A stretch of 64,000 bases of DNA. It comes from Planctomycetota bacterium (GTDB lineage: Bacteria; Planctomycetota; GCA-002687715; CAIWVZ01). The position numbers were made by a program, and so were the translations under genes. The notes under the pieces were generated by a model, which saw only the letters and a list, made by a program, of their open reading frames with translations, was not told the DNA's origin and did no database searches. Shown in pieces: positions 1 through 64,000 of this stretch. Location of the stretch: NCBI GenBank assembly GCA_044222185.1, contig JBGANV010000008.1:224001-288000 (forward strand). The letters are read 5' to 3'. Numbering within the stretch: position 1 is the stretch's first letter; each line of letters begins with the position of its first letter.

Positions 1-1479
1 GACCTGAACCTCGACGGGTTTCCGGATCTCGTCGTCGGAGCACCGGGAGCGCCGCCCAACGGCCGCGTTTCCGTGATCTCGGGATTCGACGGAGCCGTCC
101 TGTACGAAGTCCTCGGAACCGTGACGAGTGGATTCGGCGTATCCGTCTCCGATGCCGGTGACGTCAACGCGGACGGCGCGCCGGACCTGATCCTCGGCGG
201 CATGAACGGCTCGACGGGATACGCGCAGGTGGTCTCCGGTCTCACGGGCACGGTCATCTACACCTTCCAGACCGGTGGCAGCTTCGACGGGTTCGGCATC
301 AGCGTGAGCGGAGCGGGCGACGTCGACAACGACGGGTACGACGACGTGATCGTGGGCGGTTTCTCGTCCGCAACCGTGTTCAGCGGACTCACGGGTCAAA
401 CGCTGTTCACCGTCACTCTGGGCGGGTTCACGATCCAGGGTCTGGCCGTCGCGGCGGCGGGCGACGTCGACAACGATGGGTTCGACGACGTGCTCGTCGG
501 AGACGAAAGCGCGGCCACGGGGCCCGGTGTGTTCAGCGGCGGCGTCGTTCGGCTCTACGCCGGGCCGTCGGGTGCCACGCTTCGCACGGTCGGCGGCGCC
601 ACGTTCGAATTCCTCGGACATTCCGTTGCGGGGCTGGGTGACGTGAATGGCGACGGGGTCAGGGACTTCATCGCCGGCGGACCGCAGGCCGCATCGAGCA
701 CCGGGCTCGCGCGGATCTACTCGGGGCAGACCGGAGGCGTCATCCGCACGTCGTCGAGCCCTCTCGCGAGCCTCCAGTTCGGATCGGCCGTGGCGAACGC
801 GCGCGACGCGAACGGCGACGGGGTCGATGACGTGATCGTCTCCGGCATCGGTGGTGGACCGAATGCGAATTTCCCTGGGGTGGTCGTCGTCCAATCGGGC
901 CTGACCGGGGCGACCCTCGCGACGGTGACCGGGAACCCCTTCGACCGGCTCGGGTACGGGGTGTCATCCGCTGGCGATCTCACCGCCGATGGTGCGCCGG
1001 AGATCATCCTCGGCGCGCCGTCGTCGGGATTCGGCGGTCCGCCGGGCTACGCGCGCGTCGTCTCGCTGGGATCGATCCCAGCCGCTGCGGCGACACCCGT
1101 GGGATCGGGATGCGGAGCCGGCGCGATTCCACCGGTCCTCACCGTGTCGCCAGCGCCCATCCTCGGGCAGACGGCCACGCTCGCGGTGACGCTGGCGACG
1201 GCGCAGCGGAACGGGCTCGTCTTCGCGGCGCTTCCGCCTGCAACCGCCCAGCCGATCGGCGGCGGATGCGTGGTCTACCTTCCGCTCGGCACCATCGCGA
1301 GCTGGCTCTCGATTCCGATCACGACGGACGCGTCCGGGTCGTCGGCGCTCTCCATCCCCCTCGCCGGCGTTCCCACACTGGCTGGAACGCAGGTGGCATT
1401 GCAGGCCGTCGTCCTCCCCACGAGCGGTCCGCTCGGCTTCGATCTCACGAATGCGGTGGTCGTGACCCTCGGGTTCTGA
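1..1479 (+). CDS. FG-GAP (integrin-alpha-like) repeat beta-propeller protein with C-terminal beta domain; 5'-partial
   Basis: Frame is open from base 1 (DLNLDGFPDLVVGAP). Repeated FGxSVxxAGDV(N/D)xDGxxD(L/V)I(V/L)G motifs. C-terminal tail ends LQAVVLPTSGPLGFDLTNAVVVTLGF. Confidence 0.9.
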   Translation, partial: DLNLDGFPDLVVGAPGAPPNGRVSVISGFDGAVLYEVLGTVTSGFGVSVSDAGDVNADGAPDLILGGMNGSTGYAQVVSGLTGTVIYTFQTGGSFDGFGISVSGAGDVDNDGYDDVIVGGFSSATVFSGLTGQTLFTVTLGGFTIQGLAVAAAGDVDNDGFDDVLVGDESAATGPGVFSGGVVRLYAGPSGATLRTVGGATFEFLGHSVAGLGDVNGDGVRDFIAGGPQAASSTGLARIYSGQTGGVIRTSSSPLASLQFGSAVANARDANGDGVDDVIVSGIGGGPNANFPGVVVVQSGLTGATLATVTGNPFDRLGYGVSSAGDLTADGAPEIILGAPSSGFGGPPGYARVVSLGSIPAAAATPVGSGCGAGAIPPVLTVSPAPILGQTATLAVTLATAQRNGLVFAALPPATAQPIGGGCVVYLPLGTIASWLSIPITTDASGSSALSIPLAGVPTLAGTQVALQAVVLPTSGPLGFDLTNAVVVTLGF

Positions 1480-1499
1480 CCCGGGCGCCCGCTCCTCGC

Positions 1500-3818
1500 T
1501 CAACCGAGCGCGCGACGAATGTCGTCGAGCGCGCCCCGGCCCTTCGCAGCCTGCTCGGCGGTGATCTCAGCGGCACCGTAGAGCGCGTCGTTCACCATGG
1601 GGACGACCGATCCGAAGGAGTCGTGCGCGGGCGCCGCCGGCGTCGGCGAGACCCGTGCTGCATGCTCGCGCGGCGTCTCGTGCTCGCGACGCTCGCGGCC
1701 CGAACCGGTCAGGTCCTTCTGGAGGAACGCGTACGCCAGCAGCAGCCGCTCGGACTCGGTGCGCGGTCGGTAGCCCTCCCAGGCAGGCGGGAGCATCGGC
1801 TGCGGTGCGGGCTCGGAAGGCTCCTGCGGTTCCTCCTCCTTGGGCCCGGACTTCCGCTGCCGCAATCGCAGCACGAGGAAGATGAGGAACGCGCCGAGCG
1901 CCAGCGCGCCGAGAAACGCGGCGGCGGCACGGCTCAACCGCGGAGGCGCCACCGAGTCGCTCGCGGGATCGGCGCCGTCATCGCCGGGACCGCCGCGATC
2001 ACCGCGGTCACGGCCGAGCCCCGGATCCTTCACCTCGGCACCGCCCACGCCGCTCACGTCGTCGAACTCGGCCGAACCGTTCGGGCCGACGGGATCGGGG
2101 TCGCGAGCCACGTTCTCGGTGAGGTCCACGGGGGTCCACCCGAGATCGTTCGTCTCGACCTCGACCCAGGCGTGCGCCGTACGCCGCTTCACCAGCCACT
2201 CGTCCGGGCGCTCGCCTGGCTCAGCCCCCAGGAAGCCCACGGCGATTCGCGTGGGAATTCCCCGAGCGCGAAGAAGCAGGGCCCCGAGCGTCGCGAAGTG
2301 GCGGCAATCGCCCACGCGTTTGCGCGTGACGAAGTCGACGAGCGTCTCTGGCAGATGGCGGCGAGTCGTTTCGCGTCCGTAGGTGAAATACCCACGTGCG
2401 TAGTCGTGAAGTGCCTCCAGGTTCGCTCTCAAACCCGTTGCGTCGCCGAAGACGGCCCGAGCCAGGCTGCCCAGATCCAGACCGAGCGCGCTTCGGTCGG
2501 GCACCTCCAGGAACATCTCGGGATCCTTGCGTCCCCGCGCAAATCCCGACTCCTCGGAGTTTCTCCCCACGAAAGGACGCACCGTGACCCGGTAACTGCT
2601 GTCCCTCTCGAGGCCGGCTCCTTTGAAGTAGTAGTCGCCATGGGGCGTCGATCGGATCTCCGGAAGCGCCGCGCGGGCGGGACGGACCGTGAAGCCCGTG
2701 GGGAAGTACGGCATGAAGAGCGAACCGACTTCCGGCACGACGACCGTGACGACCAACTCCTGTGGCGCGACTCCGGTCACTGGCGCGTCGAAGCGGAATC
2801 CTTCGGGTTCCTGTTCGAGGGGCAACGGGTCGGTGAAGCGGGTCGACCAGTCCTGAAGCCTCGGATCGAACCGCTCGAACACGCGGCCGCGCCAATAGGT
2901 GTCGGAGTTCGGACTCCAGGTCTCATCCGCGGGCGTCGATGGGGCGTTCGGGCGCGTGATGCGCAGGACGATCGTCTCGTCGAACGCGGCGTTCAGAGAC
3001 GAACGCCGCGAAAGGCGCATGCCCATGGCACCGGCCCTGCCGCCCTCGCGCGCCGTGAGCAGCGAGTTCTCGACGCGCGAGTGCTCCTCCTCGGCCCGGC
3101 TGCGGTCGCGCTTCTCGGCCGCCCGTCTCTCGAGGATCTTCTCGACGCGGTCCACCAGCGGATCTGCGGCGATGAAGAGCCCGGCGACGATTCCGATGAA
3201 GGCCACGATCACGAGGAAGGCCGCGACCCGCGCGTTCTGGACGTTCACGCGCCCGCGGCCTCCGCGCGCAGCCGCCACGGCGGCCGCGGCCGACAGCTGT
3301 CGCCGCACGGCATTCGACACGCACATGCTGCAGAACGCGACCACCGTCAGCGGCATGGAAAACCGGAACCCCCCGATCACTCCGGCCGCCATGGCGCCGA
3401 AGGAGAACGGCTCGTACCAGGCGTAGGCCGCCGGATCGAAGAGCATGAACCCCGACATCAGGAACGCGCCGACGATCCCGAGCATCTGCAGGTCACCCGG
3501 ATGACTGGATCGCGCGAGGACGAAGAAGAAGAGCAGCGATCCCAGGAGCAGCGCCGCGACGCCGCTTCCCACGATCCGCGTTCGGGCGTGAGGACCGCGG
3601 GCTCGGGCGAGAGACGGCTCGATCCCGGCGGCGAGGAGCCGCGGATAGGCACCCCATGCGAGGAGCGCGATCCAGCGAACGGCGTCGGGACCGTGATCGA
3701 ACGCGCCCGTCCCTCCCAACGCGACGGCCGCGGCGGCGACGACGTCGGCGGCGACCACGATCTGGCGGGCGTCGTCCACGTCCGTGAGGCGGTTGCGAAA
3801 GAGGGTGACGAATCTCAT
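1500..3818 (-). CDS. Transglutaminase-like (TgpA/DUF3488-type) membrane protein
   Basis: Several N-terminal TM helices, YWRG motif, triad motifs GDCRHFA / HAWVEV / PVDLT, C-terminal TM and ETPREHA (DUF4129-like). Start overlaps the DUF58 stop (ATGA). Confidence 0.88.
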   Translation of the reverse strand: MRFVTLFRNRLTDVDDARQIVVAADVVAAAAVALGGTGAFDHGPDAVRWIALLAWGAYPRLLAAGIEPSLARARGPHARTRIVGSGVAALLLGSLLFFFVLARSSHPGDLQMLGIVGAFLMSGFMLFDPAAYAWYEPFSFGAMAAGVIGGFRFSMPLTVVAFCSMCVSNAVRRQLSAAAAVAAARGGRGRVNVQNARVAAFLVIVAFIGIVAGLFIAADPLVDRVEKILERRAAEKRDRSRAEEEHSRVENSLLTAREGGRAGAMGMRLSRRSSLNAAFDETIVLRITRPNAPSTPADETWSPNSDTYWRGRVFERFDPRLQDWSTRFTDPLPLEQEPEGFRFDAPVTGVAPQELVVTVVVPEVGSLFMPYFPTGFTVRPARAALPEIRSTPHGDYYFKGAGLERDSSYRVTVRPFVGRNSEESGFARGRKDPEMFLEVPDRSALGLDLGSLARAVFGDATGLRANLEALHDYARGYFTYGRETTRRHLPETLVDFVTRKRVGDCRHFATLGALLLRARGIPTRIAVGFLGAEPGERPDEWLVKRRTAHAWVEVETNDLGWTPVDLTENVARDPDPVGPNGSAEFDDVSGVGGAEVKDPGLGRDRGDRGGPGDDGADPASDSVAPPRLSRAAAAFLGALALGAFLIFLVLRLRQRKSGPKEEEPQEPSEPAPQPMLPPAWEGYRPRTESERLLLAYAFLQKDLTGSGRERREHETPREHAARVSPTPAAPAHDSFGSVVPMVNDALYGAAEITAEQAAKGRGALDDIRRALG

Positions 3819-5068
3819 GCCGCCACCAGCCTTCCCCGACGCGCCACCATGCCGTCGTGGTCGAGGAGGGACACGCCCATGGCCGAGAGCCGCGCCAGCA
3901 TCCGCGTGCGTTCGCCGACGACGCGCTCCGTCGCCGCCTCCGGACGAATGGGATAGACGACGCAGACCACGCGCAGCCCACGCGCGACGAGCCGCCGGAC
4001 GGCCGCGCTGAACGCCTCGTCACCGGCCAGGTAGGGATGCAGGACGATCACGGCCGTGCCCTCCGTCGGCAGGCGATCCAATCGCCGAGAGAGCGTGTCC
4101 GGATACGAGTCGGTGCGCCGCGTCCGCACGCGGATCAGTGCCTCCAGGATCCGGAGCGTCTGCGATGGTCCCTGGCGGGGATCGACGTCGAACGTCCCCT
4201 GACTTCCGCATCGCAACTGGACGCGCATGCTCGAGCGCACGGCGCGAGCCGCGAGCGACGCCACGAGCCGGACGCTCGCCTCGAAGTTGCCCAGCCGCGC
4301 GCCGGAGAAGTGGACCGCCACGGAGACGTCCGGGTAGATCACGAGATCGTCAGGAATGGACGGAATGAACTCTCGCACCACGGGGAAGTCGCGCCGCGCG
4401 GTCAGCGCCCAGTGAACGCGTTTCAGCGGATCGCCCGCGACGTAGTCGCGCACGGAGAAGAACTCGTCGGACTCAGAAAGCCGCATCGCCTGACGCACGG
4501 GATCCCCGCGCGTGATGACGGAGAACAGCCGGTCCGGAAGCGACACATTCCGCATCCGCGGATACACCTTGAACTCGTCGATGAGATCGATGCGACGCCG
4601 CGCGGTGAACCAACCCAGCGGGTCGGACACCTCGAGTTCGATGGGTCCGTGGGGATAGATGCCGCGCGAGCGGCGGCACGTCGCGACGTAGGACTCGTCC
4701 ACGCGGGCGCCGGGGTCGACGCGCAGCACGAGCGGAACGTCGCGCGCCGCGACGGTCTCGGGTCCGAACACGTTGCGCAGCCGCGGGAAGAACAGCGGCA
4801 CCGAGGATCGGTTCTCGAGCGCGAGCGTGATCGTCACCTGATCGCCCTCGGACGCACGTCGTTCGGCGACGCGCGTGACGACGGCGGCGGCGAGCGCCCT
4901 TCGGACGACGTGGCGGACGATGAGTGGGAGCGCGACCAACGTGGCGCCGAGGGCGATCGCCGCCGAATTCGCGGTGACGATTCCCGCGAGGAGCGCCAGT
5001 CCGCCGACGGTCACGAGCCCCCGGCCCGGCTGCGGCGCAAGGCCGCGACTACCGGGCGTTGGCGGCAT
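3815..5068 (-). CDS. DUF58 domain protein
   Basis: Two N-terminal TMs, RGIY...DPLGWF, VYP, EFFSVRDYVAGDPLKRVHWALTAR...VREF. Lies between MoxR and the transglutaminase. Confidence 0.9.
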   Translation of the reverse strand: MPPTPGSRGLAPQPGRGLVTVGGLALLAGIVTANSAAIALGATLVALPLIVRHVVRRALAAAVVTRVAERRASEGDQVTITLALENRSSVPLFFPRLRNVFGPETVAARDVPLVLRVDPGARVDESYVATCRRSRGIYPHGPIELEVSDPLGWFTARRRIDLIDEFKVYPRMRNVSLPDRLFSVITRGDPVRQAMRLSESDEFFSVRDYVAGDPLKRVHWALTARRDFPVVREFIPSIPDDLVIYPDVSVAVHFSGARLGNFEASVRLVASLAARAVRSSMRVQLRCGSQGTFDVDPRQGPSQTLRILEALIRVRTRRTDSYPDTLSRRLDRLPTEGTAVIVLHPYLAGDEAFSAAVRRLVARGLRVVCVVYPIRPEAATERVVGERTRMLARLSAMGVSLLDHDGMVARRGRLVAA

Positions 5069-5999
5069 GCGGGAGGATCGGAACGGGTGCGGCCTTCAGG
5101 ATCTCGTCCACGATCGTCGCTCGGTCCGACCCCACGGCTTCCCGCTCGGCATCGAGCGACAGGCGATGTCCGATGACGGCAGACGCGACGGCCTTCACGT
5201 CGTCGGGCGCGACGAAGCGGGCTCCGCCGAGGAAGGCATGGGCCTGGGCGGCACGCATCATCGCGAGGCTCCCACGGGGGCTGAGCCCCAACCGCACGGC
5301 CGGGTTCTCGCGGCTCGCGCGCGCGATCGCGACGATGTACTCCTGGATCTCGGGTGCGACGCGGACCTTGCGCACCGCATCCTGCATGCGGATCAGGTCC
5401 TCGAGGGTGATGCAGGGACGGATCGTGGCGATCGGCTCGTCCTCGATCTGCATGGCGAGAATCCGGATCTCATCCTCGGCGGCCGGGTATCCGATCGAAA
5501 GCCGCATGAGGAAGCGATCGAGTTGCGCCTCGGGCAGCGGGAACGTCCCCGACAACTCGATGGGGTTGAGCGTCGCGATGACGAAGAACGGCGCCGAGAG
5601 CGGATACGTACGCCCCTCGACGGTCACCTGCCGCTCTTCCATGGCCTCGAGGAGACTCGATTGCGTGCGGGGTGAGGTGCGATTGATCTCGTCGGCGAGC
5701 AGTACGTTGGCGAAGACGGGGCCGTGGCGGAACTCGAACACGCGATCCTGCGTGTTGTAGACGGAGACTCCGGTGACGTCCGCCGGGAGGAGGTCCGGCG
5801 TGAACTGGATGCGCTTGAAGCTCGCGGCCACGGACTGCGCGAGAGCCCGCGCGAGCAGCGTCTTGCCGAGGCCAGGGGCGTCCTCGATGAGGACGTGGCC
5901 GCGGGCGAGCAGCCCCGCCACGACCATCCGGATCACGTCATCCTTCCCGACGATCACGCTCGCGATGTTGTCGCAGAGCCGCCGTAGCGTGGGTTCCAA
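5049..5999 (-). CDS. moxR: MoxR family AAA+ ATPase
   Basis: GHVLIEDAPGLGKT (Walker A), RIQFTPDLLPAD, LLADEINR (Walker B), FPLPEAQLDRF. TTG start at 5999 follows GAGGAG, so the ORF-track start at 6404 is over-extended. Confidence 0.95.
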   Translation of the reverse strand: MEPTLRRLCDNIASVIVGKDDVIRMVVAGLLARGHVLIEDAPGLGKTLLARALAQSVAASFKRIQFTPDLLPADVTGVSVYNTQDRVFEFRHGPVFANVLLADEINRTSPRTQSSLLEAMEERQVTVEGRTYPLSAPFFVIATLNPIELSGTFPLPEAQLDRFLMRLSIGYPAAEDEIRILAMQIEDEPIATIRPCITLEDLIRMQDAVRKVRVAPEIQEYIVAIARASRENPAVRLGLSPRGSLAMMRAAQAHAFLGGARFVAPDDVKAVASAVIGHRLSLDAEREAVGSDRATIVDEILKAAPVPILPHAANAR

Positions 6000-6058
6000 A
6001 ACTCGTCTCCTCGGATGCGTGTACCGGTTCGACCCGGCGGGCGTCAGGCAGGGGGCCA

Positions 6059-6088
6059 AGTCTAAGGCCCGGCGCGGCGTCGTGCCAA
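6059..6088 (-). promoter_or_regulatory. Putative sigma70-type promoter of the moxR operon
   Basis: Minus strand reads TTGGCA-N18-TAGACT about 60 nt upstream of the TTG start. Confidence 0.45.
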
Positions 6089-6282
6089 GTTTTCCTGGGC
6101 GAGGTCGGCGGGATGAGCATGGGCCCCAAGCACGGCGAGCTACGTCCATCACCGGGGCTGCACTCCGAAGCGGCGCCCGTATCTCCGCGAGGGATGACTC
6201 CGGCGTTCGCGTGCGACTCATCGCACATGCGCAGCTGGCACGACAGCGAGCCGCACACGCCGGACGTTCACAAGGAGTTGCC

Positions 6283-7677
6283 ATGTCACTTGCAAACATC
6301 CGGCCAGTCGTCGTTCCGTTGCTCCTCCTGTCATGCGCCCTGCCCATCGCCGCGCAGGGCCCTGGGAGCTGCGGATTCCACCTGGACGTCCTCGCCGATC
6401 GCACGTCGACTCACGCTGCGATTGCCGACATGCCCGGCGCCCCGGGCTCCGGCGGCGCAGGCTATCCTGCCGGCGCTCCCGGCAATCCGTACACGGCGTA
6501 CGTGACGCCGGGAACGGTGTTCAAACTCCAGCTCTCCGTGCCGCCGAGCACACTCGGCCCGAGGATCGGCACCGGAAGCCTGGTCACCATCCTGTGGTCG
6601 CTGGGCACTCCGAACGTCGCGGTGCCGACCCCCGCTGGCGGCCTCGCGCCGTGTCAGCCGGGCCAGCCTTGGATCATCTCCGTACTACCGGTGATCCAGG
6701 GCGCGATCCTCGACGGGATCGGGTGGATCAACGTGCCCGTTCCTCCGACACGACCCGCCGACCCCGGCCATCCGTACAAGCTCGAAGTGACGCTTCTGTA
6801 CCCACCGCAGGTCGGTGGCGTTCCGGTGATGTTCCAGGCCGCCGCGATCACGCCGCAAGGCCTCCTCGCGGTCTCGAACGGCGTGTCCCTGATCGCTGGC
6901 GTCAACGGAAGCGAGCAGAGCGTGCTGGGCGCCATGGGTGGATGCCCCGGCGGCGTGAGTCCGTTCGATGAAGGCGAGGCGGCTCTGCCGACGCCACCGG
7001 CCTTCACCTTCTATGGGTTCCCTGCCGGCGTCACGTTCATGAACGTGAACGGGTATCTGTCCTTCACGCCCGCGAGCTGCGACCGAACCGGCTCGTCGGG
7101 AGACCTCGGCTGCGCGCCAGCGACGGTGAATGCCTCGCCCCGCATCGCCGCCAATCACTTCGACGCCGACTTCGCGCTCGGCGCCACACCACCGCGGATC
7201 GACGACGTGACGTTCGAGATCGCCCCTCCGGGACCGAACTGGCCGCAACGGCACATCTATCGCTGGAAGAACGCCGTTCCGCGCCTGTCGCCGTCGGCCC
7301 CGCCTGCAATCGACACCGACTACGCATCGATGGTGTGCGAGCTGTGGGCCGGCGCGTCCGTGCCGGGCGGCGCGGGTCCGTCGACGATCGTCGTCGTTCG
7401 ACAGGACACCCATCCGGTGTCGCGCATGGATCACCACGACATGATCGGCATCGGACCCGGTGTCGCAGGCCAGGGGTTCGGCGGTCCGCCGCCCAACTGC
7501 TGGGCGACGGCACTCTGGTCCCTCTATGCCACGCCGGGTTTCGCCGGCGGCCCGGGCCACGCGATCTACCAGGATGCGATTTACGACAGCTCGATCCTCG
7601 GCAACCTCGCGGTGGTCTTCACACCGCAGGTCCAGATCCCAGTCCTGCCGCTCCCCTATCGGGTGACGACGTACTGA
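6283..7677 (+). CDS. Secreted hypothetical protein (beta domain plus nidogen/NIDO-like region)
   Basis: AAGGAG RBS; signal peptide MSLANIRPVVVPLLLLSCALPIAAQ. The FTFYG...MNVNGYLSF motif resembles nidogen-like extracellular domains. Confidence 0.75.
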   Translation: MSLANIRPVVVPLLLLSCALPIAAQGPGSCGFHLDVLADRTSTHAAIADMPGAPGSGGAGYPAGAPGNPYTAYVTPGTVFKLQLSVPPSTLGPRIGTGSLVTILWSLGTPNVAVPTPAGGLAPCQPGQPWIISVLPVIQGAILDGIGWINVPVPPTRPADPGHPYKLEVTLLYPPQVGGVPVMFQAAAITPQGLLAVSNGVSLIAGVNGSEQSVLGAMGGCPGGVSPFDEGEAALPTPPAFTFYGFPAGVTFMNVNGYLSFTPASCDRTGSSGDLGCAPATVNASPRIAANHFDADFALGATPPRIDDVTFEIAPPGPNWPQRHIYRWKNAVPRLSPSAPPAIDTDYASMVCELWAGASVPGGAGPSTIVVVRQDTHPVSRMDHHDMIGIGPGVAGQGFGGPPPNCWATALWSLYATPGFAGGPGHAIYQDAIYDSSILGNLAVVFTPQVQIPVLPLPYRVTTY

Positions 7678-7690
7678 ATCCCGCGGCGTG

Positions 7691-8875
7691 TCAGTTGACG
7701 ACGTGAGTGATCGCGTTCGACACCTGGCTGGCCGGCGTCGCGCCCGCCGGCCCGACGAACCCGAGAGCCACCGCATCGAAGGTGAACCCGAGCGGGACGC
7801 CGCCGACGGGGCCGAGCGTGATCCCGCCGCAGGAGCTCAGCGGCCCCACGAACGGGAAACCGGAGATGAACTGTCCGACGATCTCGGAGATCGCCGGCGC
7901 GATCCCGTAGAAGTAGCCCGTGGGAGCTGCGCCGGTGTTCACCGTGCTCACGGCGAGGAAGTAGGTGCCGCTCGCGGGGCCATCGGCGATGTAGAGCTGC
8001 AGCGAGCCCGAGCCGAGAGGCTGGGTTGCCGCCAGCGTCATCGGGCCCGTGGCGAGGTCGAGCGTGAACTGGCTCCCGAATCCGGATCCTGCCGACACGC
8101 GGATGTAGTACGTCGCGCCGGCCTGCGACGGGAAGCTGACGCTCGAGCCCACGAAGCACCCGGGCGAGTTGTCGTTGCAGGCGATCTGCAGGCCGCCGCA
8201 ACCGGTGTAGACGCTGATGACGGAGTCGTAGAAGTAGCAGTCGGTGTTCACCGTCAGCACGGTGCTGCATGGCGTCGTATATCGGAACCACAGATCGTGC
8301 GTGGCCGCGCCGCAGCTCGGCGGAGGACCGGCGCTCGGCGTCGCCCCGACGTTCAGGAACGGGCCGTTGTGCCCCTTCGTGATCGGAATGGCTCCGGAGC
8401 ACTCGTCGTTGGCCGGCGGCGGGATGGGCGGGCTGATGTTCACGGGGAAGGTCCCCGTCTGTGCCGAGAGGACGTAGCTCCCCACGCGGATGTAGTACGG
8501 CGTGCCGGCGGTGAGGTTCACGTAGACGAGTGACCGGTTGCCGCACCATCGATCGTTGCACCCGATGTAGAAGGCATTGCCGATCGGGCACACGGCAAAG
8601 ACGGCGAGCACGGTCTGAACGAGCGTGCCGCCGCCGCAGGTGTCGATCGCGTACGGCGCCGTCGCCGGAGGAATGAACCGGAACCACACGTCGTTGATGA
8701 TCCCCGCGCAGGAGATCGTCGACGACGTGGTCGACCCCGTGTTCGTGAAGAGGCCGTTGGATCCGATGAACACGGGAATGGCCGTCGTGCAGTCGTCGTT
8801 GGTCACCTGGGCGCCGACGTGAACGACGACGGCGAGGACGAGCAACGCGCACCGAGCGAGGTTCGGGAGAGTCAT
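7691..8875 (-). CDS. Secreted protein with 2 Cys-containing NDxC...DxWF...YYIRV (PPC-like) repeats and a C-terminal beta domain
   Basis: Signal peptide MTLPNLARCALLVLAVVVHVGAQ and two ~120-aa repeats. Paralog of 8938..10530. Confidence 0.8.
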   Translation of the reverse strand: MTLPNLARCALLVLAVVVHVGAQVTNDDCTTAIPVFIGSNGLFTNTGSTTSSTISCAGIINDVWFRFIPPATAPYAIDTCGGGTLVQTVLAVFAVCPIGNAFYIGCNDRWCGNRSLVYVNLTAGTPYYIRVGSYVLSAQTGTFPVNISPPIPPPANDECSGAIPITKGHNGPFLNVGATPSAGPPPSCGAATHDLWFRYTTPCSTVLTVNTDCYFYDSVISVYTGCGGLQIACNDNSPGCFVGSSVSFPSQAGATYYIRVSAGSGFGSQFTLDLATGPMTLAATQPLGSGSLQLYIADGPASGTYFLAVSTVNTGAAPTGYFYGIAPAISEIVGQFISGFPFVGPLSSCGGITLGPVGGVPLGFTFDAVALGFVGPAGATPASQVSNAITHVVN

Positions 8876-8937
8876 GAAAGTTCTTTCTGAGCCGATGGAT
8901 TCGACCGGGTGACCGCCGTTCCGCCGTCGCGATCCAC

Positions 8938-10530
8938 TCACTGGACGGTGTAGGTCATGGATGTCGACGCGGAGGCGGGGACGAGCGACCCACCCGCGTT
9001 GAAGCCCACGGCCACGCTGTCGAACCGCAACCCCGGCGGAAGTCCGACGTAGGGGCCGACGACTGCGGTTCCGCATGGCGTCAGCGGTCCGAAGAACGGC
9101 GACCCGGGCTGCACTTCGGAGACGAGCTCGAGCAACGTGAGGTCGATCCCGAAGAACGGCCCCGCGGGAGCGACGCCCGTGTGCTGCAGGGCGATGGCGA
9201 GCAGGAACCCTCCGTTCGGAGCTCCATTCACGATGTCGGTGCGTAGCGACCCCGACCCTGCCGGCTGCCAGAGGATCTGTCGGAGGGGTGCGTTCGTGAC
9301 CGGTGCGATCGTCAGGTTGAAGATGCCCGGGCCGATGTTGTTCGGGGCGACCCGGATCCAATACGTCCGTCCGACGAGCGCCGTCAGTGCGACGGTGGCT
9401 CCTCCAGGCCCGCAGAAAGGATCGTCATCGGCGCAGTCGATGAGGTTCCCACCGCAACCCTCGTACACGTCGAGCACGGTGTCGTACCCGCCGCATCCGC
9501 TGCTGATGGTGATGTCCTGGCTGCAACCCGTGTTCAGGTAGGAGAACCAGACGTCTGGGGAGGCCCCGCCGAGACAGCCCGTGAAAGTCGCGCTCGGTGT
9601 GGCAATCCCGTTGGAGAACGGGCCATTCACTCCCATGACGACAGGCGTCGCCGTGGAGCAGTCGTCTCCGACCCCGCGTGCGATCTCCAGGTTGAATACT
9701 CCAGGCTGAGCCGCCTTCGCGGCCACGCGGATGAAGTACACCGCGCCCTGACCCGCGTTGAAACCGAGCGAGGACCCGCCCGACGGGCAGGACGGGGTGT
9801 CGTCGTTGCACGCAATGGCGGCTCCCCCGCAAGCGCCGTAAACGCTGAGCACCGTGTCGTACTGACCGCACCCCGTGGAAACGACGACGGGACCCGTGGC
9901 GAGCGAATGCACGTATCGAAACCACAGGTCGTAAAGGCCATTCCCAGCACAGTTCACGGCTCCGGCCGTCGGCGTCGCCGCGATGTTGTTGAACGGACCC
10001 GACGCCCCCAGCGGCACGGTGAGCGCCTGTGCGCACGTGTCGTTCGTCGCCGCAGGCACCGCCGCCTCCACCGTCAGGTAGAACGTCCCGCCGGGGCCGT
10101 CGTTCGCCGAACCCACCCCGACGATGTACGACGCGCCCCACAGCAAATACGCCGTGACCGACGACCGCGACCCGCAGGAGTTGTCATCGCAGCCGAGCGA
10201 GTTGGCTCCGCAATAATCGAAAACGTCGACGACGCTGTCGGTCAGCGAGCCCGCCGCGAAACCCGCCGGCGTACAGGTCTTGAACGTGTAGGGCGCAGTG
10301 AACGCCGGCGTGAAGACGAACCAGACATCCTTGCCCGCGCCGCCGCAGGTCATCCAACCGGATTGAGTCGCCCCCACGTTCGTGAAGCGGAATCCGGACG
10401 CTGCCGGTGTCGGGTTCACGCCAGCAACGATGTTGATGGGGGTCGTGCACTCGTCGTTCGAAACCTGTGCGGACGCTGCCGTTGCAAGAACGAGGCACGC
10501 AACGCCGAGGGCGAGGAACTTCATCACCAT
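8938..10530 (-). CDS. Secreted protein with 3 NDxC...DxWF...YxIRV (PPC-like) repeats and a C-terminal beta domain
   Basis: GGAG before MVMKFLALGVACLVLATAASAQ (start 10530 or 10524). Three repeats and the same C-terminal domain as 7691..8875. Confidence 0.82.
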   Translation of the reverse strand: MVMKFLALGVACLVLATAASAQVSNDECTTPINIVAGVNPTPAASGFRFTNVGATQSGWMTCGGAGKDVWFVFTPAFTAPYTFKTCTPAGFAAGSLTDSVVDVFDYCGANSLGCDDNSCGSRSSVTAYLLWGASYIVGVGSANDGPGGTFYLTVEAAVPAATNDTCAQALTVPLGASGPFNNIAATPTAGAVNCAGNGLYDLWFRYVHSLATGPVVVSTGCGQYDTVLSVYGACGGAAIACNDDTPSCPSGGSSLGFNAGQGAVYFIRVAAKAAQPGVFNLEIARGVGDDCSTATPVVMGVNGPFSNGIATPSATFTGCLGGASPDVWFSYLNTGCSQDITISSGCGGYDTVLDVYEGCGGNLIDCADDDPFCGPGGATVALTALVGRTYWIRVAPNNIGPGIFNLTIAPVTNAPLRQILWQPAGSGSLRTDIVNGAPNGGFLLAIALQHTGVAPAGPFFGIDLTLLELVSEVQPGSPFFGPLTPCGTAVVGPYVGLPPGLRFDSVAVGFNAGGSLVPASASTSMTYTVQ

Positions 10531-10950
10531 GTCTCCGGAAGGGCGAGCGTGGCACTCGAGGGTGAGGAGTGCGCGGCTGGGAATCGACGTGGCCGAAGAG
10601 CAGTCAACCGAGGCATAGACGGCCGAGGCGGCAGTTTGCGGGGCGCGACGGATCGGATCAACCGCTTGCGCCACCTCGCCGGCGCGCGCCTCAGGTTGGG
10701 AAACTTCTGGTTCCCTCAGGCGGGACGCCGCGCGTCACCTCAGTAAAAAAAACCGCCAGGTTCTGTTTGCCGGGTCGACGCAGCCGGGTGTACCGTCGCC
10801 GCCCTGTTGCACGCGCCGCCGGATCGTTTTGCACGATCACAGTTCGAAGGTGTGCTCCCCGGAACCCGCGAACGAGTTCGCCCCCGGCTGCCGCGCAGTC
10901 CAGGCATCGTCGTTACTCGGCCCCTCGATCTGAAGACAGGAGTCCTTGCC

Positions 10951-12650
10951 ATGGGAAGGTCCGTAGTCTGCGTCCGCACCGCCTCGCTTTCGATCGCCGT
11001 TCTCGTGATCTCCGCGATGACGGCGAACGCGCAGTTCGCGCTGGAACTGACCGGAACGTTCGGCTCGCCGAACACCTCGTCCGGCACCTGGTCCATCGCC
11101 GGCGACATGTATGGAGTTGGAAACTACACGAGCACGATCACGGGTGCGGCTCCGGCCGTCGGCCAGCCTCCGACGAGGGTGCAGATCGACACGGTGCTCA
11201 CCTGCGGAACCGGCGTCATCAACCTGCACTCGAATCTGTTCGCGTCCGCGCCCTCCGCAGGGACGCGCATCTTCACTGGAACGACGAAGATCGTCTCCGC
11301 GTCCGGCTCATACCTCGGGCTGAAGGGCGACGGCACCACGAGCATCGTCGCCAACGTCGGCGTCGTCCCTGCGATCGAAGCCTGGACGGTGAACGGTCTC
11401 ATCCGACACCTGCCGCCATTGCTTTCGTCCTCGAATTCACTGCGCAAGTGGAACCAGATCGCCATCGACGCCAGCGGACGTGACCACACGCCGGCGGGCG
11501 CGCACCAGCAGCTCGGTCCGTGCCGCGCAGCCCGTGCCGAGGCCATCGTTCACCTCGCGATGTTCGAAGCCGTCAACGCGATCATTCCCCGCTTCGACAG
11601 CTACGTTGGACTTCCGACCAACTACCCGACGACGTCCCTCGACGCGGCCATCGCGCAAGCAGCCTTCGACACGCTGAGCGCTCTCTTCTCCGCGCAGACG
11701 AACACGATCTTCACGCCCGCACTCAATGCGGCGCTCGCCGAAGTTCCCGATGGTCTGCGCAAGACGCGCGGCATCGCACTCGGACACGCGGCTGCGGCGG
11801 CGATCCTCGCTCTCCGCGCGAACGACCTCTCGTCGATGCCTGAGCCCCGCATCGGAATCGAGTACCTCCCCGGCCCGCTTCCGGGCGAATGGCGCCCGGA
11901 TCCGTTCACGAACCACCCGCTGGCACTGGGCGGCAACTGGCCGTTCGTGACGCCGTTCGTCATGCTCGCGGGAAGCCAGTTCCGCGCGCCGCCCCCGCCG
12001 GCGCTCGATAGCGCGGCGTATGCGACGGCATTCGACGAGGTCAAGGCCCTCGGCGGCGATGCCATCGTGACGCCGACGGTCCGCACGCCGGATCAAACCG
12101 AGGCCGGCATCTACTGGGCCTATGACGGGACGCCGAGCCTCTGCGCGCCGCCACGCCTGTACAACCAGATCGTCGTCCAGATCGGACGGCAGCAATGCTC
12201 CGACGTCGCAGATTTCGCCCGCCTGCTGGCGCTCGCGAACGTCGCGATGGCGGACGCGGGCATCGCGATCTGGGATTCCAAGTACTTCTACAAGTTGTGG
12301 CGGCCGGTGACCGGAATCCGCGAGTCGGACCCGGGGACGGGACCCACGGGACTCGGTGACGGGAACCCGGCGACGATCGGCGACGTCACCTACTCGCCGC
12401 TCGGTGCCCCCGCCAGCAATATCAACGGCGGGCTCAACTTCACCCCGCCGTTCCCGGCGTACCCGTCAGGGCACGCAGGCTTCGGCGGTGCGATCTTCCA
12501 GGTCCTGCGCCGCTTCTATGGGACCGACAACATCCGGTTCAAGTTCGTCTCGGACGAGCTGAACGGTGTCACACTCGGCAACAACGGCCTTCCCCGCCCA
12601 CTGTCGGCACGGGTCTTCCAGAATCTGACGCAGGCGGAAGAGGAGAACGG
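10951..12650 (+). pseudogene. Vanadium-dependent haloperoxidase (PAP2 superfamily), secreted, truncated before the third catalytic motif
   Basis: AGGAG RBS and signal peptide. Motif 1 is SKYFYKLWRP and motif 2 is PFPAYPSGHA. The sequence ends ...QAEEENG then runs into a C14 tract, so the expected SRxxxGxH motif is absent. The frame reads on to 12951 only as antisense of the next gene. May be an assembly artefact rather than a real pseudogene. Confidence 0.8.
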
Positions 12651-12651
12651 T

Positions 12652-12665
12652 CCCCCCCCCCCCCC
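12652..12665. repeat. Poly-C homopolymer (14 nt)
   Basis: Direct reading: t-cccccccccccccc-gccga, 5 nt before the stop codon of the convergent gene. Confidence 0.95.
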
Positions 12666-12670
12666 GCCGA

Positions 12671-14416
12671 TCACTGCAAGACGAGGTCGTGGGCGTCGGT
12701 CATGGCGAAGAGGCCGTTGGCGGCCCCCAGCGATGCGACCGCGCCCTGGACGCGCAGCGTCAGGCCCGCAAGTCCCGGCGGAACGACGAAGCCCACACCT
12801 ACGCCGAGGGCGGAAAGCGCCGAGCCCCCGAGCGCCGCCGGCTGGGATCCATCGACCAACAAGAAGAAGCTCGCCAGGTCGATGTGCACCTGCGGCAAGC
12901 CGGGAGTCGCCGCCGGCGGCGACGCGTTCGCGTAGCCCGTCGCGGCGATGAACGGCGTGGCACCGATGAAGCTCCAGTTCGGCGTCGTCATGGAGATGCC
13001 GACCGTCGACCCGCCCGGGGCGAGCTTCGTGCCCACGTTGGCGAGCGTCAGGTCGACGGACGTCGCGAGCACCAGGTCCTCACCTGATCCCACGAGCGGC
13101 GCCACGTACTCGTCCACTCCGAGGTCGACCGTACCTGCGACGATGCGCGGGTTGCCGTCGAAATCCGTAGGCGCGAGCGACGGCGCGGCGTTCGTCCCGA
13201 TGTTGCGGCATGCCGACGTGGACGAGAGATGGAAGTCGAAATTCGCCGGGTCGACGAACCCTGGGGCCAGGCTCACGTTGCCCGCGCCGGGTGCCCCGCC
13301 CTGGACGTTGCTGAACGTGATGGAGATCGCCGGCGGCACGGTCGTTCCCGCGATCTGGTTCGGAGAATTGCCCGTCACGATCGAGTTGACGACGGTCGGC
13401 GCATTGCCCCCCACGACGAAGATCCCGCCGCAGCACGCGGACGCGACGTTCGACGCGATGCTGGCGTTCGTGATCGTGACGGAGGGGCCGTCGGTCGAGA
13501 TCGCGCCGCCGTTCACCGCAGTGTTGGCGGCGAAAATGCAGTTCGCGAAGTCGACGGTGGAAAGCGATGCACTCACCGCTCCGCCGTTCTGGAGCGCGTG
13601 GTTCTGGATGAACCGGCAATCGGTTCCACGCAGCGTGCCGAAGGTGCTCTTGGCCGCGCCACCCGACGTGGCGGCGTTGGAGTGGAGCGAACAGCGCACG
13701 AGAGTCGCGTTGCCGAACGAGACGTTGATCGCTCCACCGTCGTTCACTGCGGTGTTGCTCGTGAACGTGCAGCCCTCGAAGGTCGCCGACGCGTTGTTCA
13801 GGGACACCGCCGCGCCCTGATTGCTGGCATTGGCCGTGAAGCTGCAGTTCACGATCGTCGGAAACGAGTTGAACAGCACGGCGATCGCGCCGCCTTCGAC
13901 GGTCGCCGAGTTGCCGAGGAACGTGCAACCCGAGATCGACGGCGATGCCGCGAACAGGCAGATGCCGCCGCCCGTGTTGCTGACGCTGCCGTTCGCGATC
14001 ACGCAGTCCTCCACTCGCGGCGAGGCGCCGACGATGAGGAAGATGCCGCCATCGACGATGGGGCCTCCGTTGCGAAGCGTGAACCCGCGAATCATCGCCG
14101 CCGGCGTCTCGCCTGAGGTGAATTGCACGACCCGGTTCAGGTGCGCCGCATCGATCACCGTCGCGGCTGAACCCGCCGTGCTCCGCACGGTGATGTTCTT
14201 GCCGCCGAAGTTCAGGCTCTCGGAGTAGACGCCGGGCCCGACGAGCACCGTGTCGCCGTTGATCGCGGCGTTGATGCCGGCCTGAACGCTCGGAAACGGC
14301 GTCGCAAGCGTGCCGTTGCCCGGAGGTGCGGCGCCGGCCTGCACCCGCCACGTGGTCTGCGAGGTGACGGCGGAAGCGATCAACACGAACGCGACGAGGA
14401 ATCTGCTTTTCGGCAT
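12671..14416 (-). CDS. Secreted right-handed parallel beta-helix (Pmp-like GGA(I/V)/FxxN repeat) protein with choice-of-anchor-Q-like region and C-terminal domain
   Basis: Signal peptide MPKSRFLVAFVLIASAVTSQ; PFPSVQAGINAA..GDTVLVGPGVY; many FxxNxA..GGA(I/V) repeats; DFHL..TSAC..G..DFDGNPR..VDLG.DE. Confidence 0.88.
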   Translation of the reverse strand: MPKSRFLVAFVLIASAVTSQTTWRVQAGAAPPGNGTLATPFPSVQAGINAAINGDTVLVGPGVYSESLNFGGKNITVRSTAGSAATVIDAAHLNRVVQFTSGETPAAMIRGFTLRNGGPIVDGGIFLIVGASPRVEDCVIANGSVSNTGGGICLFAASPSISGCTFLGNSATVEGGAIAVLFNSFPTIVNCSFTANASNQGAAVSLNNASATFEGCTFTSNTAVNDGGAINVSFGNATLVRCSLHSNAATSGGAAKSTFGTLRGTDCRFIQNHALQNGGAVSASLSTVDFANCIFAANTAVNGGAISTDGPSVTITNASIASNVASACCGGIFVVGGNAPTVVNSIVTGNSPNQIAGTTVPPAISITFSNVQGGAPGAGNVSLAPGFVDPANFDFHLSSTSACRNIGTNAAPSLAPTDFDGNPRIVAGTVDLGVDEYVAPLVGSGEDLVLATSVDLTLANVGTKLAPGGSTVGISMTTPNWSFIGATPFIAATGYANASPPAATPGLPQVHIDLASFFLLVDGSQPAALGGSALSALGVGVGFVVPPGLAGLTLRVQGAVASLGAANGLFAMTDAHDLVLQ

Positions 14417-14726
14417 GGGTTGCACCTGTGGTCCGACTGTCCGAAGGGACGCGCGCAATCCGCGCGCGGGACGCATGAGGGAAGGGAGCCTACAACCGAT
14501 CCGGGCGAGCGGTCAACGGCTGAATCATGCACGATCGAGCATCATTGCATCCCCATGGAGGGCGCGGTGACGAGGCTCCGCATGCGGCGCCAGCCTCGCG
14601 TGCTCGCGATCGGCCCGCGCCGACGTCGGCGCGATGGCGCACTGCCCGGCCGACCGGAGCCCGGTCCCCGCAAGACACGCGTCGATGCGCCTCGACGCGC
14701 GGAGACGTCGAAACGCCGCACCTGCG

Positions 14727-16382
14727 TCAGCGCTCGGAGCGCGTCGCGATGGCGACGGTCTCCGGCTGCTTCTGCGCGGCGTCGTAGAGCGCCACGAACG
14801 TGCGTGGTTCCGCGGCGTCGACCGAGCGTAGCGCCGCGACCCACGCCGGCGGGATGGACTGATACTCGAGCCACACGATGGCCTGCAGCCCCTTCGGCGT
14901 CCCCTCGGCGATTGGGACCCGGACGGTGACGGTGTCCGCCCCGCCGGTGAAATTCGAGTCGTCGCCGATCGCCACCGGCGCGATGTCGCCGATTCCGGTC
15001 GCGTCTGGGCGCCAGCCCTTCGGCAGGAGTCGCGTGTCCTTGGCCCGCTTCGCCATCTTCGAGAGGTATGTCGTCGGTTTTCCGGACGGATCGACCGCCA
15101 CCATCTCGTAGACGACCACGTCCTCGGGTTTCTCCACCGTGTCCTTGTGCGGGATCGACAGCTCGTCACCGACCTTCACGAGGGAGCCATCCTTGTCGAC
15201 GGCGCCGGACTCGAAGAGGACCTCCCTCCCGCTCCGCACCTGCACGTGGAGCCACGCACGGCGCGCCGGGTAGCCCGTGGGGAACTTGTGTCCCGTGAGG
15301 TTCGTCACCGTGATCGAGAACTCCGCTCGACCGTCCTTGCGCGTGATGTCCCCCACGTCGAGCCGCACCGTGTCGTTCTGCAACTGGCGTCGAGTCGCCG
15401 CCGCCGCGCGCTCCAGCGCCGACTCGGGCGCCGTCACGCCCAGTTGCGTGCGGTTCGCCCGGAGCAGGTCGAGCATGAACGCGTTGCCCCCCACGAACAG
15501 ATGAGGCGCGAAGTCGGGACGCGGCGCGATGACGAAGTCGCGACCCATGGGATTGCGCGCGATGCGCGTCGGTCCCTGCGACGGCATGTGGCACTGCTGG
15601 CACGTGCGCGAGTCCTTCCCCGCGTCGTGCTCGTTCTGGAACGCGCTGTTGCGCCATTCGAGATAAGGCGACTGCTCGGGAAACGCCGACCCCGTATGGC
15701 CTGTGAAGAGCGTATGGCAGCTCCCGCACAGTCCTGAGGACCGCACGTGCTCCGCATGCGTAGGGGCGTAGCCGGAGTGCATCCGCATGGGACCCGGCGC
15801 CGGATCGGGATACGGCCCGTAGATCTCGCGCCCCCGCTTCAAGCTGAACATCCCCCCGAACGTCGAGGAGTCGCCCAGTCCCTCGGGCTGGATCTGGTGG
15901 CACACCGTGCACGAGACGCCGTCAGCCGCGAGCGGATCGTCGGCGATCGCCGCCATCGTCAGAGCGGGCTGACCACCAAGCCTCGCCGTGTGGTGGGCCA
16001 TGGGAGCGTGGCACCGGATGCAGAGCGCCTGCGTCGCCGGCGCGTGCTCAGGATCGGCCGCCGACTCCTTGGCGACCTGCGCGCGCCAATAGGGATCGCG
16101 GAACGCGTTCGCCATGAGCGACGCCTGCCACAGCCCGTGCGGCGAGATGTCGTCACCGGTCGGCGAGCGCATGGCGGTCGCCGCGGGCGCCGCGGAATGG
16201 CACATCGAGCACCCATTTCCCGTGGCGAAGACCTCGTTGGCAGCCGTGGGGCGCACGGGGCCCCGCCACGGCGGGCCCGCGCCGAGCGGCTCGGGGCGAG
16301 TCTCCTGGGCCATCGCTCCGACGACGATCACGAACGAAACCACGACAAACGACGCGACACGGGGGGGCTTGGATCGACGCAT
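14727..16382 (-). CDS. Exported multiheme (pentaheme) cytochrome c
   Basis: Five CxxCH motifs (CSMCH, CIRCH, CTVCH, CGSCH, CQQCH), signal peptide, and VTNLTGHKFPTG in the C-terminal beta domain. Confidence 0.92.
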   Translation of the reverse strand: MRRSKPPRVASFVVVSFVIVVGAMAQETRPEPLGAGPPWRGPVRPTAANEVFATGNGCSMCHSAAPAATAMRSPTGDDISPHGLWQASLMANAFRDPYWRAQVAKESAADPEHAPATQALCIRCHAPMAHHTARLGGQPALTMAAIADDPLAADGVSCTVCHQIQPEGLGDSSTFGGMFSLKRGREIYGPYPDPAPGPMRMHSGYAPTHAEHVRSSGLCGSCHTLFTGHTGSAFPEQSPYLEWRNSAFQNEHDAGKDSRTCQQCHMPSQGPTRIARNPMGRDFVIAPRPDFAPHLFVGGNAFMLDLLRANRTQLGVTAPESALERAAAATRRQLQNDTVRLDVGDITRKDGRAEFSITVTNLTGHKFPTGYPARRAWLHVQVRSGREVLFESGAVDKDGSLVKVGDELSIPHKDTVEKPEDVVVYEMVAVDPSGKPTTYLSKMAKRAKDTRLLPKGWRPDATGIGDIAPVAIGDDSNFTGGADTVTVRVPIAEGTPKGLQAIVWLEYQSIPPAWVAALRSVDAAEPRTFVALYDAAQKQPETVAIATRSER

Positions 16383-16556
16383 GGGCGCAGACTACCGCGA
16401 AGGCCGAGGCTTGCCCCTACGCGCATGGACGGACGTCAGCAGGCGCCCCCTGCCTTGACCCCCGGCCGGTTCGGCCGCAAGCTTGCGCCCATCGCGTTGG
16501 GGGTAGCGTCGACTCGCGACGCGTTCGCCACGCACAGCCATCGAGGAACACCTGCC

Positions 16557-17567
16557 ATGTCACGCACGCTTCCGTCGCTCCTTCTCGCGGCCGCTCTCGC
16601 GACCGTGCTCGGAGCCCAGGTCAAGGTCGGGGACCGCGCACCGCGCGTCGCGCCGGAGAAGCTGGGCAACACCACGATCACGTCGCTGGGCCAGCTCCGC
16701 GGCAAAGCGATCCTCTACGAGTACTTCGCGTATTGGTGAGGCCCCTGCAAGGCGGCCACGCCGCACGTCAACCAGTTGGTTGACAAGTACGGTTCGCAGG
16801 GGTTCTTCGTCGTCGGCGTCACGGGTGAGGCCGAGGAGCCGACTCTCGGATACATCAGCGAGACGAAGACGAAGGCGATCATCGCCTACGAGTCGAAGGA
16901 ACTGCCCAGCATGAAGGCCTACGGGTTCTCGGGATTCCCTTCGGCTGCGCTCGTTGGGGCGGACGGCAAGGTCGTCTGGACCGGCCACCCGTCGGCGCTG
17001 AACGACAAGCTCATCGAGAAGGCGCTCGCGGGAGTCAAGCCTGGCCCCCTCTCGGACGGCCTCATGATGGACGTCGAGCTCCCGAAGAAGTACGCCGCCA
17101 TCGAGAAACAACTCAACGGCGGCAAGATCGGCGATGGCTACAAGGCACTCGCGGCCGCTCTCGCGGCGCCCGGCGTCAACGACTCGGACCGCAGCGCTCT
17201 GGAAGCCGCGAAGAAGCAGGTCGACGAACTCGGCACGGCGGAACTGAAGAAGGCCGAGCTCGCGAACATGGAGAAGCGGCTCTTCGACGCGCAGGTCGGG
17301 TGGAAGCGCATCAGCACCCAGATGCCCGGAACCGATGCGGGACGCATCGCGGACGGGCTTCTCGCCGAGCTGGCGAAGAACGCGGAAGCCAAGCGCGAAC
17401 TCGAAGTCGGGCAACGGATCGCAGACGCCCAGAAACTCGCCGCTGCCGGCAAGGCCGCCGCGGCCGCATCCGCGCTCTCGTCGATCCTCGAGGGACCGAT
17501 GAAGGACACGGTGGAGGCCGAACGCGCGAAGAAACTGCTCGCAGAGATCAAGGCGAAGAAGGGCTGA
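16557..17567 (+). CDS. Exported TlpA/thioredoxin-fold selenoprotein (UxxC) with helical C-terminal domain; in-frame UGA at 16737-16739
   Basis: GAGGA RBS and signal peptide, then VGDRAP...LRGKAILYEYFAYW-TGA-GPCKAATPHVNQL...GFPSAALVGADGKVVW. The TGA sits at the first Cys of the WCxPC motif, and the two ORF-track pieces are in the same frame. Confidence 0.88.
16761..16792 (+). promoter_or_regulatory. Putative bacterial SECIS element
   Basis: Perfect 7-bp stem GUCAACC/GGUUGAC (16767-16784) with an AGUU loop, extended by CCGCAC/GUACGG with one mismatch. The loop begins 35 nt after the UGA and has G at its second position. Confidence 0.6.
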
Positions 17568-17576
17568 TCGCTCCGG

Positions 17577-20500
17577 TCACGGCCAACCGAACGTGATCGA
17601 CGTCTCCGCGTTGGCCGTCAGGATCGCCTGCTTCGTCTCCGGCGCCGTGTCGGGCTTCTTCAGCGTGACCGAGTAGTTCCCGGGCGGGAGCGGAATCGAA
17701 TACTGCGGCTTGATGAGCGACGTGATCGCCCAGATGCGCTCGCCCGTCGGATCCACCACTTCGAGAGTCGAGGGGCCGCGCCCGCCGTGCGTAGCCGCCG
17801 CCGGCCCCGGGCTCAGGTTGATCAAGAGCACGCCCGCCGTCACCACGGGAATCGTCGCCTCGACGTCGCCGCCGGCAGCGGGAGTGGCCAGAGGCTTTCC
17901 GATCGGAGTCGCATACGGGATGCGCTCTCGCCCGTTCACGTCGAGCACGCAGACGCGATACCGCTTGCCAGCACCGAGACCAGCCATCACGAACGTGCCG
18001 TCCGACGACAGACGCACGTACTCGCCGACGCTGACTCCCACCTCGTAGAACGCCACCACGGCCGAGTGGAACGGGACTGCCGTATCGACGGTGACCGTCC
18101 CATGAAGCGTCACTCCGCGTCGAGCGAGGATCCGGCGCGTCACGACCTTCCCAGCGAGAACCTCGATCGACATCGGAGGCGGCGGCGTGTAGCCGGCAAT
18201 CTGGATCCGCACGGTGTAGGTGCCGGCCGTCAGGTCCGCGAGGTGATACACCCCGAGACTCCGAGACGTCGGCTCGACCCCGTCGCCATCGCCGGCCACC
18301 GCGACGAACGCATTCGACACGGGGCGACCCGAGTCGGCGTCGGTGATGACGAGTTGCAGCGCGCCGAGCGACGGCGCCGCGCGGGGTCGCGGCACGGTGA
18401 TCGTGACCTCGCCCCCGTCGGTCTGGACGCCGCGAACGTCGGCGGCGCCCCACCGGAACCCGTCCACGGGTCGGGCACCGACGTAGTACGGCCCTGGCGG
18501 CAGTCCGCCGATTCGAAACCGCCCGTCCGGCGCCGTGCCGATTCCCCAATATTGCGGCGGGGGATTCGAGTGATCTCCGCCGCGCTCCCAGACCGCGTCG
18601 AAGGCGGAGGCCTCGGGCAGGCGTCCGTCGACGACGAGCACGCGGGCGTCAGGTACGAGCGCCCCGTCCTCGTCCACCACGCGCCCGAAGACCGCGTGCG
18701 CGCGCGCAAGCTTGACGACGACTTCCGCCTGAGGTTCCTCGTCCGTCATGATCGGCTCGGACTCACCGAGCGCGAAGCCCGGAGCATCCGCATAGATCGT
18801 CGCGGGACTCGGCGTTCGGTCAGGCCAACCATACGCGTAGCCCAGCCGCGCGCACCCGTCCATCCCCGTGTGCGTGAGTGAGTCCGCAACCGCGCCAGCC
18901 AAGATGAAGCGGTTGAACGAGACGGTCGCCCCGGCGATCGGCCGACCCTGCTCGTCCACGACGCGCACGGGCACCGGCATGACCGGGAACAGCCGGATGT
19001 CGGGCGCCTGGGTCGTCGTGCCACGCCTCACCGCGACGGTGACCGTCGATTGGACGCCGGCCATCAGCCCACTGGAGAATCCGCCCACCGCCACGTCGAC
19101 GGAATCGGCGGAGCCCACCCGGACGCCGTCGAACACGTAGCGGCCGTCGCGATCGGACGTCACGCGGCCGTGGTTTTCGGCAAATGCTGGGGGAAGTTGC
19201 GAGTTGCGGTCGATCCCGTCGCTGCGTGAGACGCGCGCGAAGCGTGCCGGCGACCCGTCAGCCTCGAGCACGCGCCCCTCGATGCGCGCGCAGCGGAAGA
19301 GCTGTATGTCGAGCGTGGCCGTGGACTCGTTGCCCGCCAACTCCGGCAGCCGGAGCTCGGTCGAGTATCCCGGAGCCGACGCAGCGAGAGCGGGCGCTCC
19401 CGAACCAACCGGACCACGAGGCCTGATCGAGGAGAACGTGTCGTCGCACGAAATCCCCGAGAGCACGAACGTGCCGTCGTTCCCCGCATCCGTTTCGATG
19501 AGGCCACGGATGGGGAGCGCGTCTTGGATCCAGTTGTGGCGCGTGCCCGCATGACCGAACCGCACCGTCTCGGACCAGCACGCGACGTGCGCGGAAGGTA
19601 TCGGCTTGCCCGTCTCGCCGTCGACGACACGCCCGCGGACCGTGGCACCACGCCCCAGAGTGATCGGCAGCTGCACCTCTCGCGTGGGTGAGGGAAACGG
19701 GCTGCGCAGCGTCGTGGTCGCGAAGCCCTCCGCGCGCACCTCGACGCCGTCGAACGGAGGCTCCCACACCATCACGCGCAGGTCGTCGTCGATGATGTCG
19801 GTCACGACGTAGCTTCCGTCGGGGGCCGATCGGCCGTCGCGCTCGACGATCACCCCCGAAAGGACGCACTGCCAACGGACCAGGGCCCCGCCGATCGCAT
19901 GTCCTTCGGCATCGCGCACCGTCCCCCGGATGGTGGCGGGCCTTCCGAGGGTGACGGTCACGTCATCGCCGAGGTGATGTGTTTCACCGACGACCGGGCC
20001 GAAGCCTTGTGCCTCCGCGAAGACGTAGAGCGACGGACTCGCCTGCCCGGGTTGGAGCCGGAAGCGGCCCTGGGCGTCCGTGACGCAGACGCGAACGCGG
20101 CCCTTGGGGTCGTCCACCGTACGCGCCGTCACCAGCGTCCTCGTGTCGCTCCCGTACATGACGACGCGTGCACCGGGCACGGGCTTGCCGTCGGGGTCGA
20201 CCACGCGCCCGGAGAGCGACGTCGGATCTGGATCGGGCACCAGTGGAACGGCTGCGATGCGTCCGCCAGCGGACGTCGGGTCGGCCGCGACCTCGCCCAC
20301 GCGCGAGTCCTCCTCGCCGGCGGGCCGCGCCCCGGGGGGCCCGGACGTTGTCTCGATCGTCGGGTTTCGCAGATGCCAGAGCGCGACCCCACCGAGGATG
20401 AGCAGGACCAGCCCCGTCAGCGCGGCCTTCGTCCCCGCGGCGCCCGCCGCGCCACCGGTCAGCGTGTGCCCCGCAGTCCCCCGAGGTCCCATGAGCGTCA

Positions 20501-21029
20501 CGAGGGGGCCGAGCGTCGCCTTCCACGCAGCGCCACGATCACGCTCGAGGCGCTCACGGAGTCTGTCCAACCCGCGAGCGAGGCGACTGCGAATGGTCGC
20601 GGGCGGCTCGCCCAGGTGTTCCCCGATCTGCATGGGAGTCAGTTCGCCGAAGAACCGCAGGAGGATCGTCGACCGATAGGGCTCCTCGAGCTCGAGGACG
20701 AGGCTCGTGAGCCGGCGATGCTGGTCCGCGCGCTCGGCGAGTTCCGCGGTCGACGGAACGATGTCAGCGCGCCGGGCAGCGTCCTCGCGGCGGTCCCGTC
20801 GGACTCGGGTGCGATGGGCCATGCGGGCCAGATTCCGGATCACCGCGGCGAACCAGGATCGGAACGCCAGTCCCTGAGGTGGAGCACCCCCGAGGGTCGC
20901 CAGCGCAGCCGTCTGGACGATGTCCTCAGCCAGTTGCTCGTCACCGACGAGGCTTCGCGCCAGGGCATAGGCCCACGATCCATTGGACAAGAGAGCTTGC
21001 AGGTCAGGTGTGCGAGGTGCGCCGCCCAT
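17577..21029 (-). CDS. ECF sigma-70 factor fused to a TM helix and multiple carboxypeptidase-regulatory-like (CnaB/transthyretin-type) repeats
   Basis: Region 2 LARSLVGDEQLAEDIVQ...FRSWFAAVIRNLA; region 4 LEEPYRSTILLRFFGELTPMQIG..LG.PPATIRSRLARG; a TM helix; repeated GRVVDxDGxP(V/I)xGAxV...TDxxGxF units. Confidence 0.9.
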   Translation of the reverse strand: MGGAPRTPDLQALLSNGSWAYALARSLVGDEQLAEDIVQTAALATLGGAPPQGLAFRSWFAAVIRNLARMAHRTRVRRDRREDAARRADIVPSTAELAERADQHRRLTSLVLELEEPYRSTILLRFFGELTPMQIGEHLGEPPATIRSRLARGLDRLRERLERDRGAAWKATLGPLVTLMGPRGTAGHTLTGGAAGAAGTKAALTGLVLLILGGVALWHLRNPTIETTSGPPGARPAGEEDSRVGEVAADPTSAGGRIAAVPLVPDPDPTSLSGRVVDPDGKPVPGARVVMYGSDTRTLVTARTVDDPKGRVRVCVTDAQGRFRLQPGQASPSLYVFAEAQGFGPVVGETHHLGDDVTVTLGRPATIRGTVRDAEGHAIGGALVRWQCVLSGVIVERDGRSAPDGSYVVTDIIDDDLRVMVWEPPFDGVEVRAEGFATTTLRSPFPSPTREVQLPITLGRGATVRGRVVDGETGKPIPSAHVACWSETVRFGHAGTRHNWIQDALPIRGLIETDAGNDGTFVLSGISCDDTFSSIRPRGPVGSGAPALAASAPGYSTELRLPELAGNESTATLDIQLFRCARIEGRVLEADGSPARFARVSRSDGIDRNSQLPPAFAENHGRVTSDRDGRYVFDGVRVGSADSVDVAVGGFSSGLMAGVQSTVTVAVRRGTTTQAPDIRLFPVMPVPVRVVDEQGRPIAGATVSFNRFILAGAVADSLTHTGMDGCARLGYAYGWPDRTPSPATIYADAPGFALGESEPIMTDEEPQAEVVVKLARAHAVFGRVVDEDGALVPDARVLVVDGRLPEASAFDAVWERGGDHSNPPPQYWGIGTAPDGRFRIGGLPPGPYYVGARPVDGFRWGAADVRGVQTDGGEVTITVPRPRAAPSLGALQLVITDADSGRPVSNAFVAVAGDGDGVEPTSRSLGVYHLADLTAGTYTVRIQIAGYTPPPPMSIEVLAGKVVTRRILARRGVTLHGTVTVDTAVPFHSAVVAFYEVGVSVGEYVRLSSDGTFVMAGLGAGKRYRVCVLDVNGRERIPYATPIGKPLATPAAGGDVEATIPVVTAGVLLINLSPGPAAATHGGRGPSTLEVVDPTGERIWAITSLIKPQYSIPLPPGNYSVTLKKPDTAPETKQAILTANAETSITFGWP

Positions 21030-21172
21030 GGTTGGCCCTAGGGTTGCCGTCCGTGACCTGAACGTTGCAGGGTTTCCCCCGATGTCCGCCGTGACGCACC
21101 GGACCTCGGACGACGCCCCTGAGCCGCGATCCTCCGCGTGGGGAGGGCGGGCTCGCGTCGTAGGCTGCGCGC

Positions 21173-23776
21173 ATGGTGATCAAACACTCCATCGGCTTGA
21201 CGGCAGCGAGTTTACTCATCCTCGTGGTCGCTTGTTCGGTGTCGGCGTCGCATGAACCGGCGGCCCCGGCGGACGACGCGTCAGAGACGTCGTTCGCGGC
21301 ACCCGACGGCCCGCTGGGCTCACAGGCGCACCTCGATCGCGTGATGACGAGTGCCTGGTGCGGCAAGTGCCACCCGACGTTCGAGGCGGAGAACGCCCAG
21401 AACACGCATGGCCGCGCCTTTTTCGACCCCGAGGCACGCGCGGCGACGCATGGCTTCCGTCGCGAGGATTGCCTCCGCTGTCACACGCCGCGTCCCGTGT
21501 TCGAGACGGGCATCGGCCTGACGCCCATGCAGCGCTGGACCGACCTCGAGGAGGGCAACAACTGCATGTCTTGCCACTGGAAACCGGACTACGACTACTC
21601 CCGGTTTGCCGGCGGCGCGCAATGCAAGACGGCATTCGATCCGCGCGTCGGCACCGTCCAGGCGTGCGCATCGTGCCACCGGATCGGCGGGACGCCCGAT
21701 CAATGGTCCCGCGCCGAGCATGGCCAGGTCGCAGGCAACCTGTGCATCGATTGTCACATGCCGCTCGTCGATCGCCCCGTCGCCGTCGGCGAGCCGGCGC
21801 GCCCCGTCCGTGCGCACGTCTTCCCCGCATCCCATTCCGATGCGCAGCTCCACCGAGCCGCCGGCTACTCGGCGACGATCGAGGGGAACGAGGTCGTGGT
21901 CCGCGTCACCAATCGAGGCGCGGGGCACAACTTTCCCACGGCATCGCGGCAGCGGGCCGTGGAGTCGGTCGTCACGGTCCGTGACCTGGACGGCAAGGTG
22001 ATCGGCACGTCACGCCTCGTCTCCCGCTACCCATACGCGCAGGAGCTGGAACCGGGGCAGATGACCATGCCCGTCTCCACGCAGATCCCGTCGGGGAAAT
22101 CCCGTGAACAACGCGTCCCCCTCACGGTCGCGCGAGGCACGATCGAATGCGAGTTGTTCTTCAAGCTCTATCGACCCGTCGACGATCACCATCCAACCCT
22201 CTCGCGCCGGCTGGAGACCATCAGACTCCCGTTTTCCATCGAGAACCCGTCGAACGAGCAGATCAAGGACGCGCCGAACACCGGGTTCCCGGCGCCGGCA
22301 GCCAGCCTCGAGGACTATTTCAGCCCCACGGGCTTCGCGAACGTCGCCCGTCCGGCGCCGGGCAGCCGACCGGTCGTGATCCCCGAGGGGCGCACGCCAG
22401 CCGACCTCGCGCGCCTCGTCTCGCTGCTCGAGTTCCACATGCCAGAGGCCCGCGCTCGGGCACGCGAGCAGCTCGAACGCCTGGGGCCGACGGCGTACCC
22501 CGCCCTCATCTCGGCCATGGGCGACTGGAGCAACGAGACCTACAACCAGGCCATGGAGCTGCTGGTCAAAGCCGGCGAGCCGGCCGTCCCGGCGCTGCGC
22601 GAGGCCTTGGCGAGCCCAGAGCTCTACATCCGCTGCCACGCCCGTTTCGTGCTCGCGCGAATCCTCCGAACGGGTGATCGTGCGGGGATCCGACCCAGGC
22701 TCGAGGCGGATCTGTCGGCACGCGAGCCTCTCGATCGGCGGTCTGCAGCCGAAGCCCTCACCATGCTCGGCGACCCGGCGTGCGCTCCCTCGCTGCGGCC
22801 GCTCCTGGGCGACCGCGATTGGGACGTGGTCAGCGCGGCTGCCACGGCCCTCGCGCGCTTCGACGATCGGGCATCGGTCGCGGCGATCCGCGCCGCGCTC
22901 GATCGCGCGAGCTACCCGGAATCGCGCCGCGACCTCGCCCGCGCGCTTTGCGAGCTGGGTGATCCCACGGGCGCACCGGTCCTCCTCGACGGACTCAGCG
23001 GCGCCGATGACCTCACGCGCTCGCTCTCGTTCGACGCGTTCTTCGCCGTGACGGGGATGCACGAATCGTTCGATCCGGGTCTCCCCGATCCCGTGCGGCT
23101 CGAATCGCTCGCGCACCTGCGCGGCACGTGGGAGGAGCTGGGCGGCGCGGCCATGCTCCGCCGACCGCACCGGCCCGACCCCATCGCCCACACCCATGCG
23201 GACGAACTCGTCGCACATCTGGGCGGTGGCTCCGACACCGAACCCGGCGGCGATGACGAGCGAATCATGAACGAACTCGTTCAGATGGGAGCCGACGCGG
23301 TGCCCGCACTCGTCGACGGTCTCGCGTATCCGACGGGTTGGGCGGAGAAGCGGGCCCGCATTTGCGAGGTGCTCGGACGGATCGGTTCCAAGGACGCCGC
23401 CCCCGGGTTGATCGCGGTGCTCCGAGATCCCGTGCTGCCGGTCGCCGACTGGGCGTGTTGGGCCCTGGAGCAATGTGGAGATCCCGCCGCCATGCCCGCG
23501 CTCTCACGGTTCCAGGCGCGGGTCGTCGGCCTGAAGTCCGACGAGGAACATGCCGCCGCCTCGGACCGCATGCTCGCGCGGCTCGCTCGGGCCCGGCTCG
23601 CGCTGGGTGATGCCTCCGCACGGTCCACTCTCGTGAATCTGCTGCTCTCGGACAGTGAACCCGCGCGCGAGATCGCCATCCGGGCGCTCTCGGATCGCGA
23701 GGGCGATTCGCGCGGTTACGACCCGGCGGCCAGCGCCTCCAATCGTCTGGAGGCGGTGCAGCGCTGGATGAAGTGA
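21173..23776 (+). CDS. Pentaheme cytochrome c fused to HEAT/PBS-lyase repeats, probable lipoprotein
   Basis: Lipobox-like LVVAC; CGKCH, CLRCH, CMSCH, CASCH, CIDCH; VTNRGAGHNFPT. The C-terminal half has HEAT repeats (AAEALTMLGD, VVSAAATALARFDD, ACWALEQCGD). Confidence 0.9.
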   Translation: MVIKHSIGLTAASLLILVVACSVSASHEPAAPADDASETSFAAPDGPLGSQAHLDRVMTSAWCGKCHPTFEAENAQNTHGRAFFDPEARAATHGFRREDCLRCHTPRPVFETGIGLTPMQRWTDLEEGNNCMSCHWKPDYDYSRFAGGAQCKTAFDPRVGTVQACASCHRIGGTPDQWSRAEHGQVAGNLCIDCHMPLVDRPVAVGEPARPVRAHVFPASHSDAQLHRAAGYSATIEGNEVVVRVTNRGAGHNFPTASRQRAVESVVTVRDLDGKVIGTSRLVSRYPYAQELEPGQMTMPVSTQIPSGKSREQRVPLTVARGTIECELFFKLYRPVDDHHPTLSRRLETIRLPFSIENPSNEQIKDAPNTGFPAPAASLEDYFSPTGFANVARPAPGSRPVVIPEGRTPADLARLVSLLEFHMPEARARAREQLERLGPTAYPALISAMGDWSNETYNQAMELLVKAGEPAVPALREALASPELYIRCHARFVLARILRTGDRAGIRPRLEADLSAREPLDRRSAAEALTMLGDPACAPSLRPLLGDRDWDVVSAAATALARFDDRASVAAIRAALDRASYPESRRDLARALCELGDPTGAPVLLDGLSGADDLTRSLSFDAFFAVTGMHESFDPGLPDPVRLESLAHLRGTWEELGGAAMLRRPHRPDPIAHTHADELVAHLGGGSDTEPGGDDERIMNELVQMGADAVPALVDGLAYPTGWAEKRARICEVLGRIGSKDAAPGLIAVLRDPVLPVADWACWALEQCGDPAAMPALSRFQARVVGLKSDEEHAAASDRMLARLARARLALGDASARSTLVNLLLSDSEPAREIAIRALSDREGDSRGYDPAASASNRLEAVQRWMK

Positions 23777-23868
23777 GGCGATCGGACCCCGAACCGATCG
23801 TCGGCATCACACGGTCGCCGGCTGGGGATTGCGACGATCAGGCGACCGTTCCGCACCTCGCGGCCCGC

Positions 23869-24010
23869 TGGTATCTTCGCGGCCACGGCGCTCGGGGCGC
23901 CTGCAATCCGCGCAAAGGGCCAAGCCCACCCGAAGTGCTCTCGTCTGGCGACTCGTTCCTCCTTTCGGCCGGTGATGCGGATGCCGGACCCAGTCCGAGA
24001 GGAGTCCCTC
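23869..24010 (+). promoter_or_regulatory. Extended -10 promoter and structured 5' leader (candidate translational cis-regulator)
   Basis: TG-g-TATCTT at 23869-23877. CUCCUUUCGG (23959-68) pairs over 10 bp with CCGAGAGGAG (23995-24004), which contains the RBS. An alternative helix forms between 23906-12 and 23976-82. Confidence 0.5.
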
Positions 24011-25516
24011 ATGCCCGTTCGAAAGCTCCCGTCCGCACCCAGCCTCGAGCACCTCAAGAACCAGGCAAAGGATCTGCAGCGCCGAGTGGAGGCCGCCGAT
24101 CCAGACGCCCTTGCCGACGCGCGAGAGTTCGACCCGCGGTTCGCTTCCGCGACCGCCACCACGACCTTCACCCGCACGCGGGCACAGCTCGTCGTCGCGC
24201 GCCGCTTCGGCTTTGCGAGCTGGAACGCGCTGCGGCGCCACGTGGAGTTCGTCAGGGAGAACACCCGCACCCCGCACGTCGAGCCGCAAACGCCTGACCG
24301 GGATCCAGCGGATCGATTCCTTCGCCTCGCATGCCTGCGTTACGGCGGCGATCGACCCGAACGCAGGAACGAGGCGAGGCTCATGTTGGATCGCACGCCG
24401 TCGCTCGCGGCCGCATCGATCCACGCGAGTGCGGCGGCGGGGGACGTCGCAGCCTCGCGCGCGATCCTCGGCGCCGACCCGTCGCTGGCGAATCGACAGG
24501 GCGGCCCTTTCGGTTGGCCCCCGATTCTCTACCTGGCGTACTCGCGCCTGCCGTCCGAGGACGGCGGCCGATCGACGCTCGATGTGGCGCGACTCCTGCT
24601 GGATCACGGTGCGGATCCAAACGCGGGGTTCCTCTGGGACGGGCTCCCTTCGCCTTTCACCGCGCTTGCCGGTGTCTTGGGCGGCGGCGAACGGGATGAA
24701 CCACCCCATCCGCAGGCGCAGGCCCTCGCCCGAATGCTGCTCTCGGCGGGCGCGGACCCGAACGACGGCCAGGCTCTCTACAATCGCCAGTTCGGCGCGG
24801 CGAACGATCATCTCGAGCTGCTGTTCGAATTCGGGCTGGGCGGCAAGCCCAAGGGACGCTGGCACGCCCAGCTCGGACCGGCGCTCGCGTCGCCGCAGCA
24901 GATGCTCGAGGATCAGATGCTCTGGGCCGCGTCACGAAACATGCCGGCAAGGGTGGGACTTCTCCTGCGGCAGGGTGTGAGTCCTGACGGCCTCGGAACG
25001 AGCCACCCGGTGCATCACGGGCGCACCGCGCGGCAACTCGCCGTGCTCAACGGCCACACGCAGATCGCCGTGATGTTCGCCGAGGCAAGGCCCGCGGCAC
25101 CCATGGATCCGCTGATCGTTTTCACGGGCGCGTGCATGCAGGCCGATGCGACGCAGGTCGACGCCCTGCTGCACGACGATCCGACGCTGCTGGATCGTCT
25201 CCGGTCCGTCGCGCCTCACCTCGTGATCCGCGCGGCGGAGGCCGGACGGCCCGCCGTGGTCCGCTTCCTCGTGGGTCTGGGATTCGACGTGAATGCGTTC
25301 GTCGGGCAGACGGCGCTGCACGCCGCGGCTGGTTCGGGTCATCTCGAGACCGTTCGAACGCTGGTCGAGCTCGGGGGCGATCCCAACCGCCGTGACGTGC
25401 GCTTCCACGCGACGCCGCTGGGATGGGCGCAGCACCTCGGTCGCGCCGACGTCGCCGCGTGGCTCGCCGGCCGGACGAAGGACGACCTCGATCCCAACCG
25501 CGGAACGCCCGACTGA
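24011..25516 (+). CDS. Ankyrin repeat protein with N-terminal LPxxPSLEHLKxQAKxL...ARxxGFASW helical domain
   Basis: GAGGAG RBS; ankyrin motifs LLLDHGADPN, LLSAGADPND, TALHAAAGSGHLETVRTLVELGGDPN, TPLGWA. Confidence 0.9.
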   Translation: MPVRKLPSAPSLEHLKNQAKDLQRRVEAADPDALADAREFDPRFASATATTTFTRTRAQLVVARRFGFASWNALRRHVEFVRENTRTPHVEPQTPDRDPADRFLRLACLRYGGDRPERRNEARLMLDRTPSLAAASIHASAAAGDVAASRAILGADPSLANRQGGPFGWPPILYLAYSRLPSEDGGRSTLDVARLLLDHGADPNAGFLWDGLPSPFTALAGVLGGGERDEPPHPQAQALARMLLSAGADPNDGQALYNRQFGAANDHLELLFEFGLGGKPKGRWHAQLGPALASPQQMLEDQMLWAASRNMPARVGLLLRQGVSPDGLGTSHPVHHGRTARQLAVLNGHTQIAVMFAEARPAAPMDPLIVFTGACMQADATQVDALLHDDPTLLDRLRSVAPHLVIRAAEAGRPAVVRFLVGLGFDVNAFVGQTALHAAAGSGHLETVRTLVELGGDPNRRDVRFHATPLGWAQHLGRADVAAWLAGRTKDDLDPNRGTPD

Positions 25517-25518
25517 AA

Positions 25519-25989
25519 TCAGCCGCCCGATGACGCGCCCTGTTGGCGGCGCCACGTGAGCGCCACGAGCCAGAACGCGAAGAGCTGGATCAGCTCCGGC
25601 ACCTCGGGCGCGCAGTCGACCATCGCGCGCCGGGTGAACGCGTGCGCAGGTCGGATCACCCCGAGCTGCCGCCCGTTCGAGTGGAGCCGGTAGGAGCGCG
25701 TGAACGCGCTCTCGGCATCGAGGTCCAACGCGATCCCGGACGCCTGGATCTCGAACTTCCGGTAGAACGCGCTCGGCTTCACGGCCTCCGCATAGCGCTC
25801 GCCATTCCGTTCGACGGCCCACCGCGCGGTGAACAGGCCCGCCTTGCGCACGTCGAACTCGGCCCCGGCGCAACTGAGGCTCCCCTGCTCGCTGACCCAT
25901 CGATACCGGAGATAAGCGGGACCGGACGTGGCGCCATCCGCGCGGAAGTCCCAACTGCAGACGGATACCGGGATCAAGGTCAGAGTCAT
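25519..25989 (-). CDS. Hypothetical protein (possibly tubby-C/LURP-like fold)
   Basis: Beta-rich 156-aa ORF with repeated SAFxR motifs and a C-terminal hydrophobic helix (PELIQLFAFWLV). Start overlaps the upstream stop (ATGA). Confidence 0.65.
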   Translation of the reverse strand: MTLTLIPVSVCSWDFRADGATSGPAYLRYRWVSEQGSLSCAGAEFDVRKAGLFTARWAVERNGERYAEAVKPSAFYRKFEIQASGIALDLDAESAFTRSYRLHSNGRQLGVIRPAHAFTRRAMVDCAPEVPELIQLFAFWLVALTWRRQQGASSGG

Positions 25990-26771
25990 GATCTTCGGGA
26001 CGAGCGCAAGAGGTGGAGCTTGTTTCCCTGCCGTGTGTCGAGCGGACGCTTCAAACCGGTCGCGAACATCTCCATCGAGCGCGGAAGCTCGGGAACACGC
26101 AGGCCCGCGGAGGCCAGGTAGGTTGCCGTCATGTTGTTGCAGTTGCAGCGCGCGACACCGATCGAGAGGTCGATGGTCCCACTTCCGAAGAGCGCGCGCT
26201 CCGCGCCTCCGGCGTCCATGATCTCATTCCAGAAGTCGAAGGCGGCAGCAATCGCTTCGGCGGCCGAGAGCGCGTCGTCCGCCGGTACCGGCAGGTAGGC
26301 AAACGGAGGATCGGGCGCGGCGGCATCCATGAGATTCACCATGCGGGCCCAGGTGCGGAACGCGGTTGCGGGCTCCATCGGTCTGCCGTCGGATGTGACG
26401 AAGGCGCCGAAGCGGCTCACGGCCCCATCGGCCGGACGAAACGCGTCGAGGGAAATCCAAGCGAGCCCGTTCCCGAACGTGATCGCGACGGACGTGTGGA
26501 CGGCGATCTTGCCGAACATCTGGTACGTCGCCGCGCGCCCCGTCTCGTCGAGTCCGCCGAACAGCCGATCCCAGTCGCTCTTCTTGAAGACGAGTTGCGT
26601 CGCGCCGACGTAGATCGTCGACGGCGGCCCGAACTGCTTCGTGAGGTCGCGTACGGCATCCGCTGCCGTGCGTGGAGGAACGGCGGCGACCGGCCGCTCG
26701 GGAACCAAGTCCCCGCCGGCCCCGAAACAGGCGAGCAGGAGAACGCAGATCGAGCCGGTCGCGTATGCCAT
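25986..26771 (-). CDS. Exported hypothetical protein, possible permuted papain-like (His...Cys) enzyme
   Basis: TATGAT -10 and GAGG precede ATG 26771. Signal/lipoprotein-like N-terminus; motifs AVHTSVAI and CNCNNMTATYLASAGL. Confidence 0.55.
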   Translation of the reverse strand: MAYATGSICVLLLACFGAGGDLVPERPVAAVPPRTAADAVRDLTKQFGPPSTIYVGATQLVFKKSDWDRLFGGLDETGRAATYQMFGKIAVHTSVAITFGNGLAWISLDAFRPADGAVSRFGAFVTSDGRPMEPATAFRTWARMVNLMDAAAPDPPFAYLPVPADDALSAAEAIAAAFDFWNEIMDAGGAERALFGSGTIDLSIGVARCNCNNMTATYLASAGLRVPELPRSMEMFATGLKRPLDTRQGNKLHLLRSSRRS

Positions 26772-26824
26772 CGATGCCTCGTGAACGGGGGTGATCATAC
26801 GCGCAACCGGAGATCCCGCCCGGT

Positions 26825-27769
26825 TCAACCGGCCTGTTTGAAGAGATCGAGGAAGCGATCCTCGTACGTGCGGAACAGGTCGTGGCGATCGAGCTCGGCC
26901 TTCAGCTCCAGTGCCTTCGCGCGGTCCGTTCTGGCCGCTTCGAACAGGACCTCGATTCGATCGAGGACTGCCTTCGGAACGCGCGGGCGCGTTGCCGTCT
27001 TGTCCGCGGGCCGCACCACCTGCTGCTCGGCCGTCTCGGGCGCAGGTCGCGTCGCCGCGTCGCTCGCCGTCTCGAGACTCTCGAGATGACTCACGAGCTG
27101 CCCCTCGATCCGCGAGGCGTCGCCGCGCAGGCTCTCCAAGTCGATCGGAGTCCCGAGCATCCGACCGAAGACCTCCAGCACGGCGGCCGATGCCTTCGGG
27201 TTCGGGAGCTGCGCTGCGAAGAACGGGAACTCGCCCAAGAGGCAGCATCCCGGAAGTCCACGGGCCGCGGCGGCGGCGATCAGGAAACCGTTCAGCCCAT
27301 TGATCTCCCCATCCTCCAGCGGCGTCACGCCATGCTGGCGCAACTCGTCGAGCAACGCGGGCTGCGTCGCGATCCCAAAGACGTGTGGCTGCGCCGTCGG
27401 ATGCGTGGGGGTCGCCATGGCGGCGAACGTGACGACGCGTTCGATCCCGAAGCGGGCGGCCATTTCGAGGAGCGCGGCCGCGTATTGCGACGTCGCCGTC
27501 GCGGGCTGGCGATCCGCGACGAAGATCACCAGATCGTGGCCGCCAGCGGGGTTGCGCCAGCCGAAAAGCGGTGTGCTCGGCGGCGGTGCGGCCTGAACGA
27601 GGCCGTCGCGAACGAGCACGGATTGGGGCTCGACGAACGGTGACGCGTCAAAGACCCCGAGTGGCGTCGCGCCGAGTTGATTCACGAGGACCGCACCGGC
27701 GATGTGGGCCACGCCCCCCATCCCGGGCCAGGTGGCCACGAGCCACGGTGACTTCAGCTCATTTCCCAT
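26825..27769 (-). CDS. PAC2 (proteasome assembly chaperone-like) family protein
   Basis: PWLVATWPGMGGVA, DRQP, VVTFAAM, INGLNGFLI, GCCLLGE, PNPKASAAVL, IDLESL. Confidence 0.85.
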   Translation of the reverse strand: MGNELKSPWLVATWPGMGGVAHIAGAVLVNQLGATPLGVFDASPFVEPQSVLVRDGLVQAAPPPSTPLFGWRNPAGGHDLVIFVADRQPATATSQYAAALLEMAARFGIERVVTFAAMATPTHPTAQPHVFGIATQPALLDELRQHGVTPLEDGEINGLNGFLIAAAAARGLPGCCLLGEFPFFAAQLPNPKASAAVLEVFGRMLGTPIDLESLRGDASRIEGQLVSHLESLETASDAATRPAPETAEQQVVRPADKTATRPRVPKAVLDRIEVLFEAARTDRAKALELKAELDRHDLFRTYEDRFLDLFKQAG

Positions 27770-28087
27770 TTGCAACTTCCATCATCGCCCGGATGTCGCT
27801 GGCGAGCACCCTGGCGACCACGTCCCACGCACCCATTTCGACGACGAATCGCAGTCAGTCGCCGGAAGCAGCCTCACTCATGATTCATCTACGTGGCACG
27901 GACGCTGGACGTCGATTCCGGAGCGGGATCGCGGGGAGGCCCGGTCCACCAATCAGCCAGTGCCGGCTGCAACGCAGGCTCACCCGCATTCCAAACCAAC
28001 ACGCGGGCGCCGGCTCGTGTATGCTCCGCCCCCGACGGCGCGCAGGCGGCGGCGATCCGTCGAGGCGAATAGGACGATGGTTCACCG

Positions 28088-29332
28088 ATGACCCCGAACA
28101 GGTGCGATTCTCTTTCCCTCGTCCGGCTGGTGCTCGACAAGGCCCAAATCGGCGGAGCAATCCTCGACGTCGAGGCTCTCGACCGCGCGCTCGCCGGCCG
28201 CAACGACGGACTGCAGATCCATCACATCTACCTGACCATCGACGGCCGAGACGAACCCGTCGAGAGGATCGGGCGAAGCCGGATCATCCGCCACCCAATC
28301 CCCTACCGCGAAGACCGACTGATGGCCGACGGCCCCGTCCTCATCGCCACGTTGCGTCGCACGTTCCTCGACGTGGTCCAGGACCACCGGCCGTCGCTGT
28401 TCGTGAACCACGTCCCCGAGCTTCCGAGCGGCGTCTTCTTGAGCCAGCTCGCGAAGAGCCTCTCCATGCCCGTCGTGGCGCTCTACCATGGCGGCAGTCG
28501 CCCCGCGGTGATGTTGGATCAGGAACACGTCCGGTCCGCGGACGTCGCCATCGCCAACGTCCGCGCCACGGCTGGTCTCGCCGACGTCATGGCCGCGGTG
28601 TCCGATTCGGCCGCTGCCCTGCTACCGATGAAGCGCGTGCTGAACGTCTGGACTGGCGCCGATGCCGCGTTCTTCGATCCGGCACGGGTGCTCGGCGCCG
28701 CGTCGGTCGACGCGCGACCGCGGGTCCCGACGTTCCTCCTCGCGGCGCGGATCGTTCCCGAGAAGGGCCACAAGCTCCTGCTCGACGCGTCGCAGATCCT
28801 CTTCGAGCGGCGCGTCGACCACCGGATCCTCTTCGTCGGATCGGGCCGGACTCCCGTCTGCGCCGCGTTCGAGCGGTACCTCGTCGACAACGGCTTCCGC
28901 GAGCTCGCCCGGGTCGTCTACGACGCCACGCAGGAACAGATGGTTGGGCTCTACGCCGCGTGTGACGTTGCGGTCTTGCCGGGGTACCACCTGGAAGGCT
29001 GCCCGCGATGTCTCATCGAGGCCGCCCTCATGGAACGACCGGTGATCGCGACGGATTCAGGCGGGACGCGCGAAGCGTTCATTCCCGGAACGACCGGTTT
29101 GCTGGTTCCTCCGGGCGATGCCGTGGCCCTCGCCGACGCCATGCATGCGCTCGCGACCGACCCGGAACGCCGGGCAGCCATGGGACGCGCAGGACGGCAG
29201 TTTGCGGCGGCCCGGTTCGATCTCGATGCGCTCGCCGCGCGCCACGAGGCGATCTACGCTCAGTTCCAGCGCCATTCGCCGGCGACGTCACCGAAACACC
29301 AGGACGAGGAACAGCACGCCCATGCCGGCTGA
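28088..29332 (+). CDS. Glycosyltransferase family 4 (GT-B)
   Basis: ARIVPEKGH, YAACDVAVLP..EGCPRCLIEAA..RPVIATDSGGTRE, GLLVPPGDAVALADA. Confidence 0.92.
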   Translation: MTPNRCDSLSLVRLVLDKAQIGGAILDVEALDRALAGRNDGLQIHHIYLTIDGRDEPVERIGRSRIIRHPIPYREDRLMADGPVLIATLRRTFLDVVQDHRPSLFVNHVPELPSGVFLSQLAKSLSMPVVALYHGGSRPAVMLDQEHVRSADVAIANVRATAGLADVMAAVSDSAAALLPMKRVLNVWTGADAAFFDPARVLGAASVDARPRVPTFLLAARIVPEKGHKLLLDASQILFERRVDHRILFVGSGRTPVCAAFERYLVDNGFRELARVVYDATQEQMVGLYAACDVAVLPGYHLEGCPRCLIEAALMERPVIATDSGGTREAFIPGTTGLLVPPGDAVALADAMHALATDPERRAAMGRAGRQFAAARFDLDALAARHEAIYAQFQRHSPATSPKHQDEEQHAHAG

Positions 29333-31220
29333 CCGGTTCGAGTCCACGACGCCTGATGCCGAGATCGAGCGCCTCCGGATCGCGCTCGGTCAAGCTGACC
29401 TTGAGCTCGCGCTGCGCTCCGCGCGCATCGATGGTCTCGAGCGTCTTGTCGCACAAGGCGAGCAGGTCGGGAACGACGCTGTCTCGCGGATCGTCACACT
29501 CCTCCGCGAGCTCGGATTCGACGCACCATCGGAGATCCCAGGATGGCAGTTGCCCGACCTCGTCACGCAACTCAGCAACCACCTCGTCGCGGCGCGCAAC
29601 CAGTTCGGCGAGCTGGTGAAGGAAGTGCACCGGCTGGCAGGGTCGACCCACTCGCTCGAGACCGAGCGCGATGACCTGCTGGAGCGCGTCCGGCAACTGA
29701 ACGCCGACGCGGCGCGTGTACGCGGCTCGGCGGCGGGGCCGACCGACCCCGAGCTGTCGGCGCGGCGCCCCCTGCGAATTCTGATGGTCGTGCACGACTT
29801 CCTGCCGCGTCACGCGGCGGGTGCGGAGATCTGCGCGTGGCGCCTCGCGAAGGCGCTCCGCGAACATCATCGCGTCCACCTGCTCTTCACGGAGGCCCAC
29901 CCCGGCGTTCACTCCTATCGACTCCGCGAGGGTGAGTACGACGGCCTGCCGTTCACCGAGATCTCGCACCAACACGTCGCGCGGTCGCTCGAGCAGTCGT
30001 ATTCGGACGAACGGATCGACGCGTTGTTTCGCCAGACCCTCGGGAAGGTGCAGCCCGATGTGGTGCACATCCAGCACCTCCATCATCTGTCGCTGGGCGT
30101 CGTCCCCGTGGCGAAGCAGGCGGGCATCCCCATCGTCTACACGCTTCACGACTACGCGCTGGTGTGTCCCAACGGTGGACGCATGCTGCGCGCAAACCAC
30201 GAGCGCTGCACGGCGCCCGATCCCGTGACCTGTGCCGGATGCATCGAGGGCATCGAGTTGCGCGAGGTGACGAGCGACGACAGCCCCATCGAGCGAACGC
30301 TGCGCCGGCTGCTGCCGGACGGCGTGCGCGAGCTGATCGAGGGGTTCGCGCCGCGCGCGGCCACGCCGTCGAAGCCCCAGATCACGATCGCGGATCGCGA
30401 GGATGCGATCCGCCGGCGCCTCGAAGTCGTCCGCGCCGCGGCCGCTGACGTGGACCGGTTCCTCGCAACGAGCCGGTTCGTCCAGGACACGCTCGTCAAC
30501 AGCGGGATCGTCTCCGGGGATCGCATCGCGGTCTCGGAGAATGGCCAGGACCCCTCGTCGTTCCGCGGGTTCATCCGTCGCGCGTCGAGCGACCTCCGCG
30601 TCGGTTACATCGGGACGCTCGTCCCTCACAAGGGAGTTCACGTCCTCGTCGAGGCGCTGAACGAACTCGCGGACCTCTCCGACCTGACGGGTGCGATCCA
30701 TGGTGGGCTCGACGTCGATCCGACGTATGCACGGCGCCTCGTCGAGGCGAACCGGAACTCGCGCGTCGCGTTCGGAGGCCGATACGATCCGCATCAGGTC
30801 CGCGACGTGCTCGCGAACCTGGACGTCATCGTCGTTCCGAGCCTGTGGTGGGAGTGCGCGCCGCTCACGATCCAGGAGGCTTTCCTCGGGGGCGTCGTCC
30901 CCATCGTCTCAGGCATCGGAGGCATGGCGGAGTTCGTGAAAGACGAGGTGGACGGCCTCCACGTCCCACCGGGCGACGCGAAGGCGATCGCACGGCAGAT
31001 CCGTCGGCTTCATGCGGATCGCGCGCTCCTGACCCGTCTCGCCGCAGCGCGCCCGCTGGTGCGGTCGATCCAGGATGCAGCCGCCGACGTCGAGGCCGTC
31101 TATCGCACGGTGATCGCGGCGCGGGCGCGGCCGCTCGCATCGACGCCGCTCGCGGACCCCGCCGGCCCGCGCGTACGCACCTCGCCTCAAGAGCCTCGAC
31201 GAATGCGGAGGAAGTCATGA
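29322..31220 (+). CDS. Glycosyltransferase family 4 with N-terminal coiled coil
   Basis: ATG 29322 overlaps the upstream stop. Coiled-coil N-terminus, LRILMVVHDFLP..AGAE, PDVVHIQH, TLHDY..CP, GYIGTLVPHKG, VPSLWWECAPLTIQEA. Confidence 0.92.
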   Translation: MPADRFESTTPDAEIERLRIALGQADLELALRSARIDGLERLVAQGEQVGNDAVSRIVTLLRELGFDAPSEIPGWQLPDLVTQLSNHLVAARNQFGELVKEVHRLAGSTHSLETERDDLLERVRQLNADAARVRGSAAGPTDPELSARRPLRILMVVHDFLPRHAAGAEICAWRLAKALREHHRVHLLFTEAHPGVHSYRLREGEYDGLPFTEISHQHVARSLEQSYSDERIDALFRQTLGKVQPDVVHIQHLHHLSLGVVPVAKQAGIPIVYTLHDYALVCPNGGRMLRANHERCTAPDPVTCAGCIEGIELREVTSDDSPIERTLRRLLPDGVRELIEGFAPRAATPSKPQITIADREDAIRRRLEVVRAAAADVDRFLATSRFVQDTLVNSGIVSGDRIAVSENGQDPSSFRGFIRRASSDLRVGYIGTLVPHKGVHVLVEALNELADLSDLTGAIHGGLDVDPTYARRLVEANRNSRVAFGGRYDPHQVRDVLANLDVIVVPSLWWECAPLTIQEAFLGGVVPIVSGIGGMAEFVKDEVDGLHVPPGDAKAIARQIRRLHADRALLTRLAAARPLVRSIQDAAADVEAVYRTVIAARARPLASTPLADPAGPRVRTSPQEPRRMRRKS

Positions 31221-31356
31221 CCATGGACGGATCGCTCGGGCTCGACGCGTTCGTGATGGTGGGTGCGGAGACTCGCGCCGACGCAGTCGATCTCGCGACG
31301 AGCGGGCCCTCTGAGCGTGGCGTTCGGGCGTAACGACGATCCAGTGCGCGAGTCGT

Positions 31357-31986
31357 TCAGGATCCGGCCCATGGCGGGTCGAGGGCAGGCTGGAGCCTGC
31401 CCATCCGGCCAGGCAGAAGCCTGGCGCTCCGCGCTCCGTTGATGGGCCCGGCCGTCACTCCGAATCCGACCACGATCCATGATGCCGCCTCGCCGCGCTC
31501 GAGTCCGTTGGTGGACGGCGGGAGACATAGCGCTTTCGCCAACGCCGCGATGGCGTCGTCCGTGAACCCGATCAGAGGAAGCGTCGTCGGTCGCCCGAAG
31601 ATGCGGAGCATGCAAAGGTCGCCGTCCCTTCGCAGGAACCGGACTTGCGACCACGGAGTCACGGATGACGCGCCCAACGCCTGAAGCGTCAGCGCCTCCG
31701 GCGTGAGCTGGATCACGGAGTGACGATCGGGGTCCGGCCCCCAGGACTCGAGCGTGCGACGCCAGGCCCCGAGCCCGTTCGAGATCAGGAGTGCAAGAAA
31801 GCTCAACACCACTCCGAAGAGGAAGCCGAAGAACGCCGAGCCGCGGTCAACGGAACTCGTCGCGATCGGCGTGGCGATCAGCAGGCACCCCAGCACGATC
31901 GCCGCCGGGCCGGCCGAGGCCCACCACACCTGCCATGCCATCCGCTTCGCCTGCCCCATCGTGATGCGCTGCTCGATCCGGATCAT
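31357..31986 (-). CDS. Small membrane protein, YcxB-like
   Basis: TAGGAT -10 and AGGAG RBS before ATG 31986. Two TMs, then LTPEAL..SSVTPWSQV (YcxB/bPH-like), then a C-terminal hydrophobic stretch. Confidence 0.55.
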   Translation of the reverse strand: MIRIEQRITMGQAKRMAWQVWWASAGPAAIVLGCLLIATPIATSSVDRGSAFFGFLFGVVLSFLALLISNGLGAWRRTLESWGPDPDRHSVIQLTPEALTLQALGASSVTPWSQVRFLRRDGDLCMLRIFGRPTTLPLIGFTDDAIAALAKALCLPPSTNGLERGEAASWIVVGFGVTAGPINGARSARLLPGRMGRLQPALDPPWAGS

Positions 31987-32282
31987 CGCGAGACCACTCC
32001 TTCTCCTCGGTGGGAGCGCCGATCCTATGGCCGATCGCCGTCCAGGTCTACCGACGCACGGACCGCGCGCGTCGAGTCGCATCGGTCGGCGATTCCGACA
32101 CCCAATCGCTGACATGCGCCCAAGGGCCCTTCGCACTTCCACAAATGGCCAGTCGATCCGCCTCCGTGCACTATTGACTTGAAAAAAGGGCCTCTCGCCA
32201 TGAGACGGCCCCCGAATCGCAGCCGGGTCGCGCAGTCGCGCGACCGAGGCGCGTATTGGTCACCACTGCCGGAGTCCGATCC

Positions 32283-35200
32283 ATGTCACGCTCAACCACC
32301 GTGCTGTTCGTGGCTTTCGTTCTGGCGGCCCTGACCATGGGCCAAGGCGATCCGCTTCCCATGACGCGCGTTCCCGTGGAACTGGCCAGCGGCCAGTTGA
32401 CCAACGGGACGACGGACGCGCGGACGGTCTGGGCCGAAGTCCTCACCATTCCCACGGCGAGCTCCGTCCAACTCGTGTTCGAGGTCGCCGACCTCGGCAA
32501 CGACGATGACGTCCTCATCGTGCGCGGTGCCGAGAACGACGAGATGCAGCGACTCACGCGTCTCGTCCTCAAGCAATGGCGCAACCACTCGGCCTGGTTC
32601 AACGGATCGACGGTGACGCTGGAACTCCAACTCAGTCCGGGGTCATCGGCCCAGGTCGCGGTCGGTGCGGCCTTCGCCTTCCTCGCGCCCATGGCGCCCC
32701 CGGCTGGCCTGGACTCCCTCTGCGGCGCCGATGACCGCGTGCTCAGTACCGATGCGAGGGTGAACCGACTCGTCATCACGTCGACGCAGACCGGTGGCGG
32801 ATGCACGGGGTGGCTCATCAACAGCCGCAACGTCATCCTCAGCGCCGGTCACTGCGCGAGCCCGCTCCCCGACTACTTCGTGATCGCCGAGTTCAACTAC
32901 CCGCTGTCGAATGCGCTGGGTGAGATCCAGCATCCGGGTGTCGCCGATCAGTTCCCCGTGGACCAGACCACGATCCAGGCCAACAACGGCGGAGTCGGAA
33001 ACGACTGGGCCGTGGCGCGGCTCCACCCGAACTCATCGGGAGAAACGGCCTCACAGCGCCAGGGTGGTTGGTTCACGCTCGTGACGACGCTTCCGATCTA
33101 TGCTCCTCCGCTCCTCATTCCCACGTTCCGTGTCACGGGTAACGGATCGGACAGCACGCCGAACTACACCTACAACTACGTGCAGCAGACGTCCACGGGT
33201 CCGTCGCACGGCTACAGCGGCGACGTCGTCCAACATCGCGTGGACACGACGGATGGTGGATCGGGCAGTCCGATCATCGACGTGGCGTCAGGTGCCGTCG
33301 TGGGCATCCACACCAACGCGGGATGCGATGCCACCCCGACCAGCTACAACACCGGCACGAGCGTATTGAACGCCGGATTGCAGGCCGCGATTGCCAACGC
33401 GTCGGGCTGCGCCAGTCTCACGCTCACGAACGACGCTCCGGCCTCGGTGACCTGCACGCCGGTCATCTTCAACACGTCGGCGCCGACCTTCGACTGGGCC
33501 GTCGTCGGCGTGTCGAGCACGAACGATTGGGACATCCAGATCGAGAGCACGGGATCGACGTACGGCGGTTCCGCGTGCGACTACTTGATCGCCAACGGGA
33601 ACCTCGGCGGTGTCGCGCCCGTCAGCGGCAGCCTGTTTCGCTTCGCGGGTCTCGCCACCGCGACGGCCGAGTTCCAGATCGCGACGACCATCACCGTCGG
33701 CCAGCAGAACTTCGGCTCGTTGGCGTCGACGGAGATCGTGGACTTGTTCCAGTTCCTCATCCCGAGTGCGGGGAGCTACGACATCACCGTGAACGGCGAT
33801 CCGGCCTTCGGCTTCGATCTCTACGCCCCCGGAGTGAACGACGCGTGGCGGCCGCGCGGTGGCGCGGGAATCCTCGCCTCCGGCACCGTCGGTGGCCAGC
33901 CGCACGCGGCATTCGTCCTCAGCCCGGGTTGGCACGCACTCCTCGTCGGTCGCAACGGCGGTCCCGGCGTGGTCGATCCGACGGCGCTGACCGTGACCGT
34001 GTGCACGAGCCTGCCGACGCTCGCTCTCTCTCAGGACGCGGCCGTGGCCGTCGCCTCTGACTGCCGCCGCTTCGCCGTCGTGCCCGAGGCCGGTTGGTGG
34101 AACGTCGTCGGCATCACCTCCGCCAGTGACTGGGACATCGACCTGGGGCCGGCGCAGTCGCAGAACGGAGGAGCGATCTGCGACTTCGTCGTCGCCAACG
34201 GAACCCTGGGTGGCATTGGCCCGTCGCTCGGAGTCGTGGCGCGCTACAACGGCACCGAAGGGGCGACCGTCGAGCACGGCTCGCGAGCGACCGGCGCCCT
34301 TGGAGTTCCCCACGACACGGTGCTCGCGGCCGGTGACGTCGTCGACATCGTCCAATACACGATCGCCGCCAGCGGAAACTACGACCTGACGGTGACGGGC
34401 GACGGGTCGCTGTCGTTCTCGTTGTTCGTGCCGGGCACGAGCGCTGAATGGAGGCCGCGCAACGCGCGACTCTGGGGCGGGACGGTGGGCGATGCGTCGC
34501 AGACATTCGCGCTCGGCACCGGGTCCCATGCCGTCGTCATCTCGCGCAATGGCGGGACGTCGGCTGCCGCACTCCCCTATACGATTCACTTCGCGCCCAC
34601 CGTGGCGCCGCTGACACTGGCGCCGTCGACGATCTCGACGACCGTGACCACGATCTCGCAGCCGTTCACGATCTCGCCCTCGGCAGGTTCGTGGAACGCC
34701 GTCGGTGTCACGAGCACCTCCGACTGGGACATCGCCATCGGAACGGCGGAGTCTCAACTCGGCCTATCGTTCTGTGACTTCCTCGTCGCCAACGGCAACC
34801 TGGGATCCATCGCGCCGACGGCCGGGATCATCACGCGCTTCAGCGGGGCGTCGACCGCAAGCGCCAACCAGGCGACGCGTGTCACTGTCACCCCGGGCAC
34901 GACCTACGGCGCGGCCTGGGGTGCCTCGCAGGCGTTGCGCGTCTTCGAGTTCACGATTCCGACGGCCAACGATTACGACATCGGACTCACGGGGCTGTCG
35001 GGTCTCGACTGGTTCCTGTTCGAACCCGGTCCCGACTCCGCGTGGCGAAGGCGTGGCGACGCCGACTTCGTGGGAACCGTGGGCGGTGCTGGAATCACTC
35101 GCGCACTCGGCGCAGGTGTTCATGCCATCGTCGTGTGTGTGGACGGTGGCGTGGGCATCTCGGGCTCGTTCACCGTGGACGTGCACCAGACGCCGTACCC

Positions 35201-36977
35201 GGTTCCCGTGTTGACGTCGATGACACCGACGGTCGCCACGGCGGGAGCGGGCGCGGTTTCGCTCGCATGCAGCGGCTCCGCATTCGTGCCGGCGAGCGTC
35301 GTCCGGTGGGACGGCACCAGTTTGCCGACGACGTACCTGAACTCCGGATCGCTCTCCGCGACTCTCGCCGCTGGCTTCTTGACCAGCGCAGGCACGCACT
35401 CGATCACGGTGTTCACACCGACGCCCGGAGGCGGCACGAGCGCCGGGCTGACGTTCACGATCAACAACCCGGTGCCGACACTCGCGTCCATGAGTCCCAC
35501 GTCCGCCACGGCGGGCGGGGCCGCGTTCACGCTCACGGTGAACGGGACGAACTACAACACGCAGAGCCGCGTCCAGTGGAACGGCGTCAACCTGACGACG
35601 ACGCTCGTCAGCGCCACGCAGCTCACGGTCGCGGTTCCTGCCGCGAACATCGCGACGGCGGGAACGGCCACCGTTCGCATCAACAACCCGGCGCCCGGTG
35701 GAGGCGTCAGCTCGAGCCTCACGTTCACGATCAACAACCCGGTGCCGACGCTCGCCTCGCTCAGTCCGGCGTCAGCCATCGCGGGCGGCGCGGCCTTCAC
35801 GCTCACGGCCAACGGCACGAACTGCAACACGCAGACCCGCGTGATGTGGAACGGCGTCGCGCTCACGACGACGTTCGTGTCGACGACCCAGGTCACGGCC
35901 GCCGTGCCGGCCGCGAACATCGCGACGGCGGGTTCGATCATCGTGAGACTCAACAACCCGACGCCGGGTGGTGGAAGCAGTGGGAGCCTCACGTTCACGG
36001 TCAACAATCCGGTGCCCACGCTCGCGTCGCTGTCGCCGACCTCCCAGTTCGCGGGCGGGGCAGCGTTCACGCTCACCGTCAATGGGACTAACTTCAACGC
36101 TCAGAGCCAGGTGCGATGGAACTCGGCCGCGCTCACGACGACGCTCGTGAGTGGGACGCAGCTCACGGCGGCCGTGCCCGCCGCGAACATCGCCTTCTCG
36201 GGCACGGCGAGCGTGGACGTTCGCAACCCGACGCCGGGTGGCGGTGTGACCGCAGCGCTCACCTTCACGATCGTGGGACCGGCGGTGACGTCCATCTCGC
36301 CGGCCGCGATCGCCGTGATGACGCCGGTCTCGCCGCCGGTCGTCGTCACCGTGAACGGCAGCGGGTTCATGTCGACGTCGAAGGTGTTCGCCAACGGGAT
36401 CCAGCTCACGACGACGTACATCAGCGGGACGCAGCTCACGGCTCAGCTCCCGCCGGCGGTTCCGCAAACGCAGTTTGCGGGCGGCCTCGCCGTCGCCGTG
36501 CAGAACTTCCCGACGGTGGCGTCGAACCTCGCGGAGATCGTAGTGGGCACGGGTTCCAACCACGGCGTCATCGGGCATGTGCCACTCGTCGAACCGATCG
36601 TCGCCGGCAGCACGTTCTCGCTGAACATGGAAGGGTGCACGCCCAGTGCGCCGTTCCTACTCGTCGGCGACCTGGGGATGCCTCCGCCGGTCACCAACTG
36701 GCCGACGCCGGCCGCCAACTTCGTGCTGTCGGTCGGAACGCCGGGGTTGTTCGTCGTGCTGGATGGCATCGGCGTCTTCGGTCCGCCGCAAGCCGGTGTC
36801 GTGATGAGCCCGAACCAGCCGGGGAACACGCCGCCGGGTGGTGAGTTCATCCTGTCGGGTCTGGTGGCGCCGCTGCCATCGCTCGGTGCGAGTTTCACGC
36901 TCCAGGTCGCGTACCTGGATGCGGCGAGCCCCACCGGGTTCCGTCTGACGTGGGCGCTCGTCGACACGGGAATCTGA
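32283..36977 (+). CDS. Large secreted trypsin-like serine protease with three ~200-aa repeats, IPT/TIG domains and a C-terminal domain
   Basis: Signal peptide; CTGWLI, SAGHC (His codon 32850), NDWAV (Asp 33003), DGGSGSP (Ser 33261), VGIH; NPVPTLxS(L/M)SP IPT repeats. Confidence 0.92.
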   Translation: MSRSTTVLFVAFVLAALTMGQGDPLPMTRVPVELASGQLTNGTTDARTVWAEVLTIPTASSVQLVFEVADLGNDDDVLIVRGAENDEMQRLTRLVLKQWRNHSAWFNGSTVTLELQLSPGSSAQVAVGAAFAFLAPMAPPAGLDSLCGADDRVLSTDARVNRLVITSTQTGGGCTGWLINSRNVILSAGHCASPLPDYFVIAEFNYPLSNALGEIQHPGVADQFPVDQTTIQANNGGVGNDWAVARLHPNSSGETASQRQGGWFTLVTTLPIYAPPLLIPTFRVTGNGSDSTPNYTYNYVQQTSTGPSHGYSGDVVQHRVDTTDGGSGSPIIDVASGAVVGIHTNAGCDATPTSYNTGTSVLNAGLQAAIANASGCASLTLTNDAPASVTCTPVIFNTSAPTFDWAVVGVSSTNDWDIQIESTGSTYGGSACDYLIANGNLGGVAPVSGSLFRFAGLATATAEFQIATTITVGQQNFGSLASTEIVDLFQFLIPSAGSYDITVNGDPAFGFDLYAPGVNDAWRPRGGAGILASGTVGGQPHAAFVLSPGWHALLVGRNGGPGVVDPTALTVTVCTSLPTLALSQDAAVAVASDCRRFAVVPEAGWWNVVGITSASDWDIDLGPAQSQNGGAICDFVVANGTLGGIGPSLGVVARYNGTEGATVEHGSRATGALGVPHDTVLAAGDVVDIVQYTIAASGNYDLTVTGDGSLSFSLFVPGTSAEWRPRNARLWGGTVGDASQTFALGTGSHAVVISRNGGTSAAALPYTIHFAPTVAPLTLAPSTISTTVTTISQPFTISPSAGSWNAVGVTSTSDWDIAIGTAESQLGLSFCDFLVANGNLGSIAPTAGIITRFSGASTASANQATRVTVTPGTTYGAAWGASQALRVFEFTIPTANDYDIGLTGLSGLDWFLFEPGPDSAWRRRGDADFVGTVGGAGITRALGAGVHAIVVCVDGGVGISGSFTVDVHQTPYPVPVLTSMTPTVATAGAGAVSLACSGSAFVPASVVRWDGTSLPTTYLNSGSLSATLAAGFLTSAGTHSITVFTPTPGGGTSAGLTFTINNPVPTLASMSPTSATAGGAAFTLTVNGTNYNTQSRVQWNGVNLTTTLVSATQLTVAVPAANIATAGTATVRINNPAPGGGVSSSLTFTINNPVPTLASLSPASAIAGGAAFTLTANGTNCNTQTRVMWNGVALTTTFVSTTQVTAAVPAANIATAGSIIVRLNNPTPGGGSSGSLTFTVNNPVPTLASLSPTSQFAGGAAFTLTVNGTNFNAQSQVRWNSAALTTTLVSGTQLTAAVPAANIAFSGTASVDVRNPTPGGGVTAALTFTIVGPAVTSISPAAIAVMTPVSPPVVVTVNGSGFMSTSKVFANGIQLTTTYISGTQLTAQLPPAVPQTQFAGGLAVAVQNFPTVASNLAEIVVGTGSNHGVIGHVPLVEPIVAGSTFSLNMEGCTPSAPFLLVGDLGMPPPVTNWPTPAANFVLSVGTPGLFVVLDGIGVFGPPQAGVVMSPNQPGNTPPGGEFILSGLVAPLPSLGASFTLQVAYLDAASPTGFRLTWALVDTGI
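35463..36272 (+). repeat. Three tandem 270-bp intragenic repeats encoding IPT/TIG domains
   Basis: aacaa(c/t)ccggtgcc recurs at 35463, 35733 and 36003 with near-identical downstream sequence. Confidence 0.85.
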
Positions 36978-37152
36978 CGCTCACGCGTCACGCGCCGGCG
37001 AGCGTCATCCTGCGGGCCCCGGTGATCTCGCACCGCCCCGCATGCGACGCCCGTTGGCCCGCGCGGGACGCGCGGCGATCCTGCCAGTCCCCGCCGAGAC
37101 GGCGGAGGACGTGGCGCTCCGCGGAAGCCCGGCGAGAAGTCGCGTCGTGCCC

Positions 37153-37278
37153 GTTCGCCGTTCCTCGTTCCTCGTTCCTCGTTCCTCGTTCCTCGTTCCT
37201 CGTTCCTCGTTCCTCGTTCCTCGTTCCTCGTTCCTCGTTCCTCGTTCCTCGTTCGTCGTTCGTCGTTCGTCGTTCGTC
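37153..37278. repeat. Intergenic heptamer tandem repeat GTTCGCC + (GTTCCTC)13 + (GTTCGTC)4
   Basis: Counted directly from the sequence. Confidence 0.97.
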
Positions 37279-37522
37279 CCCGGCCTCTCGCTTCGCGCGA
37301 ACCCGAGCGCCCCGGAGCGCCGCGCGACCCGAGCGTTAGCGAGGGCGTGCGGCAGGATCGCCGGTCGACCGCAGCGTCAGCGAGGACGACCGGTCCGGCC
37401 GATATCCACGCGCTGGCGGCCTCGCGATCATCATGTATCCCTCAGTGATCCGGAGCCACGATCGATCAGTCGACCCATCTGGGGAATACGCCCGGAAACA
37501 TCGAGTCCATCCCCAAACCCCA

Positions 37523-38686
37523 ATGTGCACGCCCAGCGTCAGAACCATGGCCGCGACCGCGCCCTGGCCGCGACTCGCCGCATTGGCGATGCTCCTCGCG
37601 ATGAGTGCATCGATCGCTGCCGGCGAGGTCGCACAGAGCAAGCAAGCCGACTCGCGCGCATGGCTACCACGTCATCAATCATCCGATGGGCGATGGCGTT
37701 CCGATGGGTTCAGCGAATGCTGCGATGCCGGCGGAAGCCGGTGCGGTGACCCGGGAATCGGCGGCATGGACGTGGCGGCCACGGGGCTCGTGCTCCTGGC
37801 TTTCATGGGATCCGGGTTCGACGATGAACGCCCGAGCCCGTACCGGGAGGTCGTCGGCAACGGCATGCGATGGCTCGCGAGCGTCCAGACCGAGGCGGGC
37901 TGGTTCGGGTCCCGCTACGCGGCACGCGCCAGGTTCTCCCACGTCGTTGCGACGCTGGCTGTCACGGAGAGCTACGAGTCCACGAGACGACCGGTGTGGC
38001 GCGATCGCGGCCGGCGGGGCATCGCCGCGATCTTCTCGAAGAGCGTGGTTCGCTGGCCGTGGGAACGGGGTGTGGAGCGCGCGGACGATGATGCGCTCGT
38101 GACGGCATGGACGCTCCGCGCTCTCTCGGAGGCCAACTGCGAGTGGTCGGAGTCGGTCGACTTGTCGATCGTGCGCCCGATGATCGGCCTCCTCGACCGA
38201 GCCGCGATGGCCGACGGCGGAGTGTCCGTCGACTCGCGCTCGTCGGATTCGCGGCGGACTCGCGGAGGCCCACCGCGCGGCTCGAGCCTCACGACCCCCG
38301 AGTTCGCCGCCTCCGCGGCGCTGTGGGCGCGCCACCGTTTCGCCGTGATGCGCTCGCAGGAGGATGAACCCATCATGGCTCTTCACCAGCAGCGCGTCGC
38401 GGCGCGACCGCCCGCACTCGATCCGGCGAAAGGCTCGATCGATCCGCTGGACTGGTGTTTCGAGTTCAGTGTCGTCCCGCGCGACGCCGCGGACGAATGG
38501 GCCAGTGATCTGCGGCCGTTGCTGAACGAGATGCAGCGGAAGACGGGCTGCGCCGATCTCAGTTTCGATCCACGTGGCGGGTTGTCGAGACTCGGCGGCC
38601 GCGTCATCGCGACGGCGATCGCGTATCTCGCATTGGAGGTGAGCGACCAGGAGTTCGGGACGCGCCCAACCTGGCTGTTGAGGTAG
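37523..38686 (+). CDS. Secreted alpha/alpha-barrel (prenyltransferase/squalene cyclase-like repeat) protein, copy 1
   Basis: Signal peptide (start 37523 or 37547); WLPRHQSSDGRW, DVAATGLVLLAFMG, GMRWLASVQxxxGWFG, GGRVIATA. Confidence 0.75.
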   Translation: MCTPSVRTMAATAPWPRLAALAMLLAMSASIAAGEVAQSKQADSRAWLPRHQSSDGRWRSDGFSECCDAGGSRCGDPGIGGMDVAATGLVLLAFMGSGFDDERPSPYREVVGNGMRWLASVQTEAGWFGSRYAARARFSHVVATLAVTESYESTRRPVWRDRGRRGIAAIFSKSVVRWPWERGVERADDDALVTAWTLRALSEANCEWSESVDLSIVRPMIGLLDRAAMADGGVSVDSRSSDSRRTRGGPPRGSSLTTPEFAASAALWARHRFAVMRSQEDEPIMALHQQRVAARPPALDPAKGSIDPLDWCFEFSVVPRDAADEWASDLRPLLNEMQRKTGCADLSFDPRGGLSRLGGRVIATAIAYLALEVSDQEFGTRPTWLLR

Positions 38687-38788
38687 CGGGTACGGCGCGT
38701 CGAGCGTGCCCGGCGCCCGGCGAAAGCGCAACGGCGGGAGGCCTTCTTCCTGTATGCTGCCGCGCGTCCCCGCCGGACAAGGACTCGG

Positions 38789-40000
38789 GTGCACATTCAA
38801 TTGCAGGAGCGGAACCACGTTCGTGTGATCGTCCGTGCGATCGCGGCGAGTGCGCGACTCGCTGGGCTTGCGTTAATCGTTGCGAGCATGGCCGCGAGTG
38901 CCGATCGCGGAATTGCACAGGACGCGCCGACGGTGTCGCAACCCGCATCCCAGCCGACCTCGCGACCGCCCGAATCGCGCGAGTGGCTCCCCCGGCATCA
39001 GTCACCGGATGGCCGATGGAGCTCGGATGGCTTCTCCGTCCATTGCGACGCTGGCGGGCCACGATGCACAGACCCTGGAATCGGCGGCATGGACGTGGCG
39101 GCCACGGGACTCGTGCTCCTGGCCTTCATGGGCGCCGGTTACGACGAAGAGCGTCCGGGACCGTACCGGGAGGTCGTGAGCAAAGGCATGCGTTGGCTCG
39201 CGAGCGTCCAGGACGACGCCGGCTGGTTCGGATCGCGCTACGCAGCGCGGGCCAGATTCTCCCACGTGATCGCGACGCTCGCCGTGGCAGAGAGCTTTGG
39301 TTCCACGGGACGGCGCGTATGGCGCGACCGGGCTGAGAAGGGACAGAGAGCCCTCCGCACGGATGGCCCGGTGCGCTGGCCATGGGACGTCCGCGCCGAG
39401 CCGGCGGACGACGACGCATTGGTCACGGCATGGGCGCTCCTCGCAATGTCGGAGGGGCGAGGGGAATGGTCCGCGTCGACCGACCCGGCGACAGTCCGAA
39501 CGATGGTCGGGTTGCTGGACCGCGCCGCAAGGCAAGGCGATGAGCCCGCAGCCAGTTCACGATCAGTCGGATCGCGAGGTGCGACCGAAAGCCGGTCCGC
39601 TCGAACGAGCCTGACGACGCCGGAGTTCGCCGCAGCCGCGGCGTTGCTCGCGCGTCGCCGGTTCGCTCTCAGGAACGCACCCGACGACGAAGCGATCATC
39701 GCGCACCACCAGCGGCGCCTCGCGGCGCGGCCTCCGTCGATAGACGAGGCGAGGGGTTCGGTCGATCCGCTGGATTGGTGCTTTGGGATCCGTGCCGTCG
39801 AAGACGACAGTTGGCCAATGTGGGCCGGCCAGATTCGATTGATCGCTGTCGACTTGCAGATCAAGGACGGCTGCGCCCGAGGGAGCTTCGATCCGCACGG
39901 AGGACTTGGCCGACTCGGCGGCCGCACGATCGCGACGGCTCTGTCGTTGATCGCCATCGAGCTGCGTTATTTCCGCGGGCCCCAATGCTTCGGGCGTTGA
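38789..40000 (+). CDS. Secreted alpha/alpha-barrel (prenyltransferase/squalene cyclase-like repeat) protein, copy 2
   Basis: Collinear paralog of 37523..38686. Start is uncertain (38789 or GTG 38825). Confidence 0.75.
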   Translation: MHIQLQERNHVRVIVRAIAASARLAGLALIVASMAASADRGIAQDAPTVSQPASQPTSRPPESREWLPRHQSPDGRWSSDGFSVHCDAGGPRCTDPGIGGMDVAATGLVLLAFMGAGYDEERPGPYREVVSKGMRWLASVQDDAGWFGSRYAARARFSHVIATLAVAESFGSTGRRVWRDRAEKGQRALRTDGPVRWPWDVRAEPADDDALVTAWALLAMSEGRGEWSASTDPATVRTMVGLLDRAARQGDEPAASSRSVGSRGATESRSARTSLTTPEFAAAAALLARRRFALRNAPDDEAIIAHHQRRLAARPPSIDEARGSVDPLDWCFGIRAVEDDSWPMWAGQIRLIAVDLQIKDGCARGSFDPHGGLGRLGGRTIATALSLIAIELRYFRGPQCFGR

Positions 40001-40304
40001 ACGCCATCAGCGATGACGTGAGCTCTTGATGAGTCCGTACGACATCTCGACCGTGCGAGTCCGACCAGCACACAGTGGGGGTCGAATTCCCATCCCGGCG
40101 ATACCGGTGATCGTGATCGTCGACCTCGCTTCCGAGCTACCCCGGCTCGCTTTCGATGATCACGCGGGTCGCCAGTGATCTCGCACCGGGCCGCAATCCG
40201 CGCCGGTCGGTCCGCGCGGGACGCGCGGCGATCCGGCCGGTCCCGGCCGAGACGGCGGTGTACTTGGCGCCCGCGGAAGAGAGGCCGCGTAGACTCAGGC
40301 CCCC

Positions 40305-40982
40305 ATGAGGAGCAGTCGACGCGAGATCGCACGTGCGCTGCGAGCCTTCTTCGGAAGCCGCGTTGCGCGGCTTGCGCGCCCCCACGAATCGGGCCCTGCG
40401 ATCGTGGCGGGGCGGATTGCCGCACGACTCGCGCTGTCGAGCGCTGCGCCCCGGTACTTCGACATCGCGACCTCCGCCGTCGATGCGGCCGCCGCGGCGA
40501 GCGGACTTACCTTCGATGCCTGCCCGCTCATCGACGACGAGGCCGATCCGGCTCTCGACGTGGGCGCCCAGCGCGACCGCTGGGATCGCTTCGTCGCGCA
40601 CCTTCCGGCCGCGATGCCGCGCCCGCGACTCCGATTCCCACAATCGGAACTGAGGTTGAGCCGAGGGCTGGCCACCCTCACGACCTTGAGCCTCATCTCG
40701 TTCGGAGGCTCCGGCCCCCTACGCGCGGTCGGGATCCTGGCGTGGCCGGTCGCGGCGGGCGCGTATCTCGCGCTCCGGCGTCGTCATCGCACGGCCGTCA
40801 CTCCGGCGATCGGCGACGCGCGAGAACTCGCGGAGTGGATGTCGACGACCGCGATTCGGGATGCGATCGACCGACACGAACCCATCAGTCGCGACGACGT
40901 CGAACAGGCCGTCGCGATCGCATTCGACTCGACGCCGGAAGAGACTGGGGCCGCCGCCGACGGCGATCCCATCGACGGCTGA
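40305..40982 (+). CDS. Hypothetical membrane protein
   Basis: Fills the gap between confident genes; TAGACT 9 nt before the ATG; two hydrophobic segments; no recognisable family. Confidence 0.4.
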   Translation: MRSSRREIARALRAFFGSRVARLARPHESGPAIVAGRIAARLALSSAAPRYFDIATSAVDAAAAASGLTFDACPLIDDEADPALDVGAQRDRWDRFVAHLPAAMPRPRLRFPQSELRLSRGLATLTTLSLISFGGSGPLRAVGILAWPVAAGAYLALRRRHRTAVTPAIGDARELAEWMSTTAIRDAIDRHEPISRDDVEQAVAIAFDSTPEETGAAADGDPIDG

Positions 40983-40996
40983 GCGCCCCGCAGCCA

Positions 40997-43207
40997 TCAC
41001 GGCAGGAACACGATCTCCCGGCCGTCGCTCGCGGCGAACGAACCGTTGTGCGCGGTCACGGTGGTCGCGACGACTTGGAAGCGGCCGACAAGTCCCGAGA
41101 GGCCCGGCGGAACGGGGAAATCGAGAGTGTTCGCGGGCGTGGAATTCAGGGGCACGGCCGACAGGACGATCCCACTCGGATAGCCGACGTAGATCGGCGA
41201 CAGACCCGACGGAGGCAGCACGGGGTCACTGCCACTCGGATAGGCGTCGGCGACGAGGAGCGACGGAACTCCCACGATGCTCCCGAGCGGGCAACGCCAC
41301 CGCATCGTGAGAAGCTGGCCCGGCGCGATGGACTTGCGGCCTTCGTTCCCGAAGACGCCATCGATGCCGGACTCGAGGGTGAGGTCGTCGTTCGTGCCCG
41401 TGAGCCCCACGAACGCGTCGCTCTCGCAAGCGATGGCGACGGGCGTGTACGGGAACGAATATGCCCGGATGACGGCTCGGGACTCGCCGAACACCACGTA
41501 GAGGCCCGCGTCGACCGTCGCCAGGAGGTTGTATCCGTTTGCGAACGAGAAGCCGCGCACGGTGCCGCCGAGCTCACCAGGTCGGCTGAACAGTTGGCTC
41601 GGTCCCGTCGCCAGCGTCGACGGGTCGATCTCGACCAGTTCCTTCGTCACCCCGATGAAGCCCTGCCCGAACGCAAACAGACGATCGCTGACGGGGTTTC
41701 CCGCCAGTCGCGCGCCGGTCGGCAGGCCAGCGTTGGAAATCAGCTGCGTGGCGACGCCGCCCGGAAGGGCCAATTCGTAGATCGGGTTGAACGCGAACAG
41801 GGCCGGCGCCGTCGACGCGATCAGGCGACCGAGAGGGTCGAACGTGAGCGTGCGAAGCGCCGTCGTGTACGTCCGGATCGAGGTGCACGCGCCATTGGCC
41901 ACGTTGACCGACACGAGCGCCGTCGACGAGCCCATGGTGACCAACGCGAAGTAGCTGTTGGTGCCCGGCCGGCGGACGAAGGCGTGCACGGCCGTGATTG
42001 CTGGTCCCTGCGAGGACAGCGCGACGGACGACAACGTGAAACCATCCGAAAGCCGCACGCGCCGCAACGTGTTCGATCCATCGATCGTCCAGGCACGGCC
42101 GTCGAGAGGCGGAGCCGGGTCCACGGTGACGGTCACCGATGCGGGGCTGAGGACTCCATTCGTGCAGCCGAGCGAGTCCATCACGGACGTCAGGGTGTAC
42201 GTCGTCGTCGCAGCCGGAATGACATGGCGCGTCGCGAGGGTCGCGGAGGTGGTCTGCGTCACCCCGTCGGCCCACGTGAGCGTGAACGGAGGCGTGCCTG
42301 ACAAGAGGATCGTAAGCCGTTCCACGGCGCCGTAGGCCAGGCGCAACGGCCCCGAGACCGACGCGTGGGGCCGTTGGAGCACGTTGAACGGGGCCGACCC
42401 CGAGATGATGCCCGGGCACCCATGGACGTCGGTGCACGTGAGGATCTGAAGCGGCTGCGCGCCCGGCGTGGTGTGCGTTTTCTGCCGCGAGTACTGCCCC
42501 GGCGACGTGATGGTCTGGGTGAGGGCATCGCTCCAGGTGACCTGGAACGGCGGATCACCCGTGATCGTGAAGTCGATCGTCGACGTTTCGGAGACGCACA
42601 CGGTGCTGCTTCCATTGATGCCGTAGTTGACCGACGCGCCGTAGGCCGCCACGTTCGTGCGCCGAGTGTTCGAGTAACCCGCCACGTCCGTGACGCGGAG
42701 GTCGAACCATTGGCCAGCGCCGGACGCGAACGTATGCGAGGCGGACGGTCCACTCGCCGTGCCGCCATCGGAGAACGTCCACAAGTAATTCACGATGGGG
42801 CCCAACCCCGAATAGGACCCGGCGCTGTGCATGCTGACGTTCAGAGGAGCACATCCCGTCGTCGCCGACGATTGGACGACGGCGAGTGGCCCCTGCTGGA
42901 CGTTGATCGTCTGAGACACGGGCGTGAAGGAACCGTTCTGGAAGATGAGCGTCAACGTGACCGTCTTCGGGCCCGCGGTGGCGAAGGTGTATGGCACGGT
43001 GACGGTGCGGCAGCCGCAGCCGCCGCCGACGTAAAGCCCATCGAGGTGCCAGAGATTCGCGACGATGCCGGGGGCCGTGGACGTGTCCGTGAACGTGACC
43101 GGCACGGACGAGTAAACGGTCGACGGCGAGTAGGTGAACGAAAGCTGGGCGAGGCCGGGTGCGACGCCGATGAACATCACGAGAGCGAGCGAGGCCAGTA
43201 TCCGCAT
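40997..43207 (-). CDS. Secreted PKD-domain protein with beta-propeller-like region and C-terminal domain
   Basis: GGAG RBS and signal peptide MRILASLALVMFIGVAPGLAQ; PKD motifs VTFTDTS...YTFATAG.KTVTL and YLWTFSDG...HTF; GxPPFxxTWxD repeats. Confidence 0.85.
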   Translation of the reverse strand: MRILASLALVMFIGVAPGLAQLSFTYSPSTVYSSVPVTFTDTSTAPGIVANLWHLDGLYVGGGCGCRTVTVPYTFATAGPKTVTLTLIFQNGSFTPVSQTINVQQGPLAVVQSSATTGCAPLNVSMHSAGSYSGLGPIVNYLWTFSDGGTASGPSASHTFASGAGQWFDLRVTDVAGYSNTRRTNVAAYGASVNYGINGSSTVCVSETSTIDFTITGDPPFQVTWSDALTQTITSPGQYSRQKTHTTPGAQPLQILTCTDVHGCPGIISGSAPFNVLQRPHASVSGPLRLAYGAVERLTILLSGTPPFTLTWADGVTQTTSATLATRHVIPAATTTYTLTSVMDSLGCTNGVLSPASVTVTVDPAPPLDGRAWTIDGSNTLRRVRLSDGFTLSSVALSSQGPAITAVHAFVRRPGTNSYFALVTMGSSTALVSVNVANGACTSIRTYTTALRTLTFDPLGRLIASTAPALFAFNPIYELALPGGVATQLISNAGLPTGARLAGNPVSDRLFAFGQGFIGVTKELVEIDPSTLATGPSQLFSRPGELGGTVRGFSFANGYNLLATVDAGLYVVFGESRAVIRAYSFPYTPVAIACESDAFVGLTGTNDDLTLESGIDGVFGNEGRKSIAPGQLLTMRWRCPLGSIVGVPSLLVADAYPSGSDPVLPPSGLSPIYVGYPSGIVLSAVPLNSTPANTLDFPVPPGLSGLVGRFQVVATTVTAHNGSFAASDGREIVFLP

Positions 43208-43564
43208 GAGAGTGTCTCCAATGGGCAGCGACGACTGCCGACTGAAGACGCCATGCGGGAGATCACGCCAGAAGGACAGCGACGGAGAAAAAATGTGGAC
43301 CTGGCATAAATACTGATTTGTCAAGACCTTGGCGCGCCCGCCGCGACTCGGCCGCGACGGCGCCGAGGCGTGAACGTCAGACGACGGCGACCCGACCGCG
43401 GCCCGACCCTGGCGTGTCCAAGGCGTGACCGCGCTGCGACCGTAGCCCGACCGCGGCGTGACCGCGGCGCCGCCGGGCGCCGGGGCGTGCGCGCTGAAGG
43501 ACTCTCGCGGAGCGAAATGGTGCCGCGGCGGCGTTCGCCCGGTCCGCATCCCAAGCGACCCGCG

Positions 43565-44167
43565 TCAATCGTCCAGGAGTTCGTCGAAGATCGAATCCGG
43601 CAGCGCGGCGCGGAGCTTCTCGAGCCCCCGTCGATAGCGGTGAGAAACGGTGTTGGGCGATTCACCAAGATCGGCCGCGATGTCCGCGTTCTCGACGCCC
43701 TCGACGGCGCGGAGCAGCACGATCGTCCGCACCGGCTCACCGAGCGACTCGAGCGCGCTTCGCACGCGATCGGAGAACTGGCGATCCTGGGGCACGCTCG
43801 CGCGGCACGTGGGCTCGGCCAACCGCTCCTCGACGGAATCGATACGGTCGACTCTGCGTTTGAGCGCATTCTCGATGCGCCGATTGCAGAGCGCGCGGAC
43901 CGTGGTCGCCAGGAAGCACAAGAGAACCGGAGTGAACCGACCCGCGCGGGGAACGATCTCGCCCAGCCTCGGGAGCATGACGAGCCACGCCTCGGCGACC
44001 ACATCCTCCGCATCGCCGACCGCCACCGGGGTCCCGGAGAGACGCATCCGCGCCTGCGCCTCGAGCAGCGGCGAGAACCGCTGGACGATCCACTCGACGC
44101 TTTCACGATCGTGAGCGATTGCCGCTCGTACGTGGCGTGTCGTCAGATCGATCCGCGGTTCGACCAC
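43565..44167 (-). CDS. ECF sigma-70 factor, divergent from a Ser/Thr kinase
   Basis: GAAAGGA RBS with GTG 44167; region 2 DAEDVVAEAW; region 4 ALESLGEPVRTIVLLRAVEGVENADIAADLGESPNTV..RYRRGLEKLR. Confidence 0.88.
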   Translation of the reverse strand: MVEPRIDLTTRHVRAAIAHDRESVEWIVQRFSPLLEAQARMRLSGTPVAVGDAEDVVAEAWLVMLPRLGEIVPRAGRFTPVLLCFLATTVRALCNRRIENALKRRVDRIDSVEERLAEPTCRASVPQDRQFSDRVRSALESLGEPVRTIVLLRAVEGVENADIAADLGESPNTVSHRYRRGLEKLRAALPDSIFDELLDD

Positions 44168-44282
44168 CGAGAGTCCTTTCGTGCGGCGTTCATGAGCGTC
44201 GACATTATGGCTCAACGAGCGGCGGATTGCCGGATGCACCCGTTCATCTCCTCGGCGAAACCCGTGTATCCTCCCACCGCCC

Positions 44283-47200
44283 ATGAACGAGCGGATCCTC
44301 AACGCCTTCCTGAAAGCCATCGCGCACGACCGGTCTCTCGGCATCACGCGGACGCTCGCCGAATACCAGGCCCTCTGGGCCGGTCATGAAGACGACATCG
44401 CGCGCAAGTTCCGCGAGATCTTCGGGAACGAGGAGGACGGCGCGGCCCCGCCGTCGGCGAACGCAGGGCGAATCGGGTCCTATGAACTCGTTCGGCTTCT
44501 CGGCCGCGGCGGTCAGGGCGAGGTCCACCTCGCTCGCGACCTCCGCCTGGGCCGGCAGGTCGCGCTGAAGATCCTCGACGCCGGCGTCGTCCTCTCCCCC
44601 GCCGCGCAAGTCCGGTTCAAACGCGAGGCCGAACTCGCGGCGCGCCTCGACCACCCCGGCCTGGGCACCGTGTTCGAGGCGGGGCAGGAAGGGCGTTGCT
44701 CGTTCATCGCCACGGCGTTCCACGGAGGCGGATCGCTCGCCCATGCCATCGAAGCGGCGCGTGCGGATCGGAACGCAGCCCCGTTCGTGCCGCGCGATGG
44801 CGCGGCGCTTCGACGCCTCGCACGCGCGTTCGCCGATCTGGCTGGCGCGCTCGCGGTCGCGCACGACGCTGGCGTGCTTCACCGGGACGTCAAGCCGTCG
44901 AACATCATGCTGCGCGAGGACGGAGGCCTCGTCCTCATCGACTTCGGTCTCGCGCGCGCAATCGTCGACGACGCGACGATGGACGTCACGCAGAGCGGCG
45001 AACTCTTCGGGACGTCCGCCTACCTCGCACCCGAACTGATCTCGGGCCGCGGCCGTCCCGATCGGAGAACCGACCTCTATGCGTTCGGAGCCACGCTGTT
45101 CGAGACGTTGACCGGCCGCCCCCCATTCGACGGACCGACGCGCGAAGCCATCCTCGACCGCGTCCTGCGCGAGGACCCCGCGCGTCCATCGACGCGGAAC
45201 CCGGTGATCCCGCGAGATCTCGACGCGATCGTCGAAACGCTGCTCGACAAGGACCCGGACCGCCGCTACGCGGACGCCGCGGCCGTGGCCCAAGACCTCC
45301 TCGCGGTCGCGGAGGGCCGCCCCGTCTCGGTCGTCCGCCTGACGGCCGCGGGACGCGCCCGCCGCTGGCTCCGCCGGAGACCCCTCGTCGCCGGGCTCAT
45401 CCTTCTCGTCGCGCTGGGCCTGGCTACCGCCAGCGTATTCCTGGGCCTTTGGATCGCCGATCGGCCGGCCGTCGCGGAAACGCTCAGGCGCGAGCGAGCC
45501 GCCGCGTGCGAGCGCCTGCTGGAGGACGCGTCGTTCCAGCTCCACCACGGAAGCCTGCCGATCGCCAGTCGCCTCGTGAACGAAGCCATCGCCGCCGACC
45601 CCGACTCCATCGACGCTCGAGCACTCGGCGCAATCATCGCCGTCGCCTCGACGAAGACGGTGGACGACGCGCTCCTCGCGCCGCTTCGCGCGAACGGTCG
45701 GGAGGATCTCGTCGCGCCCATCCGCGCCCTCGCCGCGTTCGAGGCGGGGTCGCTGGACGACGCGGATCGCAAGCTCGCCGAGGCACCACCTCCCACGTCC
45801 GCGGTGGCCCACTTCACACAGGGCATGGTCCGCCTGCGAATCGCACATCACGGCCGCCCGGCGGAATCGCGTGCCACCTCCGCAGCCGATGCGCGCCCCG
45901 ACGAATCCGCGCTGCACGAGCTCGATCTCGCCGTCGCGACGGCGACGGTGGCGCGCCGTCTCTATCACATGGAACGACTGCATGCGGCCTTCCATCTGGG
46001 TGATCGCAAGCGCTGTCTCGACGTGGTGGAGGCGGCAACCCCGATCTGCGGCAGCTCGCCCACGGGCTCGGCGTGGATCGTCGAGTGTCTCGCGGAGGCC
46101 GGGGAATCGGAACGCGCTCTGAAGCTCGCGCAGTCGATCCTCGCGGAGCACGCCGAGGCCCTACGTGAACGGCCGCACCTTCATGCACGCGTCTTCGACG
46201 ACTGCCTCGTGCTCCTCGCACGGCTCGGTGACAGCCGCGCCGTCATCGAACAAGCCGACCGCTTCACGGCGCTGTTCCCCGGCCAGCCTCAAGGGATGAT
46301 CCAAAAGGCACGAGCGAAGGCGAGGCTCGGCGAGCTCGAGGAGGCCGCGGCGGTGCTCGCCGAGATCGAGCGCCGCGGGCTGCTGTCGGGCGCCGATGCC
46401 GGGACGCGAATGACGTTCCTTTCCTTCGCAGCCGACCTGGCGCGCGCGGCTGGTCAGCCGACGGAGGCGATTCGCCGGTTGAAGGAAGCCGTCACGGTGT
46501 CGCCGTCGGACCCGGGAGCGAGAGTCGCGCTCGCGAGAATGCTGTTCGAGACGAACGATCCGGGCGCGCTTGCGGCCGCACGGACGGCCGTCGAGACGAG
46601 CCCAGCCGATGCCTGGAGCTGGGCACGCCTGGGCGTCCTCGCGGACGATGGCGCCGAAGCCGAACGAGCGCTGTCGCGGGCGTGCGAGCTCCCTGGCACA
46701 CCGAGTTTCGCTGGCGCCGAACTTGCGCGCAGGCTCGAGGCGCGCGGGCGCTTCGACGAGGCGATCACGCTCTGTGAAAGGAGCCTTCGCGCGGGCTTCG
46801 AACCCGCGCGCGGCCAGCTCGCCGAGATCTACGTCGCGCTCGGCGAAACCGACGCACTCGAGCGACTGGCCAAAGAAGGGTTGTCGACCAACCCGGCCGA
46901 TCCCTACCCGACACTCGCGGCGGCGTTTGCCGCGCGTGAACGCGGCCGTTTCGCCGAGGCGGCCAGCCTCGCCGAGCGGTCGCTCGAGCTTGCGCAATCC
47001 GCGGGGCGACCGCCGCCGGACGCGGCACACGCCCTCGCCGAGGATTCGGCGGCGCTCGCGGCCGCGCTCGAGGACGAGGACGCGGCCGCGGATGCCGTGG
47101 CGAAAGCGCGGCTCGCGCACGCGATCGCCCTGAGTGACAAGCGTGCGCGAACGGAGGAAGCCTGGCGCGCCGCCATGGAAGCCCTGGGACGAGCCGCCGA

Positions 47201-47537
47201 CGAAACCCGCTCCAACCAGCTCGAATCCGCCGCACTCGACATCCTGCGGTCACGGCCTCAGGACCCGGATGCCAGCATGCGAACTGCGTTGGTGTTCATC
47301 GAGCGACGGCTTCGGACCTGGACGAAGGTGGCTGTGGCCGAACCCGCCGCCGCAGACTCACTTCGTGCCATGCGCCGGCTCCTCCGTCATGCGGCCTTCG
47401 CGTCGGCGACGACGACGGCCGCTCTCGACGCGCTCAGCCCCGATCAGAATCTCGCCTGGCGAAAGCTGATCGACGGGTTGAAGCTCGCAGTCGAAAACCT
47501 GGCTGCTCAGGTCGAGACACGACCGGTCGTCAGATGA
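44283..47537 (+). CDS. Hanks-type Ser/Thr protein kinase with TM and TPR-like repeats
   Basis: LGRGGQGEV, VALK, HRDVKPSN, DFGLA, GTSAYLAPE, DLYAFG; hydrophobic segment; helical TPR tail. Confidence 0.95.
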   Translation: MNERILNAFLKAIAHDRSLGITRTLAEYQALWAGHEDDIARKFREIFGNEEDGAAPPSANAGRIGSYELVRLLGRGGQGEVHLARDLRLGRQVALKILDAGVVLSPAAQVRFKREAELAARLDHPGLGTVFEAGQEGRCSFIATAFHGGGSLAHAIEAARADRNAAPFVPRDGAALRRLARAFADLAGALAVAHDAGVLHRDVKPSNIMLREDGGLVLIDFGLARAIVDDATMDVTQSGELFGTSAYLAPELISGRGRPDRRTDLYAFGATLFETLTGRPPFDGPTREAILDRVLREDPARPSTRNPVIPRDLDAIVETLLDKDPDRRYADAAAVAQDLLAVAEGRPVSVVRLTAAGRARRWLRRRPLVAGLILLVALGLATASVFLGLWIADRPAVAETLRRERAAACERLLEDASFQLHHGSLPIASRLVNEAIAADPDSIDARALGAIIAVASTKTVDDALLAPLRANGREDLVAPIRALAAFEAGSLDDADRKLAEAPPPTSAVAHFTQGMVRLRIAHHGRPAESRATSAADARPDESALHELDLAVATATVARRLYHMERLHAAFHLGDRKRCLDVVEAATPICGSSPTGSAWIVECLAEAGESERALKLAQSILAEHAEALRERPHLHARVFDDCLVLLARLGDSRAVIEQADRFTALFPGQPQGMIQKARAKARLGELEEAAAVLAEIERRGLLSGADAGTRMTFLSFAADLARAAGQPTEAIRRLKEAVTVSPSDPGARVALARMLFETNDPGALAAARTAVETSPADAWSWARLGVLADDGAEAERALSRACELPGTPSFAGAELARRLEARGRFDEAITLCERSLRAGFEPARGQLAEIYVALGETDALERLAKEGLSTNPADPYPTLAAAFAARERGRFAEAASLAERSLELAQSAGRPPPDAAHALAEDSAALAAALEDEDAAADAVAKARLAHAIALSDKRARTEEAWRAAMEALGRAADETRSNQLESAALDILRSRPQDPDASMRTALVFIERRLRTWTKVAVAEPAAADSLRAMRRLLRHAAFASATTTAALDALSPDQNLAWRKLIDGLKLAVENLAAQVETRPVVR

Positions 47538-47876
47538 CGCCGGTGCGCGGGGCCGAGCGCACGCGATTCCCCGGACGAACCGCCCAATGCGCTTTATGAC
47601 TCGAAGCGGCGCCCGAGATCCTCCCGGCGCGCGCACCTTCAACGGATCGACGGTGGGCCCCCGCACGGCGCGCGACCGTTCCAACGGTTCCGTCGAGGGG
47701 TGGCGCCCCGCTCAAGCCAGGGCCTGAAGACTCCCGAAAAAACCACAACGGCGTATCGACGCGTCGCCAGTCCCGCGTGAGACGCGGACACCGCTCATGC
47801 CGCGGCGGCATGGACCCCGCGGTGCATCGTTCGGCGACCGTTCATCCGCAGGCATTTCCACCCGAAGGACCGGCAC

Positions 47877-48554
47877 ATGGATGCCGTCGAGGAACACATC
47901 GGCACGACCGCGAACTCATTGCCCCGCGCGACCCGTCGGCGCATCTTCGCGACGATCGCGGCGTGCAGTTGGATGCTGATCCTCGTCTTCGGCGCGGTTC
48001 CGCTGTGGATCTACGGCGCGACGTCGGGCCCGGACGCGGAGGCGTTGCGGCGATGGCCTTCCGACAGCGGGATCGCACACCTGCCGGGCAAAGCGACGTT
48101 GCTCGTGTTCGCGCATCCCAAGTGCCCCTGCACGGCGGCCACGCTCACCGAACTTCGTGCCGTGTTGTCGCGGTTCGCCGCAGGGTTGGATGCGGTGATG
48201 GTGTTCGTACAGCCCGACGGCGTCAGCGAGGAGTGGTGTCACGACGATCTGTGGCGCAGCGCGAGCGCGATTCCCGACCTCCGCCGGGCGATCGACCCTG
48301 GCGGTCGCGAAGCCCAGCGCTTCGGCGCACGCACGTCCGGTCACGTGATGCTCTACTCGGCTGACACGGAGCTCCTCTTCTCCGGTGGCATCACGCATGC
48401 ACGCGGAGACGCCGGGGATGATGCGCACGCCAAGCTGCTCATAGATGCGATCCTCACAGGACGGCCGCCCCACCCCCTCGGCAGTTCCACCGCCGACCGC
48501 GTGCCGCTGCACGCGCCCGTCTTCGGCTGCCTCCTGATGGAGGATGCACGATGA
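47877..48554 (+). CDS. RedB-like thioredoxin-fold membrane-anchored protein (HPxCPC)
   Basis: GAAGGA RBS; one TM; LVFAHPKCPCT, FGARTSG, LFSGGIT, PVFGC. Overlaps the kinase start (ATGA). Confidence 0.7.
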   Translation: MDAVEEHIGTTANSLPRATRRRIFATIAACSWMLILVFGAVPLWIYGATSGPDAEALRRWPSDSGIAHLPGKATLLVFAHPKCPCTAATLTELRAVLSRFAAGLDAVMVFVQPDGVSEEWCHDDLWRSASAIPDLRRAIDPGGREAQRFGARTSGHVMLYSADTELLFSGGITHARGDAGDDAHAKLLIDAILTGRPPHPLGSSTADRVPLHAPVFGCLLMEDAR

Positions 48555-50491
48555 GCCGCCGATATTCGGACATGAACGTGCCGGTCCCGTCGAATGCCGT
48601 CGCGCGTGCAGAGGAGCTCTACGAGAAGCAGCTCGACACCACGTTCCGGCAACACGATCGCCTCTTCGGGCGCCTGTTCCTGTTGCAGTGGGTGTGCGCG
48701 ATCGTGATGGCGTTCACCTGGTCGCCCTATGCGTGGGAGGGCAAGACGCGATCGACGCATACACACGTCATCTACGCGATCTTCTTCGGAGCTGCGCTCA
48801 CCATTCCGGCGCTCGTGATGATCCGGCGGGCGTCGGGCACGATGTGGACGCGCCAACTGATCGCCGTCTCGCAGTCGTCCTGGTCAGCCCTGCTCATTCA
48901 CCTCACCGGAGGAAGGATCGAGACGCACTTCCACATCTTCGTGTCGCTCGCGTTCCTCGCGTTCTACACGGATTGGAAGGTGATCGTCTCCGCAGCCGCG
49001 GCCGTCATCATCGATCATCTGTGCCGAGGCCTGCTCTGGGCGGAATCCGTCTACGGGATCACGAACCCCGAGTCCTGGAGGATCTTCGAACACGCTTTCT
49101 GGGTCTCATTCGAGTGCGTCGCCCTCATCCTGGGAATCCGCGAGACGCGTCGTTCGTGGCGCGAACTCGCGGTTCGCCAGGCGGCCCTCGAATCGGCGAA
49201 CGAGGCCGTCGAAGCGAAGGTGGCCGAGCGCACGGAGGACCTGGCAGCCAGCCGTGAGCTCTACCGGGCCCTCCTCGAGACGACGAAGACGGTTCCCTGG
49301 GAGCTCGATCCGGCGACCCAGCGATTCACGTACGTCGGTCCCCAGATCGAGCAGCTTCTTGGATTCCCACCGGACGAGTGCACGAGGGACGGCTTCCTCC
49401 GTGCCGTCCTCCACTCCGACGACGCGGCGCACGCGCGCAAGACGATGATGCTCGTCCGACTGGGCTCGACCTGCGACGTGGAGGTCCGAGCCCAGCGCGC
49501 CGACGGTTCGTGGTTGTGGGTGCGCATGATCGGGACGCTCGTGTCTGCGAAATTCGACGGCACCGGCCGCGATCCTGATTGGCCGGCCTCCGTCCTTCGC
49601 GGCGTCATGTTCGACACGACGGAGCGGCGGGAGATGGAGCGTCAACTGAACCAGTCGCAGAAACTGGAGTCCGTCGGGCGCCTCGCCTCCGGAATCGCTC
49701 ACGAAATCAACACGCCGGTCCAATTCATCACCGACAGCATCCATTTCGTTCGCGATGCCACGGCGGATCTCGGGAAGTTGGTGAACGACTGGCAGGAGCT
49801 GACGCGAGCCGTCGTGGCGGGCCAGGACGCCACACCCGTCGCACGCCGGGCAGAGAAGCGCGAGGAGGAGATCGAGGTCGGGTACATCCTCGAGAACATC
49901 CCGAAGGCGCTGGACCGCTCGATCGATGGATTGAACCGCGTCACGACGATCGTGCAGTCGATGCGCGCATTCGCCCATCCCGACCAGCACTGCATGTCGG
50001 CCGTGGACCTGAACGACGCCATCGAGAGCACGCTCACGATCGCCCGCAACGAATACAAATACGTCGCAGACGTGCGAACGGACTACGGTGACATCCCGAC
50101 GGTCATCTGCCACGTCAGCGACGTGAACCAGGCCGTCCTCAACATCATCGTGAATGCCGCACACGCCATTCAGGACGTGGTCGAGGGCACTGAGCACCGC
50201 GGCTTGATCACCGTCCGCACGCGGTTGGACGGCGACACCGTCGTGATCACCATTGCCGACACGGGCCGGGGCATCCCCGTGGAGATCCGCGACCGCGTCT
50301 TCGATCCGTTCTTCACGACGAAGGAGGTCGGACGCGGGACCGGACAAGGCCTGGCGATCGCACGCGCCGCGATCGTCGACAAGCACCACGGCCAACTGAC
50401 GTTCACCAGCGAGCCGAACCGTGGAACGACCTTCACGATTCGTCTTCCGCTGGCGCCCGCGCCAACTCGCCTCGAAGGAGCCGTCACGTGA
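48551..50491 (+). CDS. Membrane-bound PAS sensor histidine kinase
   Basis: Multi-TM N-terminus (GGRIETHFHIF), PAS region, H-box GIAHEINTP, N-box LNIIVNAAHA, DTGRGI, FDPFFTTK, GTGQGL. Confidence 0.95.
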   Translation: MSRRYSDMNVPVPSNAVARAEELYEKQLDTTFRQHDRLFGRLFLLQWVCAIVMAFTWSPYAWEGKTRSTHTHVIYAIFFGAALTIPALVMIRRASGTMWTRQLIAVSQSSWSALLIHLTGGRIETHFHIFVSLAFLAFYTDWKVIVSAAAAVIIDHLCRGLLWAESVYGITNPESWRIFEHAFWVSFECVALILGIRETRRSWRELAVRQAALESANEAVEAKVAERTEDLAASRELYRALLETTKTVPWELDPATQRFTYVGPQIEQLLGFPPDECTRDGFLRAVLHSDDAAHARKTMMLVRLGSTCDVEVRAQRADGSWLWVRMIGTLVSAKFDGTGRDPDWPASVLRGVMFDTTERREMERQLNQSQKLESVGRLASGIAHEINTPVQFITDSIHFVRDATADLGKLVNDWQELTRAVVAGQDATPVARRAEKREEEIEVGYILENIPKALDRSIDGLNRVTTIVQSMRAFAHPDQHCMSAVDLNDAIESTLTIARNEYKYVADVRTDYGDIPTVICHVSDVNQAVLNIIVNAAHAIQDVVEGTEHRGLITVRTRLDGDTVVITIADTGRGIPVEIRDRVFDPFFTTKEVGRGTGQGLAIARAAIVDKHHGQLTFTSEPNRGTTFTIRLPLAPAPTRLEGAVT

Positions 50492-51708
50492 CGCGACCAC
50501 GAGTCCTCTTCGTCGACGACGAGCCGCAGGTACTCGACGCGCTGGAGAACTGCCTGCGCAAGAAGCGGAACGAATGGGACCTCGTCTTCGCGCTGGGCGG
50601 ATCTGCCGCGGCGACGGAGCTCGGCCGTGCGCCGTTCGACGTCATCGTGTCGGACCTGCGCATGCCGGGTCTCGACGGCGCCTCGTTCCTGCAAGTCGCA
50701 CGGGAGGCGTGCCCGGGAGCAGTCCGCATCGTGTTGTCGGGACAGGCGGAGCGAGAGACGGTGCGCAGGACGCTGCCCGTCGCCCACCAGTTCCTCGCAA
50801 AGCCGTGCGAACCACAGGCGCTGCGAAACGTGATCGGCCAGGCGCTCCGTGTCTCGGCGTGCCTCGCGAATCCCACGGTCCGCGACCTCGTCGGCAAGAT
50901 GGACAAGCTGCCGTCCGTGCCCGAGATCTACACCGAACTCTCCACGGCCTCCGAGAACCCGAACGTCTCCGCGCCCGAGTTGGCCCGCATCTGCGAGAAG
51001 GACCCCGCGATCACGGCGAAAGTGCTGCAGCTCGTCAACTCTGCGTTTTTCGGGCTGAGGCAGGCGACGGCGTCGATCGAACAGGCCGTGGGCTACCTCG
51101 GATCCGAGCTGCTTCGCGGCCTCGTGTTGACGGCCCACGTGTTCACGTCCGCGGGGTCACCACCGCCCGACATCCTGTCGATCGCTCGCCTGCAAGAGCA
51201 CTCGCTTCTCACGGCGCAGCTTGCGCGGCGCTTCCTCAGGGGTCGCACCGTCGCAGACGAGGCGTTCACCGCCGGACTCCTCCACGACATCGGCCGGCTC
51301 GCCCTGTCGATCGCCGTTCCCGACGAGATGCGGGCCATCCGGACGGAAATGGCCGCGACGGGCGAGCCGCTGCACGTGATCGAGAGGCGTCGATTGAGCA
51401 CCTCGCACACCGAAGTCGGGGCGTTCATCCTCGGCGGCTGGGGGCTCCCATTCTCGCTCGTGGAGGCCGTCGAGCACCACGAGACACCGGGCATGTTCCC
51501 TGACGGCGACCTCCTCGCGCTCGCCGCGGTTCACGTCGCCGATGCGCTGACCGACCACCTGACGATGGACGGCGCTCGTGCGCCAGCCCAGCCGTTGCTC
51601 GATGCGGCGTTCATCCAGCGGGCGGGGTTGGCGGATTCGGTCCCGGTATGGCTCGCGATCGCACAGCACGAGTTCCGGGCGATCCGGGGCGGCGACGCGC
51701 CGGCCTGA
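50488..51708 (+). CDS. Response regulator with HDOD output domain
   Basis: REC: VLFVDDE, VSDLRMPG, LSG, LAKP. HDOD: LPSVP, DPAITAKVLQLVNSAFFG, HS, AGLLHDIG, H.EVG. Confidence 0.95.
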   Translation: MTRPRVLFVDDEPQVLDALENCLRKKRNEWDLVFALGGSAAATELGRAPFDVIVSDLRMPGLDGASFLQVAREACPGAVRIVLSGQAERETVRRTLPVAHQFLAKPCEPQALRNVIGQALRVSACLANPTVRDLVGKMDKLPSVPEIYTELSTASENPNVSAPELARICEKDPAITAKVLQLVNSAFFGLRQATASIEQAVGYLGSELLRGLVLTAHVFTSAGSPPPDILSIARLQEHSLLTAQLARRFLRGRTVADEAFTAGLLHDIGRLALSIAVPDEMRAIRTEMAATGEPLHVIERRRLSTSHTEVGAFILGGWGLPFSLVEAVEHHETPGMFPDGDLLALAAVHVADALTDHLTMDGARAPAQPLLDAAFIQRAGLADSVPVWLAIAQHEFRAIRGGDAPA

Positions 51709-51765
51709 CGCCGGACGCGCCGCGACGTGAGCGCGGGCGGAGCGAACCTCCCCCGCGTCACCCGC

Positions 51766-53850
51766 TCACGGAACGATCGGGATGGTCACGGCGTTGGTCG
51801 CGCCGAGCGACACGCCGTTCCACATGGCGACATCGAGGGTGAGTTCCACTCCGATGAACGCGGGCGGCAACGAGAACCCATTGATGGCGAGCCCCATGTC
51901 CGCCGACCCCGTCGCGCCGAGCAGACCGGACGCATTGACGAACGGCGGCGTCGCCGGATTCGCGATCACGGCGTTCGTGAGGGCGTCGAAGTTCACCGGC
52001 AACGTGATGCCGAGGATTGGCGTGCCCGGCGTGGAGCCCGACAGCGATGGGAGCAACAGGTAGACGTTCCCGGCCTGAGCCGAGTTCGTGTGCACCGTGA
52101 GCCGCTGATCGACGAGCGCGGCCGCCGACTGCGACAGCGGATACGCCGCCAACACCGGTTGTGTGTACGGCAGGAACGGCAGCGTCACCGACGACTGCGT
52201 CGCTCCGCCTTCGATGACCGTCACGACCGAGCTCATGAAGACGGGCGCCACCTCGATCTCCGCGGCCGAACCGGTCGGCGGACGGTGGATGTGCATGTTC
52301 TCGACGGTGACGCGAATCCGATGCCCCTGCCGGAACGCATACGACTGGAGGTAGGGGTGGATCGTGACGGTGTTGAGGCCGAGCGCTCCACGCGTGGTGA
52401 ACGAGTCACTGGTGACCCAGCGCTGCGCGCCGTTGGGCGCGACGTCGAAGATCACCGCGTGCAGCTGGTAATCGGGCGCCGTGGAGTTCACGCGAAGCTC
52501 GATGGTCGCGATGCCCTGCATCAGTCGATCGGTGGCGAGCGGCGGGGACGTCCAGGACACCGAATCAGGCGGAATGATCGCGGCGAGCTGCGCCGCCGTC
52601 GGCAACAACCCGACGTAGGCCGGCATCGCGAACCCGGGCGGCACGGCGTGAATCAGAGGGTTCGCCGTCGGGCCGACAGCGGGCGCGGCCTGCAGGTTTC
52701 CACCGGCCGCCATGAAGAACTGCTGGCTGACCGCCGTCGGCGCGGGGATCGCGTCCTGGACGCGGAAATCCCACAGCGAGCTCGAGTCCTGGTACGTCGT
52801 GACGTTCTCCGGGGTGACCTCCGCGAGGATGCGATTGCCCGAGGCCACGCCGTTGGGAACGCTCTTCAGGAACCGGTTGAACCAGTCTCGGCGCGTTTCT
52901 TCGAAGAGCGCACGGTCGCGTTGGTTGCTGGGCGAATCGTGCCCGCCGGTTCCGGCCTGGAACTTCTTCGGTGTCGCATTGGGCACCAGGGTCCATGCGA
53001 GAAGGCCAGACGACGGATAGACGCGCTTGTCGTCGTAGGAGACGTGCGCAAACACCGGCACGGTCATGTTCTGGAGGAGTGGCGTGGCGTCCATGCCGGG
53101 TGCGTTGACGAACGCGGCGACCGCGGCGAAGTTCTCGGCGAGGACGAGTGGCTGGAGGAAAGCCATCTCAGCCGGGCGGTACTCGAAGTTCGGGTTCGGA
53201 ACGAACACCTTCTCGAGGAAGTTCGGGGAGAAGGCGTTCCCGTTCGGACCGCTCCCCAGACCGGCTTCCGAGTCCTTCGGAACGATGGCCGAGATGACCG
53301 GGAACGGCGCCACGCGCCACGGGTTCGGCGGAGGAACGCGACCGGAGTGCTGGCCGGCCCACCAGGAGTGCTGTGCACCCTGGGAGTAGCCCGTCACACC
53401 GATCCGGTTGAAATCCACGAATGGTGGGAAGAACGCCTCCGTCTGCTCCATCACCTCGAAGAGGTCGATGAGCTCGCGGACACCCTGGAATGTGTGGGCC
53501 AGCGCCAACGGGTTCAGCGTGAGGAAGTCACCCTGACCGCGGACGTCGTAGGCGCACGTGATGTACCCGTGCGACGCGAAGTTCAGTGCCTCTCCGGCGA
53601 CGACCGACCGATCACCGCCGCCCCCGTGGACGAAGACGATGAGGGGCCAGCCGCACGGTCCCGGCGCGCCCACGGGCATCCGCACGTCCATTCGCGCGCG
53701 GGCGCCGTCGCTGAAGTTCGCGACGAGATTCAGGAACTGCTGGACCGGAAATCCGCCGGGCGGCACGGCGGGGTCGGGGCACTGCGCGCGCAGGAACTGC
53801 GGCAGCGCCAAAACGATGAGCAACGCGGGAACGATGAAAAAGCGTGACAT
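51766..53850 (-). CDS. Secreted CocE/NonD (peptidase S15-like) alpha/beta hydrolase with C-terminal domain
   Basis: GGAG RBS and signal peptide; FVHGGGG, YDVRGQG, nucleophile GYSQG, GGH, WFNRFLK; jelly-roll with F..GHRIRV. Confidence 0.88.
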   Translation of the reverse strand: MSRFFIVPALLIVLALPQFLRAQCPDPAVPPGGFPVQQFLNLVANFSDGARARMDVRMPVGAPGPCGWPLIVFVHGGGGDRSVVAGEALNFASHGYITCAYDVRGQGDFLTLNPLALAHTFQGVRELIDLFEVMEQTEAFFPPFVDFNRIGVTGYSQGAQHSWWAGQHSGRVPPPNPWRVAPFPVISAIVPKDSEAGLGSGPNGNAFSPNFLEKVFVPNPNFEYRPAEMAFLQPLVLAENFAAVAAFVNAPGMDATPLLQNMTVPVFAHVSYDDKRVYPSSGLLAWTLVPNATPKKFQAGTGGHDSPSNQRDRALFEETRRDWFNRFLKSVPNGVASGNRILAEVTPENVTTYQDSSSLWDFRVQDAIPAPTAVSQQFFMAAGGNLQAAPAVGPTANPLIHAVPPGFAMPAYVGLLPTAAQLAAIIPPDSVSWTSPPLATDRLMQGIATIELRVNSTAPDYQLHAVIFDVAPNGAQRWVTSDSFTTRGALGLNTVTIHPYLQSYAFRQGHRIRVTVENMHIHRPPTGSAAEIEVAPVFMSSVVTVIEGGATQSSVTLPFLPYTQPVLAAYPLSQSAAALVDQRLTVHTNSAQAGNVYLLLPSLSGSTPGTPILGITLPVNFDALTNAVIANPATPPFVNASGLLGATGSADMGLAINGFSLPPAFIGVELTLDVAMWNGVSLGATNAVTIPIVP

Positions 53851-54001
53851 GAGTAGTCTCCGTTTGACGCCGACCGCGCGCTCGGGGGGTGCGTGCGCCC
53901 GGAATGGCAGCGCGGCGGCGGGGCTTTGAAATTGCCCGGGCACCCCCCTATGCGTCACTTCGCCGTCGCGGGAGCTGAAGAAATCTCCGCGTCGTCGCAA
54001 G

Positions 54002-55105
54002 TCACTTGCTCGTGGGTGCTTGCAAGCACGCCTCCAGCAGCCGCCGCCCCAACCCGGCAATGTCCTTCGCGGCTTCGAGATTCGTGAGGCACACGACTGC
54101 GGCGCGCCGGTCGGGGCGCATGTAGAGAACGGTCGTCGTACCTTGCTGCCCTCCGGTGTGAAGAACGTCCGTGTGATCGCCGCGCTTCGCGACGGCGAAG
54201 CCCAGGCCGTAGCCGGTCGCTCGACCGTCGCGCGTCGTCTGGGGAGTCCACATCTCCTGACGGGTCGCCGCCTTCACGAGGCGGTCGTCGAAGAGCGCGA
54301 TCGCGAACCGCGCGATGTCTCCCGCGGTCGAGCTGAACCCACCGCCGGCCACCTTCGCGCTGGTGTCGGCGAGGGCGCAGTTCTCGAGCGTGCCGTCACT
54401 CCGCAGGCGGTAGCCCCGGGCTCGATGCGGGATCAACCGGTGTGAATCGTCCGTCTGCGAATGGGTCATTCCGGCCCGTGCGAAGACGTTCCTCTGCATC
54501 AAATCGGGAAACGAAGCCCCGACGACCGCTTCGAGCACGCACCCGAGCACCGTGTAGCCGTAGGTCGAGTAGCCATGTTTCGTCCCGGGCGCGAACGCGA
54601 GCGCGTCCTCTTTGAACGGATCGAGGGACTGCGTGAGGTTCGGATAATGGCGCGTGCTGTCGATCTCGCCGGGACGATAGTGCCGGATGCCACTCTGATG
54701 AGTGAGGAGAAGGCGGGTCGTGATCGTGGCGCCCTTGTCGGGAAACGCCGTGCACCACTTGCGGCAGTCGTCGTCGATGCCGAGCTTCCCCGCCTCGACC
54801 TGTTGCATGACCGCCACGGCTGTCAGCGATTTCGAGATCGACGCAAGCCGGAAGACGGACTCGGGCGTGACCTCGACGGCGTTCTCGAGGTCGGCCTTCC
54901 CGTAGCTTCGCTCCAATCGGAGGACACCGTCCAGTACGACCGCGACTCCAGCACCCGGGATCCGCCCCTGCTCCATGGCCGGTTTGATGACCGAGTCGAC
55001 TGCGGTGGTGAGATCGGCGGGGCGAGACTCCTGGGCGACGCCTGCGGTGATGGCGACGAACGCCCAGACGACTGCGGTGCCGAGGAAGCGAAGCCGATGA
55101 TTCAT
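54002..55105 (-). CDS. Serine hydrolase, beta-lactamase class C/AmpC-like family, exported
   Basis: Signal peptide; IPGA, FRLASISK (SxxK), LLTHQSG, F.PG..HGYST (YxN variant), HTG. Confidence 0.92.
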   Translation of the reverse strand: MNHRLRFLGTAVVWAFVAITAGVAQESRPADLTTAVDSVIKPAMEQGRIPGAGVAVVLDGVLRLERSYGKADLENAVEVTPESVFRLASISKSLTAVAVMQQVEAGKLGIDDDCRKWCTAFPDKGATITTRLLLTHQSGIRHYRPGEIDSTRHYPNLTQSLDPFKEDALAFAPGTKHGYSTYGYTVLGCVLEAVVGASFPDLMQRNVFARAGMTHSQTDDSHRLIPHRARGYRLRSDGTLENCALADTSAKVAGGGFSSTAGDIARFAIALFDDRLVKAATRQEMWTPQTTRDGRATGYGLGFAVAKRGDHTDVLHTGGQQGTTTVLYMRPDRRAAVVCLTNLEAAKDIAGLGRRLLEACLQAPTSK

Positions 55106-55136
55106 CGCTGAGATCTCCATCCGGCGAAGGCCGGGT

Positions 55137-55772
55137 TCATTCATGGGCGCGCAGGGCGTCGGCGAGGCGGCCGCCCTGAAGGTCACGTACCACCGCGGTC
55201 AGTCGCACCAGGGCTCGATTGAATCGCATGCGAGCGGCATCTTCGGCGATCCCGAGGCTCGTCGCGGCCTCTGCGAACGAACGCCCTTCCAGCTCACGCA
55301 GCTGGATGATGCGGCGGTCGTCGGTCGCGAGGAGCTCGAGCGCCAGCCGCACCCAGTCGCGCGTCTCGTTCCGCATGGCCGTCTGGCTGGGCGTCGTGAC
55401 CGAATCCACGGGCCGATCCAGGTCGATCACGCTGTCCCCTGGCATGGGACGCTCGCGAAGAACGTCCCGCCGCTGCGCCCGCCACCGGTCGTGCTCGTCG
55501 CGAAGGACGTTCTCGGCGATGCGCCCGAGCAGCGCCCGCAGATGCGCCGCGTCCGAGAGCAGACAACGAGGACCATAGGCGAGGAACGCGGCGACGACTT
55601 CCTGCACGAGGTCGTCCGTCTCCGCCTTCCAATGTATGAGCGCGCCGAGTCGGCGGTGAACGTGGTCGCGGATGAACGGCAGGTGGTCGCGCAGGATCGC
55701 CGCCATGGCGGACGGCTCGCCGCGGTGAACGGCCGCAAGCAGGTCGCGCGTCGAGGTGTGAGGCAGGCTCAT
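55137..55772 (-). CDS. ECF sigma-70 factor translationally coupled to the upstream kinase
   Basis: ATG 55772 overlaps the kinase stop; RRLG...ETDDLVQE, TPSQ, LATDDRRIIQLRELEGRSFAEAA..LG..EDAARMRFNRAL. Confidence 0.92.
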   Translation of the reverse strand: MSLPHTSTRDLLAAVHRGEPSAMAAILRDHLPFIRDHVHRRLGALIHWKAETDDLVQEVVAAFLAYGPRCLLSDAAHLRALLGRIAENVLRDEHDRWRAQRRDVLRERPMPGDSVIDLDRPVDSVTTPSQTAMRNETRDWVRLALELLATDDRRIIQLRELEGRSFAEAATSLGIAEDAARMRFNRALVRLTAVVRDLQGGRLADALRAHE

Positions 55773-58700
55773 TTCGGCGAACCCCCCGTCGCGACGGCAG
55801 AAACCCGCGGCTTCGGCACGCCAGCGCGAAGCGCGAGATCTCGCCACCGCTCCCAGAGCGCCTTCCACGTCGTCCGTGCGCCCTCGTCCTGAGTCGCGCC
55901 CCACTCGCTCGTCGACGTCCGCAGGAGCGGTCCCGGATCCGTCCACGACGAGAGCTTCGTGCGAATTTCTTCGTCGCTCGATGCACCGCCGTCGAGATCA
56001 TCCTCCCGGGCCGACAGCTCCTGCCGGAGCCAGAGGAGGGCACGATCGCGCAGTTCCGCACGCTCTCGGGCGTCAGGTGGGGCATCGACGGCCTCGCCGG
56101 CCGCGGCCGCGAGCGCCGATCGTGCCGCGGTCACCAGCAGGGTCTTCGTGCGGTCACGCGCGATCGAGGGCTCCGCCTCGAGTGCCGCGCCGTAGAGACG
56201 CGCGGCCTCCGAGTGCCGGCGTTTCGGCCGACACACGGAGCCAGCCAGGAGGACGCGTTCGCCAGGAGTCGGCGCGGGCCCCCTGCCGGCGCGAACCTCA
56301 TCAAGCCGATCTTCCAGTTCGACGAGCCGCTCCGCGTCGTCGATCCAGCTCTGCGAGGGGAACTTCCAGTCCTGCCGGCGCGACGCCAGCTCGTGGCCCG
56401 TCCGCAGTTGCACCAGCGCCTCGTGGAACCGGCCGAGACGAACGAAGGCGAGTCCCAGGTTGCAGTGTGCATTCGCGTCGTCGGCATCGAGGCGCAGCGC
56501 CTCCTCCAGGATCGGCACGGCCTCGTCGGCGCCACCGGCGTCCTTCAACTGCACGGCCAGGTTGTTCCGGATCGGCACGGACCACGGCGCGCTTGCCAAG
56601 GCCTTGCGCGAGACGTCGATCGCCGCGTTCAGCTCCCCCTTCTTTTGGAGCGTGAGCCCCAGGTTCGAGAGGGCCTCGGCGAAGTCGGGTCGCAGTTCGA
56701 TGGCCTTGCGGTACGCGGCGATCGCGCCGTCCAGGTTCTGGCTCCGGCCGAGTGCCATGCCGAGATTGCACCAGCCGTCTGGGAAATCCGGCGACTGCCG
56801 CGTCAGCGTTTCGAAGGCGCCGCGCGCGGCGTCGAGGCCCTTCGTCTGCCAGAGACACATCGCGATTCCGTTCGCGTCCTCGGGTCGGCCCGGACGGAGC
56901 GCCATCGACTTGCGAAGGGCTTCCTCCGCAGCCTGGGGCTGGCCGAGTTTCATGCGGCAGAGTCCGAGCATCGACCATCCATCGGCGCCGTCCGGCCGGA
57001 GGTTCACGACGGTCTCGGCCTCGTGAAGCGCCTCCTTCGGCAGGCCCATGCCCAGATGGATCGTGGCGAGATAGAGGTGACCGGAAGCGCTCTCGGGAAG
57101 TCGTCGAAGGCCGTCGCGAACGATGGGCAGTGCATCGCCGAGCGCGCCGGTCAGCGTCAGCGCGAACCCTGCGCGCAGGAGTGCCATCGCCGACGTCGGC
57201 CATCGCGCCACGAGCGTGCGGGCGACGCGCTCGGCCGCCGCACGATCCCCGGCATGACCCGCCGCGTACGCGAGCTGGTACAGGTAGAACGCGCGATCGG
57301 AACCGGGCATCAGCATGGCCCGCTCGAGATGATCGAGAGCACGCCGCGAGGCATCGCTGCGATCGGCGGTGGCGCGCGACATCTCCGTGCATCCGGCGAG
57401 GAACAGGTCGAGGCCCGTCGCGGGCGCGGGGATCGTACGCGCGAGTGCGTCGGCCCCGGTGGCATCGCCGGTCGCGCGGAGCGCCTCCACCTGCACTCGC
57501 AGCAGCGCGGGCGTTCGGCCGTCGAATGATCGAAGCAGGCCGAGCGAGCCTGCCGCATCGCCCGCGCGCAACTTGGTCAGAGCCAGGCCGGCGCGTGCCT
57601 CGACGGAACGGGCGTTCAGCGAGACCGCCTGCTCGAACGCCGCGGCAGCCTGATCCCACCGCTCCTCTCCCAGCTGGAAGTACCCGTCTTCCAGCATGGC
57701 CTCGACGCGATCATCGAGCTTGCGCGCCGCCGTGGCCTCCACGTCGTCTCGCGTCATCACGGAGTACGTGGCGAGCGACGCAACGAGCGGGAGGAGCGTG
57801 AGCAGAGTCACGGCGAGGGTGGCCTTCACCGGTTCTCGTCGCGCCCACCGCCAGAGCCTCGCCGCGGTGGAGATCGGACGCACGGCGACGGGGCGGCCGG
57901 CGAGCACGGCTTCCAGGTCATCCGCGAGCGCCGTGGCGGAGACGTACCGGCTCGCCGGCTCCTTGGCCATGGCCGTCGCGATGACGGTCGCGAGATCCTG
58001 CGGCACCTCCGGGTTGCAGCGCCGCGGATCCTGCGGCTCGTCCTCGCGGATGCACCGGTAGAGCTCGAGAGTCGTCGCGGCGTCGAACGGTCTCCGACCC
58101 GCGACACACTCGTAGAGGATGACGCCGAGCGCGTAGACGTCCGTGCGCCGGTCCGTCGCGCCGCTCCCATGGGAGACCTGTTCAGGCGCCATGTACGCCG
58201 GCGTGCCGAAGATCGCGTTCGTCTGCGTCAGGGCCTCGCCCGGTTCATCGGTTCGCGCGAGCCCGAAATCGAGGATCACGGGCTGACCATCGGGGCCGAT
58301 CATGACGTTCGCAGGCTTCAGATCGCGGTGGAGCACGCCGGCCTCGTGAGCGGCCTGCAACGTCCGGGCGAGGGTCGCGACCTGGCGCACGCGCGTGAGG
58401 ATGGTGCTGCGCGCAGGGACGCGACGTGCTGAGCGTTCCGAATGCAGGCCAGCGGCCAACGTTTCGCCGGCGAGGAAGCGCATGGCGATGTACGGCAGTC
58501 CGTCCTCCACACTGGCTTCGAATACCGTGCAGATGCCGGGATGATCCAATCGCGACGCGATCAAGGCCTCGCGACGAAAGCGCTCGAGGCGCTCCGCTGC
58601 GGCGAACCACGGGGCTCGCAGGAGCTTCAACGCGACGAGGCGATCCAGACGCGTGTCGCGAGCGAGATGCACCTCGCTCTGTCCCCCGCGTCCCAGCTCA

Positions 58701-58939
58701 CGAACGAGGCGATAGGGCCCGAGTCGCACCGGTTCAGCGCCCGCCGGCTGCGGAGTGGCCGATCGGTGCGTCGGGACATCCCCTGGAGGTGCGGCGGCCG
58801 TCAACAGGGGCTCGAGGAGGTCTCGCAGGTCAGGGTTGGCCGTGAGCAGATCCGGGTCGGTAGCAGAGCTCGACCGGTTCAGCGCGATCTCGACGGCACG
58901 GGCGAGGCGGTCGAGGGGATCTCGAGAGGCGGGCGGCAC
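55769..58939 (-). CDS. Hanks-type Ser/Thr protein kinase with TM and TPR repeats
   Basis: LGRGGQSEV, VALK, HRDLKPAN, DFGLA, GTPAYMAPE, DVYALG; canonical TPRs (AIAAYRKAIELRPDFAEALSNLG). GTG 58939 inferred from the promoter. Confidence 0.93.
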   Translation of the reverse strand: MPPASRDPLDRLARAVEIALNRSSSATDPDLLTANPDLRDLLEPLLTAAAPPGDVPTHRSATPQPAGAEPVRLGPYRLVRELGRGGQSEVHLARDTRLDRLVALKLLRAPWFAAAERLERFRREALIASRLDHPGICTVFEASVEDGLPYIAMRFLAGETLAAGLHSERSARRVPARSTILTRVRQVATLARTLQAAHEAGVLHRDLKPANVMIGPDGQPVILDFGLARTDEPGEALTQTNAIFGTPAYMAPEQVSHGSGATDRRTDVYALGVILYECVAGRRPFDAATTLELYRCIREDEPQDPRRCNPEVPQDLATVIATAMAKEPASRYVSATALADDLEAVLAGRPVAVRPISTAARLWRWARREPVKATLAVTLLTLLPLVASLATYSVMTRDDVEATAARKLDDRVEAMLEDGYFQLGEERWDQAAAAFEQAVSLNARSVEARAGLALTKLRAGDAAGSLGLLRSFDGRTPALLRVQVEALRATGDATGADALARTIPAPATGLDLFLAGCTEMSRATADRSDASRRALDHLERAMLMPGSDRAFYLYQLAYAAGHAGDRAAAERVARTLVARWPTSAMALLRAGFALTLTGALGDALPIVRDGLRRLPESASGHLYLATIHLGMGLPKEALHEAETVVNLRPDGADGWSMLGLCRMKLGQPQAAEEALRKSMALRPGRPEDANGIAMCLWQTKGLDAARGAFETLTRQSPDFPDGWCNLGMALGRSQNLDGAIAAYRKAIELRPDFAEALSNLGLTLQKKGELNAAIDVSRKALASAPWSVPIRNNLAVQLKDAGGADEAVPILEEALRLDADDANAHCNLGLAFVRLGRFHEALVQLRTGHELASRRQDWKFPSQSWIDDAERLVELEDRLDEVRAGRGPAPTPGERVLLAGSVCRPKRRHSEAARLYGAALEAEPSIARDRTKTLLVTAARSALAAAAGEAVDAPPDARERAELRDRALLWLRQELSAREDDLDGGASSDEEIRTKLSSWTDPGPLLRTSTSEWGATQDEGARTTWKALWERWRDLALRAGVPKPRVSAVATGGSPK

Positions 58940-58947
58940 AACGCGCG

Positions 58948-58976
58948 AGTCTAGGCCGCGTTGCGTCGGGCGGCAA
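58948..58976 (-). promoter_or_regulatory. Putative sigma70-type promoter of the kinase-ECF operon
   Basis: Minus strand reads TTGCCG-N17-TAGACT, 8 nt before GTG 58939, with no SD sequence. Confidence 0.55.
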
Positions 58977-59156
58977 GCGCGGCGAGGAGTCGCAGCCAAG
59001 CCACGTCAGTGCTCACGCCACACGACCTCGCGGGTTTTTCCCAGGGGCTGTTCGCTCTCCCCCACGACCTCCGCTGAACCCCATGAGAGCCTCCCGGCCT
59101 GGGGCGCAAATCCCCCTCCCGTCGCGGGCAGGCGCAGCAATTCCCGGAGATCAGCC

Positions 59157-62100
59157 ATGCAACGCCCATCCATACCCATGCTCGTCGTCCTGACGGTTTG
59201 TGCGGCCGCACCCGGCCAACAGGCCCCACTTTCGGTCAATGCCTTCAACTGGCCCGTGGCAAGCGCGGTCCTTGCGAACACGGGGTCGGCGCCGGCCGCG
59301 GTCTGGTCGACGACCATCAACCTGCCCGGCGTGACGTCGATTCAGATCGCGTTCGGCGACGTGAACCTCGGATCCGAACTCGACCACGTGCTGATCCGAG
59401 ATCCGCACACGAACGACTCCCAGATCCTGGATCCGCTGCGGCTGAAGCAATGGTCCAACCAGAGTGCCTGGTTCAACTCCAATCTCCTCGTCGTCGAACT
59501 GTGGGCGTCACCCGGCTCTACGGTCAGCGCAAGCATCGACCATCTGCTTTGCGGCGTCGGGCCTGTTGGGCCGGACAGCCTGTGTGATTCGGACAACCGC
59601 GTCCCGGCAGCCACGGCGTTCGTGTGCCGATTCATCTCGTCGAGCTCGGCGACGGCCGGCGGGAGCTCGGGTTTCATGATGCACGCCCCGAACGTGGTTC
59701 AGGGTGGCATGGTCGTCTGCGGCCAGGGCGCGAGCGTCGGCGGGAGCATCGTCATCGCCGAGTTCAACGTTCCGCCGTCGAACAGCTCGGGTTCGATCGT
59801 TCACCCTCCGGTGGCCGACCAATATCCCGTCGACCAGACGTCGATCCTGTCCGCCAACACGGGTGTCGGAAACAACTGGGCCGTGATGCGACTGCACCCG
59901 AACTCGAGCGGACAGACCGTCGATGGCCGCCAGGGCGTCGGCTTGAGTCAGGCCGCGTCCATTCCGGGGCTCACCACGCAGCTCCAGATCAACAGCTTCG
60001 GTGCCGACACGACCGCGTCACGCAATTTCGCGGAACAGACGGACCACGGCCCGTTCACGTTCGTGCTCGGGGACACGATCTCGTATTGGGTCGACACGGA
60101 CACGGGGAGCGCCGGCGCGCCCGTCCTCGTCGACTCGACCAATGAAGTCATTGCGATCCACACGACCGGTGGATGCAATCCGGCTCTCGGTCAGTCCAAC
60201 AACGGCACGAGCATCCTCAATGCCAACCTGCAGTCGGCCATCGCGGCGACGAAGACGTGCCAGACGATCCTCGCGGTGACGCCAGGGCAGAGCGCGGCGA
60301 CCAACCTCGCCTGTTCGCCTCGTGCACTCGCGATCACTCCGTCCAATTCGAGCTGGAATGTCGTCGCCGTGATCGGTGCCTACAGTTCGGCGGGTGACGA
60401 TCTGGACCTGGAAATCGATGGCGTGACGAGCAGTCAGGCGAACGGGCTCTGCGACTTCCTGATCTCGAATGGCAACCTCAATCCGAACCTCGCGCCGGTA
60501 TCCGGTTACGTGCACCGGAGTGGATCGCCGGGTGAATCCCGCGTGCAATTCGACACCGCGACGACGTTGGCGATCGGGTCGTCGACGACGTTGGGTTGGA
60601 ACATCACGAACGGAGTTCGCGCGCTCGCCCGCATCGTCGAGTTCAACGTCGCGACGGCAGGCACCTACGACGTCACGGTCGCGGGTCCTTTCGGCCTGAA
60701 GTGGCGCCTCTATGCGCCGGGCTCGACGACCGCGTGGCGGCCGCGGAGTGAGGCCGCGCTCGCCTCCGGGACCGTCGGCGGCAACACGGTCGACTCCGTA
60801 TCGCTTGGCGTCGGGTGGCACGCCATCGTGATCTTCGAAGACTTCTCGGGCTCGTTCGGACTGTCGCCCGTCTTCGGGATCTCGCATGCGTTCCCTGAAA
60901 CCGTCTCGGTAGCCATTGCGGCGGCGTCGCCGGACATCGCGCTGACCGCGAACGGGGGCGCCGTCGGCGTGCCGTCATTGCCTGCGGGCCAGGACTTCTC
61001 GCTGACCCCCGCCGCGAACGTCTGGAATGCGGTTGCACTCACGACGCCGCCAAACCAGTTTCTGTTCGGCAACTGGAATCTGTTCCTGGGCCCGGCGCAG
61101 TCGCGCAACGGGACCGGCCTGCTCGACTTCGCGGTGGCGAACGGGCATCTGGGTGCCATCCCGACGAGTGAAGGTGCCGTCGCGCGCGCGTCCGGCATCC
61201 TCGGCGCGACCATGCAGCACGTGACTGAGCTGGCTTCGGGCGCAACGGAGCAGCTCGCAACGGGCCGGATGATCGCCGTGGAGCCGCTGACGCCATCGTC
61301 GGGCCTGCGGCGCGTGCTCGTCACCGGCGGTGGCGGCGCTTCGGCCATGCGGTGGTACGTGATGAATTCGCTCGAGGAGCATTGGATGGGACCCGACGAA
61401 GCCGCGGCAACGGACGTGGTCGGTGGAACCTTCCATTCAGTAACGCTCGACAGCGCAGCGCTGGTCGTCGTCAGCGATGACGGGCCGGTGTCCGCCGCCA
61501 GGCCATACACGGCGCACGTGACGACGCAGGGTGTCGCCGCGTCGTTCACGACGCTGGGTCAGAAGCTGGCGGTGACCACCGACCGGCTGGTGTCCGTGAC
61601 GCCGTCGGTGAACAACTGGAACGCCTTCGGTGTCGTGGGGCCGGCCGGAACGAACTGGGATGCGTTCATCGCCACGGGCGAGTCTCAATCGGCTTCAGGG
61701 CTCGCGGATTTCGTGATCGCCGACGGGCACGCGGGCACCATCGCAGTGACCGACGGGATCGTCGAGCGACGCGCCGGAACGGGCACCGGCACGCTCCAGC
61801 TCGCGAGCATCGTGACGGCATCCCTGTTCACGCCGACCTCCGTGAGTTTCCAGACTGGGACGCCGGACGACATCATCAAGATCGTGCAGTTCGACGTCAC
61901 GACGCCGGGGAACCACTCGATAACCGTCAACGGCGCCGCAGCGTCATGGGCACTGTTCCGACCGCGGTCGGACTCACAGTGGGTATCGCGGGCCGATGCC
62001 GATTTCTCCGGCACGAGCGGGAGCGGCGCAGCCACGGTCGCTCTGCCGACGAGCGGAACCCACGCGCTCGTCATCTTCGGCGATGCGGCCGGACCTGCCG

Positions 62101-64000
62101 GGTCGGTCACCGTCACGGTCGTTCCTCCGTCTCCCGTTCCATTCCTCTCGATCGTGCTCCCCAACAGCACGACGGCCGGCTCGGGCGGAGGAACCATCGC
62201 GCTGACCGGGAGCGGCTTCACGCCGACGAGCAGCGTGCACTTCGGCGCTACGGCGATCCCCACGACGTTCGTCTCGAGCATCAGCCTGCAAGCGAACATT
62301 CCGGCGGGCCTGTTGGCGACCGGCGGCATCGTGCCGGTGACCGTGGTCAACCCTGCCCCGGGGGGCGGGAGTTCGCCCGCGGTGAACTTCACGATCAACA
62401 ACCCGTCGCCATCACTCGTGAGCGTGAGCCCGGCGAACGTTACGGCGCTCGGCAGTACGTTCACGCTTGCGGTCAGCGGCTCTCAATTCAATTCTCAGAG
62501 TGTCGTGCGATGGAACGGCGTCAACCTGACGACCGGGCTGGTGAACACCACGCAACTTTCGGCGACGGTTCCCGCAAGCCTCATCGCCCAACCGGGAACG
62601 GCCGCCGTCACGGTGTTCAACCCGACGCCGGCCGGTGGAAGCTCGGCGCCGCAAACCGTGACGATCTTCGCACCGGGTCCCGGGCTCGTCTCATTGTCGC
62701 CGTCGCAAATCGATGCGCTGTCTCCGGCCTTCACGATGACCGTCAATGGTCTGGCGTTCGTCAACACCAGCGTGGTGAGGTGGAATGGCGCGTCGATCCC
62801 GACGACGTTCGTATCCGCAACGCAGCTCACGGCGCAGGTATCTGCAGCCCTGTTATCGAGTGGCGGGTTCGCCACCGTCACCGTGTTCACGCCGCCGCCG
62901 AGCGGAGGAAGCTCCAATGCACTCACCTTCCTGATCAACAACCCACTGCCGGTCGTCAATTCCGTCGCCCCATCCGTCGTCACGGCAGGCGGCGCCGCGT
63001 TCACGATCACCGTCACCGGTAGCTCTTTCGTCCCCGCGAGCGTTGCGCAGTTCAACGGGACACCGCTCACGACGACGGTGAACACCTCCACGAGTCTCAC
63101 GGCATCGGTTCCGGCGACGCTGATCGCAGCCGCCGGGCAGGCACAGGTGACCGTCACGAGCCCGGCGCCGGCTGGCGGATCGTCGGGGTCCGCGAACGTT
63201 ACGGTGCAGAATCCGGCCCCGATCGCGGCAGCATCCAGCCCGGCATTCTTGCTTGCCGGGTCTGCCGGTGGATCGGTCGCGTTGAGTGGGTCGGGGTTCA
63301 CGGTGCAAAGCGTCGTGAAGCTCGACGGCGTCGCGCTCGCCACGTCGTTTGCGTCGGCGACGCAGCTGAATGCATCGATCCCGGCGAACCTCCCACTTCC
63401 CGCACGAGCCGCGACGCTCGCGGTGCTCAATCCGGGACCCGGTGGCGGGTTGTCGGCGGGTCTCGCGTTCCTGGTGAAGGCGCCACACATCGCGACGATT
63501 TCCCCGACGGTCATCAGTCCGCTGACCACGGGTGGCCCGTCGGCGACGGTGACGCTCACGGGATCGGACTTCGTGAATGGCTCGGTCGTCTACGCGAATC
63601 AAACCGCACTCGTGACGACGTTCGTGTCGGCGACGCAACTGACGGCGACGGTGCCGTCGACTCTCGCGGTGGCGCGTCAGGCGGGCGGAATCGCCATCGG
63701 GGTGGAGAGTTTCGGCACGGCGGATTCGAATACCGTGGCGCTCGAGGTCACTCACCACCAGAATCGCGGAACGCTCGATACGACGCCGCTCGGGCCGGCA
63801 CCGGGTGAGGTGTTCTCGATCCTGCTGGAGGGTGGCGTCGCAAACGCGCCATTCACGCTGCTTCTCGATGGCGCCAACATCACGCCGATCGTTCCGTTCC
63901 CGGATCCGACTTCGGACTTCGTGCTCTCCGTGAATCTCGGCACCATGAGCGCGATCGTCGACGGCATCGGGCTCCTCGGCACGCCAAGCCTGATCTCGCT
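59157..64000 (+). CDS. Large secreted trypsin-fold protein (catalytically dead paralog of 32283..36977) with repeats and IPT/TIG domains; 3'-partial
   Basis: Not in the ORF track, consistent with having no stop in the window. GGAG RBS and MQRPSIPMLVVLTVCAAAPGQ. Manual translation of the N-terminal part and spot checks at 62100 and 63900 stay in one frame and are collinear with the paralog (LKQWSNQSAWFN, IAEFN, ADQYPVDQT, RLHPNSSG, FVLSV..DGIG). Confidence 0.88.
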   Translation, partial: MQRPSIPMLVVLTVCAAAPGQQAPLSVNAFNWPVASAVLANTGSAPAAVWSTTINLPGVTSIQIAFGDVNLGSELDHVLIRDPHTNDSQILDPLRLKQWSNQSAWFNSNLLVVELWASPGSTVSASIDHLLCGVGPVGPDSLCDSDNRVPAATAFVCRFISSSSATAGGSSGFMMHAPNVVQGGMVVCGQGASVGGSIVIAEFNVPPSNSSGSIVHPPVADQYPVDQTSILSANTGVGNNWAVMRLHPNSSGQTVDGRQGVGLSQAASIPGLTTQLQINSFGADTTASRNFAEQTDHGPFTFVLGDTISYWVDTDTGSAGAPVLVDSTNEVIAIHTTGGCNPALGQSNNGTSILNANLQSAIAATKTCQTILAVTPGQSAATNLACSPRALAITPSNSSWNVVAVIGAYSSAGDDLDLEIDGVTSSQANGLCDFLISNGNLNPNLAPVSGYVHRSGSPGESRVQFDTATTLAIGSSTTLGWNITNGVRALARIVEFNVATAGTYDVTVAGPFGLKWRLYAPGSTTAWRPRSEAALASGTVGGNTVDSVSLGVGWHAIVIFEDFSGSFGLSPVFGISHAFPETVSVAIAAASPDIALTANGGAVGVPSLPAGQDFSLTPAANVWNAVALTTPPNQFLFGNWNLFLGPAQSRNGTGLLDFAVANGHLGAIPTSEGAVARASGILGATMQHVTELASGATEQLATGRMIAVEPLTPSSGLRRVLVTGGGGASAMRWYVMNSLEEHWMGPDEAAATDVVGGTFHSVTLDSAALVVVSDDGPVSAARPYTAHVTTQGVAASFTTLGQKLAVTTDRLVSVTPSVNNWNAFGVVGPAGTNWDAFIATGESQSASGLADFVIADGHAGTIAVTDGIVERRAGTGTGTLQLASIVTASLFTPTSVSFQTGTPDDIIKIVQFDVTTPGNHSITVNGAAASWALFRPRSDSQWVSRADADFSGTSGSGAATVALPTSGTHALVIFGDAAGPAGSVTVTVVPPSPVPFLSIVLPNSTTAGSGGGTIALTGSGFTPTSSVHFGATAIPTTFVSSISLQANIPAGLLATGGIVPVTVVNPAPGGGSSPAVNFTINNPSPSLVSVSPANVTALGSTFTLAVSGSQFNSQSVVRWNGVNLTTGLVNTTQLSATVPASLIAQPGTAAVTVFNPTPAGGSSAPQTVTIFAPGPGLVSLSPSQIDALSPAFTMTVNGLAFVNTSVVRWNGASIPTTFVSATQLTAQVSAALLSSGGFATVTVFTPPPSGGSSNALTFLINNPLPVVNSVAPSVVTAGGAAFTITVTGSSFVPASVAQFNGTPLTTTVNTSTSLTASVPATLIAAAGQAQVTVTSPAPAGGSSGSANVTVQNPAPIAAASSPAFLLAGSAGGSVALSGSGFTVQSVVKLDGVALATSFASATQLNASIPANLPLPARAATLAVLNPGPGGGLSAGLAFLVKAPHIATISPTVISPLTTGGPSATVTLTGSDFVNGSVVYANQTALVTTFVSATQLTATVPSTLAVARQAGGIAIGVESFGTADSNTVALEVTHHQNRGTLDTTPLGPAPGEVFSILLEGGVANAPFTLLLDGANITPIVPFPDPTSDFVLSVNLGTMSAIVDGIGLLGTPSLIS

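Follow-up and report, generated by a model that had tools for sequence, protein, structure and literature searches.

What is already known about proteins of this kind? Thioredoxin-fold selenoproteins with a UxxC motif form an established group, and families built on pfam00578, pfam13905/cd02966 and PF08534 appear in the accessible portions of two published catalogues (PMC9312934, PMC13188914). The gene that we describe here, at positions 16557-17567 of the window (the whole 64-kb stretch of DNA that was analysed), belongs to this already known kind, namely the TlpA-like/Redoxin type of thioredoxin-fold UxxC selenoprotein. It is like the catalogued entries, as far as their descriptions go, in its fold family by Pfam, in a UxxC motif with selenocysteine (Sec) in the attacking position and in a bacterial SECIS inside the open reading frame. 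What sets it apart from them is a SECIS specific to the family, a signal peptide and a further helical domain, conserved and about 165 residues long, although this comparison is one of descriptions and the family may itself be listed among those entries.

Outside the selenoproteins, ResA, TlpA and CcmG (DsbE) act outside the cytoplasm as thiol:disulfide reductases in the maturation of cytochrome c and of copper centres. The window protein shares with them a thioredoxin fold, a motif of the W-x-x-P-C type, an invariant loop around Pro128 and export, which is predicted here, but it has Sec in place of the first Cys, carries an extra C-terminal domain and scores below the cut-offs of the corresponding NCBIfam models. 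Likewise, the CnoX/YbbN-type "chaperedoxins" consist of a thioredoxin domain and a C-terminal TPR domain; they are cytoplasmic and lack Sec. The window protein has the same domain order, with an all-helical, repeat-like domain after the thioredoxin fold; its C-terminal domain, in contrast, has no significant structural match to TPR proteins. A curated NCBIfam model for a ResA-like selenoprotein of similar length also exists (NF041054, "ResA-like WAxxUGC motif-containing protein", 354 positions). We rejected membership in that family: the window protein scores 22.3 bits against a cut-off of 300, and its motif is W-U-G-P-C rather than WAxxUGC.

Within the phylum, two "thiol-disulfide isomerase-like thioredoxin" selenoprotein candidates are listed for planctomycete P1 (PMC4807772, S9 table). 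Compared by description, they resemble the window gene in phylum, in protein kind, in being annotated as two genes split at a TGA and in having Cys in the closest match. The part of that source available to us reports no SECIS for them, whereas the SECIS of the window family is clear and conserved.

We propose that 16557-17567 is very probably a genuine, conserved selenoprotein gene, encoding an exported two-domain thiol:disulfide oxidoreductase with Sec at position 61 (U61). The selenoprotein reading was put forward in the original prediction, and it is supported by three observations developed below: a TGA at the same codon in all of the homologous loci recovered, Cys at that position in more distant relatives, and a conserved, covarying hairpin that agrees with the published bacterial SECIS (bSECIS) model.

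The in-frame TGA and its conservation

The features of the gene and its active-site codon are as follows.

16543..16547, plus strand: Shine-Dalgarno-like GAGGA, 9 nt before the ATG, read from the sequence
16557..17567, plus strand: putative selenoprotein gene, complete; 336 codons and a terminal TGA stop at 17565-17567, translated with the internal TGA read through
16734..16748, plus strand: active-site motif W60-U61-G62-P63-C64, which aligns with the WCGPC or WCPPC of Cys-form relatives
16737..16739, plus strand: candidate Sec codon, the in-frame TGA at codon 61, which is TGA in all 11 homologous loci as well

The open reading frame that runs on the plus strand from the ATG at 16557 to the TGA at 17565-17567 has a single interruption, the in-frame TGA at 16737-16739, and the gene contains no other stop and no frameshift. 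Position 16557 is supported as the true start because the GAGGA motif lies 9 nt upstream. Read through, the context of codon 61 is EYFAYW-TGA-GPCKAATPHVNQLVDKY, that is, FAYW-U-GPCKAATPHVNQLVDKY, and this translation confirms that the stop sits at the first Cys of a WCxPC motif (FAYW-TGA-GPC), at codon 61 of 336. Both flanks of the internal TGA look coding as judged by GC3, which is 0.86-0.93 on either side; the G+C content of the window is 68%. Standard ORF calling breaks the gene, and the ORF list contains a 263-residue ORF from the TTG at 16776. The public protein collection holds the window's gene in exactly that N-terminally cut form (P0002) and in no other. The split at 16737-16739 that had been seen in the ORF track, and the expectation that annotation pipelines would miss the gene, were both borne out. 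A scan of the window for further genes with in-frame TGA codons returned only antisense shadow ORFs besides 16557-17567.

Is the TGA peculiar to this one copy of the gene? A profile scan of genome contigs, with an alignment of 11 sequences as the query, recovered 11 homologous loci (L001-L011), ten of which are labelled as Planctomycetota or as members of the phylum and one only as "bacterium". Their proteins are 41-53% identical to the window query. All 11 have TGA at exactly the codon marked by the asterisk in W-*-[G/T]-P-C, and all 11 keep the frame on both sides, with a signal peptide and an EYFA(Y/F/H/W)W strand upstream and the remaining protein downstream. Homology to these loci, as well as to the Cys-form proteins described below, extends over the full length of the gene. 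Aligning homologues to see whether they carry Cys or UGA at codon 61 was a check proposed in advance, and it returned TGA in every locus and Cys in the more distant relatives.

These loci bear directly on the simplest alternative, according to which a TGC or TGT codon has mutated to TGA or been misread as TGA, leaving a dead gene or one that in truth encodes Cys. TGA is one base away from either Cys codon, and the window represents one assembly. However, all 11 loci, which are independent and come from different bins, share this TGA in spite of their divergence, the gene shows no further stops or frameshifts and has high GC3 on both sides of the codon, and the hairpin described below is conserved and covarying. 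Judged by these comparisons, the homologous loci and the hairpin have already effectively refuted a pseudogene or a sequencing error, which we consider extremely improbable.

At the level of the genetic code, the original prediction had pointed out that other genes here end in TGA, and this is so for all 14 confident window genes. True TGA stops also end the gene itself and all ten of the loci that contain the gene's end. UGA is therefore an ordinary stop here; the code is not reassigned, and UGA is read differently only at codon 61.

The hairpin and the genomic surroundings

One RNA feature lies a short distance past the internal TGA.

16767..16784, plus strand: upper stem-loop of the candidate SECIS; a 7-bp stem (16767-16773 with 16778-16784) and an AGUU loop (16774-16777), 34 nt after the UGA

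The hairpin, GUCAACC-AGUU-GGUUGAC, was predicted to lie within the coding sequence. It is present there, and it is both conserved and covarying in the homologues. By fold energy alone, the hairpin region of the window is suggestive and only mildly unusual: with an energy of -26 kcal/mol (z = -1.96), the 64-nt segment that begins at the TGA is matched or outdone by 10 of 200 shuffled sequences. The comparative evidence, by contrast, places the hairpin beyond chance. In an alignment of the 66 nt from the TGA in 12 sequences (the window and the 11 loci, 11 of the sequences distinct), the hairpin occupies columns 31-37 and 42-48 in every sequence, and the AGUU loop is invariant (12/12). Standard pairs fill 96.1% of the 77 cells; shifting the 3' partner by 1-3 columns lowers this to 7.8-46.8%. 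Two of the seven pairs have changed in a compensatory way: the basal pair, from C-G to G-C, and the sixth, from C-G to U-A. Covariation scores 0.187; shuffles average 0.065 and none of 500 attains the observed value, with the caveat that kinship among sequences can beat shuffles even where there is no structure.

Because related sequences can outscore shuffles in this way, we also relied on codon use and on the encoded peptide. The Leu codon that spans the loop and the 3' arm of the hairpin is TTG in all 12 sequences, although these genes use TTG for just 23 of the 365 Leu codons that lie outside it. Similarly, where the next hairpin codon encodes Val, it is GTT in nine of nine cases, against 11 of 251 Val codons elsewhere in these genes. 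This use of rare codons at the hairpin shows a constraint that acts at the nucleotide level. All TGA-confirmed and truncated clade members whose sequence covers the hairpin encode N-Q-L-[V/I] there, a peptide found in none of the 38 CxxC forms examined; in P0022, a Cys form nested within the Sec clade, the corresponding peptide is N-E-L-A. Thus, the RNA structure shapes the protein sequence only where the UGA is present.

How does the hairpin compare with known bacterial SECIS elements? As set out in the accessible text of PMC13188914, the bSECIS model has an apical loop of 3-9 nt with G at position 1 or 2, an upper stem of 4-16 bp, a UGA spacing of 16-37 nt and a minimum free energy of -7.5 kcal/mol or lower; the consulted portion of PMC10778597 gives the same spacing from UGA to loop. 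The window hairpin falls within each of these ranges, with a 4-nt AGUU loop that has G at position 2, followed by U, a 7-bp stem, 34 nt between the UGA and the loop, and an energy of -9.0 kcal/mol for the bare hairpin. Across the 12 sequences, the bare hairpin reaches -7.5 kcal/mol or lower in seven, and with its context every one of them reaches -15 kcal/mol or lower; the weakest is L009, in which the bare hairpin contains a mismatch and folds at -2.7 kcal/mol. The conserved element is the 7-bp upper stem with its AGUU loop. The "extended lower stem" of the original prediction is indeed present in the window, but it is poorly, or at best partly, conserved, with single pairs forming in 3 to 11 of the 11 distinct sequences. 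Pairing reaches 93% in a possible 5' helix (columns 1-29) that takes in the UGA; this helix consists mostly of invariant coding sequence, and 28 of 500 shuffles match its pairing. Rfam gave no relevant match around the hairpin, even at E <= 10.

The same hairpin could in principle serve a different kind of recoding. Stimulatory downstream hairpins are known from other recoding events, and UGA-61 might be read by near-cognate suppression with Trp or Cys, stimulated by the hairpin, or through a partial reassignment of UGA. The genomic surroundings are in line with such readthrough. No selA, selB, selD or tRNA-Sec was found in the 64-kb window (tRNA scan, Rfam, and Pfam on 29 ORFs), and no Sec machinery was found in about 170 kb of homologue flanks (tRNA scan, and Pfam on 49 and 52 ORFs, sets chosen by a crude GC3 filter that may miss small genes). 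However, the UGA stands where a CxxC motif has its catalytic Cys, the classic position for Sec, and the hairpin follows the loop, stem and spacing rules of bSECIS elements. A reassignment, moreover, is contradicted by UGA serving as a normal stop in the 14 window genes, in the gene itself and in its ten complete homologues. Sec machinery is also documented in the phylum, with full selA/selB/selD gene sets in four planctomycetes according to the accessible part of PMC4807772. We therefore regard readthrough by anything other than Sec as quite improbable, and we retain Sec insertion as the reading of codon 61.

The gene neighbourhood was compared across the window and the homologue loci as well. 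No conserved neighbourhood was found, so that none speaks for a particular substrate, and the surroundings differ in every lineage; no conserved linkage to cytochrome-maturation genes was seen. In the window, the divergent neighbour encodes a multihaem cytochrome c (14727-16382), which we considered as a functional partner but did not accept as evidence, on the grounds that the neighbourhood is not conserved.

Relatives, fold and domains of the protein

Two protein searches, one word-indexed and one exhaustive over 1.84 billion representatives, together gave 170 relatives. Most of these are full-length and carry the motif W-C-G-P-C or W-C-P-P-C, the first Cys of which aligns with U61; P0022, for example, is such a Cys form and is 47.6% identical. 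A minority lack an intact motif (e.g., P0005, P0035 and P0043). A further 22 are N-terminally truncated predictions, whose first residue aligns at query positions 68-99, just past codon 61. Several of them are near-identical to TGA-confirmed loci (P0025 to L005, P0003 to L004 and P0044 to L009), which indicates that the truncation is an annotation artefact of the TGA.

To place these forms relative to one another, we used a quick maximum-likelihood tree (LG+G4, with SH-aLRT support only) of 82 two-domain proteins over window residues 100-332, the region common to all rows. The rows comprise 10 TGA-confirmed, 22 truncated, 38 CxxC and 12 degenerate-motif sequences; L003 (near-identical to L002) and L011 (partial) were omitted, and the CxxC rows are those of the same two-domain length, longer multi-domain proteins and short matches having been left out. 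One group of 28 rows, with a support of 88, contains all 10 TGA-confirmed sequences, 16 truncated ones, the CxxC protein P0022 and the CxxS protein P0029. Two truncated predictions, P0063 and P0127, fall outside the group yet carry the N-Q-L-[VI] peptide. As far as this tree can tell, the Sec form is one clade inside a larger Cys-containing family.

The protein itself divides as follows.

16557..16616, plus strand: predicted signal peptide of the Sec (secretion) type, residues 1-20, MSRTLPSLLLAAALATVLGA, assigned by inspection; likely cleavage before QVKVGD
16620..17042, plus strand: thioredoxin-fold domain of the ResA/TlpA/DsbE type, approximately residues 22-162, from Pfam, PDB profile and Foldseek matches
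16938..16940, plus strand: codon for Pro128 in a G-F-P-S loop, invariant in the 35-sequence family alignment
17064..17564, plus strand: C-terminal all-helical domain, residues 170-336, eight helices in the AlphaFold model, rich in Ala, Lys and Glu

The signal peptide was recognized by eye from its basic n-region, its hydrophobic h-region and the small residues that precede Q21, and the same layout is found in the nine complete homologues that were translated; residues 1-20 have a low pLDDT (54-57). The domain that follows matches Pfam Redoxin (PF08534; E = 2.8e-11, 43.8 bits against a cut-off of 26.6) and AhpC-TSA (32 bits against a cut-off of 26), with the Pfam match covering residues 23-145, and it also matches Thioredoxin_8. 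Searched against the PDB, the family profile finds structures of ResA, DsbE and TlpA, the best being ResA 4nmu (5.4e-30), and none of these matches extends past profile position 171. An AlphaFold model computed from the 35-sequence alignment, with C in place of U, has a pLDDT of 93.0 and a pTM of 0.76, and Foldseek aligns its N-terminal domain with ResA and DsbE at TM scores of 0.79-0.83 normalised to the target. In the model, U61 directly precedes the helix formed by residues 62-81, where the attacking residue canonically sits. The whole protein has no Cys or Sec position besides U61 and C64, and Pro128 is presumably the cis-proline of the thioredoxin fold. The domain is thus modelled as a thioredoxin fold in which the motif lies at the N-terminal end of helix 1 and the proline loop is conserved.

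Scores against the named NCBIfam models fall far below their cut-offs (ResA NF002854, 52.7 against 170; TlpA NF047696, 35.9 against 230; DsbE TIGR00385, 25.7 against 123). The protein is related to ResA, TlpA and DsbE/CcmG and is a member of none of these named families; no curated NCBIfam model covers the family.

The C-terminal domain, folded alone, reaches a pLDDT of 94.7. The window copy has no Pfam family match over this domain, and Foldseek against the PDB finds nothing at E <= 0.001, the best match being BamD (E = 0.17, TM 0.30). The resemblance to TPR proteins is weak: it is confined to single members, one of ten for each TPR model, with a best E of 3.7e-4, and the Foldseek TM scores are 0.42 or lower. 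The combination of a signal peptide with a helical C-terminal domain had been called unusual, and here the prediction did not hold, for a signal peptide, a thioredoxin fold and a C-terminal helical domain occur together in dozens of Cys-form clusters at 50% identity.

The fold and the truncated relatives together bear on one further alternative: UGA-61 could be a true stop, with the functional product being the 263-residue ORF from an internal start, devoid of the active site, possibly together with an exported peptide of 60 residues. Gene callers predict exactly this ORF, and the relatives with degenerate active sites (P0005, P0035 and P0043) mean that a redox-dead form is not absurd. An internal start, however, would cost the protein its signal peptide and the initial strands and helix of a thioredoxin fold that the model shows as one compact domain. 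All 11 loci preserve the 60 upstream codons in frame, signal peptide and EYFAYW included, and the internal start is not conserved, the truncated predictions beginning variously at positions 68, 74, 85 or 99. Termination at UGA-61 is accordingly very improbable in our estimation, and we favour a full-length product with Sec at position 61.

Proposed mechanism and meaning

How might such a protein be made, and what might it do? We propose, on the comparative RNA evidence, that the hairpin 34 nt past UGA-61 serves as a bacterial SECIS: SelB carrying Sec-tRNA(Sec) would bind the hairpin and deliver Sec to UGA-61, and the terminal UGA, which has no such hairpin, would terminate translation. The signal peptide, as recognized by inspection, would take the protein across the cytoplasmic membrane. 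By analogy with the ResA/TlpA/CcmG family, the thioredoxin-fold domain would there reduce or exchange the disulfides of partner proteins, with U61 attacking the substrate disulfide and C64 resolving the selenenylsulfide, and a membrane reductase of the CcdA/DsbD type may recycle the protein. The helical C-terminal domain most likely binds a substrate or a partner, the weakest step in the scheme.

More tentatively, we can imagine a wider picture, one that we hold to be possible though doubtful. The gene may represent a family of exported selenoproteins that is not yet catalogued and has so far been seen in Planctomycetota; in it, a TlpA-like UxxC domain would be joined to a helical domain that has no solved structural counterpart. 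A family-specific SECIS, YCAAYC-AGUU-GRUUGR, would force N-Q-L-[V/I] onto the first active-site helix, and the protein would act as a substrate-specific periplasmic reductase or as a chaperedoxin-like holdase-reductase, and not as a generic cytochrome-maturation factor.

Finally, what does the finding mean? Our knowledge of how Sec is encoded is unchanged by it, and it brings no new principle. It does correct a recurrent error of database annotation: in the public protein set, the gene and 16 or more related clusters at 50% identity are present only as N-terminally truncated "hypothetical" fragments without the active site, and pipelines will keep missing the family because it is covered by no curated NCBIfam model. 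It also provides a comparatively validated bacterial SECIS for Planctomycetota, one in which a coupling between RNA structure and protein sequence is visible, and it marks these lineages as probable selenium users.

Genes flanking the selenoprotein gene

What surrounds the gene for the exported thioredoxin-like selenoprotein (window 16557-17567, + strand)? Two minus-strand genes adjoin it:

14727-16382, minus strand: multihaem cytochrome c, 551 aa (Cytochrome_C7 match)
17577-21029, minus strand: ECF sigma-factor/CarboxypepD_reg-like fusion, 1150 aa

The cytochrome, in whose translation five CxxCH motifs are seen, is encoded divergently from the selenoprotein gene, and this pairing is not kept among the 11 related loci. 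The second neighbour is an uncommon sigma-factor fusion, in which N-terminal ECF sigma-factor regions 2 and 4 are followed by a long array of CarboxypepD_reg-like domains.

Other loci in the window

Sigma-factor-like sequences also occur further along the window, each beside a kinase; they are listed here with other loci of the window:

43565-47537: ECF-sigma-like gene (region 4 only) and Ser/Thr protein kinase, first set
55137-58999: ECF-sigma-like gene (region 4 only) and Ser/Thr protein kinase, second set, same strand and overlapping
7691-9361, minus strand: ORF with a GBD_T9SS_assoc domain match
8938-10674, minus strand: ORF with a GBD_T9SS_assoc domain match
26825-27775, minus strand: PAC2-family protein (proteasome assembly chaperone-like) in a bacterial setting (Pfam E = 4.4e-39)

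The kinases of both sets are ~1080 aa long and contain TPR repeats. The two GBD_T9SS_assoc ORFs overlap on a shared strand in different frames; they could be tandem paralogues, a start having been wrongly called, or a single frameshifted gene, or they could reflect a mistake in the assembly. Finally, across 2.3 kb (38686-40997) no ORF passed the coding-like G+C filter, and there was no tRNA and no Rfam match.

Copies and labels among the related loci

Two of the homologous loci, L006 (10112) and L007 (7811), lie on contigs of one genome bin, DYIW01, and on both contigs the gene is present in its TGA-containing form. Thus, unless the bin is mixed, DYIW01 holds two paralogues of the Sec form. 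The record label of a third locus, L001 (CAMARR010000011.1), is Candidatus Kuenenia stuttgartiensis. This label looks doubtful because the locus is 60.5% G+C, whereas the Kuenenia genome is ~41% G+C, and because it is syntenic with L002 and L003, both from unclassified Planctomycetota.

UGA as probable selenocysteine codon and as stop

In the 66-nt alignment of the window and related loci that begins at the Sec TGA, columns 1-29 (window 16737-16765) contain a possible conserved helix in which the UGA itself would pair with downstream sequence (U1-A29, G2-C28). One pair covaries (columns 6 and 24); the bulk of the helix is invariant coding sequence.

Stop-codon preference in the window is extreme, TGA being the stop in all 14 of its 14 confident genes. 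TGA likewise closes the selenoprotein gene and each of its ten complete homologues (L001-L010); UGA would therefore be read both as selenocysteine and as stop within one mRNA.
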